Below, piece by piece: positions 1 to 64,000 of a DNA stretch of 64,000 nucleotides. The translations under genes were made by a program, and so were the position numbers. The notes under the pieces were generated by a model that was given only the letters and a program-made list of their open reading frames with translations, did not search any database and had not been told where the DNA came from. The stretch comes from a phage. Numbering within the stretch: the stretch's first letter is position 1; the number at the start of each line of letters is the position of its first letter. Location of the stretch: assembly GCA_036611895.1 (NCBI GenBank), contig GCA_036611895.1_4766.1. One strand, 5' to 3'.

Positions 1-98
1 CCTCATTAGAGGGGCTTGTTTTTTATTGGCTTTTTAAGCCTTACTACTTTGTCGGGTAGTTCAGTACCTTTCGGTAAAAACTACCTTACACCTTTGAA

Positions 99-491
99 TC
101 AGATTGTACAACCACCACCATCACAGGTATTGTTTTCTGCAAAGGAAGCCAGAGCCTTAGCAGTCTCCTCTTTCTCATGCAGTGCCTGACGTAGCAGGTA
201 ACCCTCTAATTCCCAAATCTTATTGAATGCATTTTCATACGCATACTGACGGCCCTTCTGCTCATCATAGATGGTTGGGTCTACACAGGCAGATACGCCT
301 TCAACTTTAAAGTTGTTTTCCAGGATGATAACACAATAGGTTACCAGACCCAGGTTAGCCAAATCATCTGCCGGGATTGCAGAGGGGTCAACGAATGCAG
401 ACTTCACTGCATCAGCACCATTGAAATAGTAGACGCTCTTAATCTTAGCTTCGATTGCTTCTTTACTTACTGTTGCCATTATTAGCCTCAT
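99..491 (-). CDS. hypothetical protein
   Basis: 130-aa ORF at the left edge of the minus-strand block; no recognisable motif. Confidence 0.4.
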   Translation of the reverse strand: MRLIMATVSKEAIEAKIKSVYYFNGADAVKSAFVDPSAIPADDLANLGLVTYCVIILENNFKVEGVSACVDPTIYDEQKGRQYAYENAFNKIWELEGYLLRQALHEKEETAKALASFAENNTCDGGGCTI

Positions 492-543
492 AGAGTGGTT
501 TGAATATGTACTTAAACATGGTTGCGTTTATTAGTACTCAAAT

Positions 544-568
544 AAAAAAGTCCCTCCGAAGAGGGACT
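544..568 (-). terminator. rho-independent terminator downstream of tRNA-like cluster
   Basis: Plus strand AAAAAAGTCCCTC-CGAA-GAGGGACT, so minus sense is an 8-bp GC-rich stem followed by a T6 run. Confidence 0.6.
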
Positions 569-688
569 TAGTAGCTTTAATGCAGATCACACCGATAGGT
601 ATGTTTACAATAACTAGAGTGCCGGACTGTCTCACCGGCATTGTCTTTAGAGTGCAATGCAATCAGGACTATGTTCTCTATTAATAAG

Positions 689-762
689 TACCCACTACTG
701 GATTTGAACCAGTGACCTTCCGATTATTTGTCGGTTGCTTTCCCCGTCTAAGCTAAGTGGGC
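689..762 (-). tRNA. tRNA-like gene, isotype undetermined
   Basis: Minus sense has a 7-bp acceptor stem (GCCCACT/AGTGGGT), D-stem GCTT/AAGC and T-arm ACTGG-TTCAAAT-CCAGT; anticodon arm has one A-A mismatch and loop CAAAUAA with A at position 33. Confidence 0.5.
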
Positions 763-770
763 ATAAATGG

Positions 771-843
771 TTACCCGGACAGGATTCGAACCTGTGTCCT
801 AGTTGGTTTACTAGTGGGGCTTTACCACTAAGCCTACCGGGTA
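771..843 (-). tRNA. tRNA-like gene, isotype undetermined
   Basis: Perfect 7-bp acceptor stem (TACCCGG/CCGGGTA), D-stem GGCT/AGCC and T-arm ACAGG-TTCGAAT-CCTGT; anticodon stem CTAGT/ACTAG encloses a 6-nt loop (or 4-bp stem with 8-nt loop). Confidence 0.5.
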
Positions 844-1232
844 TTAATGAGTGAGCCATGCCAGACTTTAACTGGCTCCTTCTTCGCAATCCTTACATAC
901 CCCTACATAATTATTGCGTTAAGCTTTTTTGTTTAAGTTTAAGTGAAGGCGTTCTTGCTGACTCATAATAGGTTGGGCGTTTGACGAATGACTAGTTCGT
1001 TACTACCCATTTGCCATAAGTACCTGGCGACTTTGGTTTGAGGTGGGAGTCCGAGTCCTGTACAGCCTTACCGTTCTCACATTGGCAGCGTATCTAGAAT
1101 ATCACTTCCGGCAACTGGATTTAACTGTTACACCTCAAATCTGGTAGGGGCGTCCAGAGGTCTCATCTGGTACTTACGCCGTCGTATGGTTACGACTTAC
1201 CCCCATATTTCTTACAATTCGAGAGAACTCTT

Positions 1233-1308
1233 ACCCTGGTTTAGGATTCGAACCTAATTGGGAAGTAGTTTTCCATGACATTTTTCACTTCTTTCTCGGT
1301 AACCAAGA
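1233..1308 (-). other. degenerate tRNA-like element (T-arm only)
   Basis: T-arm TTAGG-TTCGAAT-CCTAA and a G-U-containing acceptor pairing, but no foldable D or anticodon arm by eye. Confidence 0.25.
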
Positions 1309-1328
1309 TAAGAGTTCTCACGAATTGG

Positions 1329-1391
1329 TTCCGGCGTCTGGACTCGAACCAGAACACTCATGCCGTGCACGACACTAGTACCTACACCGGA
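1329..1391 (-). other. degenerate tRNA-like element (T-arm hairpin)
   Basis: T-arm-like TCTGG-TTCGAGT-CCAGA; the only acceptor pairing gives a 63-nt unit, too short for a cloverleaf. Confidence 0.2.
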
Positions 1392-1534
1392 ATTAATTGC
1401 CAGGGATTCCACCTGGCTCCATCTGTTTTTATAGTCACTCAGATATCGTCTGGACTCTTTACTGTGGTCCGTACCGGCTACTTAGAGTAACTACGGTAAA
1501 GATTATTCCACAGCTTACATTGATGGCACAACCC

Positions 1535-1618
1535 ATCAAAGAGTACACTAGCACTGGGCCACGCATAAGTGGGCATCGGCCTTCCTCCCACAGCTAATCT
1601 ACTAATGTACTCATTGAT
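1535..1618. repeat. inverted-repeat-flanked unit A
   Basis: ATCAAAGAGTACACTA at 1535-1550 and TAATGTACTCATTGAT at 1603-1618; arms are 12/13 complementary and enclose about 55 nt. Confidence 0.6.
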
Positions 1619-1791
1619 TGGCCCTCCGTTTCTAATACATGGACGGAGGAACTCCACGGTCGTTTGATAATCAGGACGACTCACTCCTGACTGACGCTTG
1701 GCTTATTAGGCTGCCATCAGAACAACATCATCGTTTGCATTTATCTTTGTGGTCAGTTTCTAAAAAGTCCGCAAAGTCGCTTACGAAAACT

Positions 1792-1892
1792 ATCAAAGAG
1801 TACACTAAGCACAGGTAGCTACCCTGCCGTCTTCTCCACCTACACCGGCTACAGTGTAAACCTCCGCACGTTAGCTTAATGTACTCATTGAT
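1792..1892. repeat. inverted-repeat-flanked unit B, second copy of unit A flanks
   Basis: Same 16-nt flank sequences repeated at 1792-1807 and 1877-1892 around a different approx. 70-nt interior. Confidence 0.6.
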
Positions 1893-1911
1893 AGGATGTC
1901 AGTAGGTCGGG

Positions 1912-1981
1912 GGCTGGATTCGAACCAGCGAAAGAAGTAGCGACCGTCTGCACATGCCTACGTGCTACCCCGACCATTATA
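1912..1981 (-). tRNA. tRNA-like gene, isotype undetermined
   Basis: Perfect 7-bp acceptor stem (GTCGGGG/CCCCGAC), D-stem GCAC/GTGC and T-arm GCTGG-TTCGAAT-CCAGC; anticodon arm is imperfect with a short variable region. Confidence 0.5.
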
Positions 1982-2394
1982 ATAGGGGAGGGAGGACGAG
2001 TCCCTCTTTACCCTATGATTTAGTTTGCATGTAAGACCTAACAATTCGATGCTGTAGGTAGCTATGCTATCCGACATTTAACCCAGCCCATATAGGGGCT
2101 TATGTGATTAAAATGCTCAACATTGAGCGGTTAGTTGATAAGGGATCTGAAGCCTTATCCCAAAGATACTAACCTTTGGGATATAGCCTAAGATTCAGAA
2201 ATGGCCCCTATAGGGAGAGGCCATTGATTAACCCGAATGTTGCTTTACATTTTCTGTGATAACCCATTCTTAAAATAGTCTACCTGACGGATGGGCATAA
2301 ACCCTAGCGTCAGTGCCATACGGCAAAGATTAAGTTAAGAAAGGTTATGATAGGAGTTCCTATCTCAAAGGATTCTAACAGAACCCTTCACGAT

Positions 2395-2566
2395 ATTAAC
2401 TACTCTTTTTTAATGCTTCTACTTCACCATCTTTATACCAAACATATGGTACTAAGATTTTGCAGCCTTCTGATTCAATGTGAAATGCTTTCTTTCCTTC
2501 AACGGGTTCTCCCCCCATGAAAGAACTAACCTTTCCATTGAACCAGTGAATAGTAAATTTGTTCAT
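2395..2566 (-). CDS. small hypothetical protein (56 aa)
   Basis: ATG-initiated ORF MNKFTIHWFNG... in an otherwise ORF-free stretch; weak RBS; below the track cutoff. Confidence 0.25.
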
Positions 2567-2800
2567 ATTAGTCTCAATTGAACCAATGGACTTCGGAGAG
2601 TATTAAAGTCCACTGGTTCGGTTGTTGTTGTTACTCTGGCGGCTTGTCACCACCGTGTTTACCACTGCATTTCCACAGGATAATGACAGTGATGATAAAA
2701 GCTATGTATGGAGCCGACACGTCTATAATCCTGACCAGTAGTAGCATCAGGACTATAAACACTACCACACCTAGCAGCAGATTCTGAGCCACCTACCAGA

Positions 2801-3238
2801 TTAACTACGTTTAAGGCCAGCGAACAGTGAAGGCTTAGTAGCAGGTTTCTCTGCTGGTTCTTCGGCCTTAACCTCTTCCTGCACAACTTCTTCTTGTGCT
2901 TCTGGTTCAGCTACTGCTTCTTCAGGATCCGGCGTAGAACTCTCGTTCTGACCACCAGTAGAGGTCTGGGTTTCTTCTACCTTTACCTCTTCAACAGCTT
3001 CTTCCGGCTCTGGTTCTACCGGACGGTGTTTAGCTTCTTGAGGATTCTTACGAGAACGGCGAGTTTTCTTCTCTACTCCCACGGGTGGAGTGTCTTCGTG
3101 AACCTCTTCGTTAATACCAACGGAGGCAGTACCATCTGCATTGATGACAATATTAATGTCACCAGCAAGATTGATTTGATCATCAACATAAGCCTGTACA
3201 GCAGCTTCTACTTCGGACTGGTTCAAAATGATTTGCAT
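2801..3238 (-). CDS. hypothetical acidic protein
   Basis: 145-aa ORF with a strongly acidic, Glu/Pro-rich C-terminal half; 1-nt gap to the next gene. Confidence 0.5.
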   Translation of the reverse strand: MQIILNQSEVEAAVQAYVDDQINLAGDINIVINADGTASVGINEEVHEDTPPVGVEKKTRRSRKNPQEAKHRPVEPEPEEAVEEVKVEETQTSTGGQNESSTPDPEEAVAEPEAQEEVVQEEVKAEEPAEKPATKPSLFAGLKRS

Positions 3239-3239
3239 A

Positions 3240-3794
3240 TTACGCCTTTAATAACTTAATAAGGTTCTGGAAAGCTGGTAGATTTACGCCAGCATGGATT
3301 GCACCGATTGCATCAGCTAAGTGCTCATTCTTATTCAGAAGTTTGCCCTTCTTATCGGTGAGCCAGTTGGCTTCAGGATAGATGGCATGAGCAGCACGAA
3401 TCATCGTGTCTTTGGATGCAGTTTTATCACCGACCAGTGCAAGTTTGTTTTCAATTGGGGATACTTCAAAGATTGGACAACCCAATGCACGAAATGCACC
3501 GATTAATCCTACGCATACACCATAGGATTTCATACCGTTAGCAGACTGAGAGCCTACTGGTACTTCTACGAATACTGCTTTAGCAGATCGTAACCATTCC
3601 TCACAACCAAGAAACAAATCGTAAGCGGCTTGTATATCTTTGGAGTTGGTTCGAACTTGTTTGTTGTGGTCAACTTCAGTTTGAACCAGTTTAAGTTCGA
3701 CCTGCTCGAAGACGCCGGACTCAATGTCCAGCATCCCACGAGCTAAACCCCAATTGCGGAGACTAATGTCTGCACCAACAATTGGGATTTTCAT
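3240..3794 (-). CDS. RuvC-like Holliday junction resolvase
   Basis: N-terminal IVGADIS, mid VFVEVP and C-terminal EHLADAIGAIHAG resemble the RuvC catalytic D, E and HxADA motifs. Confidence 0.55.
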   Translation of the reverse strand: MKIPIVGADISLRNWGLARGMLDIESGVFEQVELKLVQTEVDHNKQVRTNSKDIQAAYDLFLGCEEWLRSAKAVFVEVPVGSQSANGMKSYGVCVGLIGAFRALGCPIFEVSPIENKLALVGDKTASKDTMIRAAHAIYPEANWLTDKKGKLLNKNEHLADAIGAIHAGVNLPAFQNLIKLLKA

Positions 3795-4591
3795 TAACGT
3801 TTACCGAACAGAGATTTACCACCAGCAGGAGTAGTACCCGTACCAGCACCTGGTTTAGGAGGTAAGCCACCTTTACCATTACCACCAGCAGAACTCTTAG
3901 TCTTGTCACGAGTTTTGCCTTTGTTCTTTTCCAGCCATGCTGCATAGAATACAGCCAGTTCTGGGGTCAGCTCTTTTTCAGCCTTCTCTGCTTCCTGAGC
4001 CTCGACGACTGTGACCAGCAGTTCCGGGTGAAACACTTTCTGAATCTCGTTTACTTCACGGGTTTCACCGGAGTCAACGTAGCCGTTGTCACCTTTAACC
4101 TGCTTGGATTCCAGAACTTTTTCCAGAGCGAAGGTAACAGTTTGACCAACCAGTTCAACTGGAACCATGACAGATTTATTAACTTCTGCTTTAGCGTCGT
4201 AGTCATAAACTTTGACAATCTTCTCTTCGAAGTCTGCTTCAGGCAGTTCAGTACCGGTAGCCATCAGCATCATGTCGTTAATGACAGTGTAGCCAGGCAA
4301 GAAGTATTCTTTACCGTTCTTCTCGTAAGTCGGCTTGTTGCCTTTAGCATTACCAGAAGTGAAGTACACCTGAGCACGGAACTCACCGGCAGGTACGCCA
4401 TCAGAGTTTTTCAGGTCTTCAATGATTAACTGCATCCAGTCTGCACCAGAGTCAGCTTTACCTACGTAAGCTACTTTTACAGTACCGGTGTAGATATCGG
4501 ATTCTTTTGCACCGAAGCCACCACCACCAAGGGAGTCTTTTACAGCTTCAACGTTTTTGGTTTTTTCTTTCAGATTACTGAACAATGACAT
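3794..4591 (-). CDS. single-stranded DNA-binding protein-like (N4 SSB-like by size and position)
   Basis: 265-aa ORF with a Gly/Pro-rich flexible C-terminal tail, located downstream of the replication genes; assignment by synteny. Confidence 0.4.
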   Translation of the reverse strand: MSLFSNLKEKTKNVEAVKDSLGGGGFGAKESDIYTGTVKVAYVGKADSGADWMQLIIEDLKNSDGVPAGEFRAQVYFTSGNAKGNKPTYEKNGKEYFLPGYTVINDMMLMATGTELPEADFEEKIVKVYDYDAKAEVNKSVMVPVELVGQTVTFALEKVLESKQVKGDNGYVDSGETREVNEIQKVFHPELLVTVVEAQEAEKAEKELTPELAVFYAAWLEKNKGKTRDKTKSSAGGNGKGGLPPKPGAGTGTTPAGGKSLFGKR

Positions 4592-4630
4592 ATGATTTTC
4601 CTAATAAGTGATTAACAACCAGGCAAACGC

Positions 4631-5383
4631 TTAAGCGTAGTATTCAGCCAGATGGTCTAAGAGTTTCTGGGCATCGTTATCAATGTAAGTCTCGGACTTA
4701 TCGAACATACCCATTGGGGAACGAAGTCGTTTACCAACAGACTTCTTAGTAGGACGGGTCTGGAATACGTGCTTATATCCTAAGTCACGTTCTTCTTCCG
4801 TAATTTCTAACATCTTGTTCCCATACTTCTCTAGTTCTTTAATGTCTACACGTTCTGCGTAAACCACTGTAGAGAAGTAGGCTTCAAGCCCGTTATTCTT
4901 AAGAGAGCCTTTCACTGGGATGAATGTTTTCATCACACCAGCAGCTTCATCAAGTTCGTCTTTAGCGTGTGCAGTAATGATTACTGGCTTACCAAACTTA
5001 ACGACTTTCTGTTGCAGCAGTATCTTAAAGAACTGTGCAAAATCCCCCCATGCCTTTTGCGTATTTGCGGAAGGCAATACGTATTGGGATTCCAGCATAT
5101 CCATCATAAAGGTTGCTGAGTCAATGATGATACCATCAACATCATCTGCCATTTCTCCACCAGGAGATGCAACATCAAATGCTTCCCAAATCTGATATGG
5201 GTCTTCAATGTTGTAGGTATTGAACTTGTTACGGAAAGGCAGACGTTTACCTGCTTCAGTATTCAGATAGAGCCAGCGTTCCTGGTTCCTGATGTTACGC
5301 AGTGATGCTGATTTACCACTCGCTGAGAATCCTGCAATCAGGATTAGCTGAGTGTTCATATCATTGGGAATTACTTCGGACAT
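4631..5383 (-). CDS. RecA-like P-loop ATPase (AAA_24/Sak4-like)
   Basis: Walker A GFSASGKS near the N-terminus, hydrophobic strand plus D (IIIDSA) as Walker B; about 250 aa. Confidence 0.55.
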   Translation of the reverse strand: MSEVIPNDMNTQLILIAGFSASGKSASLRNIRNQERWLYLNTEAGKRLPFRNKFNTYNIEDPYQIWEAFDVASPGGEMADDVDGIIIDSATFMMDMLESQYVLPSANTQKAWGDFAQFFKILLQQKVVKFGKPVIITAHAKDELDEAAGVMKTFIPVKGSLKNNGLEAYFSTVVYAERVDIKELEKYGNKMLEITEEERDLGYKHVFQTRPTKKSVGKRLRSPMGMFDKSETYIDNDAQKLLDHLAEYYA

Positions 5384-5439
5384 TATTTTTCCTCATTTAA
5401 TTTAGGAGTCCTTCAAACCAAAGAAAGACTCCTGTTTGC

Positions 5440-7593
5440 TTACTTGCCAGCGAAGCGTTTAGCCACGGTGACCATTACGGTTGCATTCAACTCATCATCT
5501 GGTAATGGATTAGCCAGTTTCTTATTGAATGAGTGGACGGCTTGCTGTACTTGGGCAAAATCCCAACCGCTGTCAACCAATGCCAGTGCGTACTTAATCA
5601 TTTGATTATTACGATTACCGGTAGCAATACGACTAGCGAACCAACGCTCCAGATTATCCAACGACTGTACTTCCTTCATCTGGTTCTGGAACTGCTCGTT
5701 CTTACTAGTACGAGGAATAAAGTCACGCACGTCCAACAGATTTGCTTCAAGATTGTAATGATAAGAACCAGTCTCGCAGGACATCCACTTCTTGGCTCGC
5801 TGATTAGCAGACTCATCCGTTTCGAACGGTAGCCAAGACATAACGTTATTCATGAACTCTTTATATTCCTCGGTATCGAGGTGTAACTCATAGTTCATTG
5901 GAATAATCAGACGGAATCGGTTCTCTTCATCAGAATGACGTTTAGTGGTATAGGTCATGAACTTATATTCCTTCATCAGTTCATGGCACGTATGCAGTGG
6001 TACTCCACCATCACAGTCAATAACAATCATGTTAAATCCTGGAATAACGTTCTCTTCAGAACGATGCCCATTCTTCATGTGATGGTTTACCCAGTGCATA
6101 CCGGGAGCTTGGGTTAATACATGCAACTGGTCGAACGGTACACGTTCACCAATGTAGTCATAAGCAAAGCTATCACTATATGCCACTATCATCTCATTGA
6201 TGTCAGTTTCTTTCAGAGTTTCCCCACGGAAGAACTCAATACCTTCATTGAAGGTTTTCTTAATGATGATGTGCTGTTTGTAGCCCCATGCTGTAGCAAG
6301 GGTCATCATCTCATTACGAGCTGCATTGCCACTCTTATAGAACGGCAATGACTCTAGCAAGTCAGCATGAGTCACTTCTTTACCTACAGAAGCGATATAC
6401 TTAGCCAGCTTCACATAGGCTTTCTCACGATTGAGAATACCCTGGAATGCTGCTCCAGATTCCTCTACAAGCAGGATTGCTTGTTTAAGGTGGGACATCT
6501 CAATGAATGAACTCTGGTCAACAAACGCTAATGCACCTGCCAGTTTAAGTGCTTTGAAGTAACGGTGGGATATTTCGGCCTTACGAATTTCTTCGTGGTC
6601 AGCCATAGCTTCTGCCTGTTTCTCACAGTCAATTTTGTAAGTAATCAGAGCAATACCCACTGCATCTTCCACAACCATCTTAAAACCAAACAGGTTTGGG
6701 TCAGCCAGACTATGGAAATGGTTAGCCCACTTACCAAGAGACTGTACGTTATCCTGCTTAATCAGGTTACGGTATATTTCTTCTGGGGTCAGTGTTGCAT
6801 GTGCTCGTTTGTCTAAGTGACCAATGGCAAATAGACAGCGACGTGCATACCCTGTATCGAGGAAGTCATAGAACTGATCTTCAGTCTGACCACCATCCAG
6901 TAGTTTACTTGGTGTACCAAATAGCAACAGGTTAGCTGGAGTCTTACCATCCAGTTCTTCGCCACGAACACTTTCAGCAGTGTTTTTGGTTAGCTTCTGC
7001 TTAACCTTACCCTGGTCATATAACTCTAGGAACAGGGTTAATACATCTGTGTTAGCCAATAGGTTTGAACCAATCTCATCAATCTGAAGGTTGATTGAAC
7101 CACAGCCAGCCATTAACAGCTTATGACGTAGCTGTTTAACTGCCGGTGGAGTACCAGAGTCAAACGTAAACGGATATGCCCCGGCACGCTTATACTCTGC
7201 TTCAACTTTATCAAACTCATCATTCTGGTCTGTACCCTGACGAGCAGCACGTTCGTTAGCAATCTTCCATAAACGGTCATTTGCAATGACGGGCATGGTG
7301 TCTTCCATAAAACGTTTACGGAAGCCAGTCATGAACCCGTCTTCAATAATATTTACCGAGTGACCTTTACCGAAGCCAGACGTTGCTAATGCCATAGCGT
7401 AAATGTTGACTGGTAAGTCACCACGGTCTTTAGTGACAATGGTTGCACCCATGCAGGATGCCATTTTAGCCAGGAAGTAGGCTACTTCGACACGGAAGAA
7501 TCCTCTGTCGTTGTTTTGTGTCTTGTTACACAGCACATCTACAATTTCTTCAATTGCAGGGTGGTGACTTATGCCAGTAAGGTCAATACTCAT
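5440..7593 (-). CDS. DNA primase-like replication protein
   Basis: 717-aa ORF; C-terminal region has an hhhDxD-like motif (MIVIDCDGG) reminiscent of AEP primase-polymerases; position between ATPase and polymerase. Confidence 0.45.
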   Translation of the reverse strand: MSIDLTGISHHPAIEEIVDVLCNKTQNNDRGFFRVEVAYFLAKMASCMGATIVTKDRGDLPVNIYAMALATSGFGKGHSVNIIEDGFMTGFRKRFMEDTMPVIANDRLWKIANERAARQGTDQNDEFDKVEAEYKRAGAYPFTFDSGTPPAVKQLRHKLLMAGCGSINLQIDEIGSNLLANTDVLTLFLELYDQGKVKQKLTKNTAESVRGEELDGKTPANLLLFGTPSKLLDGGQTEDQFYDFLDTGYARRCLFAIGHLDKRAHATLTPEEIYRNLIKQDNVQSLGKWANHFHSLADPNLFGFKMVVEDAVGIALITYKIDCEKQAEAMADHEEIRKAEISHRYFKALKLAGALAFVDQSSFIEMSHLKQAILLVEESGAAFQGILNREKAYVKLAKYIASVGKEVTHADLLESLPFYKSGNAARNEMMTLATAWGYKQHIIIKKTFNEGIEFFRGETLKETDINEMIVAYSDSFAYDYIGERVPFDQLHVLTQAPGMHWVNHHMKNGHRSEENVIPGFNMIVIDCDGGVPLHTCHELMKEYKFMTYTTKRHSDEENRFRLIIPMNYELHLDTEEYKEFMNNVMSWLPFETDESANQRAKKWMSCETGSYHYNLEANLLDVRDFIPRTSKNEQFQNQMKEVQSLDNLERWFASRIATGNRNNQMIKYALALVDSGWDFAQVQQAVHSFNKKLANPLPDDELNATVMVTVAKRFAGK

Positions 7594-8105
7594 TTAAATA
7601 ATCCTAAGCTCATGTTAGTAACGGCAAATTCCCCAAAATGTGCTAATGCAGCTTGGTCATATACCTTAGCTGCCTCTACTGCATCTGGGAATACACCTAG
7701 AAAATGTGATTTGTGGTTTACCTTAATTGCTGCTTGGTATCCACTCCTGAATTTTGTAACACCCATAAAACCTGTAGTGTTGTTTTTATTCAGTCCACGG
7801 TTAGCTCCGTTAGTACTTTTATCGGCTTCTCTCAGATTGTCTATCCAGTTATGGGTTTTAATAGTGTCCTTATGGTCTAAAAGACCCTTTGGCCATACCC
7901 CATAAACATAGAACCAAGCTAATCTGTGAGCAGCTTCCCGTTTGGCATCAACAGTTATATAGATATAGCCGTCACTCTTGTTAACTGACCCAGCAATGCT
8001 ACCTACTGGTGTGCGATTACTGAGAGATATACGACGAGTGAAGATGCCAGTTTGAGCATCATAATGCAGTAATTCTTTCAGACGTTGCTGGGTCAGCTTA
8101 CTCAT
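7590..8105 (-). CDS. HNH homing endonuclease with AP2 DNA-binding domain
   Basis: HRLAW...G...DHKD...N motif followed by a C-terminal AP2-like domain (GVTKFRSGYQAAI...AAKVYDQAA); the likely start ATG at 8105 overlaps the upstream stop as ATGA. Confidence 0.8.
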   Translation of the reverse strand: MSKLTQQRLKELLHYDAQTGIFTRRISLSNRTPVGSIAGSVNKSDGYIYITVDAKREAAHRLAWFYVYGVWPKGLLDHKDTIKTHNWIDNLREADKSTNGANRGLNKNNTTGFMGVTKFRSGYQAAIKVNHKSHFLGVFPDAVEAAKVYDQAALAHFGEFAVTNMSLGLFK

Positions 8106-9082
8106 GATGGAAAATATCTCTCTCTTTGTTTGCAAATGGACGCGACAGGGCAGTACAGACAACGCTTAACCTGCCCCTCCACGACCTTGATAGCACCTTT
8201 GCCACCTTTTTCAGCCATGAAGATACGAGCAGATGCCATATCGTCAAAGTTTTTGGTACTTCTGGCTCCAGGTACATCTACCTTAGAAGCATCAGAGAAG
8301 TATTTGAACTGTGGCTCTGTTCGCCACAACTCCTCGTCAGTACATTCAGGAATTTCCTCTTCAGGTGCATTCCAGTAATTCTCAATGAGGTGAATCTTCT
8401 CTTCTACCCAACGTTCAGTCTTATCGACAGATAGCAACGGAATATCCTTATGCATAATACGATTAGCAGGATAGTTCGGATTGCTATTAGCCATGTGCTT
8501 CATGAAGTCAGTGAAGATGTAGTTAATACGAATTACATCCTCGGTAATGATGTCGTTGTGAATCCAACGATACAAGCTGCCTTGCATCTTGTGTTCATCA
8601 TCACGGGAACCAGCAACCCAGGAATAGGTTGAGGTAGACTTAAAGTCCTGCAACAGACCTTCTGTTACGATGTCGAACTTACCACCGATAGTCCAACCCT
8701 TAACTACCCTGGTTCCACGCTTTTCAATGTAGATTGGGATAAGGTCAGGGTTAGCATCAAAGTCTGCTTTGGTTGGGTTAATGACTACTGCATCAATTAC
8801 TCGCTGAGGATAACCCAGTTTTTTCAATGCAGTCTTATGACCCAGCTTCCAGGCTTTCTCGATAGAATCATGTAAGCCAGTACCCATTGATGTGGAGACG
8901 AAATCCATAACATCAATTGACTGGTCACTTAAATCTACACGATGTTTCATGACGATTTGCTTAATAGGCTTAAGCAATGTAGTAACAGACAGATACTTAG
9001 GATTGTCTACGTAATCATACTCGTCATGCAATAGCCATACAGCCAGAGCCAGTGAGACATCATGGTTGTTGGTTATTTTCAT
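8102..9082 (-). CDS. PD-(D/E)XK nuclease (RecB/Cas4-like exonuclease)
   Basis: GGKFDIVTEGLLQDFK core (D...E/Q-x-K) and a C-terminal Cys cluster CLYCPVASIC. Confidence 0.5.
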   Translation of the reverse strand: MKITNNHDVSLALAVWLLHDEYDYVDNPKYLSVTTLLKPIKQIVMKHRVDLSDQSIDVMDFVSTSMGTGLHDSIEKAWKLGHKTALKKLGYPQRVIDAVVINPTKADFDANPDLIPIYIEKRGTRVVKGWTIGGKFDIVTEGLLQDFKSTSTYSWVAGSRDDEHKMQGSLYRWIHNDIITEDVIRINYIFTDFMKHMANSNPNYPANRIMHKDIPLLSVDKTERWVEEKIHLIENYWNAPEEEIPECTDEELWRTEPQFKYFSDASKVDVPGARSTKNFDDMASARIFMAEKGGKGAIKVVEGQVKRCLYCPVASICKQRERYFPS

Positions 9083-9344
9083 TATATGCCTTTTTCAATA
9101 TACGGTTGGCATAGTGCACAATCTTCTCTGAGTCGTACACCGAAGAGTTTCCAGGTTTACCATTACCCATACGGGCAGCAGCATTTCGCCACAGAGCTTT
9201 AAAGGCACAACCTTCATCGAAGGTCATGCCTAGTGCTTGAATAATATCCTCACACTCTGCTTGGTATGGCTCTTGCTCTTTCCGTTGAGGGTGCTTAACT
9301 GGTACTACATACCAGTTATTCAATCCACCGGAGAGCTTAGCCAT
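9060..9344 (-). CDS. hypothetical protein
   Basis: 94-aa ORF packed between nuclease and polymerase genes. Confidence 0.4.
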   Translation of the reverse strand: MAKLSGGLNNWYVVPVKHPQRKEQEPYQAECEDIIQALGMTFDEGCAFKALWRNAAARMGNGKPGNSSVYDSEKIVHYANRILKKAYNENNQQP

Positions 9345-9649
9345 TATTTATCCTTAGGAATCATGTTTGCCTGGAACTCTGGTTCAGACATCAGACCCAG
9401 GTTGCTGAGAGACAGGTAAATGATGTCTTTCAAGTCAACCGAGGTATCGAAACGCTGGTCCAGACTAATCTTCAGGGAATGATTGGCACGGGCCAAATCT
9501 TTATAGGTCACATAAGGTTCATCAGTGAGCAACATTGTGTTCATGGTAAGCAGGGAACCATCATCCACTTTAGGAAGTTGGAAGACTACCTGTGCTGCTA
9601 CCATCCAATGATATTTTCTGACTACAGTTTCTTTAGTACTTTTGGTCAT
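9344..9649 (-). CDS. hypothetical protein
   Basis: 101-aa ORF; stop/start overlap with flanking genes. Confidence 0.4.
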   Translation of the reverse strand: MTKSTKETVVRKYHWMVAAQVVFQLPKVDDGSLLTMNTMLLTDEPYVTYKDLARANHSLKISLDQRFDTSVDLKDIIYLSLSNLGLMSEPEFQANMIPKDK

Positions 9650-12225
9650 GCGAATGCCTTTTGAATTATTTGATGAACTTCTTCTGGGGTAGCGTGATTT
9701 GGAATTTCAATCTCGTTAGCCCACGTTGGGTAAAACAAGGATAGTTCCCCACCCAAACCAACCTCTGGATGAGCAATATCAGGATGATCTTGCCAGTTAA
9801 CGGCTTCAACCAAATACTTGTTCGTGAACTGCAGGGTATCCATGTTGTCACGAATCATGAAGTACTGAGCATCATGAATATGAATACTAGGACGAATATC
9901 TAACCTGAACTCACTGGCTCTGACTTTACGCATAAACTCCGAACCAGCACGGTTATTCAGTAGACACCAGCTTTGCCCTAAAGCATTACCAGCAGTTCTG
10001 CCTTCTGCTTCTGCTTCATACGGAGTCTTACATGTCCCACGTAATACCTGAGCCAGTAAAGGAGTACGCACTCTCAATCCGAATGCGGCAGTAACATAAC
10101 CAGTTTTGGCAGCTTCGTCTAGCTTAGCCTGAACCCACATGTCACTAACTACGTAGAGATCGTGATAACGTTTCTCTGTAGTCTTAGCCTTTTCTTCAGA
10201 GAAGCCACAGTTTTTCATTAAGCCCATATACGTACCACCATAGGTAAGCAAGAAGGTTGGAGCCTTCGAGTCACTACGCAATGATTTGTACTTATGCTGA
10301 ATGGAGTTAATGGATTCTACCGTATCTTCTATGTCTGGCATCTGCTCGCCAAAGTAAGCATATGCACGGAGACTATGCCCATCGTAGCCATCGGTATATA
10401 CCTTAAGCTTCTGTGGGTCTTTAGTAGTCAGTGCAGAGATTCTGTCTTCCAGCGAGGCGAAATCCAAGCCGCAAAATATCCAGCCTGGAGGAGCTTCGAA
10501 GCATTTCTTAATCTTCTTGGCATATTTAGAGCCGGATGGAATTGTTTGTAGATTTGGCTCTGAAGCCGATAGCCTACCGGAGACTGTGCCTCCCAGATTG
10601 AGGTTACCGAATAGGTAGTGCCAGCCATCCGGTCCCGGTTGGGCATTCCTGAAAGCTGGTATAAAGCTAGTGATAATCTTATCCACGAGCTTATAGTCGA
10701 TAAGTGCATTGAGCAGTTCCTTAACATCTTCACTCTGCGTATGGGTACGCAGTGCTTTAATAGTGTCACCGTCAGTAGCAGGTTGCTTGCTCTTAGTAAG
10801 ACCAAGAACAGGTAAGCCAATATAGTCAAATAACAGCTTCTGTAACTGTGGACCAGAGTTAGGATTAAACTCGATATCACAGTCAGCAAGCGTTACCTGC
10901 TTCTTCTTCAACTTAGCATTCTTATCGTCTACCCATTCCTGACGAAGCATCAGGGTGAAATTCTTCATGAGCTTAGACTCACGAATAGTTTTCAGAGCCT
11001 GGTTCCTGTCAGTTTCCATCTCCTTAGCCACTTGGTTAACGGTATCCATATTCATGGGCATACCGGTTAACTGCATCTGGATGATGTCTTCGCAAGCTGG
11101 TTTAAAGATGTTGTTGTAAACATCTAGTTGGTCATCAGCAATGAGAGTATCCCAGTGCTTCTCATAGGTGTACCAAGTACACAAACCATCAATGAGGTTG
11201 TAACGTAACAGTTGCTCATTAGGAATAAGACGAATGTCTTTAATATCATCCTGAGCATAGTTACCAGCATACTCCTGAGCCTGATCTTTCAGACTAAGGT
11301 GATTACCAGCACAACTATTAGTAGCCAGGTAGGTGATTAACTTAGTACAGTCCCAGTTACGTAGCATGATATCCATGCCATGCAGTAAGCCTTCCGTATC
11401 AATCAGATTATCCATGAATAACTGATAGATAAGCACATACACGTCATAGCTAATGTTGTGATACATCTGACGTTGTGTGTACTTAATGAAGAACTCACGC
11501 AGAAGATTTCGAACAATATCGTTTCTGTTGATACGCCCATAAGGTGCTTCAGTAGCTCCAGGAATTGGCTCGTAGTCCACATTAAAGGCTATGCCTTGTG
11601 TCTTACTCCAACAGAATGTAATTGTCCCTATACCGGCGTTATAGTGCTTTAAACCGAATGCTTCAATGTCTATAGCCAGAGGCTTATTCATCTCAAGCAG
11701 TTGGTCTAGCCAGGCTTTAATCTTCTCTGGGGTATCCGGATAGGCTTCAAACTCAATGATTCCCTGACCTGGTTCAGCATACTGTCCACGTATGTGGTTA
11801 AGTAATGCATCCATACCCTGAGCAATCTTGGATTTTACTACAGGAGGATCATAAAAGACCTGCCTGTAGCTAGGTGCATAGATAACCTTCTGCTTACCCC
11901 ATACTGAGTCACAAACATAGCCGAGGTTAGCCTCTGCTTTAGCTTCTTTAGTCAGTATTTTGAAGTAATCAGAATCGGTACAGATAATGTATTGAGTCTC
12001 TGCATCATCCAGTACTTGTTGCAACTCCTGCTGTATGAACTCCTTAATCTCCCTTGCAGGAGTCTTCTTCTTGCCTGGGGCAGAATGAAGTTCAATGAAG
12101 ATGAAATCTTCCATACTAAGGTCATTAGGCAGCAGGTAGGTTTTAATCATCTCCTCCCTTCGGATTTGATGACCGAGGATAGCAATAGGATACTTACCCG
12201 TATCTTGAGAGGTGATGTAACGCAT
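9646..12225 (-). CDS. DNA polymerase, family A, with 3'-5' exonuclease domain
   Basis: Exo motif IDIEAFGL; Pol motif A LDFASLEDRISAL, motif B KAPTFLLTYGGTYMG, motif C HIHDAQ; 859 aa; RBS AAGGT upstream. Confidence 0.9.
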   Translation of the reverse strand: MRYITSQDTGKYPIAILGHQIRREEMIKTYLLPNDLSMEDFIFIELHSAPGKKKTPAREIKEFIQQELQQVLDDAETQYIICTDSDYFKILTKEAKAEANLGYVCDSVWGKQKVIYAPSYRQVFYDPPVVKSKIAQGMDALLNHIRGQYAEPGQGIIEFEAYPDTPEKIKAWLDQLLEMNKPLAIDIEAFGLKHYNAGIGTITFCWSKTQGIAFNVDYEPIPGATEAPYGRINRNDIVRNLLREFFIKYTQRQMYHNISYDVYVLIYQLFMDNLIDTEGLLHGMDIMLRNWDCTKLITYLATNSCAGNHLSLKDQAQEYAGNYAQDDIKDIRLIPNEQLLRYNLIDGLCTWYTYEKHWDTLIADDQLDVYNNIFKPACEDIIQMQLTGMPMNMDTVNQVAKEMETDRNQALKTIRESKLMKNFTLMLRQEWVDDKNAKLKKKQVTLADCDIEFNPNSGPQLQKLLFDYIGLPVLGLTKSKQPATDGDTIKALRTHTQSEDVKELLNALIDYKLVDKIITSFIPAFRNAQPGPDGWHYLFGNLNLGGTVSGRLSASEPNLQTIPSGSKYAKKIKKCFEAPPGWIFCGLDFASLEDRISALTTKDPQKLKVYTDGYDGHSLRAYAYFGEQMPDIEDTVESINSIQHKYKSLRSDSKAPTFLLTYGGTYMGLMKNCGFSEEKAKTTEKRYHDLYVVSDMWVQAKLDEAAKTGYVTAAFGLRVRTPLLAQVLRGTCKTPYEAEAEGRTAGNALGQSWCLLNNRAGSEFMRKVRASEFRLDIRPSIHIHDAQYFMIRDNMDTLQFTNKYLVEAVNWQDHPDIAHPEVGLGGELSLFYPTWANEIEIPNHATPEEVHQIIQKAFA

Positions 12226-12234
12226 AGCTTTACC

Positions 12235-12765
12235 TTAGAAAATCAGATGGGAAGCTGCATAGTACTCAATAGAGGGAAGAATCTTCTCATACTGCTTTAT
12301 TGCCATGGGATCACCAGCAAGTGTCCAGGCTGCTTCACGAGTACGGGGCAGTTCCTTGTACTTACCAGTCTGGTCTTGAGCTACCAGGCACTCAGGCAGA
12401 GCATCACGCACATCCTGATAGGACATACAACCACGAACCAGGCGATATACAGTCTGGTTCACAAGGTGTACTTCCATAATCAGACGACTGGAGGCTTTCA
12501 GATACTTGTCCATTGCAGGCCAAAGTTCTGGATTAAGTGTTAATCGTTCACCGTAGGTTGGAGGTCTCGCAGCATTAGAACGCTGATAGAACTCCCCTTG
12601 ATAAAGAAATCCAGCCGATACATCAATACCATTGATACGGTCATTCTTATCAATGATACCGTTTAACACACTATCAATACGAACCAGTTCTGCTAAGAAC
12701 AGGTGTTTGACTATATCGCTGCTATTGGCAACTTGACCAATAGTCGCTGAACCAATCTGAGGCAT
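12235..12765 (-). CDS. hypothetical protein
   Basis: 176-aa ORF between helicase and polymerase. Confidence 0.45.
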   Translation of the reverse strand: MPQIGSATIGQVANSSDIVKHLFLAELVRIDSVLNGIIDKNDRINGIDVSAGFLYQGEFYQRSNAARPPTYGERLTLNPELWPAMDKYLKASSRLIMEVHLVNQTVYRLVRGCMSYQDVRDALPECLVAQDQTGKYKELPRTREAAWTLAGDPMAIKQYEKILPSIEYYAASHLIF

Positions 12766-12775
12766 ATATCCTCCC

Positions 12776-14086
12776 TTAGAAAGTTAGACCACCATACTTA
12801 CTGGCAAGATTGCCATAGAACACTACTCGCTTACGTGCACGGGATACAGCGACGTAAAGCAGACGGGCAACCATATCAGGTTGGCGACAGCTTGAGAGGT
12901 CATCTGCATCAATAAAGATTGTGTCGTAAGTAGAGCCTTGTGATTTATGGACAGTACATGCATGAGTAGCACGCAGGTCTGGAATGGTTTCTTTAAGACG
13001 GAAGTAAGGTTCCCAGTTCTTCTCCTTACCCAACCACTTAACCAAACGGTTGAAGTATTCTGGGTCAGTAGGTACTGGAACTTCACTTACAATACCACCA
13101 TAACCAAGGTCCAGAGTACTATCACGAACTTCCAGTTCCAGGTCACCTGTAACTGGAATCATGCGAGTACTGCTATCCTGGTCAATGAGTTTTACGTCTT
13201 GCTCGATAGATAGACGGTCTTCCACACCTAAGCGAACAGCAGAGTTAGATACTAGTTGTTCACCAATGGAGTACTCACCCACGTAGCCATTAGCTTCACG
13301 AATGTAGTTATTGTAATTAATAACCTGGTCATTCGTATAAGCAACAATACGGCTATTGGTAGGTTGAGTGAAGTGACTGAGAACCAGTTTCTCCATCTCT
13401 TCCCCCTGTACCCAGTCAATAATGCCCGGAATACATTTAATAGGCAGGAAGCCTGTCTTACCTTCCACCGTATCACGTAATTGCTGGTGCAATGCTTTGA
13501 GTTCCGGTGCATCGGTACGCATCTGTTCAGTCAGATAGTGTGTTGGGATATTCCCTGCATACACTGGAGACTTATTCTCTTTAACAGGCAGAAGCTGAGA
13601 AGCATCCCCTACGAATACCAGCTTACACTGGTGAGTACCTTCACGAGCATACTTAAGTAACTGACGGTCAATCATGGATGCTTCGTCTACGAAGATGATT
13701 TTGTTCTTCTTAATATTGAATGATTTAGACGGTACGACATTAGCCTCACCAGTCTTAAAGTCATTCTTAACAATCAATCCCTGGAAGGAATGATAGGTAG
13801 ATGTTGGACGTCCAGTAGCCTGAGCCAGAACTTCGGCAGCCTTGTTCGTGGTCGCAGTCATAACAACTTCGTTATACAGGGGCTTGGTTCCCATAAGGGA
13901 GCAAGTTTCCATATATGCAGGCATTGTGTCATCAATGAGGTGCGACATCAGGAATGTCTTACCAGTACCACCTGGGCCTGAAATTCCAAATTCGGTAGCA
14001 TTAGGGTCGAGCAGGAAGTCGAAGAACTCCTTCGCAACCGCTTCTTGCCCCTTGTTCAGTGGGGCTTTGGTAGGTTTGGAAAACAT
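12776..14086 (-). CDS. SF1 DNA helicase (Dda/RecD-like)
   Basis: Walker A GPGGTGKT, Walker B IIFVDEASM, C-terminal VHKSQGSTYD motif. Confidence 0.85.
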   Translation of the reverse strand: MFSKPTKAPLNKGQEAVAKEFFDFLLDPNATEFGISGPGGTGKTFLMSHLIDDTMPAYMETCSLMGTKPLYNEVVMTATTNKAAEVLAQATGRPTSTYHSFQGLIVKNDFKTGEANVVPSKSFNIKKNKIIFVDEASMIDRQLLKYAREGTHQCKLVFVGDASQLLPVKENKSPVYAGNIPTHYLTEQMRTDAPELKALHQQLRDTVEGKTGFLPIKCIPGIIDWVQGEEMEKLVLSHFTQPTNSRIVAYTNDQVINYNNYIREANGYVGEYSIGEQLVSNSAVRLGVEDRLSIEQDVKLIDQDSSTRMIPVTGDLELEVRDSTLDLGYGGIVSEVPVPTDPEYFNRLVKWLGKEKNWEPYFRLKETIPDLRATHACTVHKSQGSTYDTIFIDADDLSSCRQPDMVARLLYVAVSRARKRVVFYGNLASKYGGLTF

Positions 14087-14100
14087 TAAAATCTCCAGTA

Positions 14101-14121
14101 AAAAACCCTCCGTAGAGGGTT
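14101..14121 (-). terminator. hairpin with T-run immediately upstream of helicase RBS (terminator/attenuator)
   Basis: Minus sense AACCCTC-TACG-GAGGGTT followed by TTTTT, then GGAG and the helicase ATG. Confidence 0.45.
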
Positions 14122-14575
14122 AGATGTAAGGGGTTAAATCTGGGGGAGTATAGTCTTTCCCTTTCATAACTTTCTTATTCTCATTGAAGACAGGTTCCCC
14201 ATCTTCAAACTTAGAATAGTTTGAGCGATTGACTTCAGCCAATGCTCCAGGGACATTCATCCCAAGGAAAGTACCGACGCCAGTTGCTGTAACAATCTGG
14301 TCTGCCAGTGAATCCAGCAGGTTGGTACTGGCGTCAATGCGATAAGCATCGTCATTACGTTTCATATGGTTTGCCAGATTTGTAATGGCATCTTGTGCAC
14401 GTTGTAGCAATTCTGCATCGTAGCTACCATTTGGATAAATGGTCTGAAGCATTTCTTCTACTTCTTCCAGATGACAACCAATCTGGGTACTAATGTTCTT
14501 ACTCGTCGGATTCGGTACGGCTTTTAGAAACCATTGCCGTGTGTTTTCCAGCGTACAAACGGATGAACTTGTCAT
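14120..14575 (-). CDS. hypothetical protein (possible MazG-like NTP pyrophosphohydrolase)
   Basis: LEEVEEM acidic motif reminiscent of the MazG EExxE pattern; N-terminus overlaps the upstream ORF by 77 nt, so the true start is probably internal. Confidence 0.3.
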   Translation of the reverse strand: MTSSSVCTLENTRQWFLKAVPNPTSKNISTQIGCHLEEVEEMLQTIYPNGSYDAELLQRAQDAITNLANHMKRNDDAYRIDASTNLLDSLADQIVTATGVGTFLGMNVPGALAEVNRSNYSKFEDGEPVFNENKKVMKGKDYTPPDLTPYI

Positions 14576-14894
14576 GCTCAGTCTCTTGGTTAAGGTGGCG
14601 ATTGTTATATGCCTCCAGAATCAAGTCTCTTACATATGAGCGAATCTCATAAGCAGGACCAACTTGTTCTGACAGCCAATCAGCCACATGGGTTGGTAAA
14701 GGACGTAATACGTTTTCCATGAACGTCCGACGTGTGTCGGCTGGTTCAATGTTTAGAGAACGCAATCGCAAAGTAACTGTAGTTGGGTGAACCCCCAACG
14801 TCTTAGCGATAGTTGCGAGGGACAGACCAACAGCATTCATACGAATGATGTCTTCATCGGTTGCTTTGCGATTACTTCTGAATACTTTAGACAT
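14499..14894 (-). CDS. helix-turn-helix DNA-binding protein
   Basis: GLSLATIAKTLGVHPTTVTLRLR looks like an HTH; RBS GAGGAAA upstream. Confidence 0.45.
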   Translation of the reverse strand: MSKVFRSNRKATDEDIIRMNAVGLSLATIAKTLGVHPTTVTLRLRSLNIEPADTRRTFMENVLRPLPTHVADWLSEQVGPAYEIRSYVRDLILEAYNNRHLNQETEHDKFIRLYAGKHTAMVSKSRTESDE

Positions 14895-15120
14895 AGCTTA
14901 TTTCCTCTTCAAAGATAGCCTCACTTTATTATAAGTGAGGCTATTTGAACAGGCTAGGACTGGTTCTTATACCATTCCCCGAACTCTTTCATTGCATCTT
15001 CTAAGGACAAGCCTTCAAAGAATTGACCAAAGTGTCCGTTGTACGTCACACAAATCCTTGTAACGGTTTACTTTAGGGGTGTGATTACTTCCCGTATAAC
15101 CACCTTATCAATGCTAATCA

Positions 15121-17181
15121 TTACTTAGTAGCCTTGATCAGCTTGGTAGCTAACTTAGTTTCTTCTTCAGTCAGTCCCATTGCAGTGAATGACTTCTTAG
15201 CATGACGCTTATAGTCTTGCAGAGCATGGCCTTTCTGATAGTCAGAGTACGTCGTATCGTTAAGGATGCTACGCAGATTATCAGCGTGTTTACCAGACGG
15301 AGCTACTTTAGTGGCAGCAGCAGAACGTGTAGGTTTAACTGTCTTATCCTGCTTAACAGCTTTAGGTTTACCAATAGGTTTAGCTGTATAGGTAGCACGT
15401 ACATCAGCAATCTTAGCTACTACATCACTACCTACACCGAATGCACCCCAAGGCTTTCTGGCTTTGGAACGCAGTTCTACCAGAAGGTCAGCAGCAGCTA
15501 ACTTATCTTCCGGTGTTGTTGCATTAAGGAACTCTTTGACTAGTTCCTGGATTTGTTCTTTCACAGTAGGAGCCTTCTTAATAGCAGGTTTAAGGTCAGT
15601 AGCTTTCACTGGTTCAGCAGCTACAGCTTCATTCAGCGACTCTTCCATGTTCAGCGCTTCTTTGCTAGCGACTGTACGGAATTGTTCTACAGAACCAGAT
15701 GTGAGATTAGTGTATTTGAGGTTAGTACCACGATGACCACCAACCATAATAAGTGTGGTAGGTGAACTATGGTTCCCAACGATGGCATCATTAAGCAGCT
15801 TCTTACCTACCTCTGTCTTAGACAGATAGATACCGCTGTTAACGTTAAGACGTTCCTCTTCCGGTAGTTCAGCAATAATATGATATGCAGATACACGCAT
15901 CTTATTGGTGCTGTACTCAGGAACAGCAAATACATCTTCAGGTGCTACTTTACCAAGGATAGTTACGTCACCACCGAAGCTACGGATATAGCTCATGGAT
16001 GCTACGTGCAGACCGTTAGAACAATCCTGACGACGGTCAGGGTCTACCAGGTCTTCACGTACCTGAACTTTACAGCCTACCCATTGACGAATTCTACCTG
16101 AGTGACAGTCAACGAATACACGTCTACCATTTTCTGCGTCTTTATACTTCAGACGCTTCAGGAACAGGATTGAACCATCATCAGCAATAGGTAGCTCAGC
16201 AGTTTCCATGAATTTCATCAGGTCTTCTACTGAGTGCAGACGGTCTTTAATAACCGGAGCCAGACGCTCAAGGAACTTAGTAAAGCCCTTGTAGTCTTTC
16301 AGCTGGGCAGACTGACGTAGATGACGATGCAGGTTTTCAACTCCGGGGATAACCCCATTATTGGTAACAGCAACAACCACTTCGTCTTCCTTCACTTCGG
16401 TGTGAAAGTTAGCATCATCAGTACTGATAGCACCTAATGCAGCCAGCTTCTCAGAAGCAGCAGCCAGCTTATCCTGGTTCGTAGTTTTAGCTATTTCTAC
16501 ATAAGGAGATGGCGTTACATCACGACTGGTAAATACAATGTGTACTCCTTTGATGTGCTGAGCTTGTTTAGCAAACTCACTCATTTCATCATCGGATACT
16601 GCACGAATTGCAATAGGCCATTCTCGTGCAAGGATACGATTGGTATGGTCATAACCCCAACTCAGTACGTCATTGATAAAACGAACCAGTGCAGGATGGT
16701 TATGGTCCTTATCCCAGCCAGTAACCCACATCAGGTTTTCACGTCTGTCGTAGAAACCATCAGATACAGTTACTTCTGGTTCATTAGCCTGTACAGCCAG
16801 GAAGGTATCCATAGCTTTAGATACTAACGTCTTAGTAGGATTGCCCAGCTTAATATCTGAGACGATATGTGCAGGAGGAACACCTGTACCATCCTGGAAG
16901 AACTCTTTAAGTTTAGCTTTAGCTACCTTGAAGAAACGGACGAATCCGTTGGTGTTCTTCTCTGCTTCTAGATACTCAGTACGTAATGCTACTTCTGGCG
17001 CAATGTTTACTTCTACCAGGTCTTTGGTGGTTCCCAGACCTTTGGTTTGTGCTTCAGATACAATGCGAGCAACCCGTGGGTCGTTCTGAGGATATACAAT
17101 TGTGGAGCCATCAGGCTTCCACAGTGTGAGGTTACGACTGTCAACTGCCAGTGCGATGATAGAAATCAGTTCGATTTTCAT
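15121..17181 (-). CDS. rIIB: rIIB-like protein
   Basis: 686-aa ORF immediately downstream of the rIIA-like gene; assignment mainly by pairing and size. Confidence 0.4.
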   Translation of the reverse strand: MKIELISIIALAVDSRNLTLWKPDGSTIVYPQNDPRVARIVSEAQTKGLGTTKDLVEVNIAPEVALRTEYLEAEKNTNGFVRFFKVAKAKLKEFFQDGTGVPPAHIVSDIKLGNPTKTLVSKAMDTFLAVQANEPEVTVSDGFYDRRENLMWVTGWDKDHNHPALVRFINDVLSWGYDHTNRILAREWPIAIRAVSDDEMSEFAKQAQHIKGVHIVFTSRDVTPSPYVEIAKTTNQDKLAAASEKLAALGAISTDDANFHTEVKEDEVVVAVTNNGVIPGVENLHRHLRQSAQLKDYKGFTKFLERLAPVIKDRLHSVEDLMKFMETAELPIADDGSILFLKRLKYKDAENGRRVFVDCHSGRIRQWVGCKVQVREDLVDPDRRQDCSNGLHVASMSYIRSFGGDVTILGKVAPEDVFAVPEYSTNKMRVSAYHIIAELPEEERLNVNSGIYLSKTEVGKKLLNDAIVGNHSSPTTLIMVGGHRGTNLKYTNLTSGSVEQFRTVASKEALNMEESLNEAVAAEPVKATDLKPAIKKAPTVKEQIQELVKEFLNATTPEDKLAAADLLVELRSKARKPWGAFGVGSDVVAKIADVRATYTAKPIGKPKAVKQDKTVKPTRSAAATKVAPSGKHADNLRSILNDTTYSDYQKGHALQDYKRHAKKSFTAMGLTEEETKLATKLIKATK

Positions 17182-17185
17182 CAGA

Positions 17186-19753
17186 TTAGTTACCTTTCAG
17201 TTTATTTAGACGATTACGGTAGATGGACTTAAACCCAGGAATATCCTCTGGATTATTCTTAAGGTGTTTGACCAAACTACCTAAGTCCAGCGTCTGTAGA
17301 ATGTCATTCTTATTCCAGTTATAACTGAATAATCCTTTGTAACCTTTCAGTATTTCAAAGTACTTATGGTTACGGGGGTTAACCATCATTGTATACGGTT
17401 CTAGGTCATCTACTGATTTAATACAGCCCATTTCAACAAGTTTTTCTTTGTTGTTATGTGGTCGATTTCGTAGAAAGTCATATGCCCATTCATACTCTGG
17501 TTTAAAAATCAGATTCTGTAATGGTTTGAAGGTTAGGCCCAGTATGTCTAGAATTTCCCAATACTCTCTGTCATCCAGTCCTACGTATTCCAGAATACCA
17601 ATACGGTGTTCAGTAACATATTTCTTGAAGCCTTTACTGGTAATAACTGGCATCAGCTCCATAAAGCGAACATCATCAATGTGGATAGCACCACGTCGTT
17701 TAGCCTTGTTAGCTTCGATTTGATTTCGGCAGACAACTGTCTCTGCTTTCATCTCATCGGATAACTCATACCATTTCCACATGGTTCCAATTCGAGCAGT
17801 TACTGGACTACCAGTACCAACCTGATTAGCCAGTACATAGTACTTAGGCTGTTCTACCTCAACGAAACCATATTTCTCATGGAAGCTCGGGTCAGCAAAA
17901 CCTTTGTCAATGTAAGGTTTAGAATCCCAATCACCACTTTTATTCCGTACAGAAGTAGTACCAAGAACTGCATTCAATGAAATCAGAGCATTGGTTTTAC
18001 CTCCTGCTTTGGTTTTATTGGCAGCTATTGTCTTAGCACGTTTCTCAGCAGCTATCTTAGCCTGTTCTCTACGGTAGTTAGTTGGTTTGTCCCACTCATT
18101 ATATTGAGTAAGGTCAATTACCCGATAACCCATAGCAGTGAACTTAGCTACAGCCTCTTCTGCTGCACCCTTCTTAGGACCAACGACGTGAACAAAAGCT
18201 GTACGCTCCAGATCACCTCGGTTGTATTCAGGGAAGTATGAGAAAGAGTCTGCACAATCAGATAAACGTCGGGTAACTACAACGTTCTTGGTAGTGAATA
18301 TGCCGATACCCTGATGGGAGGTATGGTACATCTTAAAGTAGTCTGTAAGTTTACCTTTCACCAAGTCTACAGAATTACCCTGGTTCATTATGTAACCAGA
18401 CCACTTAATACCAGAGATTTTTAAAGCAGCAATCTGAGGTAAGTGCAGATGGCGATATACTAATTCATGGAATGGGGAGTATGTACTTTCTTTACGAGTA
18501 TCCTTAAGAGCACGCATAGCCTTACCATACAGTTTTTTAAGACCTGCATATTCAGGACGAGCTAACAATGCTTTATTGGATAGATTACGCCAATGCTTGA
18601 TGTGATGCTTACGCTGCTTAGCCCACAAACTAGAGGACATATAGCGTTGAACAATTGGGTCTGTAACAGCAAGCAAGAAAGACGGATAGGTCCAGAAGCA
18701 GGTAGAGGATTTAGAAGCATATTCTTCAACCTGCTTAATAGCATCAGGAATTTTAGCCTTAATCTCTTTCTCCATACGGTCTACTAAATCTACGCATAGA
18801 GTAGTAATACCATCATCAGTTAACTTCTGGTTAGACAGCGTTTCCCGACTAGGAGCAATAGCTAGAGTATCCGGTGCAGCCTGAACTACTAAATTGTCAG
18901 CACCAATAATATTCATAAAGTTGAGGATAAGACCTACAGCTTCTTCACTAGCCGGGCTGGATACTATTGGGTACATTACGTTACCGTAGCGAACGTATAT
19001 GTTACTACTCCCCATATAGCCCTGATACCATTTATCAGACATATCATATGAACCAGGTTCAAATGACATACCTAACGTATCCAGTAAAGTGTAGTCGCCT
19101 TGCTGAATACTAATACCTGTTTCTGTTTTAACGAGTTTAGTAGTACTTAGTTCAGCCTTAATCTCTCCATTGAACACAATAGACTTGATGTAATGTACAA
19201 ATGTATTTACATCATGCTTACCCAGTTGGAATTTAACTTCCAGACCAGATTCCTCAGTGGGAATACCAGTAATAATAGGAACAATACCCGGTTTACCGTC
19301 ATTCTCAATTGCAGCCTTAGCTACGTTATATACAGACATCTTTCCCTGGTTCCATGAAGTAACCTGGAAGCTATCTGTATAAGCGAATGGGGATTTACAT
19401 CCCAGACCAAAGCCACCAGTAACACTACTGTTGGCCTTCTTAGTAGATGCACCATAGACACCATAAATGGAACCAATGAGTTCATCCGGGATTCCGTTAC
19501 CGTAGTCACGGAAGGTAATAAAGTTGTCTTTATCAATGGTAATACGAATAGGGGTATCAGTCTTACCTGCCTCAATATGAGCATCCCAACTGTTACAGAT
19601 AGTCTCACGGACTACTGCCAGAGTAGGATTGTTATACAAGGAAGTACTTAATACATGGAAGAATGCCGGGTCATCAGAGATGCCAAAGGCAATTGTTTCT
19701 TTACCACCCAGTGTCGCTGAGGTAGCTACTTCATTGGTATCTGCAACTAACAT
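17186..19753 (-). CDS. rIIA: rIIA-like protein with N-terminal GHKL (Bergerat-fold) ATPase domain
   Basis: N-terminal NSWDAH and DYGNGIP motifs match the GHKL N-box and G1-box pattern; 855 aa. Confidence 0.55.
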   Translation of the reverse strand: MLVADTNEVATSATLGGKETIAFGISDDPAFFHVLSTSLYNNPTLAVVRETICNSWDAHIEAGKTDTPIRITIDKDNFITFRDYGNGIPDELIGSIYGVYGASTKKANSSVTGGFGLGCKSPFAYTDSFQVTSWNQGKMSVYNVAKAAIENDGKPGIVPIITGIPTEESGLEVKFQLGKHDVNTFVHYIKSIVFNGEIKAELSTTKLVKTETGISIQQGDYTLLDTLGMSFEPGSYDMSDKWYQGYMGSSNIYVRYGNVMYPIVSSPASEEAVGLILNFMNIIGADNLVVQAAPDTLAIAPSRETLSNQKLTDDGITTLCVDLVDRMEKEIKAKIPDAIKQVEEYASKSSTCFWTYPSFLLAVTDPIVQRYMSSSLWAKQRKHHIKHWRNLSNKALLARPEYAGLKKLYGKAMRALKDTRKESTYSPFHELVYRHLHLPQIAALKISGIKWSGYIMNQGNSVDLVKGKLTDYFKMYHTSHQGIGIFTTKNVVVTRRLSDCADSFSYFPEYNRGDLERTAFVHVVGPKKGAAEEAVAKFTAMGYRVIDLTQYNEWDKPTNYRREQAKIAAEKRAKTIAANKTKAGGKTNALISLNAVLGTTSVRNKSGDWDSKPYIDKGFADPSFHEKYGFVEVEQPKYYVLANQVGTGSPVTARIGTMWKWYELSDEMKAETVVCRNQIEANKAKRRGAIHIDDVRFMELMPVITSKGFKKYVTEHRIGILEYVGLDDREYWEILDILGLTFKPLQNLIFKPEYEWAYDFLRNRPHNNKEKLVEMGCIKSVDDLEPYTMMVNPRNHKYFEILKGYKGLFSYNWNKNDILQTLDLGSLVKHLKNNPEDIPGFKSIYRNRLNKLKGN

Positions 19754-19780
19754 TTATTTACTCTCCAGATTAAATGTTGC

Positions 19781-20044
19781 TTACATTAGAACTTGTTTAC
19801 ACTTATCAAAAATAGCTTTACGAAGTTCAGCTTCTTCCCGTGGTTCATCATTAGGATGGTGACCCAGTGGACTGTTTTGAAAAGCATTCATTAGGAATAA
19901 GACCTGATACTCGGTTAAACCATTAATCTGAATGCTATACGTTTTCTCTGAGGCGATATTTACATTAGCCATTGCGTTTACCTGCCATTGCTTGAAGGAC
20001 AAATACAGCCAGATCTGCTGCTTGGTCATCACTAACTGGATCAT
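19781..20044 (-). CDS. hypothetical protein
   Basis: 87-aa ORF; overlaps the upstream ORF, so the real start is probably internal. Confidence 0.3.
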   Translation of the reverse strand: MIQLVMTKQQIWLYLSFKQWQVNAMANVNIASEKTYSIQINGLTEYQVLFLMNAFQNSPLGHHPNDEPREEAELRKAIFDKCKQVLM

Positions 20045-20342
20045 TACCGTGCCCTAATTGAATGTGACCTTCATCATCCCATTCATCAAGCATACGCTGT
20101 ACTTCGGACAAACCGGCTTGAATCATTTCCTTGCTTGGTTCTAACCATAACTTACGTTCCTCTGCCAGTGCAGCAATGCACATACATAGAGAAGCGATGT
20201 TAGCTGGACAAGCAGCAATATCACCAGTTACTGCAATCTCACTAAGTGGGACAGCTTTACCGGTTTTACTATGAATTACTTCGGGGTTAATCATGAATTT
20301 GCTCCAGGTTATGGGCAGGAATAGGGAAGCATGGATAGTCAC
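19965..20342 (-). CDS. hypothetical protein
   Basis: 125-aa ORF. Confidence 0.4.
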   Translation of the reverse strand: MTIHASLFLPITWSKFMINPEVIHSKTGKAVPLSEIAVTGDIAACPANIASLCMCIAALAEERKLWLEPSKEMIQAGLSEVQRMLDEWDDEGHIQLGHGNDPVSDDQAADLAVFVLQAMAGKRNG

Positions 20343-20499
20343 CGGTAGGGTCCAGTGTTACTGACACATGCAGTGTATTGGTCATTTGGGTTAACATTTG
20401 AGCAGCATTGAAATCATCCTGGATACAGGCATATACAATGTCACCCTTCTCACCCTCACACATTACAGGTGTGTCTTTGATACGGTATTTAGCAGGCAT
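20287..20499 (-). CDS. hypothetical protein
   Basis: 70-aa ORF; 56-nt overlap with the next gene. Confidence 0.3.
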   Translation of the reverse strand: MPAKYRIKDTPVMCEGEKGDIVYACIQDDFNAAQMLTQMTNTLHVSVTLDPTGDYPCFPIPAHNLEQIHD

Positions 20500-20508
20500 A
20501 TTGTTTCC

Positions 20509-20763
20509 TTATTTTTTACTGATAATGGGGTTTTTGTAATTCCAGGCTCTACTAAGTTTTTCCAACTTAAATCCTGCATACCCTGCTTCTTTAGACAGGA
20601 TTTCTTCCGCAGTGTCTATTGCGTTAATTTTGCATAAACGCCCATCTATACAGATATTTTTAAAACTGCCTGTGGATTCTCTGTATATTCCATTGGAATC
20701 TTTCTCCAACATAGTTGCATACCAACTTGCCATAAGTCCTCCTGGGACAGTAATTGAAACCAA
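20509..20763 (-). CDS. hypothetical protein
   Basis: 84-aa ORF just downstream of a terminator. Confidence 0.35.
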   Translation of the reverse strand: MVSITVPGGLMASWYATMLEKDSNGIYRESTGSFKNICIDGRLCKINAIDTAEEILSKEAGYAGFKLEKLSRAWNYKNPIISKK

Positions 20764-20787
20764 AAAAAGACCTCCCGGAGGAGGTCT
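20762..20787 (-). terminator. rho-independent terminator
   Basis: Plus strand AAAAAAAGACCTCC-CGGA-GGAGGTCT, so minus sense is an 8-bp stem followed by T7. Confidence 0.65.
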
Positions 20788-20792
20788 TAGGT

Positions 20793-21029
20793 TTACTTAC
20801 TATTTTCTTCAATGAAGCGTCTCATACGTTCTTTTGCTTCATCATGCTCTTTAATAGCTACATAGTCTCGTGCATAGTAATATGCACACCATAAGCCAAT
20901 ATCACATGCAGAGAAGCGAGCCGCTACGAAGAACATCTCTTCCAGGCTCTGAGCATTGTGTAATGAAAATACAAATTCCAGAACCAGGATGATACTTACA
21001 ATCATTGCTTGGATAGCTAGTTTTTTCAT
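20793..21029 (-). CDS. small membrane protein
   Basis: 78 aa with an N-terminal hydrophobic helix (LAIQAMIVSIILVLEFVF). Confidence 0.4.
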   Translation of the reverse strand: MKKLAIQAMIVSIILVLEFVFSLHNAQSLEEMFFVAARFSACDIGLWCAYYYARDYVAIKEHDEAKERMRRFIEENSK

Positions 21030-21970
21030 TCAGTAATAGTCTCACCTGGGATTAGCTTACGGAATTGGATAAAGTGAAGCAGGTTACCTGAGTACAGATT
21101 CCCCTCTTTATCCATGGAGGTAACACCTTGTTCCCAGGTAACTGGGTTCATATTATTCACGTACTTCTCACCAAGGTTCATAGGGGTAGCCTGATGTTCT
21201 GTTGGGGAAGCATGAATAGGTTGGTTTTCCACTAATTTAGCAAATAAGCCAAGGTCTTCTTCGATAGTAGAAGGTCGTCCTTCAAAATTGTTATAGGAAG
21301 CACGAGCACAACGTGCAGCACTTACTTTAAGAAGTAGTCCATGCACTTCTGCATCACTTGGTTCATCGCGTGTAATTCGATTACGTTTGCAGAAATTGTA
21401 AGCCCCAACACGGTCAATATGAGCAATGTACGGCATATGCCATTGTCCATATGGTAATGCTCTTGGTGTACTTTCTTCATGTGCCTTACGCATTGCTTGA
21501 GCCAGTTCACGAATTTCTGGTTGAGCATCTTTGTGGTCACGCAATCCATAGAAATTAGCCCAGCTTGTTGAAGTTACCACTACACGAATATGTGTGAATG
21601 GTTCCAGAATACGGTTAACAATCTGCTTATGTACTTGCCCACGACGTAGCTGTTCAGCATACACAGCAGCAGCAGATGCAGCGTTATCCCAGATAAATTT
21701 GGCATCCTCAATCTCCATAGGAGTGAGTTCTTCCTCTGCCTGCATACCTTTCTGGTTCTTGCCCCAGTGACTTGGCATCACTGGTTCATTACGAACCTGT
21801 TCGATGAACTTAGAGGTAGGAATAGCACGACTGCTTGAAGCATTGCGGTTAAATACACGGTGGGTCATAAACTCACTGTGAATGAATCGGGGATAAACCA
21901 ATTCAAAGGTTGTGATACGAGTTCCTGTTTCTGGATGAACGGAATCTGCAATTACTGATGCCTTAATCAT
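21026..21970 (-). CDS. thyX: flavin-dependent thymidylate synthase ThyX
   Basis: ThyX-type motif HRVFNRNASSSR (RHR-x7-S pattern) in a 314-aa ORF. Confidence 0.8.
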   Translation of the reverse strand: MIKASVIADSVHPETGTRITTFELVYPRFIHSEFMTHRVFNRNASSSRAIPTSKFIEQVRNEPVMPSHWGKNQKGMQAEEELTPMEIEDAKFIWDNAASAAAVYAEQLRRGQVHKQIVNRILEPFTHIRVVVTSTSWANFYGLRDHKDAQPEIRELAQAMRKAHEESTPRALPYGQWHMPYIAHIDRVGAYNFCKRNRITRDEPSDAEVHGLLLKVSAARCARASYNNFEGRPSTIEEDLGLFAKLVENQPIHASPTEHQATPMNLGEKYVNNMNPVTWEQGVTSMDKEGNLYSGNLLHFIQFRKLIPGETITE

Positions 21971-22413
21971 TAGAATGACCTTAGATAGTTGGTGATACCA
22001 CTTCTCGTCTCTGTGATTCTCTTAACCTGAACATATACCAGCTTAAACTCACTACGAGGTAGTTCTTGTAATACTGCTACACCTTCAGTAAGAGCCACAG
22101 AACACGCTACAGCGGTTTCTTCTTTAAAGGAGTACAAGTCTTCATACATGAGGGCTTCATACTCTTTACGTAGCATACAGAGAGCATTTCTTGCCTTATC
22201 ACTTACTTCTCGTGAACCAGCAGACATAGCTAAGCTGTATATGATAAAGACTTGTTCAAAAACAAAGTCCAGTAATCTATCAGGATTGTTAGTCCCCATG
22301 AATAATTTTGTTATGTAGGAACGAGCTTTACGGTTGAGTTCATACTCATCCTCTATGCCTTTATTATACAGAACAGGATTTCGTTCCCTTTTTCTTAAGA
22401 ATGGGATACGCAT
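21970..22413 (-). CDS. hypothetical protein
   Basis: 147-aa ORF; start overlaps the upstream stop. Confidence 0.4.
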   Translation of the reverse strand: MRIPFLRKRERNPVLYNKGIEDEYELNRKARSYITKLFMGTNNPDRLLDFVFEQVFIIYSLAMSAGSREVSDKARNALCMLRKEYEALMYEDLYSFKEETAVACSVALTEGVAVLQELPRSEFKLVYVQVKRITETRSGITNYLRSF

Positions 22414-22793
22414 TAGTATTTACTACCTCTTCTATACCAGGGGTAGTGATGGGTAGTACTTTTGCCTTTGAACACGTCCTTAGTACGGGGGTTCTTTTGT
22501 ATTTGAGCCAGATAAAGTTGTGTGTCATCCCCACATGGATTAAGCCAGAACTTATCTATGATTCGGTCTACCTTAGATTTCAGATGAGGTTCTGGGGGAA
22601 TATATGAAGGAAAAGGTCTGCTAGTAGTCCATCCTTTTTGAACAAGAACCTGCATTGTTGTGTAAAGATCTAATACATTTTCATTCTCCACTTGGTCATG
22701 GATAGTTTTACCCAAAGTGAGCATTGCAGTTTGTTCTAGCTTACTTAAGTCCAGCCCATACAAGATAGACTTACCATTTCGTCTGTTTGACAT
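22413..22793 (-). CDS. hypothetical protein
   Basis: 126-aa ORF. Confidence 0.4.
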   Translation of the reverse strand: MSNRRNGKSILYGLDLSKLEQTAMLTLGKTIHDQVENENVLDLYTTMQVLVQKGWTTSRPFPSYIPPEPHLKSKVDRIIDKFWLNPCGDDTQLYLAQIQKNPRTKDVFKGKSTTHHYPWYRRGSKY

Positions 22794-22809
22794 AAGAGTA
22801 CCTATAATT

Positions 22810-22835
22810 AAAAAAGCCCACGGGTTAGGTGGGCT
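22810..22835 (-). terminator. rho-independent terminator
   Basis: Plus strand AAAAAAGCCCAC-GGGTTAG-GTGGGCT; minus sense hairpin followed by a T-run. Confidence 0.55.
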
Positions 22836-22910
22836 TGGGTTAGGAGATGGATAAGCAATGAGCTGGAAGCAACTTCCACAAGCACCACTATATAATGATG
22901 CTTAGGTTAG

Positions 22911-23189
22911 TTACTCTGCTTTACTGCCACCATTGGTTTGAACAACAGTTACATTTGTAACCTGGTTCTGACCTTTGTTGGACAGTGCCCAAATCAGTGC
23001 TACTACCCAGAATACCAGTGACCAGCCTAATACGATATTAAGCACACCAATGCCCCACTTAGAGGCATGGCCTCGTGCAAAAGCAATGATAGTAGGGATA
23101 AGGTATACAGCTAATACAAATAACAGAACAAGGATTGCTGCTAAAGATTCCATGATGGTTCCTATGTGGGGTTGAGTTAGTTTCTTCAC
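22911..23189 (-). CDS. superinfection-immunity-like small membrane protein
   Basis: YLIPTIIAFARGH...NIVLGWSLVFWVVALIWAL matches the Imm-type pattern; two predicted TM helices. Confidence 0.6.
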   Translation of the reverse strand: MKKLTQPHIGTIMESLAAILVLLFVLAVYLIPTIIAFARGHASKWGIGVLNIVLGWSLVFWVVALIWALSNKGQNQVTNVTVVQTNGGSKAE

Positions 23190-23226
23190 AAATAGCCCAA
23201 CAGTGCTGGGCTATTTAGGCAGCTAC

Positions 23227-23436
23227 TTACTCAGCATCTTTGCTTGCAGGAGCAAGGGCTTTCTTCAGGTAATTACGTACTGAACGATAGGTTTCTTTGG
23301 TATCCAAAGTACCATCATTTACAAACGAAATACGCGCGCAATCAGACTGCGGAATCTGTTGCACTGCAATCACATTTGCAGCATTAATGGTTAAACGTAC
23401 ATCTGAGGTTGCATGGGTTACTTGAAATACTGACAT
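23227..23436 (-). CDS. hypothetical protein
   Basis: 69-aa ORF. Confidence 0.35.
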   Translation of the reverse strand: MSVFQVTHATSDVRLTINAANVIAVQQIPQSDCARISFVNDGTLDTKETYRSVRNYLKKALAPASKDAE

Positions 23437-23445
23437 GAGTTTTCC

Positions 23446-23952
23446 TTATTTGCTGCTTCTTGCAGCTACTGGTTTGTTTTCCTGGTTCTGATACTTACCA
23501 TTGTAATTAGCAGGTTCTTGAACCAGATGAAATAATACTTGAGCTATCCCAGCACCAGCCGGGATATGCAATTTCTTACGACCATGATAGACCAATTCAA
23601 GGGTGAGATACCCTTTCCATCCTGGTTCTATTACGGTATTGAACACTGATAATGCACGTCTTGCCCATGTAGACTTATCGTGAACTATAGCTACGCAGGA
23701 CGGGGACATGTTGAACTTCTCAATTGCTGAAGCCAATGTGAATTTACCGAAATGGCGTGATACTTGATTTCCATCAACAACCTTCACCATTGGAATCAAT
23801 CCAAATAAGCGATAGAAGGTAATATCTTGTTTGATACGAATATCATAACCAGCTTCACCCAATCCATAGCTTACACCGTGTTCAGATATCTTACGGTCTG
23901 GGACATCCAGCAACTGGGATGAACGATATAGAGAATTACCATTAACAACCAT
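23446..23952 (-). CDS. dcd: dCTP deaminase family protein
   Basis: NTVIEPGWKGYLTLEL and KSTWARRAL motifs typical of the dCTP deaminase/dUTPase fold. Confidence 0.75.
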   Translation of the reverse strand: MVVNGNSLYRSSQLLDVPDRKISEHGVSYGLGEAGYDIRIKQDITFYRLFGLIPMVKVVDGNQVSRHFGKFTLASAIEKFNMSPSCVAIVHDKSTWARRALSVFNTVIEPGWKGYLTLELVYHGRKKLHIPAGAGIAQVLFHLVQEPANYNGKYQNQENKPVAARSSK

Positions 23953-25127
23953 TATTTCATTCCTTTAGGGATATGAACTACCTCCCCAAAAGGTACGGTA
24001 GCATTGGGATTATTCAGAACACACCAGATGATTGGAATATCAAATGGCAATTCTTCCATTGGACGAACATACATATCGGAGAATATGATTGCAGCGGTTG
24101 GCTTATTCTTAATAATCCAATCTCGTACAGGCACAAGGCTTGTACCACCACGACCTGTAATCTTAATCTCTTCAAAAGTATCTTCTTCAGTGATGTCTAT
24201 CTCTTCTTGAATAATATCGTCGAAAGTAATTAAGGACATCTTCTTAGGGTTGAACTGGCTTTTAACGTAGGCAACCTCTGAGTTAAAACGCAGAGAGTCA
24301 GCACTACTAATAGAACCAGATACATCCTCAAAGTAGGCTAAGTGACGTAGGCGTCCTTCATCATCTTCCAGGGAAGGTAGATAAATATCAGTGTAACGAC
24401 GGTTAGGTCTGGCCCACGTATAGTGTGTGTCATCAATGTCGGTAAAGAAGTTCATGAGAACTTCCTGCCAAGGAACCACTGGTTTAAGGAATTGGGTAAT
24501 GACCTCTTCCATACGACCAGCACCCTTACCGGGCATCTGTCCACCAGCCATCTTCTGGCTCTGCATTGCACGTACTACGTTGTTGACTACAGCACCCTGG
24601 GACTGTCCCGAAGTGGGGGATTTCATGTCGCCAGCAAGACCTGCTCCAGCACCCCCTGACGGCTTCTGCCTTTTCTGAGGGTTCTTCATCAGGTCATCGT
24701 AGATGTCTTCTTCGACCCATCCTTTATATTGCGGGTCTTTGCAAATGCCTTCATCAATGCCAGTGAACTTGTAGCCATCTTCTTCTAACTGAAGGTTAAT
24801 GAAGTGGTCACAAGCCTGGTTCCATACTTCTGGGTCACGGCTTCCACGACGGATGTCATGTAGATATGCTACATGCCATAGTTCATGCATTAATACTGTT
24901 TCTCTTGCATCTGGACACATCCAGATAAAGAAATCAGGATTGAAATGGAGTTCTATCCCATCAGTACATGCAGTGGGACAATCCTCACGTTTCCATGAGA
25001 ATTTAAGACTACACAGTAATGAACCAAAGAACGCAGCAGACTTGCCCAGAAAGGCTTGGGCCTGAATACGGTCATACTCACGCATGAGTTGTTCATCACT
25101 AAGTGTGTGCTGAGGAAATTGGTTCAT
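23952..25127 (-). CDS. vWA-domain protein with zincin-like HExxH motif
   Basis: MHELWHVAYLH (HExxH) in the N-terminal half; partner of the adjacent MoxR-like ATPase. Confidence 0.5.
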   Translation of the reverse strand: MNQFPQHTLSDEQLMREYDRIQAQAFLGKSAAFFGSLLCSLKFSWKREDCPTACTDGIELHFNPDFFIWMCPDARETVLMHELWHVAYLHDIRRGSRDPEVWNQACDHFINLQLEEDGYKFTGIDEGICKDPQYKGWVEEDIYDDLMKNPQKRQKPSGGAGAGLAGDMKSPTSGQSQGAVVNNVVRAMQSQKMAGGQMPGKGAGRMEEVITQFLKPVVPWQEVLMNFFTDIDDTHYTWARPNRRYTDIYLPSLEDDEGRLRHLAYFEDVSGSISSADSLRFNSEVAYVKSQFNPKKMSLITFDDIIQEEIDITEEDTFEEIKITGRGGTSLVPVRDWIIKNKPTAAIIFSDMYVRPMEELPFDIPIIWCVLNNPNATVPFGEVVHIPKGMK

Positions 25128-25134
25128 GTTGTGA

Positions 25135-26187
25135 TTATCCGTGAATGTAACGAGAGATGTTAGCAGCAGCCTTACGCCATTCAGGGGTAGCCTGAAGTTC
25201 TGGTAATGCTCTGCCTACTGTACGGAAGTACAGAATCTTATGGGTGAACGTTTTAAAGCGTTCAATGTACTGAAGAACTTCAGCGAAATTCTCTTCAGTA
25301 GTTTTGTTAGCCAGATGGTTAACGGTAGCCCAGCACAGGTTGTTATCTTCCGGTAATGCACAGCCCAGTGGGTCTTTGACTACCTTCTCAATCGTAATGA
25401 TACGATTATATACCTGAGTAAACTGAACAAATTCTGTAGCTTTACCGGCAGTAACGTGTCCTGCATAGTAGATAGAATCTTCATCAGGCAGAGCACCTTC
25501 TGGTAGGTTCTTGAGGTCTTTATTAACAAAGTCCCAGGTACGTGGACAACAGAAAGTTTTGTTCTTATGTGCTGGGTCGAAGTCATGCAGGTAACCAGGG
25601 TTAGCATGTAAGAATGCAACCAGACGTTCATCCCATTGTTGGGGAATCATTACATCTTCAACAAAGATGTCGAAGTTAAGTTCCATCTCAAAGTGAACCA
25701 CACGAGACTGCATTGCAGTACCCAGAGGATTAACAATGGCACGGTCAGTAGCTTTGTTACCAGCACAGACAATCATCACATTAGGATGAAGTTTTTTCTG
25801 ACCAGTCATACGGTCTAGAATTAGTTTGTATGCAGCAGCTACCACTTCTTTCTTAGCTGAGTTGAACTCATCAAGGAACAGGAGCCAGCCATTATAACCT
25901 TCGGGTACTTCGTCTCCCTCAATGGGAAATAAGTCAGCGAATGGTATAAACTCTGCACGGTCACCATTACGGAATGGCAAACCAGACAGGTCTTCCGGGG
26001 CAGAAGTAGACAGACGATGGTCTATCAGTTTCATACCAAATTCTTCTGCAATAGAACGAATGATTGCAGATTTACCCATGCCTGGTGATGAAGTTAGGAA
26101 TGGTACGTTACCTGCTTTCAAAGCACGGATAATAAAGTTACGAGCTTGACGTGAATTACATACGGTCAAGGAGTCAATGCTTGCCAT
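25135..26187 (-). CDS. MoxR-like AAA+ ATPase
   Basis: Walker A SPGMGKS and Walker B LLFLDEFN. Confidence 0.7.
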   Translation of the reverse strand: MASIDSLTVCNSRQARNFIIRALKAGNVPFLTSSPGMGKSAIIRSIAEEFGMKLIDHRLSTSAPEDLSGLPFRNGDRAEFIPFADLFPIEGDEVPEGYNGWLLFLDEFNSAKKEVVAAAYKLILDRMTGQKKLHPNVMIVCAGNKATDRAIVNPLGTAMQSRVVHFEMELNFDIFVEDVMIPQQWDERLVAFLHANPGYLHDFDPAHKNKTFCCPRTWDFVNKDLKNLPEGALPDEDSIYYAGHVTAGKATEFVQFTQVYNRIITIEKVVKDPLGCALPEDNNLCWATVNHLANKTTEENFAEVLQYIERFKTFTHKILYFRTVGRALPELQATPEWRKAAANISRYIHG

Positions 26188-26221
26188 TTACTTACTCTCC
26201 TAAAGCTAATGGAATTACTAA

Positions 26222-26548
26222 TTAAGATTTAATACATGGGTATGCTGTATCAATCGCCAACAGAACCATGTCTGATGGCACTTTTATTGCATTAACCTTT
26301 CGGTCATACAGAATAATAGTGGCTACCTTGTCAAAGACATTTCCTAACTTCAAATGCTCTGGTACGCAGTTTTTTCCTGCTTCTACGCCCATAGTAACCA
26401 TGCCCATGAAATAACCCTGGTTCACAAAGTTTGCATTATTGGCTTTGTAGTCGGCAGCAGCATCCAACAAGGTTTCACGGCTAGATGCTTGGGCATTGAA
26501 TGACAGAACAGATAAAGCTACTACAGCAACAGCAATTAAAGTTTTCAT
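26222..26548 (-). CDS. secreted or periplasmic small protein
   Basis: N-terminal signal-peptide-like MKTLIAVAVVALSVLSFNAQA. Confidence 0.45.
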   Translation of the reverse strand: MKTLIAVAVVALSVLSFNAQASSRETLLDAAADYKANNANFVNQGYFMGMVTMGVEAGKNCVPEHLKLGNVFDKVATIILYDRKVNAIKVPSDMVLLAIDTAYPCIKS

Positions 26549-26734
26549 TTAGTTACCTTTTAATTGGTTTAGTTGAAGTACACCGATAGGGGTTAATGAC
26601 CACCCAAGACCAGCATTGAACTGTACTAAGCCCAGCTTCTTAAGAGACTGTGCGGTTTTGTTATTACGGTTGCTGGTGGCAGAACCACCTTGAACCATAC
26701 GAAGGAATATTGCTTGGGACTGGGTTAATTTCAC
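26549..26734 (-). CDS. hypothetical protein
   Basis: 61-aa ORF. Confidence 0.3.
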   Translation of the reverse strand: MKLTQSQAIFLRMVQGGSATSNRNNKTAQSLKKLGLVQFNAGLGWSLTPIGVLQLNQLKGN

Positions 26735-26991
26735 TCATCTTCTCCTTCATCTGGGAGTGGTGATAAATCTACACCTAAATGCTCAAAGCGTTTTTCTAAG
26801 ACAGCAATCCTCTTTTGATAAAATGACAGCAGTTCAGGAAGTATTCTTGTACGAGCTTGTGGTCCTAAATCCGTACCATTGAATGATACTTTCACCATAT
26901 GTGGTGACTTCTTCAAACTAGCTAATTGCTGTCGGTTGTCGTTGTATTCTTCATACAGTTTTTCAACCAAACGTAGATTATGAATATTCAT
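26731..26991 (-). CDS. hypothetical protein
   Basis: 86-aa ORF with stop/start overlap. Confidence 0.4.
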   Translation of the reverse strand: MNIHNLRLVEKLYEEYNDNRQQLASLKKSPHMVKVSFNGTDLGPQARTRILPELLSFYQKRIAVLEKRFEHLGVDLSPLPDEGEDE

Positions 26992-27209
26992 TTCTTCTCC
27001 GGTACGAACTGCATTACACAGTTTTGATTACGAGGGATATTAAGTTCACATTCATGTTTGAGGGTTTGTGTTACAGAGTTTGGAGTAGAACCAAAGTAGG
27101 TATTAGATATAGCTACAAATCCTGCACCTATTAAACCACCTAGCAAGAATGAGAAGAATGCAATCTCTTTATACATTTCCTGGCTCCAGATGTAGAAAAC
27201 CCCAGTCAA
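26988..27209 (-). CDS. small membrane protein
   Basis: 73 aa with a central hydrophobic helix. Confidence 0.35.
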   Translation of the reverse strand: MTGVFYIWSQEMYKEIAFFSFLLGGLIGAGFVAISNTYFGSTPNSVTQTLKHECELNIPRNQNCVMQFVPEKK

Positions 27210-27237
27210 TGCTGGGGTTTATCTATCAGTTTATACT

Positions 27238-27498
27238 TTATAGACCGTGTGGTCGGCATAGACTACCTGAACCAAAGGAACGATGTCCAAGTCGGCCCAG
27301 GATTAGGTTGCTTACTTCAGCAGCAGCACGACTGAATGCTTTAAAGTCAAAGACTACGATACCAAAGAGTGGGGCTGCGATAGCAGCTACCATGATTGGC
27401 GTCAGGTCAACCAGTGACATACCCAAGATTAAGTGAGCAGCGTAGGCAATAATACCCATTCCAACACCACAACCATATCCAATAGCAATTTTACGCAT
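27238..27498 (-). CDS. small membrane protein
   Basis: 86 aa, Gly/Ala-rich hydrophobic segments. Confidence 0.35.
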   Translation of the reverse strand: MRKIAIGYGCGVGMGIIAYAAHLILGMSLVDLTPIMVAAIAAPLFGIVVFDFKAFSRAAAEVSNLILGRLGHRSFGSGSLCRPHGL

Positions 27499-27555
27499 AG
27501 TTACCTTCTTAGTTAGTAGATTGATACATATTCATATAACAGACAAACAATAGTC

Positions 27556-27585
27556 AAAAAAAGACCTCCCTTCAATAGGGAGGTC
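27556..27585 (-). terminator. rho-independent terminator
   Basis: Plus strand AAAAAAAGACCTCCC-TTCAATA-GGGAGGTC; minus sense stem followed by T7. Confidence 0.6.
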
Positions 27586-27635
27586 AAGCTTGGGAGTTTT
27601 ATTTCAGGGTTTATAACCCCAAACAAAGGATACCC

Positions 27636-28469
27636 TTATTCTGCAACAGTAACAGGGATGGTTACATCGACAGTACCATTGGTAACTACTACAGAAGTAG
27701 CATCACCAGCAGCAACTGGTTTAACCGTCAGTACGTTACCAGCAATGGTAGCTGTAGCACGACCGGATTCTGGAGCAGTCTTGATAGACAAAGTACCGAC
27801 AGATGAGCCAACAGGCATAGCAACAATCGTTACGTTCTTACCATCAGTAGTATCAGCAGCAACAGACAGAGCCAGTGAAGCTGGAGTAGCTACCAATGAG
27901 CTTGCTTCGTAGTAGCCTACAGCCAGCAGCGACTCATCTTCTACAGTGGTTCCATTAGCATCGGTAACAATCACTTTGTAAGTACCAGCAGAAGCAGCTG
28001 TTACGCCATTAAGAGACAATGTTGCAGTAGCAGCGGATTCATTCTCACCTGAATCAATATCAGCGAATGCTGCACCAGCAGTATTAGTTTTGAATTGCCA
28101 TTTATAAGTAAATGGTGCTTTACCACCTGCTACATCAACATGCCAGTTAATATCCTCACCTTCGATAGCAGAGACTACACGAGGCAGTTTGGTAGCAATA
28201 GTCAGTCGTGGAGTAGCCTTCATCTCAATAGAGATAGCCTGCATATCCACGATGTTGTTAGGCCAGAAGCCTTCTTCAGCAGGGTTTTTGGCAGAGCGTT
28301 TATACAGCAGATCACGAACACCATGAAAGATAACTAAGCTATCTGGATAAGTGGCATCTGGATGTACAAAGGTTCCTACTTCTACGGAACCACCTGGGAT
28401 AGAGCCATTGGCATCCAGTACAGTTGCAACATTAGTGGTTTTGTTAAAACCTACTTTTAAAGTTGGCAT
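27636..28469 (-). CDS. Ig-like domain protein
   Basis: Thr/Ala/Val-rich beta-strand-like repeats (KVIVTDANGTTV, VTIPVTVAE); start moved to the ATG at 28469, which has a GAGGAAA RBS. Confidence 0.5.
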   Translation of the reverse strand: MPTLKVGFNKTTNVATVLDANGSIPGGSVEVGTFVHPDATYPDSLVIFHGVRDLLYKRSAKNPAEEGFWPNNIVDMQAISIEMKATPRLTIATKLPRVVSAIEGEDINWHVDVAGGKAPFTYKWQFKTNTAGAAFADIDSGENESAATATLSLNGVTAASAGTYKVIVTDANGTTVEDESLLAVGYYEASSLVATPASLALSVAADTTDGKNVTIVAMPVGSSVGTLSIKTAPESGRATATIAGNVLTVKPVAAGDATSVVVTNGTVDVTIPVTVAE

Positions 28470-28525
28470 ATCAATTTCCTCATAAGTAAATAGCAGAGTT
28501 AGTATACATGACAGATAAAAAAATA

Positions 28526-28545
28526 AACCCTCCGTTAAGAGGGTT
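28526..28545 (-). terminator. rho-independent terminator overlapping a stop codon
   Basis: Plus strand AAAAATAAACCCTC-CGTTAA-GAGGGTT. Confidence 0.5.
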
Positions 28546-28759
28546 AGTTGTTTACACAGTAGATAGCAAAAGCTATCCATCCTGCTATTACAAAGCAGCC
28601 TAGTGAGTATGCTCCATAGTAGTAATAAGCAAACTTAGACTTGTGGGCATGGACTATCGTAGACAGAACCAGTACAGATAAAACTATCAGTATTAGCTGA
28701 AAGATTACTTCAAAAGGGATTAGCATAGTTGTTACCTCCAAGCAAAAAATATGCCTCAC
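28544..28759 (-). CDS. small membrane protein
   Basis: 71 aa with two hydrophobic helices. Confidence 0.4.
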   Translation of the reverse strand: MRHIFCLEVTTMLIPFEVIFQLILIVLSVLVLSTIVHAHKSKFAYYYYGAYSLGCFVIAGWIAFAIYCVNN

Positions 28760-28783
28760 TCCCGAAGGAATGAGGCTAGTTTA

Positions 28784-30001
28784 TTAACTTAATGCATAGT
28801 CTGTTTCAAGAATGTCCTGCCAGAGGCTGTCATCCAGCTTACCAGCAGAGAACTCTTGTCCCAGTACCTGAGACAGGATGAAGCCTAGCAGGTCACTCTT
28901 AGCAATGTCAGACAGAATCTGATTGTACTGACGACGTAGGTCATTACCGTAGTTAGGATGGCAACGGAAGCAGTCATGTACAGTCATTACAGGGAATGGT
29001 TTCTTAGGCATAGTGTCAATCATATCTGCTACTACCTGATGGTCTACATAAGCAATAGTGCATGGGTCAAGATAATCCAGGATTGATACGGATAGGAAGC
29101 CAGATTTCTCATAATGGCTCCACAGCTCCTGTACTTTCTCCAGATTGCCTGCAATCTCCCCATATTCTGATGGACCATCCTCACAGAGTTCTCGCACAGC
29201 TTCCACTAAGTCACGGTCGAAGTTACAACGACGCAGCATCTCACGCACCACCATCCCATCAATAGAGTGGGTGATGTTAGCAGAGAGCATACGAGTCTTC
29301 TCTTCTGTGCCCTGAACCATACGAGTGATGTCGAATGGCTTACCTAAGAAGTTAACAGTCTGTACTTCAGGAATCATGACCTTAATGACAGCGTGGAAGT
29401 TGTCAGGCAGTACCCATACGTAACGGTTGGCATCTGGATTACCACATTGCAGTAAGAACTTGTTAAGTGCCCAAGGACCACTAGCAACAGTTTCCATTAC
29501 ATTCTCAAAAGTCTTGAGACGAATACCTTCACCGAATACTTCTTTAGGCTTGGCTTCTGAGCCGTAGAATGCAGTCATAACTGCCTGCTTAGTGTCACTA
29601 CGTTTAATACGAGATGCTTCACCAAGGATGTCCAGCATCTTGTGATAGATAACTGTATAGGCATCACGACGTAATGGCTTACCATTCTCTCCCATGTAGT
29701 TAACTACGTTACACAGTTCAGCAGCAGAACGGTCACCAGTCAGGCAAGCCAGTAACTGCAATCCGGATGATGTAGCATCCAGGGCTACGGCATAACCAAT
29801 AGGCTTACCTGCTTTCATATCTTTCCATGCATTTATACCTGCAAAGAACAGAGCAGAATCTTCAGCTTCATCTACCAGATTAAGCAGGTTAGCTTCGTTC
29901 TCATCGAACCAGGAGATACGCTCATCCCATGTCTTTTTATCTAAGCCATAGTTATTAGCAATATCTACTTTCAGGTATTCACGAGCGGTTAACAGTTGCA
30001 T
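28784..30001 (-). CDS. T7-like single-subunit RNA polymerase, catalytic subunit (N4 RNAPII large-subunit-like)
   Basis: LDATSSGLQ resembles T7 RNAP motif A (DGSCSG) and VHDCF resembles motif C (HDSF); only about 405 aa, so a split polymerase. Confidence 0.65.
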   Translation of the reverse strand: MQLLTAREYLKVDIANNYGLDKKTWDERISWFDENEANLLNLVDEAEDSALFFAGINAWKDMKAGKPIGYAVALDATSSGLQLLACLTGDRSAAELCNVVNYMGENGKPLRRDAYTVIYHKMLDILGEASRIKRSDTKQAVMTAFYGSEAKPKEVFGEGIRLKTFENVMETVASGPWALNKFLLQCGNPDANRYVWVLPDNFHAVIKVMIPEVQTVNFLGKPFDITRMVQGTEEKTRMLSANITHSIDGMVVREMLRRCNFDRDLVEAVRELCEDGPSEYGEIAGNLEKVQELWSHYEKSGFLSVSILDYLDPCTIAYVDHQVVADMIDTMPKKPFPVMTVHDCFRCHPNYGNDLRRQYNQILSDIAKSDLLGFILSQVLGQEFSAGKLDDSLWQDILETDYALS

Positions 30002-30058
30002 TTTATGTTCCTTTTGCTTCTTGGCTCTCCACTATGGAGAGCCTGCTTATTGGATTTA

Positions 30059-30172
30059 TTTACGTTTACGTTTACGTTTGGCCTCTGCCTCACGTTTGAG
30101 AGCTTCGTTAATACGCTTTAACACTAGTTCTCTGTGAGCATAGAAGTCAGCTACTGCACGATGATTAATCAT
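30059..30172 (-). CDS. Lys/Arg-rich micro-protein (37 aa)
   Basis: ATG with AAGGAG RBS about 10 nt upstream; ends ...EAEAKRKRKRK; contains (ACGTTT)x3; below the track cutoff. Confidence 0.35.
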
Positions 30173-30983
30173 TGTTTACTAGCTCCTTATCAGCGAACTC
30201 CAGTACAGCTTTGTTGTAGCTGGTTCCCTGATAGTTGATGTGGTAGCCGCAGGCATATGTACGCCCACGTTTGTCATACTTGTGAGCCAGTGAGAAGTTA
30301 TTACCTTCTTTGGTTACTAACTCCATTACTTCCTTAGCTGTACGGCTGTACTTCTCAAAGGCTTTAACACGTTTCTCATAGTCCTGACGGGTTTCACCCT
30401 CTTTGGGTTTATCCATGTTAGGACGAGAGTCTTTTACATAGTTAGCAACGTCCCAGTTAATACAGAGACGTTGGTTATTCATACGGTTGATGTGGTCAAG
30501 ACAGACATCCATCTCATGATGGTTCTTCTTGAGGATGATGCTACCTCTGCTTTCATAGTAACCAGTATCACGATTACACAGAACAGGCTTAGGAGCACTT
30601 ACGATAGGCAATGGATACTGGAATGCTTCCAGTTCCATCTGAACATCTTCACTAATCTCATAGATAACACCGAACTTGTCGATGGTAGGGTCATAGTTGA
30701 AGCAGTCATTCTCTGCCATCTTATATAGGCAGTCAGCGATGTACTGAGCATCATCTGAGTGACTCATGAGAGAGCCAATCATAGTTTGGATGTCAGCACG
30801 TTTATGTAAGGCAATCTGCACCATTGCATCAATGAGCAGCTTATAATCAATTTCTAAATAGGCAGCGAATGCCTTAAAGTCAATTTCTTCGGAGTCCTCG
30901 AATTCCTTCCTCATGCGAGGGAGTAATTGATTCTTGTTGAAAAGGATTTCAAGTCGCTTCTGATGTTCAATAGATGAGTACAT
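30165..30983 (-). CDS. RNAPII small-subunit-like (N-terminal part of split T7-like RNAP)
   Basis: 272-aa ORF directly upstream of the catalytic subunit; assignment by synteny and size. Confidence 0.45.
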   Translation of the reverse strand: MYSSIEHQKRLEILFNKNQLLPRMRKEFEDSEEIDFKAFAAYLEIDYKLLIDAMVQIALHKRADIQTMIGSLMSHSDDAQYIADCLYKMAENDCFNYDPTIDKFGVIYEISEDVQMELEAFQYPLPIVSAPKPVLCNRDTGYYESRGSIILKKNHHEMDVCLDHINRMNNQRLCINWDVANYVKDSRPNMDKPKEGETRQDYEKRVKAFEKYSRTAKEVMELVTKEGNNFSLAHKYDKRGRTYACGYHINYQGTSYNKAVLEFADKELVNND

Positions 30984-31036
30984 CGCTTATTCTCCTAAAT
31001 ATGATTAATAACCAAAAGCTGCGGAGCAGCTATTAC

Positions 31037-31297
31037 CTAACGCTTAGTCCAAAAGGTAATACGAATACTGTTTTCATTACCGATGTAGTCGATGCGTACA
31101 TGCAGACCATTACCATTAAACTCATTACTTTTCTTCTGATAAGGCCAGACTAGGCTAGTCATAGGTATTTTGATGAAACCAGATATGTGGCCTAGCTTAG
31201 TACGACTCTTTAATTCATTTTGTAATGCACAATAGATGTCGTGCCGTGTGAGTGCTCTGGCTCTGACTTGAGCAGACCATAATTCTTCATATGTCAT
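31037..31297 (-). CDS. hypothetical protein
   Basis: 86-aa ORF. Confidence 0.4.
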   Translation of the reverse strand: MTYEELWSAQVRARALTRHDIYCALQNELKSRTKLGHISGFIKIPMTSLVWPYQKKSNEFNGNGLHVRIDYIGNENSIRITFWTKR

Positions 31298-31677
31298 GAG
31301 AAGGTTCCCCAGTAGATATAATCATCTCCCAGAATGGGCTTCCAGGCTTCGTCAAACATGACATTGCCAGTAGCATTGGCAAACATAGGAGCGATTTCTT
31401 CATCCTTATAGCCAGCTAATCCACAACCAATACGTGTTACTTTAAAGTCCCACTCTGGATGTGCTGCTGCATACAGGATAAATGCTTCAACGAATGTTTT
31501 AATGTCTTCTAAGGACATAGTCTTTATTGACTGGTCTTTGGTTGGAATTGCATAGCTGCAACCATAATGGCCTACGCCCATACCCCAACGAGCACCATGC
31601 TTTTTATATGCAACTTTCGCTGCACCAGCACCGTGACGACCTGCTAAATTACTTCCGAATACAAAGACTTCTTTCAC
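31294..31677 (-). CDS. Rossmann-like (SLOG/DprA-like) small protein
   Basis: FVFGSNLAGRHGAGAAKVA glycine-rich loop. Confidence 0.35.
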   Translation of the reverse strand: MKEVFVFGSNLAGRHGAGAAKVAYKKHGARWGMGVGHYGCSYAIPTKDQSIKTMSLEDIKTFVEAFILYAAAHPEWDFKVTRIGCGLAGYKDEEIAPMFANATGNVMFDEAWKPILGDDYIYWGTFS

Positions 31678-31871
31678 ACTAACCCCCTTACTTCTTTATA
31701 GAATTTAACAGCGTCTTCCTGAGTTTCAGGCTTAACTTCATAAACATAGTCAAGAGCTTGTTCGTGGTCTTTCTGTTCCTTCTTGGTTCTACAATGACCA
31801 CATTTACCATCCCATTGGGATACATGGCCTTTACCACATTTGCATTGTTTATTCATTAGGATTCTCCACAA
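31674..31871 (-). CDS. zinc-ribbon micro-protein
   Basis: CKCGKGH...CGHC; 65 aa. Confidence 0.4.
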   Translation of the reverse strand: MWRILMNKQCKCGKGHVSQWDGKCGHCRTKKEQKDHEQALDYVYEVKPETQEDAVKFYKEVRGLV

Positions 31872-32229
31872 AATAGTTATATATAGCCTTTACTAGCTTC
31901 TCTTTAATAACCTCACCATGACAAGGTTTTGGATAACAGAAGCACTGTAAGGCCAATCCTTTCTCGTCAATGGCTTTATTACCAAGACGATTAAGTTCAT
32001 CCAGTACAACTGGATTCTTTCTCATGATTTGTTCATTAAGCCATACTCGATACTTGGCTATAACCTGTTCTCTCGAACCGTCTTTACCAATGACAAATGG
32101 ATTGCCTAATGGTGAGCCACGCCCAATATACTCACCGGATTTACTGTGATGTTTATTAACAATAGTAATTGATCGTGCAGTTACACCCATTAGAGTATCT
32201 GTGTTATTACCTATTGAAATAGTCTTCAT
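31849..32229 (-). CDS. DUF4326-like protein
   Basis: GRGSPLGNPF and CFCYPKPCHG motifs as recalled for this family. Confidence 0.4.
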   Translation of the reverse strand: MKTISIGNNTDTLMGVTARSITIVNKHHSKSGEYIGRGSPLGNPFVIGKDGSREQVIAKYRVWLNEQIMRKNPVVLDELNRLGNKAIDEKGLALQCFCYPKPCHGEVIKEKLVKAIYNYFVENPNE

Positions 32230-32540
32230 GGTTTAAGTACCTGGAATGGGAACACAGGACGTTTACTACGCCACTGGTTCATAGCTAATTCACTGGTTTC
32301 AGAACCATCATGTAAGTCATAGATAAATGAGATTACATAGTCTGGTTCTTCCGGGAAGTTCTCTGTAGAGAATGGTAGCCCAGATTCCTTAAGGATAGGA
32401 ACCAGTGGTGATTCAGCATTACAATAGAGGGTAAACTCTTCATTAAATGCCTGGCTTGTCTGAGATACATAATCAATATTACGCATCATCTTATCTACAT
32501 CAGTAAATGTAGAATCATGAACTACTAGAATAGTTTTCAT
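32226..32540 (-). CDS. hypothetical protein
   Basis: 104-aa ORF. Confidence 0.4.
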   Translation of the reverse strand: MKTILVVHDSTFTDVDKMMRNIDYVSQTSQAFNEEFTLYCNAESPLVPILKESGLPFSTENFPEEPDYVISFIYDLHDGSETSELAMNQWRSKRPVFPFQVLKP

Positions 32541-32791
32541 ACCTTTCTTAATGTCCCATAGATGTTATTATCGACAATATTCAAATCACAAAAACCAATC
32601 TCTTCTTGTCTCCCAGAGGATACCCAGATATTGTTTTCTGTTAGCTTAGGCTTTTTAGAGAATCCTATTAGTGAGGTATTAGCACTCTTATATTGACGAG
32701 GTAGTAATGCTATATACTTAACCCAGTGAGGCACTTGAATAGTATGCTTCATATATTCCACAGTCTTGCCTGTAGGATATGTAATAATCAT
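32537..32791 (-). CDS. hypothetical protein
   Basis: 84-aa ORF. Confidence 0.4.
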   Translation of the reverse strand: MIITYPTGKTVEYMKHTIQVPHWVKYIALLPRQYKSANTSLIGFSKKPKLTENNIWVSSGRQEEIGFCDLNIVDNNIYGTLRKV

Positions 32792-33148
32792 TTAGTACCT
32801 TACAACATATACGGGTTTATTAAGCCTATTCATGATATCAATCATGTGCTTGGTTCCTTTGGAATTACCATCCCAGAAGCACACAGCAGCATCTGCAAAT
32901 TCACCCATTTCTTTATTCCTACGGAATCCAGCAGATTTGCCATAGGTATCCCATTCAGCAGGGAATACATGTATCTGCATATTTGCAGATTTCCATAGAT
33001 GGAAAGCTAATATATCTGCTCCACGAGCCATACCACATACCAATTCTGGGCATTCCGGTATATTCCCTGAATTTACTAACTTCTGTAATTCCTCAATCAT
33101 ACGATTGGTATTTACGAAGTCTCTCCCACCAGCTACAATCAGTCTCAT
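32792..33148 (-). CDS. SLOG/DprA-like Rossmann-fold protein
   Basis: VAGGRDF...GMARGADILAFHLW...DGNSKGTKHMI resembles the DprA/SLOG nucleotide-binding pattern. Confidence 0.45.
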   Translation of the reverse strand: MRLIVAGGRDFVNTNRMIEELQKLVNSGNIPECPELVCGMARGADILAFHLWKSANMQIHVFPAEWDTYGKSAGFRRNKEMGEFADAAVCFWDGNSKGTKHMIDIMNRLNKPVYVVRY

Positions 33149-33366
33149 TTCTGATACCCCTGTATATAGTTAATACGGCGAATACGTTGAGTAGATGCCT
33201 TAACAGCTATCTGTTGATTCTCTTCTTTATGCTGATTATTCAGGATCTTATCCCATTCCTTCTGGTTCCGTTGTTTCTGTAGAATACGACTACACTTCTT
33301 ATGATTAGCAACTCCTCTTCCTTTATTGCAAATCGGGCAAATACCATAATTAGTGCTGAACAACAT
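33145..33366 (-). CDS. zinc-ribbon micro-protein
   Basis: CPICNKGRGVANHKKC; 73 aa. Confidence 0.4.
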   Translation of the reverse strand: MLFSTNYGICPICNKGRGVANHKKCSRILQKQRNQKEWDKILNNQHKEENQQIAVKASTQRIRRINYIQGYQK

Positions 33367-33378
33367 TTTGTTTATTCC

Positions 33379-33612
33379 TTAGTAAGTATATTCAAGAGAG
33401 GTTTTACCATCTGTATGACATACAGATACTTTACTATCTATGAAGTACATCTTGTTATTAATACGTACTTCATCAATAGAGAAATTGCTAAAAGGTTTAG
33501 AGTACACCTTACGAACAATAGTTCTGTTAGTACCCTTTAGTTTAATTCGGGCATAACCTTTTCGGTCAACGAATATCTCATTACCTACAATTACATCACT
33601 GAGGTTGTTCAC
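33379..33612 (-). CDS. hypothetical protein
   Basis: 77-aa ORF. Confidence 0.4.
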   Translation of the reverse strand: MNNLSDVIVGNEIFVDRKGYARIKLKGTNRTIVRKVYSKPFSNFSIDEVRINNKMYFIDSKVSVCHTDGKTSLEYTY

Positions 33613-33913
33613 TTAGTGCCTCCAGTAGTATTTTACGAATAACATTTACATCAGATTCAGTACCAATTAAACCAACAGGTTTACCTGTACTATCTGTTAC
33701 AAAGGATGCAATCCTTTCCATCTCTGCTGTAATTAACTTGTCACCACTAATAAGACGATTACGAAGGTAAGCTTCATAAGCTACCTCTACATCTTCTACC
33801 GTGGTTCTTTCATTACGAGTGAATGGATTACTTAATGGGAAAGGTAAGTGGATACGTATATTCCGGTCAGCTATCTTAGCTGAATGGGGAAGTATACAAA
33901 CAATTTCATTCAA
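33596..33913 (-). CDS. hypothetical protein
   Basis: 105-aa ORF. Confidence 0.4.
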   Translation of the reverse strand: MNEIVCILPHSAKIADRNIRIHLPFPLSNPFTRNERTTVEDVEVAYEAYLRNRLISGDKLITAEMERIASFVTDSTGKPVGLIGTESDVNVIRKILLEALSEQPQ

Positions 33914-34047
33914 GGTTATTTCTCCTATTTAAATACATATCTAACTATTCAAGAATAAAAAATAGAAGCCCTCCTAATGGAGGACTCCCAGTTCTACTAA
34001 TGCACCATAGGTTAATAGTGCAAACATGGTTATTGAGATAAGCCAGT

Positions 34048-34179
34048 TCATTTGAACGCATCCGGGTGATTGAAGGTAACAATCTTACGTACTGGTTCAG
34101 ATGTCTTTTTCTTAGCAGCCAGACGCTCTTTCATCTTCTGTACGTCTTCTTTGGTTCCCATGATTAATGACTTACGCAT
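34048..34179 (-). CDS. Lys-rich micro-protein (43 aa)
   Basis: ATG with GGAG RBS 9 nt upstream; below the track cutoff. Confidence 0.35.
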   Translation of the reverse strand: MRKSLIMGTKEDVQKMKERLAAKKKTSEPVRKIVTFNHPDAFK

Positions 34180-34346
34180 GATTTAGTACTCCACATAAAG
34201 TTAAAAGGTTTACTGTTACGTACAATTCTTACAACCATTTGATAGCCATTGAGTTGTACAACACCATAGTGTCGTTTCTGTACACCAGTGTGATACCTAC
34301 GAAAGATACACTCTTCAATGGCATCTTCTATGTTAGTGAATATCAC
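34164..34346 (-). CDS. hypothetical protein
   Basis: 60-aa ORF. Confidence 0.3.
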   Translation of the reverse strand: MIFTNIEDAIEECIFRRYHTGVQKRHYGVVQLNGYQMVVRIVRNSKPFNFMWSTKSCVSH

Positions 34347-34561
34347 TGGTTCCTCTTTGCAAACTCTTCGGCTTCCTTAGCCCAGAGTTGCTTACGATCT
34401 TCTTTAGCTACGATGGAAGCAAACAGGCATTTAACGAATACAACTGGTAACTTACAAATAAGTACCAGCTTAGTAATTACCCACTTGGCTCCATTGAGAA
34501 TGTAACCACGTAGGTGATAAAGCACATAACAGAGTATTACAAACGCAATGAAGTCCAACAT
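34343..34561 (-). CDS. small membrane protein
   Basis: 72 aa with an N-terminal TM helix. Confidence 0.4.
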   Translation of the reverse strand: MLDFIAFVILCYVLYHLRGYILNGAKWVITKLVLICKLPVVFVKCLFASIVAKEDRKQLWAKEAEEFAKRNQ

Positions 34562-34563
34562 AG

Positions 34564-34863
34564 TTAGTCCTTACAGTTAATGAATTGAGAATGTAATTCA
34601 CCATTACAGATATTCATACCATCTTCATAGTATGGCTCACCTAGTTCTTCATAGTAGGCTTTGTCATCAGGATGTGGTCTAACCACCAGGTCAAATGCAG
34701 GTAATTGACTGCCACCATCAATCACGTTGAGTAAGCTGAATATAGCTCCCTCAATACGTTCAGTAGTATCTCCTCCATCTGGAGTATTTGCCCAGTAATG
34801 TACAATTTCTTTAGCATTAAGTAGGAATTTATTCCTTACTTCTTCCTCAGTAAGTGCTCTCAT
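34564..34863 (-). CDS. hypothetical protein
   Basis: 99-aa ORF. Confidence 0.4.
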   Translation of the reverse strand: MRALTEEEVRNKFLLNAKEIVHYWANTPDGGDTTERIEGAIFSLLNVIDGGSQLPAFDLVVRPHPDDKAYYEELGEPYYEDGMNICNGELHSQFINCKD

Positions 34864-34967
34864 TTAGTACATATCCTCTTCTAATATAAATCTATATCTA
34901 TCTGGTTACTGTTTCAGTACCCTTCGTCTAAAGATACTCAAAAAGTAGAAATAGCTTATCGTCTAGT

Positions 34968-34996
34968 TAAAAATAAAAGACTCCCCGAAGGGAGTC
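34968..34996 (-). terminator. rho-independent terminator
   Basis: Plus strand AAAAATAAAAGACTCCC-CGAA-GGGAGTCT. Confidence 0.6.
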
Positions 34997-35006
34997 TATT
35001 GGTTGA

Positions 35007-35480
35007 TTAGAAAGTCAGTTTACGAGCATATTTATTCTCGTCTGCTGGGATGTCAGCAGCCTCTGCTTTCACACGACGAAGTTGAACTTGCAGGTTAATG
35101 ATACCTTCTTCACCTGGTTCCAGGTTCTGAGCATATGCGATTAACTGTTCCAGCAAGTCGTTCTGTGCACAACGCATAGCACGGAAGTCAGCATTGCTGC
35201 TATTGGTAGGCAGCGGTTCCTGAGTATCCAGTGGAATACCAGTAGGCAGTGAGATGAATTTCTCATCATCAGAGCCTTCATTAGCCACATAACCAATGTT
35301 CAGCCAGAACTGAGCTTTTGGTTTGTCAGTTTTAGCAGTAGAAGCAGTATCGTTAGACTGACCGAAAGTGAATTTTTGAATAGACATTTTGTACTCTCCA
35401 GATTTATGTGATTTACGGGTGAACTCGTCGGTGAGAACACCCAAACAAAAGGATAAAAGTTCAATGATTAGTGGATGCAT
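35007..35480 (-). CDS. hypothetical protein
   Basis: 157-aa ORF; real start probably the internal Met of MSIQKFTF. Confidence 0.4.
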
Positions 35481-35519
35481 TTACATCATCCATAAGACGC
35501 GGAGCGTCTTGGTTTTGGC

Positions 35520-35789
35520 TTACCAATACATAGCTGCTGTGCCTTCTTCGGCAAAGAACTCATCTAAGCTGTTTTGATTTTCTTTACGGAACTGACGACG
35601 CAGCTTACGGATTTGTTTCTTGGTAGGTTTAGCAGGGAAACTGTAGTCAACAACCAGAGGCATTCTGGTTTCTTCACATACTTCAGAGAACCATAACTGC
35701 CACTCTGCTGCAGCAGGGATGTGTTGCTGCTTACCAAAAACCGGTTGCTTAGTACCACCAACATAGAACAGGTCAGTATTAAATTGCAT
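35520..35789 (-). CDS. hypothetical protein
   Basis: 89-aa ORF with a basic C-terminal stretch. Confidence 0.4.
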   Translation of the reverse strand: MQFNTDLFYVGGTKQPVFGKQQHIPAAAEWQLWFSEVCEETRMPLVVDYSFPAKPTKKQIRKLRRQFRKENQNSLDEFFAEEGTAAMYW

Positions 35790-35842
35790 GAGTAAACTCC
35801 TGAATTAAAATGATATCCAATAGAAGCGGAGCTTCTTGGTTT

Positions 35843-36214
35843 TTAAGGAATGTAGGACAACCAGGTTAATAGTTCTGCTTTAGCTTTCTGATACTTACTG
35901 TCTACAGTTTCATCTGAGATATCTATGTCTGATTCTCCGTAATGATGGATGTCAGACTGATATTGCTCTTGCTGGCGAATGGCTTCCTCGAATCTATTTA
36001 ATGCTTCAATAGGTTCTTGTTTTTGCCATACCCATAAAGCACCTGCAAGAGGTAGATTGTCATCTTTGTACCAACGTGGTCCTATTCCAGATACACACTT
36101 TAATTTACTATCTTCAGTAAGAATGAATCTTCCTGGTGAGTGAAATTTTCCTACTAGTTCTGTTCCTACAGGAACATCTTTAGTTAATGATTTTACGCAA
36201 ATGTACTTAGCCAT
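35843..36214 (-). CDS. hypothetical protein
   Basis: 123-aa ORF. Confidence 0.4.
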   Translation of the reverse strand: MAKYICVKSLTKDVPVGTELVGKFHSPGRFILTEDSKLKCVSGIGPRWYKDDNLPLAGALWVWQKQEPIEALNRFEEAIRQQEQYQSDIHHYGESDIDISDETVDSKYQKAKAELLTWLSYIP

Positions 36215-36265
36215 TATCTATCTCCAAAGTAGATAGTTATCTACTTTTGACTATCTATCTAATGT

Positions 36266-36295
36266 TCAAAACAGGAGACTCCGAAGAGTCTCCTT
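36266..36295 (-). terminator. rho-independent terminator
   Basis: Plus strand CAAAACAGGAGACTC-CGAA-GAGTCTCCT; 9-bp stem then a T-rich tail in minus sense. Confidence 0.5.
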
Positions 36296-36301
36296 GATGA
36301 C

Positions 36302-36625
36302 TTAGTCTTTAGTCAGGATGTCAATTACTTTGGAATATTCTGCGTTATAGATCCGAGCGTTCTCTGAATCCTTGCAGAATTCCTCGATACTTTTCTTACG
36401 CAGAGTCTCAGTCATAGCTGTTTCCTCTGCCAGTTTATTAACAAAGGTATGCATTTCTAATTTAGTACGAATGGCTTGTTTCTCTGCCATAGTACTAACA
36501 TATGAATTAAGCATACCTACTGCTTTAGTTGCTGTGCTGAATGTATCTGCAACAGTAGTAGCAGCTGAGTTAACAGTACCAAGTAAAGTTCCTGCGGTCA
36601 TACGTACAGTAGCTTGAGTAGTCAT
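36302..36625 (-). CDS. hypothetical protein
   Basis: 107-aa ORF with GGAG RBS. Confidence 0.45.
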   Translation of the reverse strand: MTTQATVRMTAGTLLGTVNSAATTVADTFSTATKAVGMLNSYVSTMAEKQAIRTKLEMHTFVNKLAEETAMTETLRKKSIEEFCKDSENARIYNAEYSKVIDILTKD

Positions 36626-36859
36626 GATGATAGCTCCAATAGTTGATGATAGGACGACATGTCCATAACATGCGGAGCATGTGTAACGTGTAAGGTGGGG
36701 TAGGGTAGTGGCTACACCGTCAACATACCGGGGGGGCTAGTTGAGTGTAAGGGTGTAGCCCCAGCCACACCACTATGGCTGTACATAGCTATCACAATTT
36801 TGACATGCAAAAATATTATAGGCACTATCTCTATAAGCAGATAACTTTGAGGTACTAAC

Positions 36860-36985
36860 ATGAAAGATGGATGGGGTAACTACAATCCTACAGACCCTGA
36901 GAACTGGCTTCACTTTATTGCATGGGCTTGCGCTGTAGGATTCATAAGTATTGTGCTCTTATCACTGGTTCTATCTTATCTGTAA
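36860..36985 (+). CDS. plus-strand micro-ORF encoding a single-TM peptide (41 aa)
   Basis: GAGG RBS 7 nt before the ATG; MKDGWGNYNPTDPENWLHFIAWACAVGFISIVLLSLVLSYL; TTGACA at 36798-36803 upstream; lies antisense within the minus-strand early block. Confidence 0.3.
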   Translation: MKDGWGNYNPTDPENWLHFIAWACAVGFISIVLLSLVLSYL

Positions 36986-37012
36986 ATACTATGGGGGATA
37001 GCTATTTATCCC

Positions 37013-37147
37013 CTATTCATCATAGCGTTTAATACCTAAAACCTTGTATAGCTTACCCTTTACAAGCAATGGTCCACCTACTTCTACGAAAGCTAGGCTG
37101 TGTACTATCACTGGTTCAAGTAAGCCTTTTACTGTTATATACCACAT
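37013..37147 (-). CDS. micro-protein (44 aa)
   Basis: ATG with AAGGA RBS; below the track cutoff. Confidence 0.3.
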   Translation of the reverse strand: MWYITVKGLLEPVIVHSLAFVEVGGPLLVKGKLYKVLGIKRYDE

Positions 37148-37183
37148 ATTAATCCTTATAAGCAGTTAAATAGGAGGAAGTGG

Positions 37184-37588
37184 TTAGTAGCTATCTGTGA
37201 TACCAAAGGACATATGATAACCACCTGTGTTTACATCCCAGGGTTGCGACAAATTAATATCCCAAGGAAGTGTCTTTCCAGATTCAAGTATTCTTATAGA
37301 CCTGAAGGAGTTACCCTCTTTTATCATACTGGTTTTTACTGTTACCGGTAGGAAGATATGGAAGTAATCCCCTTCTGGTGCAAGGTAAGTATCTCCTTCA
37401 TTGAGGGTAACTATCTTTGCTTTGCTGTTAGTGAGAAGTCTATGCCCCTGTGCAAAATCTGCTAACTCTCCTGGTTCCATTATTAGTGTAGAACTCCCAT
37501 AGGTCATAATATGGATGATTGCTTTTTCTGGTTCAGAGGAATAGTGCAGTAAATCTGTACCATTCATCCCTAAGAGTTTAACGTTCAT
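37184..37588 (-). CDS. early paralog-family protein, divergent member
   Basis: Weak match to the family core (IIHIMTYGSSTLIMEPGELADFAQGHRLL). Confidence 0.4.
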   Translation of the reverse strand: MNVKLLGMNGTDLLHYSSEPEKAIIHIMTYGSSTLIMEPGELADFAQGHRLLTNSKAKIVTLNEGDTYLAPEGDYFHIFLPVTVKTSMIKEGNSFRSIRILESGKTLPWDINLSQPWDVNTGGYHMSFGITDSY

Positions 37589-37591
37589 ACT

Positions 37592-37876
37592 TCAGTACCT
37601 TTCCTTATAGATGGGGGTGCTATCATCGAATGATAGGATGTACTTGTCTGTATTAAGATGCCAAGGACTAAAGCTACCCTGCCAGGACATAGGTGTTTCT
37701 GGTTCAAGTAGATGTACTACCGAATTCTTATTGTATAGGAAGAGTAATCCTTGTATCTCATGTAGAGACTGTTCATCTGGAACCAAGATAAGTACATCAG
37801 CATTCAGGTCAGCTATTTCTTTATGGTGGATGTAATTTTCCCCATTAGGCTCTGGATAAATTTTACTGATAACCAT
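37592..37876 (-). CDS. early paralog-family protein
   Basis: Core ILVPDEQSLHEIQGLLFL...HLLEP. Confidence 0.5.
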   Translation of the reverse strand: MVISKIYPEPNGENYIHHKEIADLNADVLILVPDEQSLHEIQGLLFLYNKNSVVHLLEPETPMSWQGSFSPWHLNTDKYILSFDDSTPIYKERY

Positions 37877-38196
37877 TAGAGACTCTCGTCGCTAGATAAA
37901 TATGAGGTAGAAGGGTAGAGGGTAATAAGTCTACCGGTAAGGGTAGTAACTACCGTAGGTTCAGCAGTTGATAAGATATATACTCGTGCAAACTCAGATA
38001 TCTCAACTGATGTATCTATCTTAGTGAATGTAATGGGTATGCCTAACATTAGACATGTACCTATGAACTCATCTGCTTCTTCATTTGGTTCATATAGGAT
38101 AGTAGTTCCATCCATCTTACCATTTAAACAATCTTGTTTAGTTACTTTGCTGCGATAGCAACTTGTACTTAGAGCAACTAATGAGTAGAAGTGCAT
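37876..38196 (-). CDS. early paralog-family protein, divergent member
   Basis: Core TILYEPNEEADEFIGTCLML. Confidence 0.4.
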   Translation of the reverse strand: MHFYSLVALSTSCYRSKVTKQDCLNGKMDGTTILYEPNEEADEFIGTCLMLGIPITFTKIDTSVEISEFARVYILSTAEPTVVTTLTGRLITLYPSTSYLSSDESL

Positions 38197-38199
38197 GGC

Positions 38200-38589
38200 T
38201 TACTTCCTTACATAGTAATAATGGTATTCCTCATTCTCATGACTACTATCCCATTGGTAATCATCAGATACCAACATGAAAGGCAGGGCGTCATATGCAC
38301 TGCTATCGGCATAGACGGAAGGAGGAATGATACATACAACCTTACGATCATTACCTGCTAAGAATAGTTGACCTCTTACTTCATGGTAGTCCTCTAGAGT
38401 AGGAACCAGGATTACATGCTGAGGATTGCTATCTATCACTTCTTCTAAAGTGAAGTCTGTTGTGTACAAGGATTCCCCTTTAATAAAACTGGGGGCGGTC
38501 AGTATGAATTTCATGATGGATTTTCCTTCCTTTAGGAATAGGTCTGAAGTAAACGGAAAGTGTTTTATTAAAGAGGTTATGTTCAACAA
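38200..38589 (-). CDS. early paralog-family protein
   Basis: Core ILVPTLEDYHEVRGQLFL...CIIPP; likely true start is the Met of MKFILTAPSF at 38514. Confidence 0.5.
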   Translation of the reverse strand: MLNITSLIKHFPFTSDLFLKEGKSIMKFILTAPSFIKGESLYTTDFTLEEVIDSNPQHVILVPTLEDYHEVRGQLFLAGNDRKVVCIIPPSVYADSSAYDALPFMLVSDDYQWDSSHENEEYHYYYVRK

Positions 38590-38875
38590 TCATTTCCCAG
38601 CCTGGTACTTTATAGAACCTGACTCCTGGGAAGAATGTTTCGAAGTCTGCATACTCAGTAAGGTCATACACAACTGGTTCAGTAAGTATACGCGTATTGA
38701 TTTGCAGATTACTTAAGAAAAATGAACCAACTATCTCGTGGGATTCTTCGCAGTCTGGTAGGAAGACTATTTGTTTGGATAGGAACTTACTAACTATCTC
38801 TGGTTCCCCTAGGTAGTATGGTTCCTGCTTACGTAGTACACCAGTAATATCAATATCAAAAGCGTAGATGCTCAT
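38480..38875 (-). CDS. early paralog-family protein
   Basis: Core VFLPDCEESHEIVGSFFL...ILTEP. Confidence 0.5.
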   Translation of the reverse strand: MSIYAFDIDITGVLRKQEPYYLGEPEIVSKFLSKQIVFLPDCEESHEIVGSFFLSNLQINTRILTEPVVYDLTEYADFETFFPGVRFYKVPGWEMIVEHNLFNKTLSVYFRPIPKGRKIHHEIHTDRPQFY

Positions 38876-39075
38876 ATTTGCATACCTCCTGAAAAAGAAA
38901 TGGGGTAGAGCCTCTCGACTCTACCCCTTACCGTTTTCTATCACGGGTCAGTTCATCACCCTAGATACATGTGTATCGTTAGCCTACTAGGTAGGAAAGG
39001 AGCCGGGCAACCCTGACTGTAGAAGTTATTAACTCTTTACGAGTACCGCCACTGTCTACTAGGCGGCATGACTAA

Positions 39076-39366
39076 TCACATCGTCACCGTCATCCGAACA
39101 CTGTCTTTGCTTCGCCTGACGGAGACACTATGAGGTAATTTTGTGAAGAACACAAGAGCTGATGGCCCCTTTTCTAAAGAGTAAGTTTCTCTTGGTTCTA
39201 AGATTTTAATGCCCGGACGATTCTCTAAAAGCATCATCCCAGCTAATTCATGGTAGGTATCTTCATTATGGGTAATAATGATATCACCTGAAAGAAAACC
39301 AGCCTTAGTGTGGTCTAGCTCCCTGTATTCATCTTTAGAGCCTGAGACTTTCATATAGATTCTCAA
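39076..39366 (-). CDS. early paralog-family protein
   Basis: Core IIITHNEDTYHELAGMMLL...KILEP; first gene of the minus-strand block. Confidence 0.5.
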   Translation of the reverse strand: MRIYMKVSGSKDEYRELDHTKAGFLSGDIIITHNEDTYHELAGMMLLENRPGIKILEPRETYSLEKGPSALVFFTKLPHSVSVRRSKDSVRMTVTM

Positions 39367-39537
39367 AGGTTACTCCTTTTGGGAATAGGGTCATCGGAAC
39401 AATACATACTATTTAGTATCATGAACTTTTTCTATATCATGACTAAAGTGTAACTGTATGGTATCGTTTCTTCAAGGGGTATCTCACCCCAAGAAAAGAA
39501 TCTTCTTTAATAGACATAACTTTGTAGCGAGATAAGT

Positions 39538-40227
39538 ATGAGTGAACTAACTAAGCAGCAGATTATTAATGCCTTACCTGCTAACTTCAAAAACAGTGTT
39601 ACCCAGGAGTTGGTAGACACGATTAACAACATAACCCAAGACCAACTGGTTGCTGAGTCCTTTCGTGAAAACTTTATCTCCTACTCTGGTGTAATGAAGG
39701 AAGGTAAGTTTAAGACACAGGACTACATGAATGCAGTTCAGTATGTGACTTACAAACATATGGGCTACTCAAATAAGGAAGCCTACTTTAAGACGTTCCC
39801 TAATCGACAAGCAGAACTTGTTGCACGAGGAACCAGTGAGAAAGATATTAGTGCTTATGTATCTGCCTACCACAGGGGTAAGTTAGTTAACCTCATCATG
39901 GAACAAAGTTTGGTTCCAGTGTGGATTGTGAACCAAGACAATTATCAGAAGGCTATCAACGTTCAGGTTGAACTGATGACTACAGCAGCAAGTGAGAAGG
40001 TAAGATGTGATGCAGCTAACTCTATCCTTACTCACTTAGCTAAACCAAAAGATCAGGTAACAAATATCAATCTGGACTTAAGAGAGAACTCCGGATTAAC
40101 TGACCTCAAGGCAACACTTGCTGCATTAGCTGAACAGCAGATTAATGCAATCAATAGTGGTGTACCTACCAAAGAGGTTGCTGGTTCTAAACTAGTACGT
40201 GCAGATGAGGACATTACAGATGTCTGA
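39538..40227 (+). CDS. hypothetical protein (possible small terminase subunit)
   Basis: 229-aa ORF immediately upstream of and overlapping the large terminase. Confidence 0.35.
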   Translation: MSELTKQQIINALPANFKNSVTQELVDTINNITQDQLVAESFRENFISYSGVMKEGKFKTQDYMNAVQYVTYKHMGYSNKEAYFKTFPNRQAELVARGTSEKDISAYVSAYHRGKLVNLIMEQSLVPVWIVNQDNYQKAINVQVELMTTAASEKVRCDAANSILTHLAKPKDQVTNINLDLRENSGLTDLKATLAALAEQQINAINSGVPTKEVAGSKLVRADEDITDV

Positions 40228-41809
40228 GTTAATTAAACAGGAACTGGATGAGTGGCTAGACCAGGTGGATTACTCCCACCTTAATTCTTCTAACTACGTT
40301 CCTAGTCAGTTTGCTCTTACCTTTGCCAACTTTATTAAGTTGGTTAATGGCAAAGAGGGTGAGTCCAACAAAACACCTCCAGTTCACTTGAAGATGCTGG
40401 ATAAGATGATTAGTCCTAACCAGTATGTAGTTAACCTGTGCTTCCGTGGTGCAGGTAAGACTGCTGTGTTCATGGAATACTTTACTTTATTCCTGGCAGT
40501 GTTTGGTCACTTACCAAGCCTGGGTAAAGTAGAAGGAATGATTTACGTATCAGACTCAATGGATAACGGTGCTAAGTCTGCACGTAAGAACATTGAGTTT
40601 CGCTACAAGAATAGTGAGTTCCTTCAGCAATGGATACCTGAAGCTACCTTTACGGATAACCTATTAGAGTTTCGTAATGTAGAAGGGCATCGACTTGGTG
40701 TTAAGTTGTTTGGTGCTAAGACAGGTCTTCGTGGTACGAAGATATATGGTAAACGTCCAACACTTTGTGTACTGGATGACTTGATTAGTGATGGTGATGC
40801 TAACTCCAAGACTAGCATGGAAGCTATTAAGGATACCGTCTATAAAGGTGTGAACCATGCACTTGACCCAACCCGTCGTAAAGTAATCTTCAATGGTACT
40901 CCCTTTAATAAGGAAGATATTATCATTGAAGCTGTTGAGTCTGGTGCATGGGATGTCAACGTATGGCCTGTATGTGAGAAGTTCCCCTGTAGTAGGGAAG
41001 AATTTCAGGGTGCATGGGATGATCGTTTCTCTTACGATTACATTAAAGCCCAATATGACATGGCAGTTAAGACTGGTAAGTTGGCTGGCTTCTATCAGGA
41101 ACTTATGCTCCGTATTAGCTCCGAAGATGAGAGACTGGTTCAGGATAGTGAAATAAGGTGGTATAGCAGACAACAACTGTTAAGGATGAAGTCCTGCTAC
41201 AACTATTATATTACAACCGACTTTGCTACTTCGGAGAAACAGACCAGTGACTACAGTGTCATATCAGTTTGGGCTTATAGTTCTAATGGAGATTGGTTCT
41301 GGGTTGATGGTGTGGCTAATCGTCAGCTTATGGATAAAAACTTTGATGACCTGTTCCGTCTGGTTCAAGAATACCAACCCCAAAATGTTGGAGTCGAAAT
41401 CACAGGACAGCAGGGTGGATTCATCTCACTCCTTCAGAAAGAAATGATTAACCGTAATGTCTTCTTTAACTTTGCATCCTCTGAGGGTGGTAAGCCAGGC
41501 ATACGTCCTGTAACCTCTAAGCTGTCACGCTTTAACCTGGTAGTTCCATGGTTCAAAGCTGGTAAGATGTACTTCCCAGAAGAGTTGAGAGATTCAACTA
41601 TTATGGGTCTGTTCATGGGTCAGATTAAACTAGCTACCATTAATGGAATCAAAGGTAAGGATGACTGTATTGATACTATCTCTATGCTGGGTTATCTCAA
41701 TCCTTGGAAACCACAAGCAGGTATGACTATGGTGGATAACAAGGGCGACCCAATGTGGGATGATGAAGAAGAAGATAGTGTTAACCCATTACGTTCGTAC
41801 ATTGTGTGA
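40220..41809 (+). CDS. terL: terminase large subunit
   Basis: Walker A FRGAGKTAV; C-terminal nuclease-like acidic motifs; track ORF starts at a GTG at 40199, but the ATG at 40220 has a GAGGA RBS. Confidence 0.8.
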   Translation: MSELIKQELDEWLDQVDYSHLNSSNYVPSQFALTFANFIKLVNGKEGESNKTPPVHLKMLDKMISPNQYVVNLCFRGAGKTAVFMEYFTLFLAVFGHLPSLGKVEGMIYVSDSMDNGAKSARKNIEFRYKNSEFLQQWIPEATFTDNLLEFRNVEGHRLGVKLFGAKTGLRGTKIYGKRPTLCVLDDLISDGDANSKTSMEAIKDTVYKGVNHALDPTRRKVIFNGTPFNKEDIIIEAVESGAWDVNVWPVCEKFPCSREEFQGAWDDRFSYDYIKAQYDMAVKTGKLAGFYQELMLRISSEDERLVQDSEIRWYSRQQLLRMKSCYNYYITTDFATSEKQTSDYSVISVWAYSSNGDWFWVDGVANRQLMDKNFDDLFRLVQEYQPQNVGVEITGQQGGFISLLQKEMINRNVFFNFASSEGGKPGIRPVTSKLSRFNLVVPWFKAGKMYFPEELRDSTIMGLFMGQIKLATINGIKGKDDCIDTISMLGYLNPWKPQAGMTMVDNKGDPMWDDEEEDSVNPLRSYIV

Positions 41810-41815
41810 GGAACC

Positions 41816-42526
41816 ATGCAAAAATTATCGGAAGTATATCGAGGCTTGGCACTAAGTACCTTAAAAGGTACTGGTGCAGTCACTGATGACAGATTAGATA
41901 TTGAACCAGATAGTAAGCCTGAAATATTGGCTGCTATTAATGAAGGACTGGTACGACTGCATAGTCGTTTCCCTCTTAGAACTAATAGCTGCATTGTAGA
42001 GATGAAGGAAGGTCGGACTGATTATCCTCTACAATCTAAGTATGCTTACTCCAGATTTACTAAGTCTACGCTTGAGATTCAATATCCATATATCATGGAT
42101 GGGTTCATGAAACCTTTCCAAGATGATGTTATTAAAATCTTAAATGTGTTTGATAACTCAGGGAATCGCCGTAGACTGAACGATGATTCAGACCCTCATG
42201 CAATTTTCACCCCTCGGCCTGATACTATTCAGTGTATGCGTCCTCGACACTTCGAGGCACTTAACGTAACTTATCAAGCTAAGCACCCAGTACTTACGGG
42301 TGATGAAGAACAGGAAGTTGATTTAGCTGATACGCTAATGACGGCACTTCATAACTGGGTGGGTTATCGTTACCACACTGGTTTGAATACTCCGGAAGCT
42401 AATGCTAAGGCAGCAGAGTATCTGCAAACATACGAAAGCATCTGTGGTGAGGTTGTTGATTACGACCTGGCTAATGGAAGTATTTCAATTACCGAAACTA
42501 AATTTGAACAACGAGGATGGCGATGA
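41816..42526 (+). CDS. virion structural protein
   Basis: 236-aa ORF between terminase and tail spike. Confidence 0.4.
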   Translation: MQKLSEVYRGLALSTLKGTGAVTDDRLDIEPDSKPEILAAINEGLVRLHSRFPLRTNSCIVEMKEGRTDYPLQSKYAYSRFTKSTLEIQYPYIMDGFMKPFQDDVIKILNVFDNSGNRRRLNDDSDPHAIFTPRPDTIQCMRPRHFEALNVTYQAKHPVLTGDEEQEVDLADTLMTALHNWVGYRYHTGLNTPEANAKAAEYLQTYESICGEVVDYDLANGSISITETKFEQRGWR

Positions 42527-45210
42527 ACGCACACAACCCTTTTGATGCAAAACAGGATTGGACTAATCCTTACTGCCAGAATAGTTCCAATGACCCAATG
42601 GTGGATGCACTACTTGGTAATGCTTACCATGTGGTTCGTACTGTGTACTGCAACCTGGGTAATCTTAAACTCCTGTATGATTTCCTGAACCAGTATGGAA
42701 TGGTACTTGGTGTACAGTCTGAGGCAGAACTTAAGGCTCTAACCACTGATGCTAAATATGCACGTATCTATGGCTTCTCTCGTGCAGGTGATCGTCAGGT
42801 TACTGACTACCTGTATGTGGAAGGCGACCGTACCGGTATTATTCCAGATGACCCAGAAGCAACTGGTTCGTGGATTACTGTTGCTACTACTGGTTCCAAT
42901 GGGGGTGGTACTTCCTCCAGTGAGGGTGCTTATATCCCTTGGGTATACAGCAATGGTTCTGCTACTGGTGGGGAAACTTCCATTAACGTACCGGATGGGA
43001 CAGTAGGTGTACCCTTTATTATTGTTAATGGTGATATGCAGTATGTAGGGCGAGGTTTTGAGTTTAACGCAGATAACCTTTCCGTAACTCTGGCTCAGCC
43101 TTTGGAAGAAGGTGATGAAGTAGTATTCCTTCTGACTGGAGTTCCTGCTGTACCGGACAATCCCAATGTTAATGACTGGGTTCAGATTAACTGGTTATAC
43201 AACAATGGTGCTGCTGTAGGTGGTGAGCAGGTTATTGCTGTTCCTTATACCTTCCAGTCTATTCCAGCCGTGTATAAGAATGGGCTTCGTTTGTATAAAG
43301 GTTTAGCTTCTGAATCTTATACTGCTGACCCAGATAACCAACGTATTCTTCTTACTGAACCACTGGCAACCAATGACCGATTAATTGTACAGATTGGTGG
43401 TGAAGCACAGGTACTGGAAACATCAGACCATACTCTTCAGGAAGTTGCTCGTGCTACTAACGTTAAGGATAGTGAGGTAATTCTTAGCACTGACACAACT
43501 CAATTCCTAAATGGTAAGAAGATTGTTTACTCTGTTAGTGAGCAGAAGTCCTATAGATTACCTACATTACCTACTAACGTATTTATTTCTTCCGTTAATG
43601 GTAACCAACTAACATACAATCCTGGTGGGATTGTTGTTGACCTGCTCCCTGCACCTAATGATGTAATTCCAGTGGAGAATGAGTTGCAGGCATATAAAAC
43701 GGCTATGGTTACTGATGGAGGAACATTAGTAAATTCTGGCTTATCTGGTGTTTCTTCTGCAATTAAGCGAACCATTGATAGCCATTTTAAAGACTACTAT
43801 AACGTTAAAGATTTTGGTGCTGTTGGAGACGGTGTAACTGATGATACTGAGGCTATTCAATTAGCGGTATCATTCCTTGGAGATTTAACTACTAAAACTA
43901 TGTTTAGTAGACCATCTGTACTGTTTTTCCCTGAGGGTGATTACTTAACCAGTAAGCCCATTATCTTGTGGGATGGTGTTACTTTACGTGGGGCATCTCA
44001 ATCTTCTACAAGGATTCAGATGACTTCTTCTACTAATACTACGGAAGTCACTACTAATTCCCCTGTTAGGAATCTTCCACGTAATGTTAACTGTATTCTT
44101 GCGGTGTTCTCTTCTGGAACAGGTTACCCATATAGAACTACTATCTCTGATATTCAATTGTATGGTATAGCCGGTACAGCTGGAGTAACTACAGGCAAAG
44201 TAGCCTATGCAATCTATGCACCGGAAGCAGCATTTCTAACCGTGGAAAGGGTACGCACTTGGTATACAAACTATGGCATTATGTCATATAACCTGTGGAT
44301 GAGTACTTTTCGAGACTTAGATTTACGCGAACATGCTGAGTGGAGCTTCTTACTATCTAACGATAGTACTGGTAGAGGAGGTTCTACATCTATTTCCCTA
44401 GAACGGGTATATGGTCATACGAGTGAAGGTGGAATTAAACTATATGGGGCCAATTATTCTACATTGTCTTCCTGTGGAGTAGATGCAGCAGGTTCGTCTA
44501 ATCCCTCCGCAGCGGATGCGGCATCTAAAGCCCCATATGTATTTGAAAGTTGCCAGGGTCTTGTAGCCAATTCTTTAGGCGCAGAATCTATTTATACAAG
44601 TCGTTGTATCATTGTTATTGGCGGGCATGTAACCCTTAATGAGCCTGATTTATACGCTTGGCGTGGTGATGTCACTGGGCGGCGTATGTATGGAGTACAT
44701 GTAACGGTAAATGGCAACCTAGTACTTAATGGTGGTAGGTTATATGGAATTCAGTTCAGAGCAACTGATGCTACCGAATGCTTTGCAGTAGTACAGTCGG
44801 ATGGTGTTAATGGGTCTGTTCAATGCAATGGGTCATTAATTTCTGATGCTTCTGTTGACTCTGAAGGTACAGCGATTGGTAATATTTTCTTTGGTTCCCG
44901 TACTTATAGAGGCAGGACTATTCAGCAAGAAGCAGGGATATCTAGATACCAGACTAATACCTTAACCCTTATTGCAAGTGTTACTACTGGTGATTTATTC
45001 TCATCTGGCTTAGATACTACAAGGTATACTGTAATAGATGCTGTAGCTCAAATTCATAGTAATTCCCCTACACTAGACCAGGCAAAGCTAAAAGTGCAGG
45101 TTATGAATGTCAGTGCAAATAGTGCTAGAATTTGGATTATTAATCCAGATGGTACTGCTAACTTCACTGCCCAAACCTTACGTGTAACATTCACATATAG
45201 AGTAAATTAA
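42517..45210 (+). CDS. tail spike with pectate-lyase-like beta-helix domain
   Basis: NVKDFGAVGDGVTDDTEAIQLAV matches the pectate_lyase_3/tailspike signature; 897 aa. Confidence 0.75.
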   Translation: MAMNAHNPFDAKQDWTNPYCQNSSNDPMVDALLGNAYHVVRTVYCNLGNLKLLYDFLNQYGMVLGVQSEAELKALTTDAKYARIYGFSRAGDRQVTDYLYVEGDRTGIIPDDPEATGSWITVATTGSNGGGTSSSEGAYIPWVYSNGSATGGETSINVPDGTVGVPFIIVNGDMQYVGRGFEFNADNLSVTLAQPLEEGDEVVFLLTGVPAVPDNPNVNDWVQINWLYNNGAAVGGEQVIAVPYTFQSIPAVYKNGLRLYKGLASESYTADPDNQRILLTEPLATNDRLIVQIGGEAQVLETSDHTLQEVARATNVKDSEVILSTDTTQFLNGKKIVYSVSEQKSYRLPTLPTNVFISSVNGNQLTYNPGGIVVDLLPAPNDVIPVENELQAYKTAMVTDGGTLVNSGLSGVSSAIKRTIDSHFKDYYNVKDFGAVGDGVTDDTEAIQLAVSFLGDLTTKTMFSRPSVLFFPEGDYLTSKPIILWDGVTLRGASQSSTRIQMTSSTNTTEVTTNSPVRNLPRNVNCILAVFSSGTGYPYRTTISDIQLYGIAGTAGVTTGKVAYAIYAPEAAFLTVERVRTWYTNYGIMSYNLWMSTFRDLDLREHAEWSFLLSNDSTGRGGSTSISLERVYGHTSEGGIKLYGANYSTLSSCGVDAAGSSNPSAADAASKAPYVFESCQGLVANSLGAESIYTSRCIIVIGGHVTLNEPDLYAWRGDVTGRRMYGVHVTVNGNLVLNGGRLYGIQFRATDATECFAVVQSDGVNGSVQCNGSLISDASVDSEGTAIGNIFFGSRTYRGRTIQQEAGISRYQTNTLTLIASVTTGDLFSSGLDTTRYTVIDAVAQIHSNSPTLDQAKLKVQVMNVSANSARIWIINPDGTANFTAQTLRVTFTYRVN

Positions 45211-45216
45211 ACTTTA

Positions 45217-45240
45217 CCCCCCTCTTCGGAGGGGGTTTTA
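45217..45240 (+). terminator. rho-independent terminator
   Basis: CCCCCTC-TTCG-GAGGGGG followed by TTTTA. Confidence 0.6.
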
Positions 45241-45262
45241 CTAGAAAAACAAAGAGGTCGTT

Positions 45263-47320
45263 ATGAACGAGTTATTCTCACAAGGTGGTAAAGGCTCTAC
45301 TGGTATTCTTACCAATAAACAAGCCATTGCTCGTAAGTTCGGTGTTAAGCATAATGAAGTAGTCTACTTTGCTGTAGGTGTAGACTTGGGTGGTTATAAA
45401 GTCATCTATGACAAGTCTACTCAGCGTGCTTATTCTTTACCTGCACTACCGGTAGGAACCACTGCTGTAAGTCTCAATGTACATGCAGTTCTGGTTCATT
45501 CAGCAGGTACAGTTGATTTGGGTGAACTGGCTGCTACACGTAGGGAGTTCGTAAACCTATCCGACTCGTTTGCTACCGGTTTAATCGTGAATACTAGAAA
45601 TGAATTACTATTCCATAATGGTATAGGTTACACCTACTTAGGCACTCTACCTGTAACAATTACCGCAGGAATTAATCCAGTTGGCAACCCCGATTGGAAA
45701 CCTCAGACAGACCCGAATTTTGGGCGGGATGAAGTTAATGATGACATTCGTGCTTACGTTAGAGACGGCGATCCCATCGCCCCAGACTATACTCAAGCAT
45801 TAAAGCGAGCTATAGCAAGTGGTCGTGGTCGTGTTTACATTAATGTACCTGTTGAGATTAAAGAGGATTTGACAATCCCACGTCTTTTCCGGGTAGATGT
45901 AGATAAAAACGGGTATATATACTCAACGACAAATAAAGTTCGTATTGAGGGTTTTATTAACTCAATAGGTGGTGGTGATCCGTATCGCAACTATATCAAA
46001 CAATACGGGGTCAATTCCTCTACCGTCCCGGGCGTGTACATGGCTAACGTAGTGGTCAATATCCCGGAAGACTTCCCTACGATGCAGGCCGCTATAGATG
46101 CCGTACCGGATAACTACTGGCAGTTTATTACCTTGCAGATATCTGATGGAATCTACGACGAAGATTTGGTTATTCGTAATAAGAAGGGTTGCTGCCCTAC
46201 GTTCCCACCAGCTTCTGGTCAGCAGGCAATTCTGGTTATCACTAGTAAGTCTAAAGACAGGTCTAAAGTGAGCTTCCGCTCAGCTCAGGTATTTTCTTGC
46301 GGTGGTACTCCATTCTCTCCTAATCTGGAGAACCTTAACTTCACTAACCGTACGCACAGTGATGAGGATTGTTCTGTAGAATTCTACGGCTGCACTAGTG
46401 GAGCAGTTAATAAGTGCAGCTTTAATGGTGTAGGCGTAGACAAGTGCATCGAAGCATACAACAGCATAATTATCGTAGAAGCGTGCCACTTCGGGGATAA
46501 TATCAACGATAAAGGAATGGTAGTTAAGCATGGCGGTACTATCTTGTCTGCCTCTACTCAGATTGGTGGTATACTGCAACCTATTACTGGAACCTTAAAG
46601 TCCTGGGTAGCAGTAGGTATTGGTGGCACTATCATAGCTAACGACCTCAGTTCTTGTATTGGCAAGGTAGCACAGTCTCGCGTAGATGGCGTGCAGTCAG
46701 GGGTAATAGTTGAAACCGTAAGTAAGAGCATTAACGGAGTAACTAACTTCTTCAGACTAGCTACCACTCGCCACCATACGCAATTCCAGGATTATGACAA
46801 GTTCACTAATACTGTAACTGGTTCGGGTTCCAGTCTTAATTACTACCCTGAAGGGGGGTTAGTGGTTAATGCGGGTACTGCCGGAGGTACTGCCCTGCTT
46901 CGCTATAAAAGAGAACGTCGCCTAGTTCGTCAGCATGAAACCTCTAACTATTTAGGCTTTGCTGTAGCCTGCACAGTCCCCAGTGGAGTGACCGCACTTA
47001 ACTGTCATTTAGTATGTGGCTCAGTGGAAAGTGGCAACTACTTCGGTATCCGTTATATCAATAATGTCGCTCATGGCGTCATCTGCCGGGGAGGAGTAGA
47101 AACTACTACTCCATTAGCTTATAGCACTGAAACTATATGTACATGGACGTGTAAGTATTTAGGTAAGGGTGATGGTCAAGTATTGTTTATGTATGATGAT
47201 GTATATGCTGGGCATATTAATGGCATTAAGCTTGCTTCTTACGATGGCACGTATTTCGAAGCTAACGTAACCAACGCTCGCACGCAACTGTACGAACTTG
47301 AGTTCGTAAGCAGTATGTAA
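45263..47320 (+). CDS. tail fibre/spike protein
   Basis: 685-aa ORF after the first tail spike; Gly/Thr/Asn-rich beta-rich composition. Confidence 0.45.
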   Translation: MNELFSQGGKGSTGILTNKQAIARKFGVKHNEVVYFAVGVDLGGYKVIYDKSTQRAYSLPALPVGTTAVSLNVHAVLVHSAGTVDLGELAATRREFVNLSDSFATGLIVNTRNELLFHNGIGYTYLGTLPVTITAGINPVGNPDWKPQTDPNFGRDEVNDDIRAYVRDGDPIAPDYTQALKRAIASGRGRVYINVPVEIKEDLTIPRLFRVDVDKNGYIYSTTNKVRIEGFINSIGGGDPYRNYIKQYGVNSSTVPGVYMANVVVNIPEDFPTMQAAIDAVPDNYWQFITLQISDGIYDEDLVIRNKKGCCPTFPPASGQQAILVITSKSKDRSKVSFRSAQVFSCGGTPFSPNLENLNFTNRTHSDEDCSVEFYGCTSGAVNKCSFNGVGVDKCIEAYNSIIIVEACHFGDNINDKGMVVKHGGTILSASTQIGGILQPITGTLKSWVAVGIGGTIIANDLSSCIGKVAQSRVDGVQSGVIVETVSKSINGVTNFFRLATTRHHTQFQDYDKFTNTVTGSGSSLNYYPEGGLVVNAGTAGGTALLRYKRERRLVRQHETSNYLGFAVACTVPSGVTALNCHLVCGSVESGNYFGIRYINNVAHGVICRGGVETTTPLAYSTETICTWTCKYLGKGDGQVLFMYDDVYAGHINGIKLASYDGTYFEANVTNARTQLYELEFVSSM

Positions 47321-47328
47321 ATAAAACT

Positions 47329-47356
47329 AAGCCCCCTTAACTGGGGGCTTTTCTTA
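47329..47356 (+). terminator. rho-independent terminator
   Basis: AAGCCCCC-TTAACT-GGGGGCTT followed by TTCTT. Confidence 0.65.
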
Positions 47357-47569
47357 TATAGAGTCTACTGTTTGCATTACCCTAATGGATACTGATGTTA
47401 AGATTATTACTTGCCCAGATATATTAAACATACCCAACTGAATACCATCCACCATGAGTTGATACCAGATACTACGTCTGGATGTATTTCATCATACTAA
47501 GTATTATCTAAGAGTCATCTTATGATATGACCCTATTGGGGATTCTAACTACACAACTACGGTAATATT

Positions 47570-47899
47570 ATGAATGAATCGGGTGAACTACTCCTAGTCA
47601 GACTGGAGGAACGATTGAAGACTCTGTTTGAGAACCAGACAAGGGAAAGGCAGGACCGTGAGAAACTGGAGGAAACTCTGGTAGAACTACGGGATTCAAT
47701 CAATGACATAGGCAATAGGCTGAAAAATGTGGAGGATAGCTTAGCTAAGAATGAACCTACTATTGAAGAGTTCATTACCATTAAGCATAAAGTTGTTGGT
47801 GCTGGGATTTTCGGTAAGTGGGTATGGGCTGGGGCAGGTGCAATTATTGGTGTATTGGCTGCTGCAAGACGGGAGATTTTCACATGGTTCGCAGGCTAA
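47570..47899 (+). CDS. membrane protein with coiled-coil (possible holin/antiholin)
   Basis: N-terminal charged coiled-coil region and C-terminal TM helix (VVGAGIFGKWVWAGAGAIIGVLAAA); sits at the head of the lysis cassette. Confidence 0.35.
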   Translation: MNESGELLLVRLEERLKTLFENQTRERQDREKLEETLVELRDSINDIGNRLKNVEDSLAKNEPTIEEFITIKHKVVGAGIFGKWVWAGAGAIIGVLAAARREIFTWFAG

Positions 47900-48144
47900 A
47901 GAGAAAGATTGAGTTAGTACCCAATTGGAAAAGGTGCTGGAAGTGGGCATCTATTCAGATTAGTACATTTGGATTAATTATGTTTTCTGCCATAGATATC
48001 ATTCAACCAATGTTGACAGGACTACCCCGTCATATCCTGGAAGATATTCCCCATGGTTCCAATATTGCAATCGCACTGTTTGCCTTAAACATTGTAGGCA
48101 GATTAATACGATTCCGACCAAAGGAAAATTCACATGAAAGCTAA
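47884..48144 (+). CDS. holin-like protein (two TM helices)
   Basis: Starts MVRRLKRK; two hydrophobic helices; directly upstream of the endolysin. Confidence 0.45.
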   Translation: MVRRLKRKIELVPNWKRCWKWASIQISTFGLIMFSAIDIIQPMLTGLPRHILEDIPHGSNIAIALFALNIVGRLIRFRPKENSHES

Positions 48145-48769
48145 ACAGAAACTTGCTGCGAAAGGAGGTGCAGTGGGAGGAGTTGTCGCTGCTATCCTGG
48201 GGGCAGTGTTCTATATGGAAGGGGGATATGTAAACAATCCTCGTGACCCAGGTGGGGAAACTAATCATGGAATTACCCAATCTGTAGCTAAATCTCATAA
48301 AGAAGTCCTGGCTACTGAGTATGGTTGGGATGGTTCTATGAAAGGTTTATCAAAAGAGATGGCTGCTGAGATATACATTGATGACTATGTACTTAAGCCT
48401 AACTTCGTAGCCTTCGCTGATATATCTCCTGCTGTAACACACAAGCTGGTAGATGCTGGTGTTAACACTGGTGTAACCCGTCCTGCTAAGTGGTTGCAGT
48501 TATCTCTTAATGAAATGTCCCGTAATGGCAAAGACTACCCTAAAATACAGGTTGATGGTAAAGTCGGTACAAGTACTGTTAATGCATATAAAGCATTACA
48601 GAAAAAACGAGGCAAAGTTGCAGCATGTCAGGTAATGATTAAGTTACTTGACGCCAAACAACTGAACCACTACACCTCATTAAACATGCCAGACTTTACG
48701 TATGGTTGGGTAGCTAACCGAATAGGCAATGTGCCACTGGAGGCATGTAATGAAGATGCTAATCTCTAA
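48134..48769 (+). CDS. endolysin, GH108-type N-acetylmuramidase with peptidoglycan-binding domain
   Basis: EGGYVNNPRDPGGETNHGIT signature; AAGGAAA RBS; Gly/Ala-rich N-terminal hydrophobic segment (possible SAR). Confidence 0.75.
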   Translation: MKAKQKLAAKGGAVGGVVAAILGAVFYMEGGYVNNPRDPGGETNHGITQSVAKSHKEVLATEYGWDGSMKGLSKEMAAEIYIDDYVLKPNFVAFADISPAVTHKLVDAGVNTGVTRPAKWLQLSLNEMSRNGKDYPKIQVDGKVGTSTVNAYKALQKKRGKVAACQVMIKLLDAKQLNHYTSLNMPDFTYGWVANRIGNVPLEACNEDANL

Positions 48770-49256
48770 AGGTTGGCCTTATCTTCTGGTGGTGGTCCTT
48801 GGGGCCACCATTTACTTTTGGGGTAATTCCAATGGGCAGTCTACTGTTCAAAAGAAATGGGATGCTCAAAAGGTTGAAGACCAAAAGGCAACACAAAAAT
48901 TACAGGACAAATACAATGCTCTCCAAAGAAACCATAGTTATGAAGTCGGGTTACTCACTTCCCGGTTGCAGACGGCTGAGAGTAATTACGCAAGCGAGCT
49001 TGCTCGCGTTAGCAGTGATTACGACAGCCGGATGCAACAGTCTGAAAGACGAGCATCGGTATATAAACGTCAAGCCGAAGCCGGAGCCTTTGAGTGCAGA
49101 AGTCTTGCAAGCCATGCAGCCAGACTCGACAACAGTCTTGAAGAAGGCAGACGTTTGGTTGAAGAACTCCGGGCAACTGTTAGACTCCGTGACAGCCAAC
49201 TAATTGAGTTGGGTAAACAGATTCAGGCTGACCGTAAACTTTTTGAACAGGAATAA
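48750..49256 (+). CDS. i-spanin (Rz-like)
   Basis: N-terminal TM ([17 protein letters not shown]) followed by a coiled-coil region; GGAGG RBS 7 nt upstream. Confidence 0.6.
48940..49203 (+). CDS. o-spanin (Rz1-like lipoprotein), embedded in +1 frame of the i-spanin
   Basis: Signal peptide ending in lipobox-like TAGC, followed by a Pro-rich mature part of about 56 aa. Confidence 0.55.
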   Translation: MKSGYSLPGCRRLRVITQASLLALAVITTAGCNSLKDEHRYINVKPKPEPLSAEVLQAMQPDSTTVLKKADVWLKNSGQLLDSVTAN

Positions 49257-49258
49257 CT

Positions 49259-51529
49259 ATGGAACACCAAGACACTTTTAAGCCTTTACCAGACCCGGCT
49301 CAATCAGAGAAGTTAACGGACTGGAAGAAGGAACCAAGTATCCAATTACTGAAAGGTGATTTGGAATCAGCTAAACCTGCTCACGATGCAATCATGGCAC
49401 AGATTCGTGAGTGGAATGACCTGATGGAAGTTAAGGGTAAGGCTAAACCCCCAAAGGTTAAAGGACGATCCCAAGTCCAACCTAGACTGGTTCGCCGTCA
49501 GGCAGAGTGGCGTTATGCTCCATTGTCTGAACCATTCCTCTCATCCAATAAACTTTTCAAGGTAACCCCTGTAACTTTTGAAGATGAGTTAGCTGCACGT
49601 CAGAATGAATTAGTTCTTAACTACCAATTCCGTACTCAGCTTAATAAAGTAAAACTGGTAGATGATTATGTTCACAGTATCGTAGATGACGGTACTGGTA
49701 TTGCTCGCATTGGTTGGGAACGTAAGACTGTTAAGATTAAAACAGAAACTCCAGTCTTCCAGTTGTATCCGATTGAGAACCAAGAACAAGCAGATATTCT
49801 TCAGCAGGCTTTACAGCTTCAGGCAGAAAATCCTCGTGAGTATGATGAAACAATGCCCGAAGATATTAAGGAAGCTGTTAACTACTTCAATGAAACTGGA
49901 GAAGCTACCTATGCAATCCAGACTGGTGTTACTGAGGTAGAGGTAGAGAAAGCACTGGTTAACAGACCGACTGTTGAAATGCTTAACCCCAATAACGTAG
50001 TTATTGACCCAAGCTGTAATGGGGACTTGGACAAAGCTTTGTATGCAGTTATCTCGTTTGAGACATGCAAAGCAGACCTCATGAAGAACAAGGACCGTTA
50101 CCACAATCTGGATAAGATTGACTGGGAAAGTTCTAGTCCTATGACTGACCCAGACCATGAAAGTAAAACTCCTAGTGACTTTCAGTTTAAAGATGCACTA
50201 CGTAAGAAAGTAGTTGCTTATGAATACTGGGGATTCTACGACATCAATGATGATGGTTCGCTGGAACCAATTGTTGCTACCTGGATTGGTTCTACTCTTA
50301 TCCGTATGGAGAAGAACCCATTCCCGGATGGTAAGTTACCGTTGGTAGTTGTTCCTTACATGCCACGTAAACGTGAACTCTATGGTGAAGCTGATGCTGA
50401 ATTGTTAGGTGATAATCAAGCAATTCTTGGTGCAACTATGCGTGGGATGATTGACCTGTTGGGTCGAAGTGCAAATGGACAACGTGGTTATCCTAAAGGG
50501 ATGTTAGATACCCTTAACCGTCGTCGTTATGATGATGGACAAGACTATGAATACAACCCAATGCAGGGTAACCCTAGTCAGGCCATTATGGAACATAAGT
50601 TCCCTGAGTTACCTCAGTCGGCAATAGTAATGACTCAGATGCAGAACCAGGAAGCAGAAGCACTAACAGGTGTTAAAGCATTCTCTGGTGGCGTAACTGG
50701 TGAAGCTTACGGTGATGTTGCTGCTGGTATTCGTGGTGTACTCGATGCAGCATCCAAACGTGAGATGGCAATCCTTCGTCGATTAGCTAAGGGTATGGCA
50801 GACATTGGTACTAAGATTTGTGCAATGAATGCTGTGTTCTTATCTGAGAAGGAAGTGGTACGTATTACTAATGAGCAGTATGTAGAAATTAACCGTGAAG
50901 ACCTTAAAGGTAACTTCGATATTGAAGTTGATATTAATACTGCTGAGATTGATAACCAGAAATCTCAAGACCTGAGCTTCATGGTTCAAACGTTAGGTAA
51001 TACAGTGGACCAGACTATTACGTTATCTCTTGTAGCTAAGATTGCAGAACTTAAACGTATGCCTGACCTTGCTCATGAGTTACGTACCTGGCGACCACAA
51101 CCAGACCCTATGGAAGAACAGCTTAAGCAATTGGCAATTCAGAAAGCACAGCTTGAGAATGAAGAGTTGAAAAGTAAGATTGCACTCAATAATGCTAAAG
51201 CGAAAGAAGCTATTTCTAGTGGTGACCTTAAAGACCTGGATTATCTGGAACAGGAATCTGGTACTAAACATGCTCGTGATATGGAGAAACAAAAAGCACA
51301 ATCTCAAGGAAACCAGAACCTTCAGATAACTAAGGCGTTGACAACACCTACTAAAGAAGGTGAAACTACCCCCAACATATCTGCTGCTGTCGGATATAAC
51401 GCTTTGACTAACGGGAACTCTTTACAGGAACGTGACTTAGCTGCACAGCAAGACCCGACTTATTCACTTAGTTCCCAGTATTATGACCCTAGCCAAGACC
51501 CAGCATCGGCTCTTGGTATGAACTTATAA
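49259..51529 (+). CDS. portal protein
   Basis: 756-aa ORF upstream of scaffold-like and capsid genes; assignment by size and synteny. Confidence 0.5.
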
Positions 51530-51542
51530 GGCAGACCTTCAC

Positions 51543-51887
51543 ATGAGTAAAGAATCAACAATCGCAGGACTGGAACATCGACTGGAAGCTGCTAAAGGTG
51601 CAGTTGCACATGCAGAAGATGTACGTAAACTTCTGGAGAATCCACTGTTCCGTAAAGTAATCCTTCGCCAATTCTGTGTGGAAGATTGTGCACGTTACGT
51701 ACAAGAGTCTGGTGATCCACTGCTTGAATCGAATAACCGTGCAGATGCACTGAACATGGCTCAAGCTGCTGGTCACTTACGTCGTTGGCTCGACCTCGCT
51801 ATTCGTATGGGTGAAAATGAAGCTGACGTTATTCTTCAGGTAGAAGAAGAACTCGACGCAGTTCGTGCTGAACCTGAAGACGAATAA
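51543..51887 (+). CDS. hypothetical protein
   Basis: 114-aa ORF. Confidence 0.4.
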   Translation: MSKESTIAGLEHRLEAAKGAVAHAEDVRKLLENPLFRKVILRQFCVEDCARYVQESGDPLLESNNRADALNMAQAAGHLRRWLDLAIRMGENEADVILQVEEELDAVRAEPEDE

Positions 51888-51906
51888 TTAACCGGAGATA
51901 TTTCCT

Positions 51907-53127
51907 ATGACTACGGAAGCTGCAACCACAGCTTCCGACATTCTCGCAATGTCGGATGATGAGATTCTGAATATGGAAGCCCCAGCAATTATTGCTGAGG
52001 AAGATACTTCCACTCAGAACAACCCAGAAACCAACGGCGTACAGACTCCTGATGAAGAAGTTGACCCCTCTGCTGTTGAAGACCTACCAACCGAAGAAAC
52101 CTCCCCTGAAACTGAGCCAGTTGAAGATGATTCAGCAAATTCTTTAACTTCTGATAAAGTTGATGATAAAGTTGTTGACACAGAAGTTGATAGTAACGGT
52201 GAGCCGATTACTAAAGCTGAACCTTCTACTACTGAACCAGGCCAGGAACAGAAAGAAGAAGGCAAACAGTCTGAAGGTCTGCCTGCTGACTTCAACTATA
52301 AGGAAGGTTATGAAAAGTTGATGGCTCCTTTTAAAGCTAACGGCAAAATGATTACTCCCCGTTCTCCGGAGGAGGCCATTAGCCTGATGCAGATGGGTGC
52401 TAACTATACTCGTAAGATGCAAGAACTTCAGCCGTACCGTAAGGTAATGCTGATGTTACAGAACAACGGTTTAATGGATGAGGAAAAACTTTCTTTCCTG
52501 ATTGACCTGGATAAAAAGAATCCTGAAGCCATTAAAAAGTTGTTGAAAGACTCTGGTACAGATCCTCTGGACTTTAATCCAGAGGAGGAAATTAACTACC
52601 AGGGTGGCAAACACCGTGTTACAGACACCGAAGCAGATTTTGCAACCGAAATTGACGACTTAAAGTCTACTCAAGAAGGACAAGCTACATTAGGTGTTAT
52701 TAGTTCGACATGGGATGCTGCCAGTAAAGATGCTCTTTATCAGAATCGTGGCTTACTCCACACCATTCACGAACAGCGTGAGAATGGTATTTATGACACC
52801 ATTGCTAATGAAGTGAATCGTCTTCAGGTGTTAGGTCAGATTCCGGTAGGTACTCCGTTTATTCAGGCTTATAACTACGTTGGTAACCTCCTTGCACAAC
52901 AGGGAGCATTTAACCAAGTAGCTAAGCCTGAACCGGTACAAGCAGTTAAACCAGCAGTTCAGCCGGTAGTGCGTGTAGCACAACCTAAGCAGACTCTGGC
53001 TAACAGTGAGCAAGCTAAAGCAGCTTCCCTTAATCGGGCTGCTACACGTAAAGCAACACCTATTGTGAACCCACTCGCTATGAGTGATGAAGATTTCGCT
53101 AAACTCCCAGTACCGGGTAGTCTTTAA
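51907..53127 (+). CDS. scaffolding-like acidic protein
   Basis: Highly acidic Glu/Asp/Thr-rich N-terminal region; directly upstream of the capsid gene. Confidence 0.4.
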   Translation: MTTEAATTASDILAMSDDEILNMEAPAIIAEEDTSTQNNPETNGVQTPDEEVDPSAVEDLPTEETSPETEPVEDDSANSLTSDKVDDKVVDTEVDSNGEPITKAEPSTTEPGQEQKEEGKQSEGLPADFNYKEGYEKLMAPFKANGKMITPRSPEEAISLMQMGANYTRKMQELQPYRKVMLMLQNNGLMDEEKLSFLIDLDKKNPEAIKKLLKDSGTDPLDFNPEEEINYQGGKHRVTDTEADFATEIDDLKSTQEGQATLGVISSTWDAASKDALYQNRGLLHTIHEQRENGIYDTIANEVNRLQVLGQIPVGTPFIQAYNYVGNLLAQQGAFNQVAKPEPVQAVKPAVQPVVRVAQPKQTLANSEQAKAASLNRAATRKATPIVNPLAMSDEDFAKLPVPGSL

Positions 53128-53143
53128 ACAGGAATGAGATGAT

Positions 53144-54346
53144 ATGTTAAACTATAACGCTCCAATTGACGGTCAGAAATCTAGCATTGATGGTGCTGGT
53201 TCCGACCAGATGAATACCTATTACTGGCTGAAGAAGGCTATTATTCAGTCCCGTAAAGACCAATATTTTATGCCTCTGGCTAACACCGTTAACATGCCGA
53301 AGAACTACGGTAAGACTGTTAAGGTGTATGAGTACGTTCCTCTGCTCGACGACAAGAACATTAACGACCAGGGTATTGATGCCAATGGTGCTACCATTGT
53401 TAATGGTAACCTGTACGGTTCTTCCAAAGACGTTGGTAACATCACTTCTAAACTGCCTCTGCTGTCAGAGAATGGTGGTCGTGTTAACCGTGTAGGCTTT
53501 ACCCGTCTGGCTCGTGAAGGTTCCATTCATAAGTTCGGCTTCTTCTATGAATTTACCCAAGAGTCTCTGGACTTTGATTCTGATGACCAACTGAAAGAAC
53601 ACCTGTCTCGTGAACTGATGAACGGTGCTGTACAGTTGACTGAAGCTGTTCTTCAGAAAGACCTGCTGGCTGCTGCTGGTACTGTATTGTATGCAGGTGC
53701 TGCTGTCTCTGATGCTACCATCACTGGTGAAGGTTCTACCCCGTCTGTAGTTTCTTATAAGAACCTGATGCGTCTTGACCAGATTCTTACTGAGAACCGT
53801 ACCCCGACTCAGACTACTATCATCACTGGCTCTAAGCTGACAGATACTAAAGTACTTGGTGGTACTCGTGTAATGTACGTTGGTTCTGAACTGGTTCCAG
53901 AACTGAAAGCGATGAAAGACCTGTTTGGTAATAAAGCATTCATCGAAGTTCAGCACTATGCTGATGCTGGTACTCTGATGAATGGTGAAATCGGTTGTAT
54001 TGATAAGTTCCGTATCATCCAGGTTCCAGAGATGCTGCATTGGGCAGGTGCTGGTGCTCAGGTTACTACTAACCCGGGTTACCGTACCTCTATGGTATCT
54101 GGTCAGGAGCACTACGACGTATTCCCGATGCTGGTAGTTGGTGATGACTCCTTCTCTACCATTGGCTTCCAGACTGATGGTAAGTCTGTTAAGTTCACCA
54201 TCATGACTAAGATGCCTGGTAAAGAAACTGCTGACCGTAATGACCCGTATGGTGAAACTGGCTTCAGTTCTATCAAGTGGTACTATGGTATCCTGGTTAA
54301 ACGCCCAGAACGTCTGGCTCTGATTAAGACTGTTGCTCCTCTGTAA
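53144..54346 (+). CDS. major capsid protein
   Basis: 400-aa ORF after the scaffold-like gene, followed by a hairpin; assignment by size and synteny. Confidence 0.55.
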
Positions 54347-54364
54347 TAGTCCGAAATAAAACAA

Positions 54365-54390
54365 GGGGGACATTAGTCCCCCTCTTAATA
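54365..54390 (+). terminator. hairpin terminator after capsid gene
   Basis: GGGGGAC-ATTA-GTCCCCC followed by TCTTAATAAAA; weak T-run. Confidence 0.45.
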
Positions 54391-54413
54391 AAACTAAATG
54401 AACCACAGGAAAT

Positions 54414-55052
54414 ATGAACATGAGCATTAACGATAAACCGACCACTGACGTAGAAGTGAACGTACAGGGCAACGAAGATACCGTTAACGATATTGCAATG
54501 CCTAGCGAACTTGAAGTTCTTAAGCAACGTGCAACGTTGATGAATATCAAGTTCTCTAACAACATTTCCGTTGAAAAGCTTCGTGAGAAGATTGAAGCTG
54601 CACAAGTAAAAGATGAACCAGTAGTAGAAGCTTCTGTTAACCCACTTGGTGCTAATCAAGAAGCTGGCGTTAAGAAGATGACCCTGGGTCAGAAGATTCG
54701 TGCAGAACAGACTCGACTGATTCGTGTACGCATCCAGAACCTCGATCCTAAGAAGAAAGACCTGCCTGGTGAGATTATCACCGTAGCTAACGAATATATG
54801 GGTACTGTACGTAAGTTTGTTCCGTTCGGTGAAGTGACCGATAATGGCTATCATATTCCGTATTGTATCTACGAGTTCCTTAAAGAACGCAAGTTCATCA
54901 ACATTACGACTCGTAAAGGTAAGAATGGCTTACCGGACATCCGTGCAACAGAAGCACGTGAGTTCTCTATTGAAGTACTGCCTCCGTTGACTGAAGCAGA
55001 ATTAGCTCAACTGGCTCAAGCACAGATTGCTGCTGGTAGCCTTAACGATTAA
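54414..55052 (+). CDS. virion protein
   Basis: 212-aa ORF in the late structural block. Confidence 0.4.
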   Translation: MNMSINDKPTTDVEVNVQGNEDTVNDIAMPSELEVLKQRATLMNIKFSNNISVEKLREKIEAAQVKDEPVVEASVNPLGANQEAGVKKMTLGQKIRAEQTRLIRVRIQNLDPKKKDLPGEIITVANEYMGTVRKFVPFGEVTDNGYHIPYCIYEFLKERKFINITTRKGKNGLPDIRATEAREFSIEVLPPLTEAELAQLAQAQIAAGSLND

Positions 55053-55072
55053 CGTATAAGCTACAGTTCAAC

Positions 55073-55110
55073 ACGGCTCACTGGGGTAACTCCGTGGGCC
55101 GTTTCTTTTT
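55073..55110 (+). terminator. rho-independent terminator
   Basis: ACGGCTCAC-12 nt-GTGGGCCGT followed by TTCTTTTT. Confidence 0.5.
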
Positions 55111-55122
55111 GAACCAAGAGGA

Positions 55123-55965
55123 ATGATTATGTCTTGTTCTGCTGAGGTAGAAGCTAACCGACTCCTAGAAGAGTTAACTAAGGGTGATGACTTTACCCTT
55201 CCTGATATTGATATGTCCGGTCCTGAATGGGATATACCTGGTGGAGATGATTCCCCAATCTTTGGGGCCATTACTAAAGTAACAAATGAATCTCTTACTA
55301 CTCGTGAAGTAGGTGGTAGTGGTACGTTTGATGCATTAATGGAATCCGCACACAATCACCTTAAAGCTGAGTTTAAGGCTAACCGTATTACAGGTGGTGA
55401 ATATACCAAAGCATATATTGCTATGATGGAATCATGCATGAGTAATGCTGTTCAGTTCTTACTTGGTCGTGACCAGGCATACTGGGCTGCTGCATTGGCA
55501 CAGATTCAGGCAGTTACTGCTCGTGTTACATTGGCTACTTCTAAAGCTCAGTATGTACTGGCTAAGATACAAGCATTGTCTACTAAGGGTGAATACGCTC
55601 TTACTAAGATGAAGATTGCTACTGAGTCTGAAACATACTGTGCTGCATTATTTAATGTACAAAAAATTCTTCCTGCACAGGAGCGTTTGATACAGGAACA
55701 ATATGAAGTACAACGTGCACAGACTCAGGAAATGCGCTCTGATGCATTACCTATTCTTGGTTCTATTGGTAAACAGAAAGAGTTGTATTCTCAGCAGATT
55801 ACTTCGTATCAACGAGATGCAGAAGTTAAAGCAGCTAAGCTGTTTACTGATGCATGGATTACTCAGAAGACTATTGATGAAGGCTTGAATCCACCTAATG
55901 GCTTTACTAACGCAAGTATTGATACCATTCTAACCAAGCTGAAGTCTAACAACGGGCTGAACTAA
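55123..55965 (+). CDS. virion protein
   Basis: 280-aa ORF. Confidence 0.4.
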
Positions 55966-55966
55966 T

Positions 55967-58621
55967 ATGGGCTTATTCAGTGGGAAGACCAAAGTATACG
56001 TAGCATCCTCTGTCTATAACATGGCAGGGGATATTCACAAACGTCCTAACTATATGAAGACTGTAGTCATTGGTAACATTATTTCCAATACAGGATTCAC
56101 TATGGCAGACACTATCTCTGATAGTTATCTGAATGGACCCGGTATTCGTATGCGACTGTTCTCCAGCTGGAGTAAGAACCACTATGATTCAGAAGTTGGT
56201 ATGGCTGGTTCTTCATTAGGTGTACTGGCTAAGATTGACCCTACTGTAATAGAGGGTCAAATTACACCTCCTGCTGGGGAGTCTGTTTATGTTCAGGCAG
56301 CAGAGATTGGCTTTGCTGATTTTGAGCAATGGTGTGACCAGTACCTTTATGAGAATGCTCCAAGTCGAATCATGGAACGATTCGACGTAGACATTGATGA
56401 GGATACCAATGAAATTACTATGACCTCCCTGGATGGAGGTTCTACTATTAAATTCACACCTACCAACTTTGAACCAGGTGCTTTGTATCTCTATGCTGAT
56501 TACACGTCCTATAAGTCCCCTACTACTAATCCACCTGTAGTAGGACCGACTACTGTCTATGATGATGAGGATGACTTACCCTCTACTTTGTTATGGACTA
56601 CCATCTCAAGTGATACTACGGCCAATTCAACTAACCTTACCAAAACTATACATACTCATTCTGTTTACTCTGATGGCAGACCTGATGAAGACAGTACTGT
56701 CATTGAACCAAGCATAGATAATTGGAACTCTTACGTTAAGGTTTATCGTAGAGGATTCACTGAGAAACCTGATGATGTGACTGTAGTTGTATCTGACAGG
56801 GTAATGACCCATAGAAAGTTCGGTGAGATTCAGTCCAGTACTGCTGTAACTACCAATGTAGTAGATATTGGTGGGGGTGTTACTCGCACAGACACAATCA
56901 CTACAACCACAGAGACACTGGTTCGTAAGTACTCATCTCAGACTACTCGTACTGACACAGAGATGACTGCTGTTGGTACACCTAAGATGCTTATCTATAA
57001 ACAGAACTCTGGTAATGTTGCACTGGATTCTCTGTTTGAGACTGAGGCTACTGATAACCGATTCTACCCGTTCATTCCAATCAGGAATGATAAACGATGG
57101 GTAGAAAATGACCCAATCTACCCACACTGTAAGAAAGCTCTTTATAAAGCTACTGGTGGAAAAATTGATAAAGTAGTCACGGAGCTTAAGAAGAATGATG
57201 ACATAGGTGATATTCAGTACATTTATGGCACATTTGGTGTATCTCTTAATACCCCAGAAGATGCTGCTAAGGAATACATCTACCGTTTCTTTCAGATGGC
57301 TACTGAAGCATTCCCACCTGACCCAACCTACCCGACTTTGGAAGCAGTAATTGCAGGTTATCAGGCAGCTAATGATGCAGTTGATGCATATGTAGAATGG
57401 TGGAACAGGACTGAAGGGCATACTATTGGAACTCCTCCACCACTGCCAGAATACCCTGTAATACCTAAACGAGAGTTTAGAGTGCATAGTAATAAGCATT
57501 ATAAATACGACATGACCATTGGTTGGAACTATGTGTCTGAAACTACACATTCAGGGCAAGCATGGGCTGGGGCTAAGCAGGGACAACTACGAGCCAGATA
57601 TGCAGGAGATATAACCCTTACTCGCAAGAACATAAGGACAGCTTCTAACTCCGGTTCTGCTAAGAAACTTGAGGTAACATATACATTCTATTCAATGCAG
57701 GAGTATGAGTTACTTTGGCAGGATGGTAATAACACTTACCGTAAACTCAGAGTATTGGGCCTAAACCACAATAACAGGGTATATAAGAATAAGTCAGTGC
57801 ACATTGATGTTGCTGAAGCAATGGGTGATGCAGAAGAAAGTGGATTCATTATTCCACTGCACACTAACATTTACCGTTCAATGTCACTGGTTCGAAGTAC
57901 TCAGCTATCTACTGCCTGTTCCTACTTAGTGATGAACTCATATAAGAAGGTTAAGCAGAAATGGTATCAGACCGGGGCATTTAAGATTGTTGTTGTAGTG
58001 GTTGCTGTGGTTATTTCTGTATTTACAGCCGGTGCTGGTGGTGCAGGCATACTTGGTGCATATGGTGCAGTTGGTGCTTCACTTGGTTTTGTTGGATTAG
58101 CTGCTGTGATAGTTGGTGCTGTAGCAAATGCTATTGCTGGAATGATTCTGGTATCCATTATCACTAAAGTATCCACATCACTGTTCGGTGATAAATTGGG
58201 CTTTATTATTGCAGCTATTGCCTCAATGGTAGCTATGAATGTTGGTACTGCCCTGTCTACCGGTACATCTCTGTCCACTCTGGCAAGTGAAATGATGAAT
58301 GCCCAAAACATCATGCAGCTTACCAGTTCAGTAGGTAATGGTATTAGCCAGTATATTAATGCATCTACGGCTGCTACTATTCAGAAAGCAGAGAAAGTAA
58401 TGCAGCAGTACAATACTGATATGATGGCAATCAATAAGCAGTATGAAGAAATGTTTGGTACTGCTGGACAGGGTGTAATTGACCCTATGCAATTCGTGTC
58501 AATGGAGTCACTGGATTCATTCTTATCACGTACTCTTATGACTGGTTCAGATATAGCCGACATGTCTTTAGACATGATAGGTAACTACTCTGACATGACC
58601 CTTAATACTGACCTAGTTTAA
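55967..58621 (+). CDS. large virion protein with C-terminal multi-TM region
   Basis: 884 aa; residues encoded around 57970-58320 form consecutive Gly/Ala/Val-rich hydrophobic helices. Confidence 0.45.
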   Translation: MGLFSGKTKVYVASSVYNMAGDIHKRPNYMKTVVIGNIISNTGFTMADTISDSYLNGPGIRMRLFSSWSKNHYDSEVGMAGSSLGVLAKIDPTVIEGQITPPAGESVYVQAAEIGFADFEQWCDQYLYENAPSRIMERFDVDIDEDTNEITMTSLDGGSTIKFTPTNFEPGALYLYADYTSYKSPTTNPPVVGPTTVYDDEDDLPSTLLWTTISSDTTANSTNLTKTIHTHSVYSDGRPDEDSTVIEPSIDNWNSYVKVYRRGFTEKPDDVTVVVSDRVMTHRKFGEIQSSTAVTTNVVDIGGGVTRTDTITTTTETLVRKYSSQTTRTDTEMTAVGTPKMLIYKQNSGNVALDSLFETEATDNRFYPFIPIRNDKRWVENDPIYPHCKKALYKATGGKIDKVVTELKKNDDIGDIQYIYGTFGVSLNTPEDAAKEYIYRFFQMATEAFPPDPTYPTLEAVIAGYQAANDAVDAYVEWWNRTEGHTIGTPPPLPEYPVIPKREFRVHSNKHYKYDMTIGWNYVSETTHSGQAWAGAKQGQLRARYAGDITLTRKNIRTASNSGSAKKLEVTYTFYSMQEYELLWQDGNNTYRKLRVLGLNHNNRVYKNKSVHIDVAEAMGDAEESGFIIPLHTNIYRSMSLVRSTQLSTACSYLVMNSYKKVKQKWYQTGAFKIVVVVVAVVISVFTAGAGGAGILGAYGAVGASLGFVGLAAVIVGAVANAIAGMILVSIITKVSTSLFGDKLGFIIAAIASMVAMNVGTALSTGTSLSTLASEMMNAQNIMQLTSSVGNGISQYINASTAATIQKAEKVMQQYNTDMMAINKQYEEMFGTAGQGVIDPMQFVSMESLDSFLSRTLMTGSDIADMSLDMIGNYSDMTLNTDLV

Positions 58622-58634
58622 CAGGAGAATCCCT

Positions 58635-59078
58635 ATGGATTTGTCATTCTTAACAGGCAACCAAACCCCACAGCCAGCTGCTATGTCTTGGATGTCTAAT
58701 AACAATCAGAACTTTAATACCCCGGCTATGAACTATAACCCTGGTGCTGCTATCGGTATGGGTACAAATTTGGGGGCAACTTCCCCTACTTCTTTCATGT
58801 CGGGTTCAGCTAATCAGTTGGGCCTGAATGTACCCACCTTCCAGTTAGGACTGGGTGCACTTGGTTCATTAGCTAATATCTATAGTGGTTTCCAGGCCAA
58901 TAAGTTAGCCAAAGACCAGTTGAACTTTACTAAGAGTGTTACTAACACTAACCTGAATAACCAGATTAAGTCTTATAACACTGCACTGGAAGACCGTGCT
59001 CGTAGCCGTGCTGTTGCAGAAAACCGTGACCAGTCTTCAGCTGATGCTTACATTGCAGCTAATAAATTAACCCGTTAA
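58635..59078 (+). CDS. virion protein
   Basis: 147-aa Asn/Gly/Ala-rich ORF. Confidence 0.4.
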   Translation: MDLSFLTGNQTPQPAAMSWMSNNNQNFNTPAMNYNPGAAIGMGTNLGATSPTSFMSGSANQLGLNVPTFQLGLGALGSLANIYSGFQANKLAKDQLNFTKSVTNTNLNNQIKSYNTALEDRARSRAVAENRDQSSADAYIAANKLTR

Positions 59079-59090
59079 TAGGAAACCATC

Positions 59091-61037
59091 ATGGCTCAAA
59101 TTACATGGCGTAATGTTGATGCACCTAACTTCTCTGGAGTTGGTGACAGCATTCGCACATTTGGTAGCATGATTGGTAACGCCACCTCCGGCTTAAGTGA
59201 TGCACTGGGTAATTTCCAGAACGCTGCCAAGCAGGAGGCTGGCAATGCCGTCATGATGAATGCTATGCAGTATCAAGACCCTACTGAGTATCGTAATGCT
59301 TTGGCATCCGGTGCATTGTTCCAGGGGGTTGACCCTTCACTCGTAAACCAACATACCCTGCAGAATCTGGATGAGCGAGCAGGTACTCTGTTGACCCAAC
59401 AAGGTCAGCAGGGAATTAATGACTACAATGTTTATCGTTTTGGTCGTTTACAGGATAATGACTCTGCATTAGATAATGCATCTCCAGCTATTCGTTTACT
59501 GTCTGAGGCTTATCAGTCTGGCGACCAGAATCGTATTAATGCAGCATTGAGTCAGACTCGTGATGCACTGTCTGCACTTCCTGCTGACCAACAACTGGAT
59601 ATGCTGAGCCGTCTTCAAGGTCAGGGTGGTCAGGCTATTAACCAAGCACAGAACCGCTTTGATTTGGGTGTGGCTCAACGCAATGATGCGGATTCACAAG
59701 CTGCATCCGGTATATTGACGGACATTTTCCGCAGTGCTTCTACACCTATGGATGCTCTTACACTGGCAGAGTCTGCTATGAAGAATGCTTCTCCTGGTGT
59801 ACGTGCTGCAATCATGCGAGGTGTGAACCAGAGGTTCCCGGGTACTTATGCTGCATCCCCTTCTGGCTCTTCTCCAGGAACTGCTGGTACTCGTTCTGGT
59901 TCCCCTTACGATGCAACCTATACCTTTGCAGCTACTGATAAGCCTATTACTGAGATGACCCTTGGTGAGGTTACTAACCATCAGCAAACTATGATTAATA
60001 ACCCATCACAAGGTCATTCTCCTGTAGGTGCATTCCAGATTAATAAAGCTACCCTGGAAGACTATGCTCCTAAGGTGCTTGGTTCAAATTGGCGTAATCA
60101 GCAAATGACTCCTGAAGTGCAGGACAAAATAGCTGAAGCAATCTTCAATGACCGTAAGAATGGTAACCTTTCTAAGACTTGGGCTGCATTGCCTGACCTT
60201 GGTGTGGGTGGTTATAAGGACATGCCTTGGAGTGAAGCACGTCAGTTAATTGCACAGGCAGAGGTAGGTGCATCTCTTGAGCAGTTACAGACCCAACAAG
60301 TAGTTTCAAACATGGCAGGCAATACAGTTGCTGCACGTCAGTCTGAAGATAATACTGGAACCATTACTGCTAACTATGCTCGTGCATTACGTGATAACTC
60401 TACCATTGGTGAAGTAGCAGACCGTCTTCTTAAGGATGCTTTTAAAGGTTCTGAGAAAGGATGGATGATAGCTCGACTGAATGATGTTATGCAGGAATCC
60501 GGACAGTCTCCTGCTGTAGCTGCTGAGATTCTTAAGCAGTCTACTACCAACGTACCGGAAGGTATGATTAGTCGAGCACTCGATGCACTTAACCCATTTA
60601 TCTCCAATGAAGGTGGTGGTGGTATTCGCATTGATGATACCGTTGCCAGAGAACTGGCACGTTCAGTACGTCGTGGGGAAGGTATTGAAGCTACTGCTCG
60701 TGATAGTGTTCTTACTCAGGTGCAAGGTAATATTGCAAATGCCCAGAACCAGGTAACGCAAGCAGAAGCCTTACTTGCTGATACTCGCCGTCGTGTAGCT
60801 GCTGGACAAAGTGGGCTTGCTGCTACTATTCCTGCTCGTGAGGCTGAGTTAGTAAGAGCACGGGCTGCACTGGATGCTGCTGTCAATACTGTGGTAGCTA
60901 ACCAAGGAAACCTGGTTCCACAGAACTTCCGTTCTAATGCTTCAGTAGAACGTGAGCGTAGTCGTGAAGATGAAGAACGAGCTAGACGTTATCGAAAATT
61001 AGCAGAGGGTTTACCTCCCTATATGCAACCTCGATAA
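59091..61037 (+). CDS. large virion protein (possible peptidoglycan-hydrolase-like motif)
   Basis: 648 aa; SPVGAFQINKATLEDY loosely resembles the lytic-transglycosylase GxxQ motif. Confidence 0.35.
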   Translation: MAQITWRNVDAPNFSGVGDSIRTFGSMIGNATSGLSDALGNFQNAAKQEAGNAVMMNAMQYQDPTEYRNALASGALFQGVDPSLVNQHTLQNLDERAGTLLTQQGQQGINDYNVYRFGRLQDNDSALDNASPAIRLLSEAYQSGDQNRINAALSQTRDALSALPADQQLDMLSRLQGQGGQAINQAQNRFDLGVAQRNDADSQAASGILTDIFRSASTPMDALTLAESAMKNASPGVRAAIMRGVNQRFPGTYAASPSGSSPGTAGTRSGSPYDATYTFAATDKPITEMTLGEVTNHQQTMINNPSQGHSPVGAFQINKATLEDYAPKVLGSNWRNQQMTPEVQDKIAEAIFNDRKNGNLSKTWAALPDLGVGGYKDMPWSEARQLIAQAEVGASLEQLQTQQVVSNMAGNTVAARQSEDNTGTITANYARALRDNSTIGEVADRLLKDAFKGSEKGWMIARLNDVMQESGQSPAVAAEILKQSTTNVPEGMISRALDALNPFISNEGGGGIRIDDTVARELARSVRRGEGIEATARDSVLTQVQGNIANAQNQVTQAEALLADTRRRVAAGQSGLAATIPAREAELVRARAALDAAVNTVVANQGNLVPQNFRSNASVERERSREDEERARRYRKLAEGLPPYMQPR

Positions 61038-61054
61038 AATCTTACATACTAATA

Positions 61055-61079
61055 AAGCCCCATCCGGGGCTTTTCTCTT
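61055..61079 (+). terminator. rho-independent terminator
   Basis: AAGCCCC-ATCC-GGGGCTT followed by TTTCTCTT. Confidence 0.6.
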
Positions 61080-61140
61080 ACATTCACTTACTGTACAGTG
61101 AATCTTCTTATACGATATAAGTTTGAACAGGAATCATGCT

Positions 61141-64000
61141 ATGTCAACATTTGACCGTCTGGCAGGTTTCGCAGACAGCATCACTACTGCTAAGCAAGTC
61201 GATGTCTCTACTGCAACCTCTCGGAAACAAGCTGAACAAGGGCAAAGCCCTTTCCAATTAACTCCTCAGAATGCCTACCAATTACAGGCAGGACGTGCCG
61301 GTGACTTAGGTGCTGGTGCATTTGAACCAGGTTCTATTCAGGCAGATTTTACTAATGCCTCCCCCCTTGAAATCGTAAACAAGTATGGCAATGAGCAAGG
61401 AATGGACATTCTCAATGCTCGTGTCAATGCAGCTAATTCTGTTCGTCGTGATTTAACTAAGAGTCGTACTTATGGTGAAGCACTTGGTGATACCCTTTCT
61501 GGTGTTGGTCTTGGTGTTGCTAATACCCTTGGGGGCATTGCTGCTCTTGGCACAGGTTTGGTCAATGATAATGCCGGGGCAACCATTGCTTCCAGTCTTG
61601 ACTGGTTGAATAAAGGTGTACACAACCTACAGTCTGATGCACTGAATGCTCGCCGTAATGTAGTACAGAACCAGAACGTAATATCTGCACAGGAAAATGA
61701 GAAACAGTATAAGCAGGATATTGCTGAAGGAGAAAGTGAACTCGTTGCTTCCTTGTCTCGCATTGGTCGTGATGCTTACGATTCTGTCGCTAACACTTTG
61801 TCTAATGGCATGGCTGCTACAGATGGTCTGGCTGAGGGTGTTGGTTCACTGTTTACTGGTGGTCCACTTATCCGTGGTGTATCTGCACTAGGTAAGGTAA
61901 TGGTAGGTGGTGATAAAGCTGTTAAGGGCATTACCTTAGCTGCTGAATTAGGTTCACGTCCTGCACGAATTGCACAGTCTGCTGGTCGTGTTGCTGCACC
62001 TGCTATAGCAATTGGTGGTATGGAAGCTGGTGGTGCATACCAACAGACTGCTAATGAAATTATGGAAATGCCATTCAGTGAACTGGCTGCTAAATCTCCT
62101 GTATACCAACAGCATATTAAAGACGGTTTATCTACTGAAGAAGCACGACGTCAGACTGCATCTGAAACAGGTATCACTGCTGCTGGTTTAACTGCTCCAG
62201 TTGCTGCTCTTACTGCTCCACTGGTATCCAAGTTTGAACTTAATCCACTTAAGGTAGGTTCACTGGCTGGTGCTGGTTCTAACATGCTGCGAGAGACTGT
62301 AGAAGAAGGTATTCAGTCTGGTACAAGTCAGTTTGCACAGAACAAGGCAATCCAAGGTAATGTTGATGCATCTCGTGACATCCTCAAAGGTGTAGGCGAA
62401 CAAACTGGTCTTGGTGCATTGTATGGCTTTGGTTCTGCTGGAGTTGCTCAAGCTCCTGGTGCAACTGTTAAGGCTGCTGGTGCTGCCGTTGGTCCTGCTG
62501 TACGTACTACCCTGGCTGGTGCTTCTCTGGCTGGTAAGGCATTAGCAAAAGTAGCTTCTCCTATTACTAACATCCTGGTTCAACGTGGGGAAGAAGTTGC
62601 TAAGCGTAATGAACAAGCATCCCCTGTATCTGATGCTACGGTTAACGCTGCTGCACAGGAAGCTACTGCTCAGGCAGAACAAGCACAAGCAACTGTACAG
62701 GAAGCAGTAGATGCAATGGATATTTCTCCAGAAGAGAAAGCTGCTGCTACTCAGTATGCTGCTGACTTAACTCAGGTAATGAAGTTTGATCCAGTAGAAC
62801 TGGAACAAGCTAGTCCAGTAGTCCGTGAAGCTGTTTCTGGTTCCACTAACCGTGTTGAAGCTATTCAGAAGATGGCTGACCTGGTTAATACTGCTGAAGA
62901 CCCTAACGTTCAAATGGAAGCTGCAATCCAGATGTATGACAACATTATGTCTATGGATAGCTTCATTAACCGTGATCCAGGTGCATTAGCTAATCTGGAA
63001 CAGGGTTCTCCTGCTGCTAATATTGTTGATCAGTTCTCCGGTCTGATGGCTAATGTACAGAATACACCGAAGGTACTCCGTGCATTCCGTGCCATTCATT
63101 CCATGATTCAGGAACAGGCAGAAGCAGGTAAACTGAAAGCTACTGAAGAAGCTAACCAAGCCCAAGCAAACAACATTGCTATGGCTGCTGATATGTCTCC
63201 AGAAGTGCTGGACGCAGATTCAGTGAACATGGTTCTGAAACATGCAAGTGAAGGTAAGATTACATTGGGGAATCGTCAGCGTGCTGCCCTGCAATCTGCT
63301 GCTGCTCTATTGCAAGGAGCACGGGAATTTGACGCTAAAGCAGAAGAACTAGGCTTACGTCCTCAAGACATTGTTAGTAAACAGATTAAAACCGACGAAT
63401 CTCGTTCTAATGAAGGTCAGTACTCTGCGTTGCAACATGCTAAACGCATTCGTTCTGCGTACAACTCTGGTAACTTCGATTTGGCTTCCGCTTATCTCGA
63501 CGACTTTATGAAGTTCGCCCAGCACATGCAGAATAAGGTCGGAGCGTTGAATGAGCATCTGATTTCTGGGAATGCGGATAAGAATAAGTCTGTCCATTAT
63601 CAGGCTCTTACTCCCTCGCGTGAATGGGTACGTAGTCGTACTGGCCTCGGTGTCAATCCGTATGATACCAAGTCTGTTAAGTTTGCCCAACAAGTAGGAC
63701 TGGAAGCCAAGACCGTAGCTGATATTGCTAACGCACTTGCTACGGCTTACCCGGAGCTTAATGTTTCTCATGTGAAAGTTACCCCATTGGATTCACGTCT
63801 GGACAAGCCTGCTGCCCAGGTAGTTAAAGAGTTCCGTCAGGGCAATCTTGATGCTGCTCAATCCCAACAGACCAATGAACCAGTGAATCAGGTTGATGAA
63901 ACTCCTGTTACAAAACAGGAACCAGTTACCCCTACTGTACAGACTAAACCCTCTGTTAGTGAAGCTGTTAAAACAGAACCCACTATTAAAGAGTCTAAAC
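61141..64000 (+). CDS. giant virion protein, 5' part only (candidate virion RNA polymerase)
   Basis: Frame opening at ATG 61141 stays open by manual translation through the window end (more than 950 codons); Ala/Gly/Gln-rich; N4-like position after the internal virion proteins. Confidence 0.45.
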   Translation, partial: MSTFDRLAGFADSITTAKQVDVSTATSRKQAEQGQSPFQLTPQNAYQLQAGRAGDLGAGAFEPGSIQADFTNASPLEIVNKYGNEQGMDILNARVNAANSVRRDLTKSRTYGEALGDTLSGVGLGVANTLGGIAALGTGLVNDNAGATIASSLDWLNKGVHNLQSDALNARRNVVQNQNVISAQENEKQYKQDIAEGESELVASLSRIGRDAYDSVANTLSNGMAATDGLAEGVGSLFTGGPLIRGVSALGKVMVGGDKAVKGITLAAELGSRPARIAQSAGRVAAPAIAIGGMEAGGAYQQTANEIMEMPFSELAAKSPVYQQHIKDGLSTEEARRQTASETGITAAGLTAPVAALTAPLVSKFELNPLKVGSLAGAGSNMLRETVEEGIQSGTSQFAQNKAIQGNVDASRDILKGVGEQTGLGALYGFGSAGVAQAPGATVKAAGAAVGPAVRTTLAGASLAGKALAKVASPITNILVQRGEEVAKRNEQASPVSDATVNAAAQEATAQAEQAQATVQEAVDAMDISPEEKAAATQYAADLTQVMKFDPVELEQASPVVREAVSGSTNRVEAIQKMADLVNTAEDPNVQMEAAIQMYDNIMSMDSFINRDPGALANLEQGSPAANIVDQFSGLMANVQNTPKVLRAFRAIHSMIQEQAEAGKLKATEEANQAQANNIAMAADMSPEVLDADSVNMVLKHASEGKITLGNRQRAALQSAAALLQGAREFDAKAEELGLRPQDIVSKQIKTDESRSNEGQYSALQHAKRIRSAYNSGNFDLASAYLDDFMKFAQHMQNKVGALNEHLISGNADKNKSVHYQALTPSREWVRSRTGLGVNPYDTKSVKFAQQVGLEAKTVADIANALATAYPELNVSHVKVTPLDSRLDKPAAQVVKEFRQGNLDAAQSQQTNEPVNQVDETPVTKQEPVTPTVQTKPSVSEAVKTEPTIKESK

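What the first reader, a model, noticed from the sequence alone, without database searches (positions are those of the whole stretch)
22911..23189. Superinfection-immunity-like membrane protein
The 92-aa two-TM protein carries IIAFARGH...LGWSLVFWVVALIWAL, matching the pattern I recall for the Imm-type superinfection exclusion family. In a lytic phage this would block DNA entry by secondary infecting phages.
Basis: partly seen in the sequence, partly recalled or inferred. Interest (0 to 1): 0.4.

Follow-up and report, generated by a model that had tools for sequence, protein, structure and literature searches.

The report
Known Imm-family exclusion gene, N4-like phage
This is a real small membrane-protein gene of the phage T4 Imm "superinfection immunity" family, already annotated as such in dozens of near-identical N4-like coliphage genomes, so it is ordinary; the one open point is what it blocks in a phage that has no tape-measure protein.

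Summary
The ORF exists and the quoted motifs are in it. The true start is very probably the ATG at 23153, giving 80 aa rather than 92 aa. The protein matches Pfam PF14373 (Imm_superinfect) over the whole model at 61.7 bits against a cut-off of 27.9. T4 Imm itself scores 58.2 bits. It also hits PHROG 1039, "immunity to superinfection", at 4e-31. The two T4 Imm residues reported to matter for exclusion, R33 and W50, align to R27 and W44 here. Across eight relatives, dN/dS is mostly 0.04-0.22, so the gene is under purifying selection.

The window is a Gamaleyavirus, a G7C-like N4-like podovirus. The same gene is 98.8% identical in phage EC1-UPM. It is already annotated "putative membrane immunity protein" or "immunity to superinfection" in many public genomes, starting with G7C gp27.1.

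It is an accessory cassette. It sits between gp27 and the operon terminator, has a long hairpin on each side, and is absent from N4 and from Gamaleyavirus phi G17.

The function is inferred. I found no exclusion assay for any N4-like Imm. A 2026 preprint reports that T4 Imm binds the tape-measure protein, which podoviruses lack, so the target here is unknown.

The gene is already known and of low interest.

The parts
22911..23153 (-). imm-like CDS, 80 aa plus stop (MESLAAILV...GGSKAE), an Imm_superinfect (PF14373) family membrane protein. The Pfam domain covers residues 16-57.
23154..23189 (-). 5' leader. It was wrongly included in the 92-aa ORF. It holds the AGGAA Shine-Dalgarno sequence at 23159-23163. 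The GTG at 23187-23189 is not conserved as a start.
   Evidence: GTG is GAG in ECBP1 and out of frame in Moo19. Annotated starts.
23173..23233 (-). Long imperfect hairpin between the gp27-like gene and imm. Its core is AAATAGCCCAGCA/TGTTGGGCTATTT. It overlaps the gp27 stop codon and is probably an attenuating terminator or a regulatory stem-loop.
   Evidence: I1; dG -27.8 kcal/mol, z -4.75; the Moo19 copy differs in the stem yet still reads as a hairpin (by inspection). G7C record annotates a stem_loop here.
22868..22915 (-). Second long hairpin immediately after the imm stop codon. Its flanks resemble those of the upstream hairpin (GAGTAA...CTAA / TTGTGRAAG). Together the two hairpins bracket the imm cassette.
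   Evidence: I2; dG -24.1 kcal/mol, z -4.85; phi G17, which lacks imm, has a single hairpin that looks like a chimera of the two.
22808..22836 (-). Canonical intrinsic terminator, AAGCCCAC-loop-GTGGGCTT followed by TTTTTT. It ends the gp24-gp27-imm transcription unit. The same terminator follows gp27 directly in N4 and phi G17.
   Evidence: PhAPEC5 record annotates a terminator here.
23227..23436 (-). Upstream neighbour: 69-aa homologue of N4 gp27, function unknown.
22413..22793 (-). Downstream neighbour: 126-aa protein whose C-terminus resembles N4 gp28 (...KSTxHxxPWYxR..). It starts the next transcription unit.

Best explanation
The gene encodes an 80-aa inner-membrane helical-hairpin protein of the T4 Imm family (Pfam PF14373).

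The host phage is a G7C-like N4-like podovirus of genus Gamaleyavirus. The gene lies in the N4 middle-gene region, as the last gene of the gp24-gp27 operon, between a read-through hairpin and the operon terminator.

By homology, the most likely function is superinfection exclusion. Once made, the protein sits in the cytoplasmic membrane and stops a later-arriving phage from opening its genome-translocation channel there, so that the second genome never reaches the cytoplasm. By the positive-inside rule the N-terminus and the variable C-tail would face the periplasm and the RGHASK loop the cytoplasm.

Shown here: family membership, conservation of the two residues reported to matter in T4 Imm, purifying selection, accessory (moron-like) status, and the operon position.

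Inferred: the membrane topology, expression at the middle stage, the exclusion phenotype, and the target. The target is either the tape-measure protein of competing long-tailed coliphages, as in T4, or the inner-membrane part of the N4-type ejectosome (gp51 C-terminus plus the vRNAP N-terminal domain) of sister phages.
For: Family and residues:
- PF14373 is matched full length at 61.7 bits against a cut-off of 27.9. T4 Imm scores 58.2 bits on the same model.
- PHROG 1039 scores 4e-31.
- BLASTP against T4 Imm gives 28% identity over 61 aa, E 8e-10.
- In a 9-sequence alignment covering myo-, sipho- and podoviruses, Y17, P20, R27, I35, W49 and W55 are invariant. W44 is present in 8 of 9.
- R27 and W44 align to T4 R33 and W50, whose alanine mutants weaken exclusion (bioRxiv 10.64898/2026.03.06.709160, read).

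Protein properties and selection:
- There are two hydrophobic helices.
- dN/dS is 0.04-0.22.

Context:
- The gene is present in about 55 Gamaleyavirus and Moovirus genomes and is annotated as an immunity protein in many of them.
- It is absent from N4 and phi G17 at the same locus, as expected for a dispensable competition gene.
- Its neighbours are N4 middle-region genes: an RNAPII subunit, a AAA ATPase, a DUF2201/VWA protein, dCTP deaminase, ThyX, rIIA and DNA polymerase A.
- A strong terminator lies just downstream.
Against: - No experiment on this protein or on any Schitoviridae homologue turned up in the literature searches.
- A 2025 preprint states that no superinfection exclusion system has been characterised for N4 (PMC12642591).
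- The only known molecular partner of the family, T4 tape-measure protein gp29, has no equivalent in a podovirus. N4-type phages cross the envelope with gp52, gp51 and the gp50 N-terminal domain (PMC13434306).
- PF14373 is a short hydrophobic domain of 42 positions, so family membership says little about specificity.
- The AF2 model has only moderate confidence, and structure search was uninformative.
Confidence: 0.65

Rival explanations
1. The protein belongs to the Imm family, but its main role is to protect the infected cell envelope from damage by secondary adsorptions. That would mean resistance to lysis from without or 'secondary traumatisation', and support of lysis inhibition, rather than a strict block to DNA entry.
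For: T4 imm mutants show reduced resistance to lysis from without and premature collapse of lysis inhibition (review PMC6832632). N4 also shows lysis inhibition linked to superinfection (PMC12642591). The window phage carries rIIA- and rIIB-like genes a few kb away.
Against: In T4 these phenotypes accompany the DNA-entry block rather than replacing it. Gamaleyavirus lysis inhibition has not been documented in anything I read. N4, the phage with documented lysis inhibition, lacks this gene.
Confidence: 0.15
2. It is a holin- or antiholin-like small membrane protein that tunes lysis timing.
For: It is a small protein with two transmembrane segments. T4 Imm has been said to 'molecularly resemble a holin' (PMC6832632).
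Against: It lies in the middle DNA-metabolism region, far from the late-gene region. In N4 the lysis cassette (gp60-gp63) lies among the late genes (PMC12642591). There is no hit to any holin family in Pfam or PHROGs. The family prototype is not a holin.
Confidence: 0.05
3. It is a hitch-hiking or decaying accessory gene with no current function in this phage.
For: It shows presence/absence polymorphism: absent in N4 and phi G17. It sits behind a strong hairpin that could terminate most transcripts.
Against: Purifying selection is strong, with dN/dS 0.04-0.22 across lineages whose dS reaches above 1. The Shine-Dalgarno sequence and ATG are conserved. The ORF is intact in the eight homologues I translated, and the locus is present in about 55 genomes.
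Confidence: 0.05

Closest known systems
Gamaleyavirus 'membrane immunity protein': G7C gp27.1 (YP_004782154), EC1-UPM AGC31537, ECBP1_0031, Bas96_0062 and others
   Same: It is the same gene at the same locus, between the gp27 homologue and gp28/gp29. Protein identity is 98.8% to EC1-UPM and 79-96% to the others. The flanking hairpin and terminator are the same.
   Different: There are a few substitutions. The window carries the 80-aa C-tail allele (NQVTNVTVVQTNGGSKAE) rather than the 86-aa allele of G7C, PhAPEC5, Bas96 and Moo19 (SQTTIVNVGSGNQYNVSQTSQSDK). No record in the phage collection reaches 99% DNA identity over the 481-bp stretch 22780-23260.
Phage T4 Imm (NP_049660, 83 aa), prototype of Pfam PF14373 / InterPro IPR016410
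   Same: Both are small proteins that match the whole PF14373 domain. The Y-x-x-P...RG...W...W..IW motif is shared. T4 R33 and W50 are conserved as R27 and W44. Both genes are embedded among nucleotide-metabolism genes of a virulent coliphage.
   Different: Identity is only 28% over 61 aa. The hydrophobic segment before the domain is shorter (15 residues against 21). The C-tail is different and polymorphic. The host phage is a podovirus without the tape-measure protein that T4 Imm binds. The gene sits in an N4-type middle operon rather than a T4 transcription unit. Its function is untested.
Imm homologue of Escherichia phage Mangalitsa (Chaseviridae, Carltongylesvirus; YP_009850504)
   Same: It is the closest relative found outside Schitoviridae. 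Protein identity is 53% over the full length, including a similar Asn/Ser/Val-rich C-tail. There is even 69% DNA identity over 163 nt.
   Different: The phage belongs to a different family (Chaseviridae). Leucine replaces the W44 equivalent. The genomic context is different.

Membership tests
Imm_superinfect (Pfam PF14373 / T4 Imm family) | Sequence match to the family profile above the curated gathering threshold, over the full domain | tested here: met
   61.7 bits against a cut-off of 27.9, model positions 1-42 of 42. T4 Imm scores 58.2 bits on the same model. PHROG 1039 scores 4e-31.
Imm_superinfect (Pfam PF14373 / T4 Imm family) | Small (about 60-100 aa) protein with two hydrophobic helices and no other domain | tested here: met
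   80 aa. Hydropathy peaks at residues 3-26 and 33-57. AF2 helices at 2-26 and 30-62. No other Pfam hit reaches its cut-off.
Imm_superinfect (Pfam PF14373 / T4 Imm family) | Conservation of the residues reported to matter for T4 Imm exclusion (R33, W50) | tested here: met
   They align to R27, invariant in 9 of 9 diverse homologues, and W44, present in 8 of 9. Mutant data come from bioRxiv 10.64898/2026.03.06.709160.
Imm_superinfect (Pfam PF14373 / T4 Imm family) | Inner-membrane location with the N-terminus in the periplasm | not testable with these tools
   The only support is the positive-inside rule: R27, H29 and K32 lie in the inter-helix loop, and the N-terminus is acidic. This is an inference.
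Imm_superinfect (Pfam PF14373 / T4 Imm family) | Confers exclusion of superinfecting phage at the DNA-translocation step | not testable with these tools
   I found no published assay for any Schitoviridae homologue. N4's exclusion system is said to be uncharacterised (PMC12642591).
Imm_superinfect (Pfam PF14373 / T4 Imm family) | Direct binding to the tape-measure protein of the excluded phage (T4 gp29 helical-bundle domain) | not tested
   This is known only for T4. The window phage is an N4-like podovirus. Its relatives use the gp52/gp51/gp50-NTD ejectosome instead (PMC13434306). The partner here is unknown.
Phage moron / accessory cassette | Gene present or absent between conserved neighbours in related genomes and bounded by its own regulatory structures | tested here: met
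   It is absent between gp27 and gp28 in N4 and between gp27 and gp29 in phi G17. It is bracketed by two similar hairpins and followed by the operon terminator. No promoter of its own was identified.

The most novel reading that the evidence does not exclude
A tape-measure-less N4-like podovirus keeps a T4-type Imm under strong purifying selection. One possibility is that Imm-family proteins recognise a feature shared by all inner-membrane genome-delivery pores, including the N4 ejectosome (gp51 C-terminus plus the vRNAP N-terminal domain). The other is that this phage uses Imm as a cross-family weapon, shutting out long-tailed competitors such as T-even or Chaseviridae phages from the cell it has taken. 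The polymorphic, probably periplasmic C-tail (two alleles) could then set specificity.
Probability: 0.3. Interest if true: 0.5.

Novelty: already known. Interest (0 to 1): 0.15.

Why it matters
It matters little as a discovery. The gene has been annotated as an Imm-like immunity protein in G7C-like phages since about 2012-2013, and the family is curated in Pfam, InterPro and PHROGs.

The residual value is practical and mechanistic. Gamaleyaviruses are used in phage-therapy and biocontrol cocktails. An active exclusion gene could cause interference between cocktail members.

Testing an Imm homologue from a phage without a tape-measure protein would show whether the TMP-binding mechanism just proposed for T4 Imm holds for the whole family.

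Tried and rejected
- Foldseek of the AF2 model against BFVD gave no match with E <= 0.001. The best was E 1.2. This is uninformative for a small helical hairpin at pLDDT ~70.
- A sequence search of the PDB gave no hit, even at E <= 1.
- PADLOC and NCBIfam gave no hit.
- The 92-aa GTG start was rejected.
- I asked whether the hairpin-flank motif YTTGTGRAAGWWRCT is a repeated regulatory element. It has one match in 64 kb, against 0.38 expected by chance, so there is no evidence for that.
- A sigma-70 promoter for imm: none lies on the minus strand upstream of it. Sigma-70-like sites are depleted across the region, which would fit transcription by phage-encoded polymerases.
- N4 gp28 as a possible divergent Imm: rejected. 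Its sequence is hydrophilic and is instead related to the window's 126-aa ORF at 22413-22793.
- The search for homologous proteins returned only close N4-like relatives (75 proteins, all PF14373). It added no distant members.

Full report
OBSERVATION. The minus-strand ORF at 22911..23189 is real, and its translation contains the quoted strings IIAFARGH and LGWSLVFWVVALIWAL.

The 92-aa length is an artefact of taking the first possible start codon. Twelve codons downstream, at 23153, is an ATG preceded by AGGAA with a 5-nt spacer. In relatives the upstream GTG is GAG (ECBP1) or out of frame (Moo19), while the Shine-Dalgarno sequence and ATG are kept. The GTG also lies inside the 3' arm of a conserved hairpin. 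Every public annotation I inspected starts at the ATG. The gene is therefore 22911..23153, encoding 80 aa.

Hydropathy shows two hydrophobic segments, residues ~3-26 and ~33-57, separated by the basic loop RGHASK. AlphaFold2 on a 19-sequence alignment gives a helical hairpin, H2-26 and H30-62, with mean pLDDT 69.7.

The ORF is not a chance reading frame. Over the 61 collinear core codons of eight phages, dN/dS is 0.04-0.22 in almost all pairs, and dS exceeds 1 against Moo19.

WHAT IT IS. Pfam PF14373 (Imm_superinfect) is matched over its whole length, positions 1-42 of 42, at 61.7 bits (E 6e-17). The gathering cut-off is 27.9. T4 Imm, taken from NC_000866, scores 58.2 bits on the same model. 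It aligns directly with the window protein at E 8e-10, with 28% identity over 61 aa. PHROG 1039, "immunity to superinfection", scores 4e-31.

I aligned nine sequences from different phage groups:
- Gamaleyavirus and Moovirus, the N4-like podoviruses.
- T4, IME08 and Klebsiella phage KP179 (Straboviridae).
- An Acinetobacter Obolenskvirus.
- A Salmonella Jerseyvirus.
- The Chaseviridae phage Mangalitsa.

In this alignment Y17, P20, R27, I35, W49 and W55 are invariant, and W44 is present in 8 of 9. A 2026 preprint reports that T4 Imm co-purifies with the helical-bundle domain of the tape-measure protein gp29. It also reports that R33A and W50A weaken exclusion (bioRxiv 10.64898/2026.03.06.709160). 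Those two residues align to R27 and W44 here.

WHERE IT IS. The window is about 93% identical over 4.2 kb to many Gamaleyavirus genomes, including ECBP1, St11Ph5, Bp4, IME11 and PE007. These are G7C-like N4-like podoviruses of the family Schitoviridae.

The neighbours are the N4 middle-region genes: an RNAPII subunit, a AAA ATPase (gp24), a DUF2201/VWA protein (gp25), dCTP deaminase (gp26), gp27, then imm, a gp28-like ORF, gp29, ThyX (gp30), rIIA and DNA polymerase A.

The same gene is present in about 55 phage records. It is annotated "putative membrane immunity protein", "immunity to superinfection" or "superinfection immunity protein" in many of them. The G7C record names it gp27.1, "similar to Imm of JS98". 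The EC1-UPM genome paper lists it with IPR016410 (PMC3853248). The EC1-UPM protein is 98.8% identical to the window's.

ANATOMY OF THE LOCUS. N4 has gp27-gp28-gp29 with no imm. Its gp28 is hydrophilic and is homologous to the C-terminus of the window's 126-aa ORF at 22413-22793. Gamaleyavirus phi G17 goes straight from gp27 to gp29. In G7C the order is gp27-imm-gp29, and in the window and EC1-UPM it is gp27-imm-gp28-gp29.

The DNA alignment shows that the terminator AAGCCCAC...GTGGGCTTTTTT at 22836-22814 is shared by all four genomes. In N4 and phi G17 it follows gp27 directly. So imm sits between gp27 and the pre-existing operon terminator.

Imm is bracketed by two long hairpins with similar flanks:
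- 23233-23173: dG -27.8 kcal/mol, z -4.75.
- 22915-22868: dG -24.1 kcal/mol, z -4.85.

Phi G17 has a single hairpin that looks like a chimera of the two. The Moo19 copy differs from the upstream hairpin in the stem yet still reads as a hairpin, by inspection. There is no room for a promoter between the upstream hairpin and the ATG, and no sigma-70-like site lies on that strand. Sigma-70-like sites are depleted across 14-32 kb, with 14 found against 39.7 expected. I infer that imm is expressed by read-through of the hairpin, as the last and attenuated gene of a middle operon. Low expression would suit a membrane protein that the T4 preprint reports impairs growth at higher induction. This step is inference, not shown.

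HOW IT MOST LIKELY WORKS. By homology the protein inserts in the inner membrane. The positive-inside rule suggests N-terminus out, loop in and C-tail out. It would prevent a later phage from completing genome translocation across that membrane.

The target is the open question. T4 Imm binds a tape-measure protein, and podoviruses have none. N4-type phages build an ejectosome from gp52 (outer membrane), gp51 (periplasmic tunnel), and the gp51 C-terminus plus the vRNAP N-terminal domain at the inner membrane (PMC13434306). There are two possibilities:
- The Gamaleyavirus Imm acts on that inner-membrane complex of sister phages (homotypic exclusion).
- It excludes long-tailed competitors (heterotypic exclusion).

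Its nearest relative outside Schitoviridae is the Imm of the Chaseviridae coliphage Mangalitsa, at 53% protein identity and 69% DNA identity over 163 nt. That suggests exchange among coliphages of different families.

The C-terminal tail is the only strongly variable part. It occurs as two alleles, an 80-aa type as in the window and an 86-aa type. If it is periplasmic, it is a candidate specificity element.

No experiment on any Schitoviridae Imm turned up in my literature searches. A 2025 preprint states that N4's exclusion system is uncharacterised (PMC12642591).

RIVALS.
- Envelope protection or support of lysis inhibition rather than a strict entry block. T4 imm mutants have such phenotypes (PMC6832632). 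However N4, the N4-like phage with documented lysis inhibition, lacks the gene.
- A holin-like role. This is unlikely from the gene's position and the absence of any holin-family hit.
- A functionless passenger. The dN/dS values contradict this.

DEAD ENDS. Foldseek against BFVD, the PDB sequence search, PADLOC and NCBIfam, and a scan for the hairpin-flank motif gave nothing useful. The large protein search returned only close relatives.

VERDICT. The gene is an already-annotated member of a curated family in a well-sampled phage genus, so novelty is "already known" and interest is low, at 0.15. The one point worth following is mechanistic: what an Imm homologue targets in a phage lineage that has no tape-measure protein.

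Noticed in passing
window 22868-23233; L005 (phi G17) 2470-2700; L004 (N4) 4960-5200: The imm cassette is a presence/absence polymorphism. It is bracketed by two similar long hairpins. Phi G17 carries one hairpin that looks like a chimera of the two, and N4 has one hairpin and no imm. This looks like gain or loss by recombination between hairpin elements.
   Followed up: partly
window 22911-22973 (C-terminal 20 codons of imm): The C-terminal tail exists as two distinct alleles across Gamaleyavirus and Moovirus. The 80-aa type is ...NQVTNVTVVQTNGGSKAE and the 86-aa type is ...SQTTIVNVGSGNQYNVSQTSQSDK. St11Ph5 looks like a hybrid of the two. The membrane core is nearly invariant.
   Followed up: partly
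window 14000-32000: Sigma-70 promoter-like sites are strongly depleted, with 14 found against 39.7 +/- 6.4 expected. Terminator-like hairpins are enriched, with 31 found against 12.3 +/- 3.1 expected. This would fit transcription by phage RNA polymerases.
   Followed up: no
window 22413-22793 (-): This 126-aa ORF shares only its C-terminal ~25 residues (...KSTxHxxPWYxRxxxY) with the 80-aa N4 gp28. It is missing from G7C and phi G17. It has no Pfam hit.
   Followed up: partly
L014 (Escherichia phage Mangalitsa, Chaseviridae) 182-436: Its Imm homologue is the closest relative outside Schitoviridae, with 53% protein identity, a similar C-tail and 69% DNA identity over 163 nt. This hints at horizontal exchange between unrelated coliphage families.
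   Followed up: partly
L003 (T4) 5480-6625; L013 (KP179) 156-523; window 21026-23952: In T4 and KP179, imm lies next to the dCMP hydroxymethylase gene. In the window it lies between dCTP deaminase and ThyX. So imm sits next to pyrimidine-metabolism genes in unrelated phages. This may be coincidence.
   Followed up: no
public records matched (e.g. PV933157, PP175015, OY979416): Some deposited annotations at or beside this locus are implausible: 'flagellar and swarming motility protein', 'shikimate kinase', 'methyl-accepting/DNA response regulator' and 'virion RNA polymerase'. This looks like automated-annotation noise.
   Followed up: no
window 38875-39538: Gene orientation switches here. ORFs of 120 aa or more are nearly all on the minus strand from 99 to 38875 and mostly on the plus strand from 39538 to 61037. 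The window may therefore be circularly permuted relative to the N4 or G7C reference coordinates, with the genome ends or the early/late divergence point near 39 kb.
   Followed up: no

Follow-up and report, generated by a model that had tools for sequence, protein, structure and literature searches.

The two adjacent genes at positions 23,952–26,187 of the stretch of phage DNA that we analysed (64,000 nucleotides in total, hereafter the window) are gp24/gp25, a pair conserved among N4-like phages, and encode an AAA+ ATPase and a DUF2201 protein with a zincin-like domain and a vWA domain. Based on the domain identities, the conserved catalytic and metal-binding residues and the adjacency of the two genes across phages and bacteria, we propose that the pair is a two-protein, ATP-driven machine for remodelling and cleavage that is made in mid-infection, the remodeller and the protease being split between the two proteins. 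We put the probability of this reading at roughly 0.45. The Schitoviridae, a large family of phages in therapeutic use, share a small conserved core of genes that includes the pair.

The gene pair and its neighbourhood

From the ORF list, we found that positions 23,952–26,187 are filled exactly by two ORFs on the minus strand. The ATPase gene (25,135–26,187; 350 aa) has an ATG start with a good GGAG upstream and is separated by a spacer of 7 nt from the gene of the DUF2201 protein (23,952–25,127; 391 aa), which also starts with ATG and whose stop codon shares bases with the start of the dCTP deaminase gene at an ATGA...TAATG junction. The preliminary description of this DNA had recognised adjacent genes on the same strand and a 391-aa partner, leaving the strand itself unstated, and both ORFs were confirmed.

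The region showed 90–93% DNA identity to genomes of the G7C group and 99% protein identity to the counterpart in phage St11Ph5, and PHROGs 1297 and 1314 were matched at 9e-134 and 5e-144; the window is a G7C-like Gamaleyavirus. In the G7C record the two genes stand in the same order, are labelled gp24 and gp25, and are described as 'similar to N4 gp24/gp25', the equivalent of the 391-aa gene being annotated as gp25 'VWA-like domain-containing protein'. G7C and several relatives have a free-standing HNH homing endonuclease gene (gp24.1) between gp24 and gp25, whereas the window has only the short spacer. Both genes are middle genes and belong to the 14 core genes of N4-like phages (PMC4193335, PMC2784036), and their homologues are absent from the 13 virion proteins detected by mass spectrometry in RPP1/RLP1 (PMC4193335). 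Both genes, the domains they encode and the way they are paired had been recorded before in Pfam, PHROGs, GenBank annotations and two comparative-genomics papers. The preliminary description had mentioned neither the identity with the N4 gp24/gp25 core pair nor the MIDAS motif nor the earlier account in jumbo phages (PMC7824862). It was right that the function in phage is not established: our literature searches, which covered DUF2201, PRTRC/DUF3150/COG3864, the VWA protein of Schitoviridae and CRISPRi-ART phage screens, found no experimental study of either gene. In NCBIfam neither the ATPase nor the 391-aa protein had a match. In PADLOC, which contains defence proteins and not anti-defence proteins, the ATPase gave only DolB at a negligible level (E 0.006, 13.8 bits) and the partner gave nothing.

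The gene order RNAP2, gp17, small ORFs, gp24, gp25, dCTP deaminase and ThyX is common to the window and G7C, and the gene of the Hoc-like virion protein gp17 lies just upstream of the pair in the window. Two terminator-like hairpins on the minus strand delimit the unit that contains the pair, one upstream (27,563–27,585), where a stem-loop is annotated at the equivalent place in G7C, and one downstream (22,814–22,836); the ten ORFs between them are probably co-transcribed. Beside the pair, this putative transcription unit also contains genes of a Tai4/Rap1a-like secreted protein and an Imm-like membrane protein. Sigma-70 promoter-like sites were fewer in the region than in shuffled sequence (4 versus 11.2), and this scarcity fits transcription by N4's own polymerases and says nothing more.

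Domains and conserved residues of the two proteins

The Walker A, Walker B and HELWH motifs given in the preliminary description were all present by translation. In the ATPase, Walker A (SPGMGKS) occupies residues 34–40 (26,068–26,088, minus strand), with G38 and K39 invariant in phage and bacterial orthologues, and Walker B (LLFLDEFN) occupies residues 102–109 (25,861–25,884, minus strand), with D106 invariant; the adjoining E107 is invariant in the phage copies and is replaced by Asp (DD for DE) in 14 bacterial loci. In the alignment, strands 2 and 3 of the ATPase core are separated by a conserved insert (residues ~59–99; 25,891–26,013, minus strand) with the motif S/DPxDLxGLP, in which P64, D66 and G69 are invariant in 31/31 aligned ATPase sequences and pLDDT is low at residues 64–78. 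From its position, this insert of about 40 residues probably corresponds to the helix-2 insert of MoxR/midasin-type AAA+ proteins. N144, R162 and R216 are invariant at the places expected for sensor 1, the arginine finger and sensor 2, their roles being assigned by position only, and the C-terminal region of about 180 residues is all-helical in the predicted model.

A Pfam domain search had been suggested as a check on the pair. Of the three domains named for it, DUF2201 and VWA-like were matched in the partner; the ATPase of the window passed the generic AAA family (PF00004; 27.3 bits against a cut-off of 21.2), but fell under the cut-off of AAA_5 (PF07728; 17.4 bits against 22) and did not match AAA_3 (PF07726). 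Its bacterial orthologues exceed the AAA_5 cut-off with 27.7–29.3 bits, and one of them attains AAA_3/MoxR (27.1 against 27). Compared with solved structures, the profile of the ATPase family gave matches to midasin (2.5e-27), NorQ (8e-5) and the MoxR protein 2r44 (6e-4), and midasin, dynein, CbbQ, NorQ and MoxR were the nearest solved relatives by sequence profile and fold. Judged from sequence, gp24 belongs to the midasin/dynein/MoxR (AAA_5) branch of AAA+ ATPases. The name 'MoxR-like' used earlier holds in a broad sense, with the profile matches and the bacterial orthologues on its side and the AAA_5 score of the window protein itself against it.

In the partner, Pfam placed the putative metallopeptidase domain DUF2201_N (PF13203, 4e-57) at residues 17–253 (24,369–25,079, minus strand) and the vWA domain DUF2201 'VWA-like' (PF09967, 2e-34) at residues 263–386 (23,970–24,341, minus strand), which agrees with the vWA partner fused to a zincin-like peptidase that had been suspected. 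A lack of any vWA or MoxR profile match, named beforehand as speaking against the pair, was not what we observed. The HELWH motif (HExxH) at residues 81–85 (24,873–24,887, minus strand) lies inside the modelled helix 72–87. The chance expectation of one HExxH in a protein of such composition is ~0.015, and the motif is more than chance because it is invariant in 30/30 phage homologues and lies in a protein with so strong a DUF2201_N match. In 35 aligned phage and bacterial sequences, H81, H85, W102, N103, A105, D107, I110 and N111 are invariant. D107, in the WNxACD motif, stands 22 residues past H85 in the modelled helix 99–116, and is a candidate third metal ligand on the next helix. The DUF2201_N domain had weak profile matches to an HtpX homologue (3cqb, E 0.069) and to the minigluzincin MJ1213 (E 0.76), and a single-sequence search of the PDB with the 391-aa protein found nothing. 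The C-terminal region qualifies as a vWA domain by both its profile match and its Rossmann-like vWA fold. It contains the MIDAS motif DVSGS (DxSxS) at residues 268–272 (24,312–24,326, minus strand), completed by T329 and D351, and D268, S270, S272, T329 and D351 are invariant in the phage alignment as well as in the alignment of phage and bacterial sequences.

Relatives in phages, bacteria and other AAA+ systems

The DUF2201 family is represented by 13,164 cluster representatives (50% identity) that match at E <= 1e-3, and is spread over unrelated lytic phages, including N4-like phages, Asteriusvirus, Vequintavirus and Campylobacter phages. In group 2.2 jumbo phages, a MoxR ATPase and a vWA protein with a fused N-terminal metallopeptidase were described by Iyer et al. 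2021 (PMC7824862). This pair is homologous to that of the window and has the same two-gene architecture, the homology having been computed on the Asteriusvirus phage UB, in which the ATPase gene (E 1.4e-42 to the ATPase profile) lies immediately upstream of the gene of the DUF2201 protein (E 9.5e-44); at 441 and 474 aa, the proteins of the jumbo phages exceed those of the window in length, contain insertions and are only ~24% identical to them. The rV5-like phage WalterGehring has a DUF2201 protein without an adjacent ATPase of the gp24 family. An 'anti-sigma factor' upstream of the rV5-like homologue was considered as a mislabelled ATPase, and proved not to be one.

Hundreds of bacterial genomes contain orthologues of the ATPase and the DUF2201 protein, co-oriented and in the same order, with 26–33% identity over the full length. 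Among 79 bacterial loci, the orthologous ATPase lies upstream on the same strand in about 68 (E 1e-45 to 1e-67 in most), and a third gene of ~310 aa, DUF3150-like, lies in or beside the cassette in 56. We found no homologue of the third gene in the window (hmmsearch, E <= 10) or in PHROGs; since bacterial cassettes usually have it and the phages do not, the phage system may work differently. In 10 bacterial loci another residue stands in place of the catalytic Glu of HExxH, while both His and the Asp are kept, indicating that at least in one clade the domain can function without acting as a peptidase. The Glu is present in 54 of 54 bacterial cassettes with the third gene, so that in our sample the presence of the DUF3150-like protein tracks perfectly with an intact Glu. 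In some DUF2201 homologues the invariant WNxAC|D is the exact insertion point of an intein, and inteins tend to sit in functionally critical motifs. At selected loci the cassettes neighbour genes of Trb/VirB type IV secretion, PRTRC ThiF, PRTRC_E, ParB_N, RNase HI, Gp157 and the Mom family. These calls come from hand-picked loci scanned with Pfam and NCBIfam, so that their frequencies are rough counts only; such loci were used because automatic clustering of neighbouring ORFs was noisy, with spurious antisense ORFs in high-GC loci. We found no literature on the bacterial cassette of ATPase, DUF3150-like and DUF2201 genes; what the present analysis adds is that such cassettes are common and usually include the third gene, together with the loss of the Glu in some and the position of the inteins.

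Several known systems resemble the pair in part. Midasin (Rea1/Mdn1) is one eukaryotic chain of ~4,700–5,000 residues with six AAA modules and no peptidase, whereas the window pair has one AAA module per chain and its vWA domain is on a separate protein that bears the zincin-like domain. In NorQ/NorD, CbbQ/CbbO and RavA/ViaA, the partners have no peptidase domain and the role is cofactor insertion or enzyme reactivation; the sequence similarity is weak (E 1e-4 to 3e-3), and the all-helical C-terminal region of the phage ATPase is a further difference. The likeness to FtsH/Lon-type AAA+ proteases is one of functional analogy only, an AAA+ unfoldase being combined with a peptidase (zinc HExxH in FtsH). 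In FtsH, a single chain carries both activities, its ATPase falls in the classical AAA clade and a vWA domain is lacking; the searches gave only generic AAA+ similarity and no specific sequence relationship.

Proposed function and competing explanations

In the proposed machine, gp24, as a midasin/MoxR-type AAA+ ATPase, would form a ring, and gp25 would bind to it and act as its adaptor and effector. The C-terminal vWA domain of gp25, with its complete MIDAS metal site, may grip an acidic residue of the client, or may dock on the ATPase ring in the manner of midasin's own MIDAS domain. The zincin-like domain, with HExxH and the invariant Asp on the next helix, would cut the client at a site that the ATPase has first made accessible. 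Both proteins keep the residues that activity would require (Walker A/B, N144, R162 and R216 in the ATPase; H81, E82, H85, D107 and MIDAS in the partner), functional coupling is indicated by gene adjacency in the window, G7C, phage UB and the ~68/79 bacterial loci, and PMC7159879 reviews mechanistic precedents for MoxR–vWA pairs. Points against such a machine are the loss of the Glu in the ten bacterial homologues, the DD for DE of Walker B in 14 bacterial ATPases, the DUF2201 protein without a neighbouring ATPase in phages such as WalterGehring, and the third bacterial gene that the phage lacks. The client is more likely to be an intracellular protein, either of the host or a phage protein of replication or takeover, than a part of the virion, because the two proteins are non-structural, the genes lie in a middle operon with nucleotide-metabolism genes, and the cassettes occur in mobile elements that make no virions. 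The arguments from neighbourhood are weak, because structural genes are nearby too (gp17 in the window, and the flanks of the pair in phage UB).

A possible but doubtful alternative is that the pair serves virion assembly, folding or assembling a structural protein such as the tail, the decoration protein gp17 or the giant virion RNA polymerase as a chaperone, while the zincin trims it as a maturation protease. An assembly role is the hypothesis of Iyer et al. for the same architecture in jumbo phages (PMC7824862 section 3.4.5), and has a precedent in the MoxR/vWA pair of Acidianus two-tailed virus, which acts in tail development (cited in PMC7824862, PMC7159879). It also agrees with the genes annotated as structural that flank the pair in phage UB, with the Hoc-like gene upstream of the pair in the window, and with a 'second structural module' of middle-expressed virion genes near the gp24/25 homologues of roseophages, whose authors speculate that tail proteins may require maturation before assembly (PMC4193335). 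That the homologues were undetected in virions (PMC4193335) counts against this role, although an assembly factor need not be packaged. The position of the pair speaks against assembly, as it lies in a middle operon with dCTP deaminase, near ThyX and outside the late structural block, and so do the orthologous cassettes, which are common in bacterial conjugative and integrative islands that build no virions. Furthermore, we know of no processed structural protein in N4. A different view of these cassettes, which we consider unlikely, is that the phage pair is a cut-down form, with two genes only, of a 'split AAA+ metalloprotease' spread across mobile elements, in which the DUF3150-like protein of conjugative and integrative elements may be the substrate or an activator, as its tracking with the intact Glu suggests, and whose shared role would be in entry into or establishment in a new host cell, for example by destruction or remodelling of host proteins, and not in virion assembly; if so, one of the 14 N4-like core functions is a host-directed protease.

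There is a small chance that no proteolysis is involved and that the pair inserts or exchanges a metal in a target enzyme as a metal-cofactor chaperone, like the AAA+/vWA pairs of the NorQ/NorD, CoxD/CoxE and CobS/CobT type, the His-His-Asp site of DUF2201_N holding metal rather than catalysing hydrolysis. Known MoxR–vWA pairs often act in metal-centre maturation (PMC7159879), and comparisons of structure and sequence place NorQ and the VWA domain of NorD among the neighbours. H81, H85 and D107 are invariant in 35/35 sequences while the Glu is dispensable in ten bacterial loci, and the pair adjoins nucleotide-metabolism enzymes in N4-like phages, in phage UB and in L003; yet, to our knowledge, neither dCTP deaminase nor the flavin-dependent ThyX needs an inserted metal centre. 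The invariance of the Glu in the 30 phage homologues and the 54 three-gene cassettes argues for catalysis in most members, and Pfam and the weak HtpX/minigluzincin similarity point to a peptidase ancestry. Just as improbable in our opinion is a counter-defence or host-takeover protease in the narrow sense, which would act early after entry and eliminate one particular host protein, of immunity or of housekeeping, that it recognises. Such a need would be common to phages and conjugative elements, and the family is indeed found in unrelated lytic phages and in islands of conjugative elements, with flanking genes of the same unit in the window that look like conflict genes (Tai4/Rap1a-like, Imm-like). 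However, no PADLOC model matched beyond the negligible DolB, and the pair belongs to an N4-like core set that is strictly conserved across very different hosts (PMC4193335), whereas anti-defence genes are normally accessory and variable. This explanation is a sub-case of the remodelling and cleavage machine, and sequence data do not separate the two.

Identification of the client would close one of the last gaps among the core functions of N4-like phages and account for a cassette that conjugative elements often carry. A practical by-product of the analysis concerns the label 'HNH endonuclease', which PHROG 1314 and dozens of records attach to the gp25 gene: Pfam sees only DUF2201_N and DUF2201 in the protein, covering residues 17–386, and the label is a mis-annotation.

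Domain composition of the gene pair

The ORF listing showed that positions 23952-26187 of the window are exactly taken up by two minus-strand ORFs, encoding a 350-aa ATPase (25135..26187; gp24 by N4/G7C naming) and a 391-aa DUF2201 protein (23952..25127; gp25). A spacer of 7 nt separates them, and the gp25 stop codon overlaps the start of the dCTP deaminase gene next in line. The preliminary description had read the region as adjacent same-strand genes for a MoxR-like ATPase and a vWA protein with an HExxH motif. This reading was supported, and translation recovered each of the quoted motifs: SPGMGKS (residues 34-40) and LLFLDEFN (102-109) in the ATPase, and HELWH (81-85) in its partner.

The only Pfam model passed by the window ATPase was the generic AAA (27.3 bits). 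It scored under the cut-off of AAA_5, the model suggested for it earlier (17.4 vs 22), whereas its bacterial orthologues clear this cut-off, one of them reaching the MoxR model, AAA_3. In a single-sequence search of the PDB, midasin was the only significant match, and a profile built from 31 phage and bacterial orthologues matched midasin (2.5e-27), NorQ (8e-5), the MoxR protein 2r44 (6e-4) and CbbQ (3e-3). These PDB and Pfam matches place the protein in the midasin/dynein/MoxR branch. The P-loop, Walker B, N144, R162 and R216 are conserved, and an insert of ~40 residues with a DPxDLxGLP motif lies at the position of the helix-2 insert of MoxR-type ATPases; the putative roles of these residues and of the insert are assigned from position. 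In 14 bacterial ATPases, the DE of Walker B is replaced by DD.

For the 391-aa protein, the expected vWA assignment was confirmed by Pfam, with DUF2201_N ('putative metallopeptidase domain') matching residues 17-253 (4e-57) and DUF2201 ('VWA-like domain') matching residues 263-386 (2e-34). The latter contains a complete MIDAS metal site (DVSGS 268-272, T329 and D351), a feature absent from the preliminary description. In the N-terminal half, HELWH lies inside helix 72-87, which comes after a small sheet, and helix 99-116 bears the invariant Asp of a WNxACD motif; this arrangement is the layout of a zincin. Searches against solved structures gave no confirmation of a zincin fold, the vWA domain dominating both of them, and the family profile produced nothing beyond weak matches, at E 0.069 to an HtpX homologue and at E 0.76 to the minigluzincin MJ1213. 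H81, H85, D107 and the MIDAS residues were invariant in all 35 aligned phage and bacterial sequences. Two metagenomic homologues, P0251 (701 aa) and P0245 (519 aa), carry an intein with Hint/intein-splicing domains, which interrupts the invariant motif of the peptidase-like domain precisely at the A105/C106 junction ('...WNFA/C...VVVHN/CDIRINN', slashes marking the junctions; codon C106, window nt ~24810-24812), a position that fits a functionally central role of WNxACD.

PHROG 1314 passes the label 'HNH endonuclease' to dozens of phage records of the DUF2201 gene, and we rejected it, since no HNH domain is present in the protein. Between gp24 and gp25, G7C and some relatives carry a separate HNH homing endonuclease gene, gp24.1, which may be the origin of the mislabel.

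Genome setting and distribution

The DNA of the pair region shows 90-93% identity to that of G7C-group coliphages (Gamaleyavirus, Schitoviridae), which are N4-like podophages. In the annotated G7C genome, RNAP2 (gp16) and Hoc-like gp17 are followed by three small ORFs, then by gp24 'ATPase', gp25 ('VWA-like domain-containing protein'), gp26 dCTP deaminase and, at a greater distance, gp30 ThyX; the G7C record notes gp24 and gp25 as similar to those of N4, and Pfam and PHROG matches showed that the window neighbours follow this order. Two terminator-like minus-strand hairpins (27585-27563 and 22836-22814) flank a run of ten ORFs that includes the pair. Since these hairpins bracket the run and G7C has annotated stem-loops at both corresponding places, we infer that the ten ORFs are co-transcribed. 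Sigma-70-type promoter-like sites were rarer than expected in window 22500-27800 (4 vs 11.2 ± 3.0 in shuffles), which is consistent with transcription by RNA polymerases of the phage itself.

Just upstream of the ATPase gene lies a 108-aa ORF (26222-26548, minus strand) with a signal-peptide-like N-terminus and a weak Pfam match to Rap1a immunity protein under the cut-off (E 0.005); it corresponds to G7C gp17.3 and is annotated as Tai4 (type VI secretion amidase immunity protein) in related phages. The same putative transcription unit contains a predicted 92-aa membrane protein (22911-23189, minus strand); the G7C record describes its counterpart there, gp27.1, as resembling the T4-type Imm superinfection-immunity protein.

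A 2014 study counted gp24 and gp25 among the 14 core genes of N4-like phages and described them as middle transcripts of unknown function (PMC4193335). With this core-gene listing, the Pfam families DUF2201_N and DUF2201 and the architecture described in jumbo phages in 2021, the pair is already known; the preliminary description of it is correct but not new. Our literature search found no experimental work on any family member; the pair stands as an unsolved but well-catalogued core function of N4-like phages.

DUF2201 homologues were found in 734 phage records, covering N4-likes of many hosts, Asteriusvirus jumbo phages, rV5-like Vequintavirus and Campylobacter phages, and 13,164 family cluster representatives (defined at 50% identity) matched at E <= 1e-3. 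The pair is not phage-specific: in a scan of one genome per species, at least 571 bacterial loci encoded a full-length DUF2201 protein (26-33% identity), and in about 68 of the 79 retrieved loci the DUF2201 gene is preceded on the same strand by an ATPase orthologous to the phage one (for most, E 1e-45 to 1e-67). Among hand-checked loci, the Paraburkholderia cassette adjoins Trb/VirB type IV secretion genes, and others adjoin PRTRC ThiF, PRTRC_E, RNase HI, Siphovirus Gp157, a Mom-family protein, an SNF2 helicase or a ParB_N protein; these neighbourhoods are mobile-element islands.

A third gene of ~310 codons was present in 56 of the 79 bacterial loci, mostly between the ATPase and DUF2201 genes and otherwise beside them (for example L028:5033-5977 and L035:5028-5942, among loci L006-L081). 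Its product is weakly DUF3150-like (23 bits in L050), with no NCBIfam match and no counterpart in the window or in PHROGs. In ten bacterial loci (Desulfobacterota, Thiotrichaceae), the catalytic Glu of HExxH has given way to T, I, L or V, and all ten are without the third gene; in all 54 loci where the third gene accompanies a recognisable motif, that motif is HExxH. As the ten loci are probably one clade, this correlation carries the weight of a single observation. The phage copies of both proteins retain every catalytic residue. We regard the third gene and the mobile-element link as starting points for experiments more than as surprises.

Possible mechanism and client

Starting from what is established for MoxR-vWA pairs (reviewed in PMC7159879) and from the added peptidase-like head, the most economical reading is that the pair may be a split ATP-dependent remodeller/protease, each step of which we infer from domains and conservation. 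The gp24 protein would form a ring and provide mechanical work, the vWA domain of gp25 would, through its MIDAS site, grip an acidic residue of the client or dock on the ring, and the zincin-like domain would do the cutting. A minor rival is a non-proteolytic role in metal handling, suggested by the bacterial clade that kept the metal ligands and lost the catalytic Glu.

As to the client of such a remodeller/protease, a serious rival is the proposal of Iyer et al. for jumbo phages (PMC7824862): like the MoxR/vWA pair of Acidianus two-tailed virus, from which the analogy is drawn, the pair would act in virion assembly, with processing by peptidolysis. Homologues of both window proteins adjoin in Asteriusvirus UB, a jumbo phage of the kind treated there, and structural genes lie near the pair in UB, in roseophages and in the window (gp17). 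We lean, on thin grounds, towards an intracellular client over a virion component, because the pair are middle genes among nucleotide-metabolism genes, because their homologues were absent from the 13 virion proteins detected by mass spectrometry in roseophages RPP1 and RLP1 (PMC4193335), and because the orthologous cassette is common in elements that do not make virions.

Unusual single loci

The rV5-like phages, represented by Escherichia phage WalterGehring (Vequintavirus; L083:3435-4895), encode a full-length DUF2201 homologue that keeps HEVGH and DVSGS, with GGGT of the MIDAS loop changed to STWGTT. No ATPase of the gp24 family adjoins this gene; the upstream 'anti-sigma factor' gene was considered as a mislabelled ATPase and rejected, since its product is not an AAA+ protein.

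A block of the isolate genome of Mesorhizobium yinganensis CN2-181 (contig2, 727 kb; L003:3900-13137) is colinear with the window and carries the ATPase together with the DUF2201 protein (46% identity), as well as dCTP deaminase, ThyX and a homologue of window 14499-14894. It directly adjoins the host ribBA and aroC genes, and its GC content is 0.51-0.59 vs 0.62-0.65 in host genes. N4-like phages are regarded as strictly lytic; either integration of an N4-like element or a mis-assembly could account for the block. Both proteins were also ~79% identical to those of the window in a 69-kb contig binned as 'MAG: archaeon isolate PL23a_bin.95' (JANQNF010000027.1), which is almost certainly a mis-binned coliphage contig, as its length matches the size of a G7C-like phage genome.

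Follow-up and report, generated by a model that had tools for sequence, protein, structure and literature searches.

An N4-type heterodimeric RNA polymerase II in a Gamaleyavirus genome, with a small selected gene between its two subunit genes

Introduction

The RNA polymerase II (RNAPII) of bacteriophage N4 has been known since 2002 as a heterodimer of the gene products gp15 and gp16, and its crystal structure exists. The structure was reportedly published by Molodtsov and Murakami in 2018. According to biochemical and genetic work on N4, gp15 and gp16 act together with gp1 and gp2 (PMC4496689), the latter being a cofactor that binds single-stranded DNA (ssDNA) and recruits RNAPII to the middle promoters (PMC4496689). 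A heterodimeric N4-like RNAPII is also present in the Pseudomonas phage LUZ7, where it is recruited by a small ssDNA-binding cofactor, Drc, which stands in place of gp2; the LUZ7 subunits share only 36% and 31% identity with their N4 counterparts (PMC7145618). A variable spacer between the two RNAPII genes has already been described as the 'G7C-type' arrangement (Amgarten et al., 2017, PMC5418858).

Here, we analyse this region in a stretch of phage DNA of 64,000 nucleotides (hereafter the window). The window comes from a coliphage of the Gamaleyavirus genus (G7C-like, Schitoviridae), and its DNA is 91-96% identical to that of phages St11Ph5, Bp4, and CU10EC. An earlier note, made by reading the sequence, had proposed that two adjacent open reading frames (ORFs) encode a split T7-like RNA polymerase, that this enzyme is the N4-type middle polymerase RNAPII, and that a micro-ORF lying between them may code for an accessory factor.

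Results

The two subunit genes lie on the minus strand. The upstream ORF (30165-30983, 272 aa plus stop) is the orthologue of N4 gp15, or RNAP1, and the downstream one (28784-30001, 405 aa plus stop) is the orthologue of N4 gp16, or RNAP2, the large, catalytic subunit; RNAP1 and RNAP2 are the names of the corresponding genes in annotated Gamaleyavirus genomes whose DNA is 91-96% identical to the window. The small subunit matched chain A of the N4 structure over residues 3-269 (6DT7_A, E = 1e-117), and the large subunit matched chain B end to end (6DT7_B, residues 1-405, E = 8e-188). Identity to the N4 proteins is 65% for the small ORF with gp15 and 67% for the large ORF with gp16, which agrees with the assignment to RNAPII made in the earlier note. 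The 272-aa ORF also matched PHROG 2166 (E = 3.6e-116), and the 405-aa ORF matched both PHROG 2051 (E = 4e-175) and the Pfam family RNA_pol (PF00940; 51.4 bits, cut-off 22; E = 1e-13). Judging from these similarities, which greatly exceed chance, the two ORFs encode both subunits, small and large, of an N4-type heterodimeric RNAPII, each a full-length orthologue of one chain of the N4 heterodimer, and nothing was found against this assignment.

The gene pair is flanked by two terminator-like signals on the same strand. Upstream of the small-subunit start is a hairpin followed by a T-run (31017-31031). Starting 8 nt past the large-subunit stop is an intrinsic-terminator-like hairpin (28753-28776) with a 10-bp stem, six GC pairs, and a T-run (tail ATATTTTTTG); phage Jura carries an annotated terminator in the corresponding position behind RNAP2. 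The latter hairpin probably marks the end of the transcription unit.

Comparison with T7 RNA polymerase (pairwise BLASTP, together with local alignment of the motifs) places the two chains one after the other along a single T7-like protein. As the earlier note had supposed, the upstream ORF provides the N-terminal part: it covers T7 residues 270-455 (E = 2e-4), whereas the large ORF covers residues 459-598 (E = 3e-5) and 810-883, and so bears the expected similarity to the palm and fingers of single-subunit polymerases. The large subunit alone did not reach T7 RNA polymerase in a phmmer search against the PDB. The same order was recovered with PHROG 414, a full-length RNA polymerase profile of 816 positions (228-424 for the small ORF and 429-596 for the large one), and the joined subunit proteins gave one-piece tblastn matches across the junction to single-chain cyanophage polymerases, such as that of Cyanophage 9515-10a (joined query 109-535).

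All catalytic motifs that were aligned to T7 are intact. In the small subunit, the T/DxxGR motif reads DKRGR (residue 237), and the large subunit carries motif B (TKQAVMTAFYGS, with K138 and Y146). The readings of LDATSSGLQ as motif A and of VHDCF as motif C were both borne out, these motifs starting at residues 74 and 341 of the large subunit, with D75 and D343 corresponding to T7 D537 and D812. The small subunit contributes the thumb with the T/DxxGR motif and an N-terminal domain of reduced length, and the large subunit the palm and fingers with motifs A, B, and C; both chains together rebuild one T7-like fold, cut at a point equivalent to T7 455/459.

Each ORF covers only a part of T7 RNA polymerase, and the 405-aa ORF is by itself indeed too short for a single-subunit enzyme. 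That neither ORF could alone make a T7-like polymerase is also what would be expected of a broken single-chain gene, resulting from a frameshift, a sequencing error, or the decay of a pseudogene. However, what lies between the two genes is not a frameshift but 166 nt containing a further gene under selection, and each of the two has a start codon and a ribosome binding site of its own. Moreover, both are under purifying selection (dN/dS of 0.04 and 0.19), and the identical split is found in N4, whose heterodimer has been crystallised, and in hundreds of N4-like records. Given this conserved split and the solved structure of the heterodimer, we reject a broken gene as exceedingly improbable.

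The window also holds the other components known from N4. A homologue of gp2, the ssDNA-binding RNAPII cofactor, is encoded at 35007-35480 on the minus strand (tblastn, 67% over 161 aa, E = 2e-73; PHROG 4099), and a homologue of the second cofactor, gp1, lies on the same strand within the tblastn match limits 36314-36625 (66% over 104 aa, E = 7e-44; PHROG 5020). On the plus strand, an open frame running off the window end (61102-64000) encodes the N-terminal 966 aa of a giant virion RNA polymerase like N4 gp50; it matched positions 5-865 of the 3406 in the profile PHROG 2206, named 'virion RNA polymerase' (E = 8e-248).

On the model of the orthologous N4 system, the virion polymerase would be injected and would transcribe the early region, including gp1, gp2, and both RNAPII genes; the two RNAPII subunits would then assemble, and gp2, aided by gp1, would bring the enzyme to AT-rich middle promoters, from which it would transcribe the middle (replication) genes. 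Heterodimer formation, timing, and cofactor dependence in the window phage are suggested by the 65-67% identity to the N4 proteins; the heterodimer, rifampicin-resistant ssDNA-templated RNA synthesis, and the need for the enzyme in middle transcription are known for N4 only (PMC4496689).

The gap of 166 nt between the subunit genes contains a micro-ORF and a 9-bp hairpin. The micro-ORF (30056-30172, minus strand) encodes 38 aa plus a stop (MINHRAVADFYAHRELVLKRINEALKREAEAKRKRKRK). The earlier note had located it correctly and described it as rich in Lys and Arg, with sense codons at 30059-30172, but had counted 37 of these where there are 38; the stop codon occupies 30056-30058. Its ATG (30172) shares bases with the stop codon that ends the 272-aa ORF (ATGATTAA). 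The proposed AAGGAG ribosome binding site is present on the minus strand at 30183-30188, 10 nt upstream of the ATG, where this Shine-Dalgarno-like site falls inside the final codons of the gene for the small subunit (…D K E L V…). At the equivalent place N4, whose gap is free of ORFs, carries AAAGAAG.

The hairpin (30023-30043) is a perfect 9-bp stem with a 3-nt loop (GGCTCTCCA-nnn-TGGAGAGCC), lying between the micro-ORF stop and the ribosome binding site of the large subunit (AAGGA, 30009-30013, minus strand). RNA folding gave -17.2 kcal/mol (z = -4.5), and none of 200 shuffled sequences was as stable. It sits within a block of 54 nt, just upstream of the large subunit, over which most Gamaleyavirus records share 94-100% identity, and it is missing from E20, F22, and contig L011. 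On the coding strand, the hairpin is not followed by a U-tract. It is a candidate partial terminator, or an element of RNA processing or stability.

Since it is under strong purifying selection, the micro-ORF is, by its pattern of substitutions, a real gene encoding a real peptide. In its own frame, dN/dS is 0.043 against E20, 0.066 against L011, and 0.025 against CU10EC, as compared with 1.4-4.4 in the two same-strand frames starting one or two bases later. Seventeen changes are synonymous and nine non-synonymous (binomial p of about 1e-6), and synonymous sites are near saturation (pS = 0.72, pN = 0.10). AlphaFold2 gave a helix over residues 4-37 (pLDDT 91.7), and the peptide is thus predicted to form one basic alpha-helix with a Lys/Arg tail. 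It belongs to no Pfam or PHROG family, its lone match (FAM165, E = 0.58) being noise.

The overlap of the micro-ORF start with the small-subunit stop, together with the position of its own stop 54 nt before the large-subunit start, might suggest a mere translated spacer that relays ribosomes toward the large-subunit gene and whose peptide has no function. This is very unlikely: a pure relay would not need the conservation of amino acids observed here while synonymous sites are nearly saturated. In addition, a stable hairpin stands between the micro-ORF stop and the ribosome binding site of the large subunit, and relatives with an empty gap of 58-59 nt do without the micro-ORF altogether.

The distribution of the micro-ORF is strikingly narrow. 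It was found by tblastn in only three of 50,697 phage records; together with the IMG/VR and metagenome collections, which were searched with degenerate DNA patterns, this gives only five other distinct sequences, with the micro-ORF always between the subunit genes. The carriers are CU10EC, E20, F22, one IMG/VR contig, which the metagenome scan picked up again, and another two metagenome contigs. In every carrier, a copy of the small-subunit 3' end directly precedes the micro-ORF, even when an HNH gene is inserted upstream; in L011, this copy keeps an AAGGAA ahead of the micro-ORF. Conversely, the micro-ORF is missing from N4, whose gap of 47 nt has no ORF, and from most Gamaleyaviruses with 91-99% identical RNAPII.

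The gap itself is highly polymorphic, with at least nine length classes in 38 relatives that share an RNAPII identity of 90% or more. Close relatives have nothing there, or unrelated small ORFs (in some of them a 53-aa ORF, as in St11Ph5), or homing genes of the HNH or endonuclease VII type. By this distribution, the micro-ORF is a sporadic occupant of the gap and one among several alternatives.

Two further origins were considered and rejected. A remnant of a homing endonuclease finds no visible likeness, in a side-by-side, unaligned reading, to the HNH proteins of Mimir124 and Jura, the endonuclease VII of pSb-1, or the 53-aa ORF of St11Ph5; furthermore, tblastn matches are confined to three phage records, and in L011 the micro-ORF is intact beside an HNH gene. 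Nor can the micro-ORF be the lost linker of an ancestral single-chain polymerase, because the T7 alignment leaves just about three residues unaccounted for at the 455/459 junction.

The earlier suggestion of an accessory factor did not hold as a general feature, the micro-ORF being present in few genomes and absent from N4, and the gap fillers being variable. Conservation wherever the polymerase is conserved, as expected of such a factor, was not observed. A required part of the polymerase, or a required accessory factor, is unlikely because the micro-ORF is rare, N4 RNAPII works without it, and the gap contents vary.

A lineage-specific accessory factor, modulator, or third partner of RNAPII is a narrower proposal. 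The Lys/Arg tail of the peptide might bind either nucleic acid or an acidic, variable segment in the large subunit (residues 255-330, 16 D/E against 6 K/R); the peptide might in this way tether RNAPII to DNA/RNA or to that segment, and translational coupling could allow the peptide to be made in step with the subunits. Consistent with this, the micro-ORF is a genuine gene subject to purifying selection, lies between the subunit genes in all six carriers (the window and five others) and directly behind a small-subunit 3' end copy, even with HNH upstream; the predicted single helix with its basic tail, the fixed position, and the overlap of the ATG with the small-subunit stop leave room for a polymerase-related role. 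Yet N4 has no micro-ORF, and its RNAPII is genetically, biochemically, and structurally gp15 and gp16, acting with gp1 and gp2. Most Gamaleyaviruses with 91-99% identical RNAPII have unrelated ORFs, a homing endonuclease, or nothing in this place. Furthermore, the peptide matches no Pfam or PHROG family, and both alleles of the large subunit's variable segment are found among the micro-ORF carriers. We therefore give such a role only a small chance, and the evidence favours an unrelated cargo gene.

Discussion

Taken as a whole, it is highly probable that the locus encodes the heterodimeric RNAPII of a Gamaleyavirus and that the micro-ORF is most likely a non-required occupant of the gap. The polymerase finding is confirmed as correct but ordinary and already known: dozens of near-identical phages have annotated RNAPII genes, so that the significance is slight beyond correct annotation, and the variable, endonuclease-prone spacer between the subunit genes has likewise been published. 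The small new point is that the 38-codon spacer ORF, labelled 'hypothetical' in three phages, is now seen to be strongly selected. If the peptide were indeed a modulator, the enzyme of this small clade would effectively have three components, and a peptide acting on the polymerase would offer a handy minimal system for asking why the polymerase is split.

Among known systems, T7 RNA polymerase (883 aa) belongs to the same family and is collinear with the window enzyme, sharing the T/DxxGR motif, motifs A, B, and C, and, at its C-terminus, the DILExD(F/Y)A tail. In contrast, it is one chain whose N-terminal domain is complete and which needs no cofactor, whereas the window enzyme is divided over two chains (677 aa in total) and would, like its N4 orthologue, depend on gp1 and gp2. 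LUZ7 differs in having no gp2, of which the window has a clear homologue.

The G7C-type arrangement resembles that of the window in that unrelated genes space the subunits, and G7C is congeneric (Gamaleyavirus) with 91% protein identity. Its gap of 587 nt, however, holds an HNH homing endonuclease, while the window has only the 38-codon ORF, a rare allele.

Also among the close counterparts is the RNAPII of N4 (gp15 and gp16; PDB 6DT7, 6DT8, and 6DTA). Its genes are also adjacent, encode about 270 and about 404 aa, and lie just before the gene for the Hoc-like gp17, and the split point, the motifs, and the gp1 and gp2 cofactor genes are common to N4 and the window. As for differences, the large subunit diverges strongly from gp16 at residues of about 260-330 (37-57% identity per block of 30 columns), and the subunit genes are separated by 47 nt without an ORF in N4, as opposed to 166 nt with the 38-codon gene and the 9-bp hairpin in the window.

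The two subunits of the middle RNA polymerase

The gene pair is the already known N4-type RNAPII, the two-subunit T7-like middle RNA polymerase of N4-like phages, carried here by a G7C-like phage. The three ORFs listed in the earlier note are all present on the minus strand: a small-subunit ORF of 272 aa (30165..30983), a micro-ORF (30056..30172) and a large-subunit ORF of 405 aa (28784..30001). The micro-ORF had been given 37 codons, but encodes 38 aa plus a stop; its ATG at 30172 overlaps the small-subunit stop codon (ATGATTAA), and the AAGGAG ribosome-binding site (RBS) ascribed to it was found at 30188-30183, 10 nt 5' of this ATG. A separate AAGGA precedes the ATG of the large ORF by 7 nt, and the gap between the subunit genes is 166 nt.

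The 405-aa protein matched Pfam RNA_pol (PF00940; 51.4 bits, cut-off 22), PHROG 2051 'RNA polymerase' over its full length (E = 4e-175) and, over nearly its whole length, chain B of PDB 6DT7 (RNAP2, E = 8e-188). The 272-aa protein matched PHROG 2166 'N4-like RNA polymerase' (E = 3.6e-116) and, again nearly throughout, chain A of the same structure (RNAP1, E = 1e-117); both also matched PDB 6DT8 and 6DTA. Chains B and A are gp16 and gp15 of phage N4, to which the large and small subunits are 67% and 65% identical (tblastn with the N4 proteins), bearing out the proposal of an N4-type middle polymerase.

The sequence comparisons also show that the two ORFs together make up a single T7-like polymerase split in two, as had been proposed. 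On PHROG 414, an 816-position profile of the full-length RNAP, the small protein falls at 228-424 and the large one at 429-596. In BLASTP, they matched consecutive segments of T7 RNAP (270-455 and 459-883): small-subunit residues 126-272 aligned with 270-455 (E = 2e-4), and large-subunit residues 9-143 and 341-405 with 459-598 (E = 3e-5) and 810-883, the last reaching the C-terminal DILExD(Y/F)A tail, so that the 405-aa protein resembles the palm and fingers of single-subunit RNAPs. Moreover, the joined subunits matched single-chain cyanophage RNAPs unbroken over the junction (tblastn), with residues 109-535 of the joined query covered in one piece by the RNAP of Cyanophage 9515-10a.

Counterparts of the T7 catalytic motifs were placed by local alignment. 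DKRGRTYA in the small subunit corresponds to T7 DWRGRVYA (T/DxxGR, 421-425), and RSDTKQAVMTAFYGS in the large subunit to T7 RSVTKRSVMTLAYGS (motif B, K631 and Y639). The earlier assignment of LDATSSGLQ to motif A and VHDCF to motif C was right, because these alignments pair them (large-subunit residues 74 and 341) with T7 FDGSCSGIQ (D537) and IHDSF (D812), respectively.

Just before motif C, large-subunit residues ~255-330 (29012-29240) form a hypervariable, acidic segment (16 D/E versus 6 K/R). It is 47-73% identical to that of phage E20, whereas all other 30-column blocks of the subunit are 90-100% identical, and its allele varies among otherwise near-identical phages. By its position, this segment would match the T7 specificity-loop region.

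The gap between the subunit genes

The micro-ORF matches no Pfam or PHROG family. Of 50,697 phage records, only those of CU10EC (36 aa), E20 and F22 (38 aa each) contain it; a degenerate DNA pattern recovered one IMG/VR contig (L011) and three stretches of the metagenome collection, one of them (L014) the same contig. All these occurrences lie between the two subunit genes. Compared with E20, the micro-ORF shows 17 synonymous and nine non-synonymous changes (pS 0.72, pN 0.10, dN/dS 0.043; binomial p ~1e-6 for the synonymous excess), and dN/dS is 0.066 against L011 and 0.025 against CU10EC, while same-strand frames beginning 1 or 2 bases later give ratios above 1. Single-sequence AlphaFold2 predicts one helix (residues 4-37, pLDDT 91.7). 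Judged by this substitution pattern, the micro-ORF is evidently a real gene. At synonymous sites it has diverged about twice as far (0.72) as the subunit genes on either side (0.33-0.34), which fits a history of exchange at the gap site.

The earlier note had also suggested that the micro-ORF product may be an accessory factor of RNAPII. This is unlikely given what occupies the gap elsewhere: 47 nt and no ORF in N4, an unrelated 53-aa ORF in St11Ph5 and many others, an HNH homing endonuclease in Mimir124, Jura, G7C and others, and endonuclease VII in Shigella phage pSb-1. The micro-ORF is thus no conserved component of the polymerase. Across 38 distinct Gamaleyavirus genomes with RNAPII at least 90% identical, gap lengths derived from match spans were 58-59 nt (two genomes), 160 (one), 200-211 (15), 292-294 (six), 441 (two), 470 (two), 550-555 (five), 587 (four) and 669-671 nt (two). 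Such variability is already published: Amgarten et al. (2017; PMC5418858) defined the 'G7C-type' arrangement, reported zero to eight spacer genes, and proposed that an ancestral gene was split by homing-endonuclease insertion.

In L011 (1424-2116), the end of the small-subunit gene is followed by an HNH gene, then by 63 nt that duplicate the final 21 small-subunit codons (95% protein identity), and then by the micro-ORF. It follows that the endonuclease gene, inserted upstream of a micro-ORF that was already there, carried its own replacement copy of the small-subunit gene end, the footprint of a homing-type insertion. In pSb-1 (L006, 2063-3279), the annotation divides the large-subunit gene into two ORFs that overlap (2063-2857 and 2824-3279), a frameshift that is due to a sequencing error or marks an additional split; such cases are mentioned in the N4 review (PMC4496689).

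Hairpins and promoters

Terminator-like hairpins with T-runs lie upstream of the gene pair (31031-31017) and directly after the large-subunit stop codon (28776-28753). Within 28400-31400, terminator-like hairpins are in excess (9 versus 1.5 ± 1.2 in shuffles) and sigma-70-like sites scarce (1 versus 6.8 ± 2.6), which fits genes read by phage polymerases, not by the host enzyme.

The interval from the micro-ORF stop to the RBS of the large-subunit gene holds a further hairpin (30023-30043; RNA fold -17.2 kcal/mol, z -4.5), which has a perfect 9-bp stem and a 3-nt loop; the coding strand carries no U-tract there. Most Gamaleyaviruses share the 54-nt block holding it at 94-100% identity; a single A-to-G change in CU10EC would leave a U·G pair in RNA, and E20, F22, L011 and N4 (AGCC-AATA-GGCT) have differing, shorter sequences. 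Similar G+C-rich 9-11 bp hairpins occur at 27563-27585, 34975-35000 and 36273-36294, just 3' of the early/middle genes for Hoc-like gp17, gp2 and gp1, respectively. Their placement points to a series of terminators or RNA-end elements punctuating the early region.

Genome context and comparison with N4

Gene order in the window is a permutation of the N4 map, the virion RNAP gene exiting at the right end. From ~38.5 kb, early and middle genes run leftward on the minus strand; late genes run rightward from ~39.5 kb, and GC skew switches sign near 36-40 kb. Upstream of the polymerase genes are small conserved early genes for a gp14-like protein (31294-31677; ADP-ribosylglycohydrolase in the Mimir124 annotation), a DUF4326 protein (gp12-like; 31849-32229) and a 118-aa ORF (MRLIVAGGRDF…; 32792-33148).

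The RNAPII region shares 91-96% DNA identity with many phages of Escherichia and Shigella in the genus Gamaleyavirus (Schitoviridae, Enquatrovirinae), including St11Ph5, Bp4, ECBP1, CU10EC and G7C, and the subunit genes of these relatives are already annotated RNAP1/RNAP2 or gp15/gp16. Homologues of the N4 RNAPII cofactors gp1 (36314-36625) and gp2 (35007-35480) were found by tblastn on the minus strand. On the plus strand, an open frame that runs off the right end (61102-64000) encodes the giant virion RNAP, of which the N-terminal portion is present (PHROG 2206, E = 8e-248). In N4, early genes, including those of RNAPII and its cofactors, are transcribed by the virion RNAP that is injected; the heterodimer of gp15 and gp16 by itself transcribes only ssDNA, nonspecifically, and gp2, an ssDNA-binding protein, takes RNAPII to AT-rich middle promoters with the help of gp1 (Lenneman and Rothman-Denes, 2015; PMC4496689). 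From the 65-67% identity and the presence of all four genes, we infer the same mechanism in this phage: as in N4, the virion RNAP would carry out early transcription, including the RNAPII and cofactor genes, the two subunits would form a heterodimer like gp15/gp16, and the gp2 and gp1 homologues would recruit it to AT-rich middle promoters.

Follow-up and report, generated by a model that had tools for sequence, protein, structure and literature searches.

The 64,000-nucleotide stretch of phage DNA analyzed here (the window) contains, at positions 36626-37183, a 558-bp island that had been described from the sequence alone as a non-coding interruption of the early gene block. A 41-codon open reading frame on its plus strand (the micro-ORF) had been read either as a type-I-toxin-like membrane peptide or as a shadow ORF. 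The locus thus raises two questions: what the island is, and whether the micro-ORF is a gene.

The island as the probable junction of the two ends of an N4-like genome

A 1.5-kb query around the island matches 61 Gamaleyavirus-type phage records at 80-99% identity, almost all of them from phages of Escherichia, Shigella or Klebsiella. By this similarity, the window belongs to an N4-like coliphage of the genus Gamaleyavirus, family Schitoviridae. None of the records covers 80% of the query, which indicates a mosaic structure of the region. The first or last base of many GenBank records falls at window positions 36358-36380, a pattern indicative of a physical end of the DNA; the St11Ph5 record ends at window position 36766. 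In IME11, read-start peaks were reported at 'AATCTTTGCAG...' and 'GTGGCTGGGGCTACACCC...', 401 bp apart (PMC3896407). IME11 is a Gamaleyavirus that is ~91% identical to the window in the island region, and its terminus sequences map to window positions 36367 (plus strand) and 36768 (minus strand), respectively. A 403-bp direct terminal repeat is annotated at the same place in Mimir124. Nucleotides 1-153 of N4, whose record begins 153 bp upstream of gp1, align to the minus strand of the window from 36767 down to 36626, with N4 'TGGTGGGGCTACACC' corresponding to window 'TGGCTGGGGCTACACC' in the alignment of the terminus. Direct terminal repeats of the N4 type are short, about 390-440 bp, and occur at either end of the virion DNA. 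To set the repeat boundaries of this phage, we relied on its homology with IME11 (401 bp), with Mimir124 (403 bp) and with N4, which places the gp1-proximal (N4 'left') physical end at 36768 (+/-1) and the other end at 36367. The features of this part of the locus are as follows:

36302-36625, minus strand: homologue of the N4 early gene gp1 (66% identity to N4 gp1, E = 7e-51; phrog_5020, E = 1.3e-44)
36367-36768: direct terminal repeat of the virion DNA, ~402 bp, by homology to N4, IME11 and Mimir124
36668-36682, plus strand: predicted N4-type early promoter of the injected virion RNA polymerase, equivalent to P1 (hairpin ACATGC-GGA-GCATGT on the template strand)
36699-36771: conserved terminal inverted repeat with the core GGCTACACC (36710-36718) and GGTGTAGCC (36752-36760)

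Since the window holds a single copy of the repeat, the assembly has probably collapsed it. Judged by these homologies, the 558-bp island is probably the junction of both ends of a linear N4-like genome, joined by assembly. It follows that the genes below 36625 are the left-end early genes of N4, including a gp2 homologue (67% identity to N4 gp2), and that those above 37184 are right-end genes from the gp70-72 neighborhood. Late genes, such as the terminase gene, lie further beyond the right-end genes on the plus strand. The virion DNA begins with ~140 bp that correspond to positions 36626-36768 and comprise the inverted repeat, the hairpin promoter and the gp1 leader, with the start of the gp1 homologue also falling within the terminal repeat. 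Positions 36769-37183 are the last unique DNA ahead of the right-hand repeat copy. The location in an early block that the sequence-only reading had given to the island is therefore wrong, as the island spans the collapsed terminal repeat, with right-end genes above it and left-end early genes below. On this reading, a seemingly peculiar non-coding stretch of an early operon is a junction created by assembly that carries well-understood N4 features, a pattern that annotators of permuted N4-like assemblies should expect.

Conserved elements of the left terminus

The 9-bp inverted repeat was found exactly where it had been described. Its 9-bp core arms are separated by a 33-nt spacer with a poly-G tract (36730-36736), and the repeat extends imperfectly to arms of 20 nt. 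It is located 8-58 bp from the DNA end, inside the terminal repeat. All aligned Gamaleyavirus relatives keep it, and N4 has a counterpart formed by GGCTACAC (nt 7-14) and GTGTAGCC (nt 52-59), with a poly-C tract between the arms. Its folding energy as single-stranded DNA is unexceptional (z = -1.5); we consider the repeat real because N4 keeps it at the same place, not because of its folding energy. The repeat had been noted just upstream of the micro-ORF; it belongs to the terminal repeat as a conserved N4 element and is unconnected with the micro-ORF. It may have a role in end formation or replication.

The second conserved element is a predicted promoter. Promoters of the virion RNA polymerase (vRNAP) are defined by a GC-rich heptamer centered at -11 and flanked by inverted repeats, which form a stem of 5-7 bp with a 3-nt loop in which positions -11 and -10 are G and position -12 is A; transcription starts 8 nt downstream of position -8 (PMC4496689). 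Such promoters are found on the template strand of early genes, close to the genome end that is first to enter the cell. The sequence ACATGC-GGA-GCATGT agrees with this published heptamer, stem and loop definition: it features a GCGGAGC heptamer, a 3-nt GGA loop, a 6-bp stem and CC at +1/+2. The predicted +1 is position 36664, with a template CC as in N4 P2, and transcription would run towards lower coordinates into gp1. The site is ~90-100 bp away from the terminus mapped to 36768 and lies on the plus strand, the strand that serves as template for gp1 on the minus strand; its N4 counterpart is the hairpin GTTGC-TTC-GCAAC (nt 90-102). The stem reads CATGC...GCATG in the window and GTTGC...GCAAC in G7C and N4, such that the changes are compensatory.

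The plus strand of the window contains GCGGAGC at four sites (31021, 35499, 35826 and 36672). All four sit in a perfect hairpin of 6-7 bp, each with a different stem and with CC at +1/+2, and all lie on the strand that serves as template in the early region. This hairpin context, together with the published definition, indicates that the island holds a P1-type early promoter. As with the inverted repeat, the region is unexceptional when folded as single-stranded DNA (z = -1.5), and we judge the promoter to be real on the basis of its conservation rather than its folding energy.

A gp72 homologue and a variable module at the right end

The unique DNA to the right of the repeat boundary contains the following features:

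36791-36822: conserved element just outside the repeat boundary, ATCACAATTTTGACATGCAAAAATATTATAGG, present in relatives and N4
36800-36828, plus strand: candidate sigma-70 promoter of the micro-ORF, TTGACA-17-CACTAT, as read from the sequence
36827-36852: copy 1 of the 26-nt direct repeat D1, which supplies the micro-ORF with its 5' leader and ribosome-binding site
36849-36985, plus strand: micro-ORF of 41 codons (36860-36985) with its Shine-Dalgarno sequence GAGG (36849-36852)
36991-37016: stem-loop between the convergent micro-ORF and gp72 (inverted repeat I8; RNA fold -14.1 kcal/mol, z = -3.3)
37013-37147, minus strand: homologue of N4 gp72, 44 codons, preceded by the ribosome-binding site AAGGA (full-length match to phrog_19797, E = 1.9e-28)
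37152-37177: copy 2 of D1, which shares 77% identity with copy 1 and lies upstream of gp72 (minus strand)

The island had been thought to lack any ORF on the gene strand; the gp72 homologue at 37013-37147 contradicts this. It is 68% identical to N4 gp72, and the gene is annotated in VTCCBPA_322, St11Ph5 and pSb-1. The stem-loop that separates it from the micro-ORF yields a terminator-like match on the minus strand and is a candidate two-way terminator, although its U-tracts are poor on both strands. The two D1 copies bracket a 325-bp module composed of the micro-ORF (plus strand), the stem-loop and gp72 (minus strand). The composition of this module varies among relatives, which between them represent all steps of its gain and loss:

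VTCCBPA_322, PE007: whole module present
HK2: module present up to 37118, with homology ending within gp72
PBM-3, UE-S5a: micro-ORF retained, with a different gene in place of gp72
UE-S5a: stop at codon 14 of the micro-ORF
St11Ph5, 24-32N: 36883-36994 deleted between GGGGTA microhomologies, leaving 7 codons of the micro-ORF
pSb-1: micro-ORF absent, gp72 retained, as in the N4 arrangement
G7C, Mimir124: a single D1 copy with nothing in between

In total, pSb-1, G7C, Mimir124, IME11, ECBP1 and N4 are without the micro-ORF. The distance from gp72 to the repeat boundary is 244 bp in the window compared with 77 bp in N4, a difference that is explained by the micro-ORF cassette. With relatives in which it is deleted, truncated or interrupted by a stop, the micro-ORF is by this comparison dispensable, and likewise horizontally mobile, being easily gained and lost. 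Its frequent loss shows that the gene contributes little under laboratory propagation. The single D1 copy with nothing in between in G7C and Mimir124 makes D1 more simply understood as a recombination scar.

The element at 36791-36822 follows a different distribution. It occurs in relatives irrespective of whether they carry the micro-ORF, and it is recognizable in N4. On the plus strand it contains TTGACA, and on the minus strand a perfect TATAAT (36820 down to 36815), which is also kept in N4. As the element, including TTGACA, occurs in relatives without the micro-ORF, it predates the latter. It may represent a packaging site or a promoter. The hexamer TTGACA appears to be conserved for a reason other than the micro-ORF.

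The micro-ORF very probably encodes a small membrane peptide

The micro-ORF could be verified in all its described parts. It runs from ATG to TAA at 36860-36985 and encodes the 41-residue product MKDGWGNYNPTDPENWLHFIAWACAVGFISIVLLSLVLSYL, with GAGG at 36849-36852, 7 nt ahead of the ATG, and with a hydrophobic C-terminal segment (best 19-residue Kyte-Doolittle window 2.58, residues 20-38). The peptide comprises an acidic N-terminal stretch of 18 residues followed by one predicted transmembrane helix and ends in the uncharged sequence ...SLVLSYL. Several ORFs of 41-49 codons exist within the same 558 bp; an ORF of 41 codons is thus not unusual by chance, and the case for the micro-ORF rests on its conservation rather than its existence.

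Conservation of the reading frame in relatives, which had been proposed as a check, was confirmed: frame and length are kept in eight intact, independent copies. Besides the window itself, HK2, VTCCBPA_322, PE007 and PBM-2/3 have an intact copy, as do two metagenome proteins and two contigs from IMG/VR. No indels distinguish the five GenBank copies that were aligned, and the start, stop and ribosome-binding site are present in every aligned copy (39-41 codons), barring the nonsense mutation of the UE-S5a group. One IMG/VR contig, L016, carries a divergent 39-codon variant (77% identical), in which the 3' ends of the micro-ORF and gp72 overlap by 32 nt. Pairwise pN/pS values range from 0.06 to 0.36 (about 0.2). 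Third codon positions account for 13 of the 24 variable sites, which, among few and closely related sequences, amounts to a marginal bias (p = 0.07). HK2, VTCCBPA_322 and PBM-3 already annotate the micro-ORF as a hypothetical protein. Together with the similarity described below, these features argue that the micro-ORF very probably codes for protein, and that its product is very likely a small single-pass membrane peptide.

A homologue next to the right terminal repeat of phage K1-5

The micro-ORF peptide is similar to gp49 of phage K1-5 (AAR90089; Vectrevirus, Autographiviridae), a 42-residue hypothetical protein with the sequence MLKDGWVSYDPTDPKNWLQVIAIACAGSLLAALMYSLWMYTK. The similarity was detected by tblastn (E = 5e-5, 2.3 Gb searched), by phmmer (E = 1.3e-6, 1.8 billion representative proteins) and by the reciprocal search (E = 1e-6). 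The two peptides share 46-49% identity and the N-terminal motif KDGW..Y.PTDP.NW. Of the 14 invariant columns in their alignment, 11 fall within the first 16 residues (K2, D3, G4, W5, Y8, P10, T11, D12, P13, N15 and W16). Both peptides have a single helix, with the hydrophobic window at residues 20-38 in each case, whereas the sequence of the helix and the C-terminus differ, K1-5 gp49 ending in YTK and the micro-ORF peptide being uncharged at its end. Each gene is the one nearest to the right terminal repeat of its own phage. However, K1-5 gp49 points towards the terminus as the last gene of a rightward block, while the micro-ORF points away from it and stands alone. The flanks of the two loci are unrelated, and DNA identity is ~77% over 61 nt.

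The family is rare, with 12 Vectrevirus and nine Gamaleyavirus records among 50,697. A protein homologue search with the micro-ORF peptide returned only two near-identical 41-residue proteins. The phmmer matches P0003 and P0004, both long repetitive proteins, were discarded as compositional, and IMG/VR contig L017 was rejected, since it merely contains the heptapeptide PTDPENW inside an unrelated 104-residue frame. Pfam, NCBIfam and PADLOC gave no match for either the micro-ORF peptide or K1-5 gp49. PHROGs returned only weak matches of unknown function for the peptide, driven by the transmembrane helix (E = 0.019), and a literature search found no paper on the function of K1-5 gp49 or N4 gp72. 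The complete E. coli genomes contain no DNA match to 36767-37183 and hence reveal no host or prophage source at the DNA level. We propose that the micro-ORF may have been acquired by, or exchanged with, K1-5-like Autographiviridae, and that it represents a new member of an uncharacterized but already annotated small-protein family.

This homology bears directly on the suggestion that the micro-ORF is a shadow ORF, that is, an untranslated frame whose apparent conservation reflects constraints on the terminal DNA, such as packaging or replication signals. The island is rich in ORFs of such length, the adjoining element at 36791-36822 is conserved without coding, the third-position bias is marginal, and several relatives do without the micro-ORF, all of which would fit such an explanation. 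It would not account for protein-level homology to a peptide from an unrelated phage family in the absence of flanking similarity, for pN/pS values well below 1, or for the preservation of start, stop and ribosome-binding site in the aligned copies. Furthermore, the micro-ORF segment is absent from N4 and pSb-1 and so is not needed for end functions. We therefore regard a shadow ORF as improbable.

Proposed expression and function

Taken together, our preferred reading is that the island is a genome-end junction in which the micro-ORF is a real, losable accessory gene, with expression and a membrane role that we infer; we assign this joint explanation a probability of about 0.7. The micro-ORF is located at the extreme right of the unique genome, has the leftward polarity of the late genes and converges on gp72. 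It is accordingly not antisense to the early transcript, as had been supposed from its orientation in the window. [quoted passage not shown] The consensus TTGACA noted earlier does exist on the plus strand at 36800-36805, 60 nt upstream of the ORF; as a promoter it is weak, as its CACTAT matches the -10 consensus at three of six positions. A promoter scan placed TTGACA-17-CACTAT below threshold and reported a single site, ATCACA-17-TATTAT. The segment missing from pSb-1 and N4 begins within the candidate -10 hexamer, and only the last base of the hexamer falls within D1.

In the expression model that we favor, the host sigma-70 RNA polymerase would transcribe the micro-ORF from TTGACA-17-CACTAT, starting near 36835; the transcript would be translated from the GAGG ribosome-binding site and would terminate at the hairpin common with gp72. 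The peptide would then insert into the inner membrane as a single-pass protein, with its acidic 18 N-terminal residues (KDGW..Y.PTDP.NW) probably in the periplasm. According to general topology rules, an N-out orientation, in which the conserved motif would face the periplasm, is favored by the acidic character of the short N-terminus (net charge -2) and by the lone lysine behind the helix of K1-5 gp49. There, the peptide might modulate an envelope function, for example in superinfection exclusion or by acting on a host membrane protein. Being dispensable and mobile, the micro-ORF can be read as an accessory ('moron'-like) gene, and our guess, by analogy, is that its product serves as an accessory inner-membrane peptide or envelope effector. 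This functional proposal draws only on the size of the peptide, on topology rules and on analogy.

A bolder variant would treat the K1-5 gp49-type gene as a mobile 'terminal' accessory gene that is exchanged between unrelated coliphage families, always arrives beside the right repeat, and is antisense-gated by the convergent operon. Gating could occur through read-through across the hairpin or through pairing of D1 copy 2 with the ribosome-binding site of the micro-ORF. If true, a strictly lytic phage would carry a type-I-like, antisense-controlled membrane effector, possibly serving to exclude superinfecting phages or to shut down a host envelope function. We consider this variant a long shot.

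It is similarly unlikely that the peptide is a lysis-timing factor, such as a late small holin, an antiholin or a membrane disruptor. Its small size, its single transmembrane helix and its late-gene polarity, which fits transcription by the host polymerase, would suit such a role, and T7, which belongs to the family of K1-5, likewise has a small hydrophobic ORF, gene 19.5, at the end of its genome. On the other hand, the C-terminus (...SLVLSYL) lacks a charged tail, no endolysin or spanin gene is adjacent, the neighbors being gp72 and the terminal repeat, and there is no PHROG lysis annotation. Moreover, most Gamaleyaviruses lyse without the micro-ORF.

For the accessory gene that we prefer, St11Ph5, 24-32N and UE-S5a represent natural knock-outs, so that any phenotype of the micro-ORF would be cheap to test. 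If a phenotype exists, it would add one more example to the mostly uncharacterized small membrane proteins of phages. The residual interest of the locus lies in a tiny membrane-peptide gene that a few Gamaleyaviruses and K1-5-like phages carry beside the right terminal repeat.

Comparison with known systems

The arrangement invites comparison with type I toxin-antitoxin loci. Convergence of a gene for a small hydrophobic peptide with its partner across a common hairpin resembles some type I loci, such as par/Fst and TxpA/RatA. A corresponding model for the window would involve a membrane-damaging peptide whose mRNA is held in check by an antisense RNA, arising either from gp72 read-through or from D1 pairing in trans. 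In line with this model, the micro-ORF encodes a small, hydrophobic peptide and converges on gp72 across the hairpin, the 3' ends of the two genes overlap by 32 nt in L016, and minus-strand RNA from D1 copy 2 would have ~77% complementarity with the leader of the micro-ORF, ribosome-binding site included. Several differences set the locus apart, however. Here, the convergent partner is a conserved protein gene, which is present in N4 without the micro-ORF, and a scar of recombination is the simpler explanation for D1. The search for a separate antisense RNA gene or promoter was negative: an Rfam scan of 35500-38500 at E values up to 10 returned only chance-level matches to eukaryotic snoRNAs and miRNAs, and ARAGORN found no tRNA in the island. 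The peptide has no similarity to known toxin families in Pfam, NCBIfam or PADLOC. It has a polar N-terminus, a C-terminal helix and no charged tail, and typical type I toxins show the reverse layout. The ease with which the micro-ORF alone is lost (UE-S5a, St11Ph5) also speaks against a tightly balanced toxin. In view of these differences and of the repeated loss in relatives, the toxin-like interpretation offered by the sequence-only reading is not supported, and we deem it very unlikely.

T7 gene 19.5 is a 49-residue hydrophobic ORF and the last gene before the right terminal repeat. It has no sequence similarity to the micro-ORF peptide, and the analogy is one of position. The closest parallel to the locus as a whole is provided by N4 itself. 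The ends of N4 and of this phage display the same order of terminus, inverted repeat with a homopolymer tract, hairpin promoter and gp1, the stem of the P1 hairpin differing in sequence through compensatory changes. In both phages, gp72 is the last gene ahead of the right repeat, to which the phage studied here adds the micro-ORF cassette.

Micro-ORF and gp72

The 41-codon micro-ORF and the gene for the N4 gp72 homologue share TATCACTGGTTC, a perfect 12-nt direct repeat (36960-36971 and 37106-37117), of which one copy lies in the transmembrane codons of the micro-ORF and the other is inside gp72 in antisense. About 0.01 perfect 12-nt direct repeats are expected by chance per 650 bp; the repeat could be a trace of the origin of the micro-ORF cassette, or a coincidence. 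In a more divergent relative (IMG/VR contig 3300006879_000003, 3001-3229), the micro-ORF encodes 39 aa and gp72 46 aa, their 3' ends overlap by 32 nt, and no hairpin separates the two.

Terminal repeat and adjoining element

Just outside the repeat boundary, the conserved junction-proximal element holds a perfect TATAAT on the gene strand (36815-36820, minus), for which we found no convincing -35 hexamer. N4 also retains this TATAAT. Transcription from this hexamer, if it is used, would run into the terminal repeat.

The spacer of the terminal inverted repeat contains a poly-G tract (36730-36736), which varies from 6 to 12 G across relatives, including PE007, and corresponds to a 9-nt homopolymer in N4. 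The tract could be a conserved feature; it could also be a homopolymer prone to sequencing error. Starts or ends of the relatives' GenBank records fall at the equivalents of about 36358, 36365-36368, and 36380. A heterogeneous genome end has been reported for N4, and the roughly 10-bp spacing of these record ends is reminiscent of it; alternatively, the spacing may just reflect the choices of different submitters.

Elsewhere in the window, ARAGORN called three tRNA genes at 688-843 and 1904-1975 (minus strand), namely Ile-AAT, Ala-CGC, and a third with an undetermined two-base anticodon.

Early promoters and the gp1-gp2 interval

Besides P1, the hairpin promoter upstream of the gp1 homologue (36668-36682), three candidate N4-type virion-RNA-polymerase hairpin promoters with a GCGGAGC core were identified, all outside the junction region, and two ORFs separate the gp1 homologue from that of gp2:

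31017-31031, plus: candidate promoter
35494-35510, plus: candidate promoter, precedes the gp2 homologue
35520-35789, minus: 89-aa ORF (phrog_2375)
35822-35836, plus: candidate promoter, precedes the 89-aa ORF
35843-36214, minus: 123-aa ORF (phrog_24403)

Each additional hairpin has a GGA loop, a stem of 6-7 bp, and CC at the predicted +1/+2, and the stem sequences are unlike one another. In PE007, whose record is marked UNVERIFIED, there is a 27-bp insertion beside the P1 hairpin, at the equivalent of about 36676 in the window. P1 and the three additional sites constitute four putative early promoters in the window, whereas three are described in N4. N4 has no ORF between gp1 and gp2, an interval that contains two in the window.
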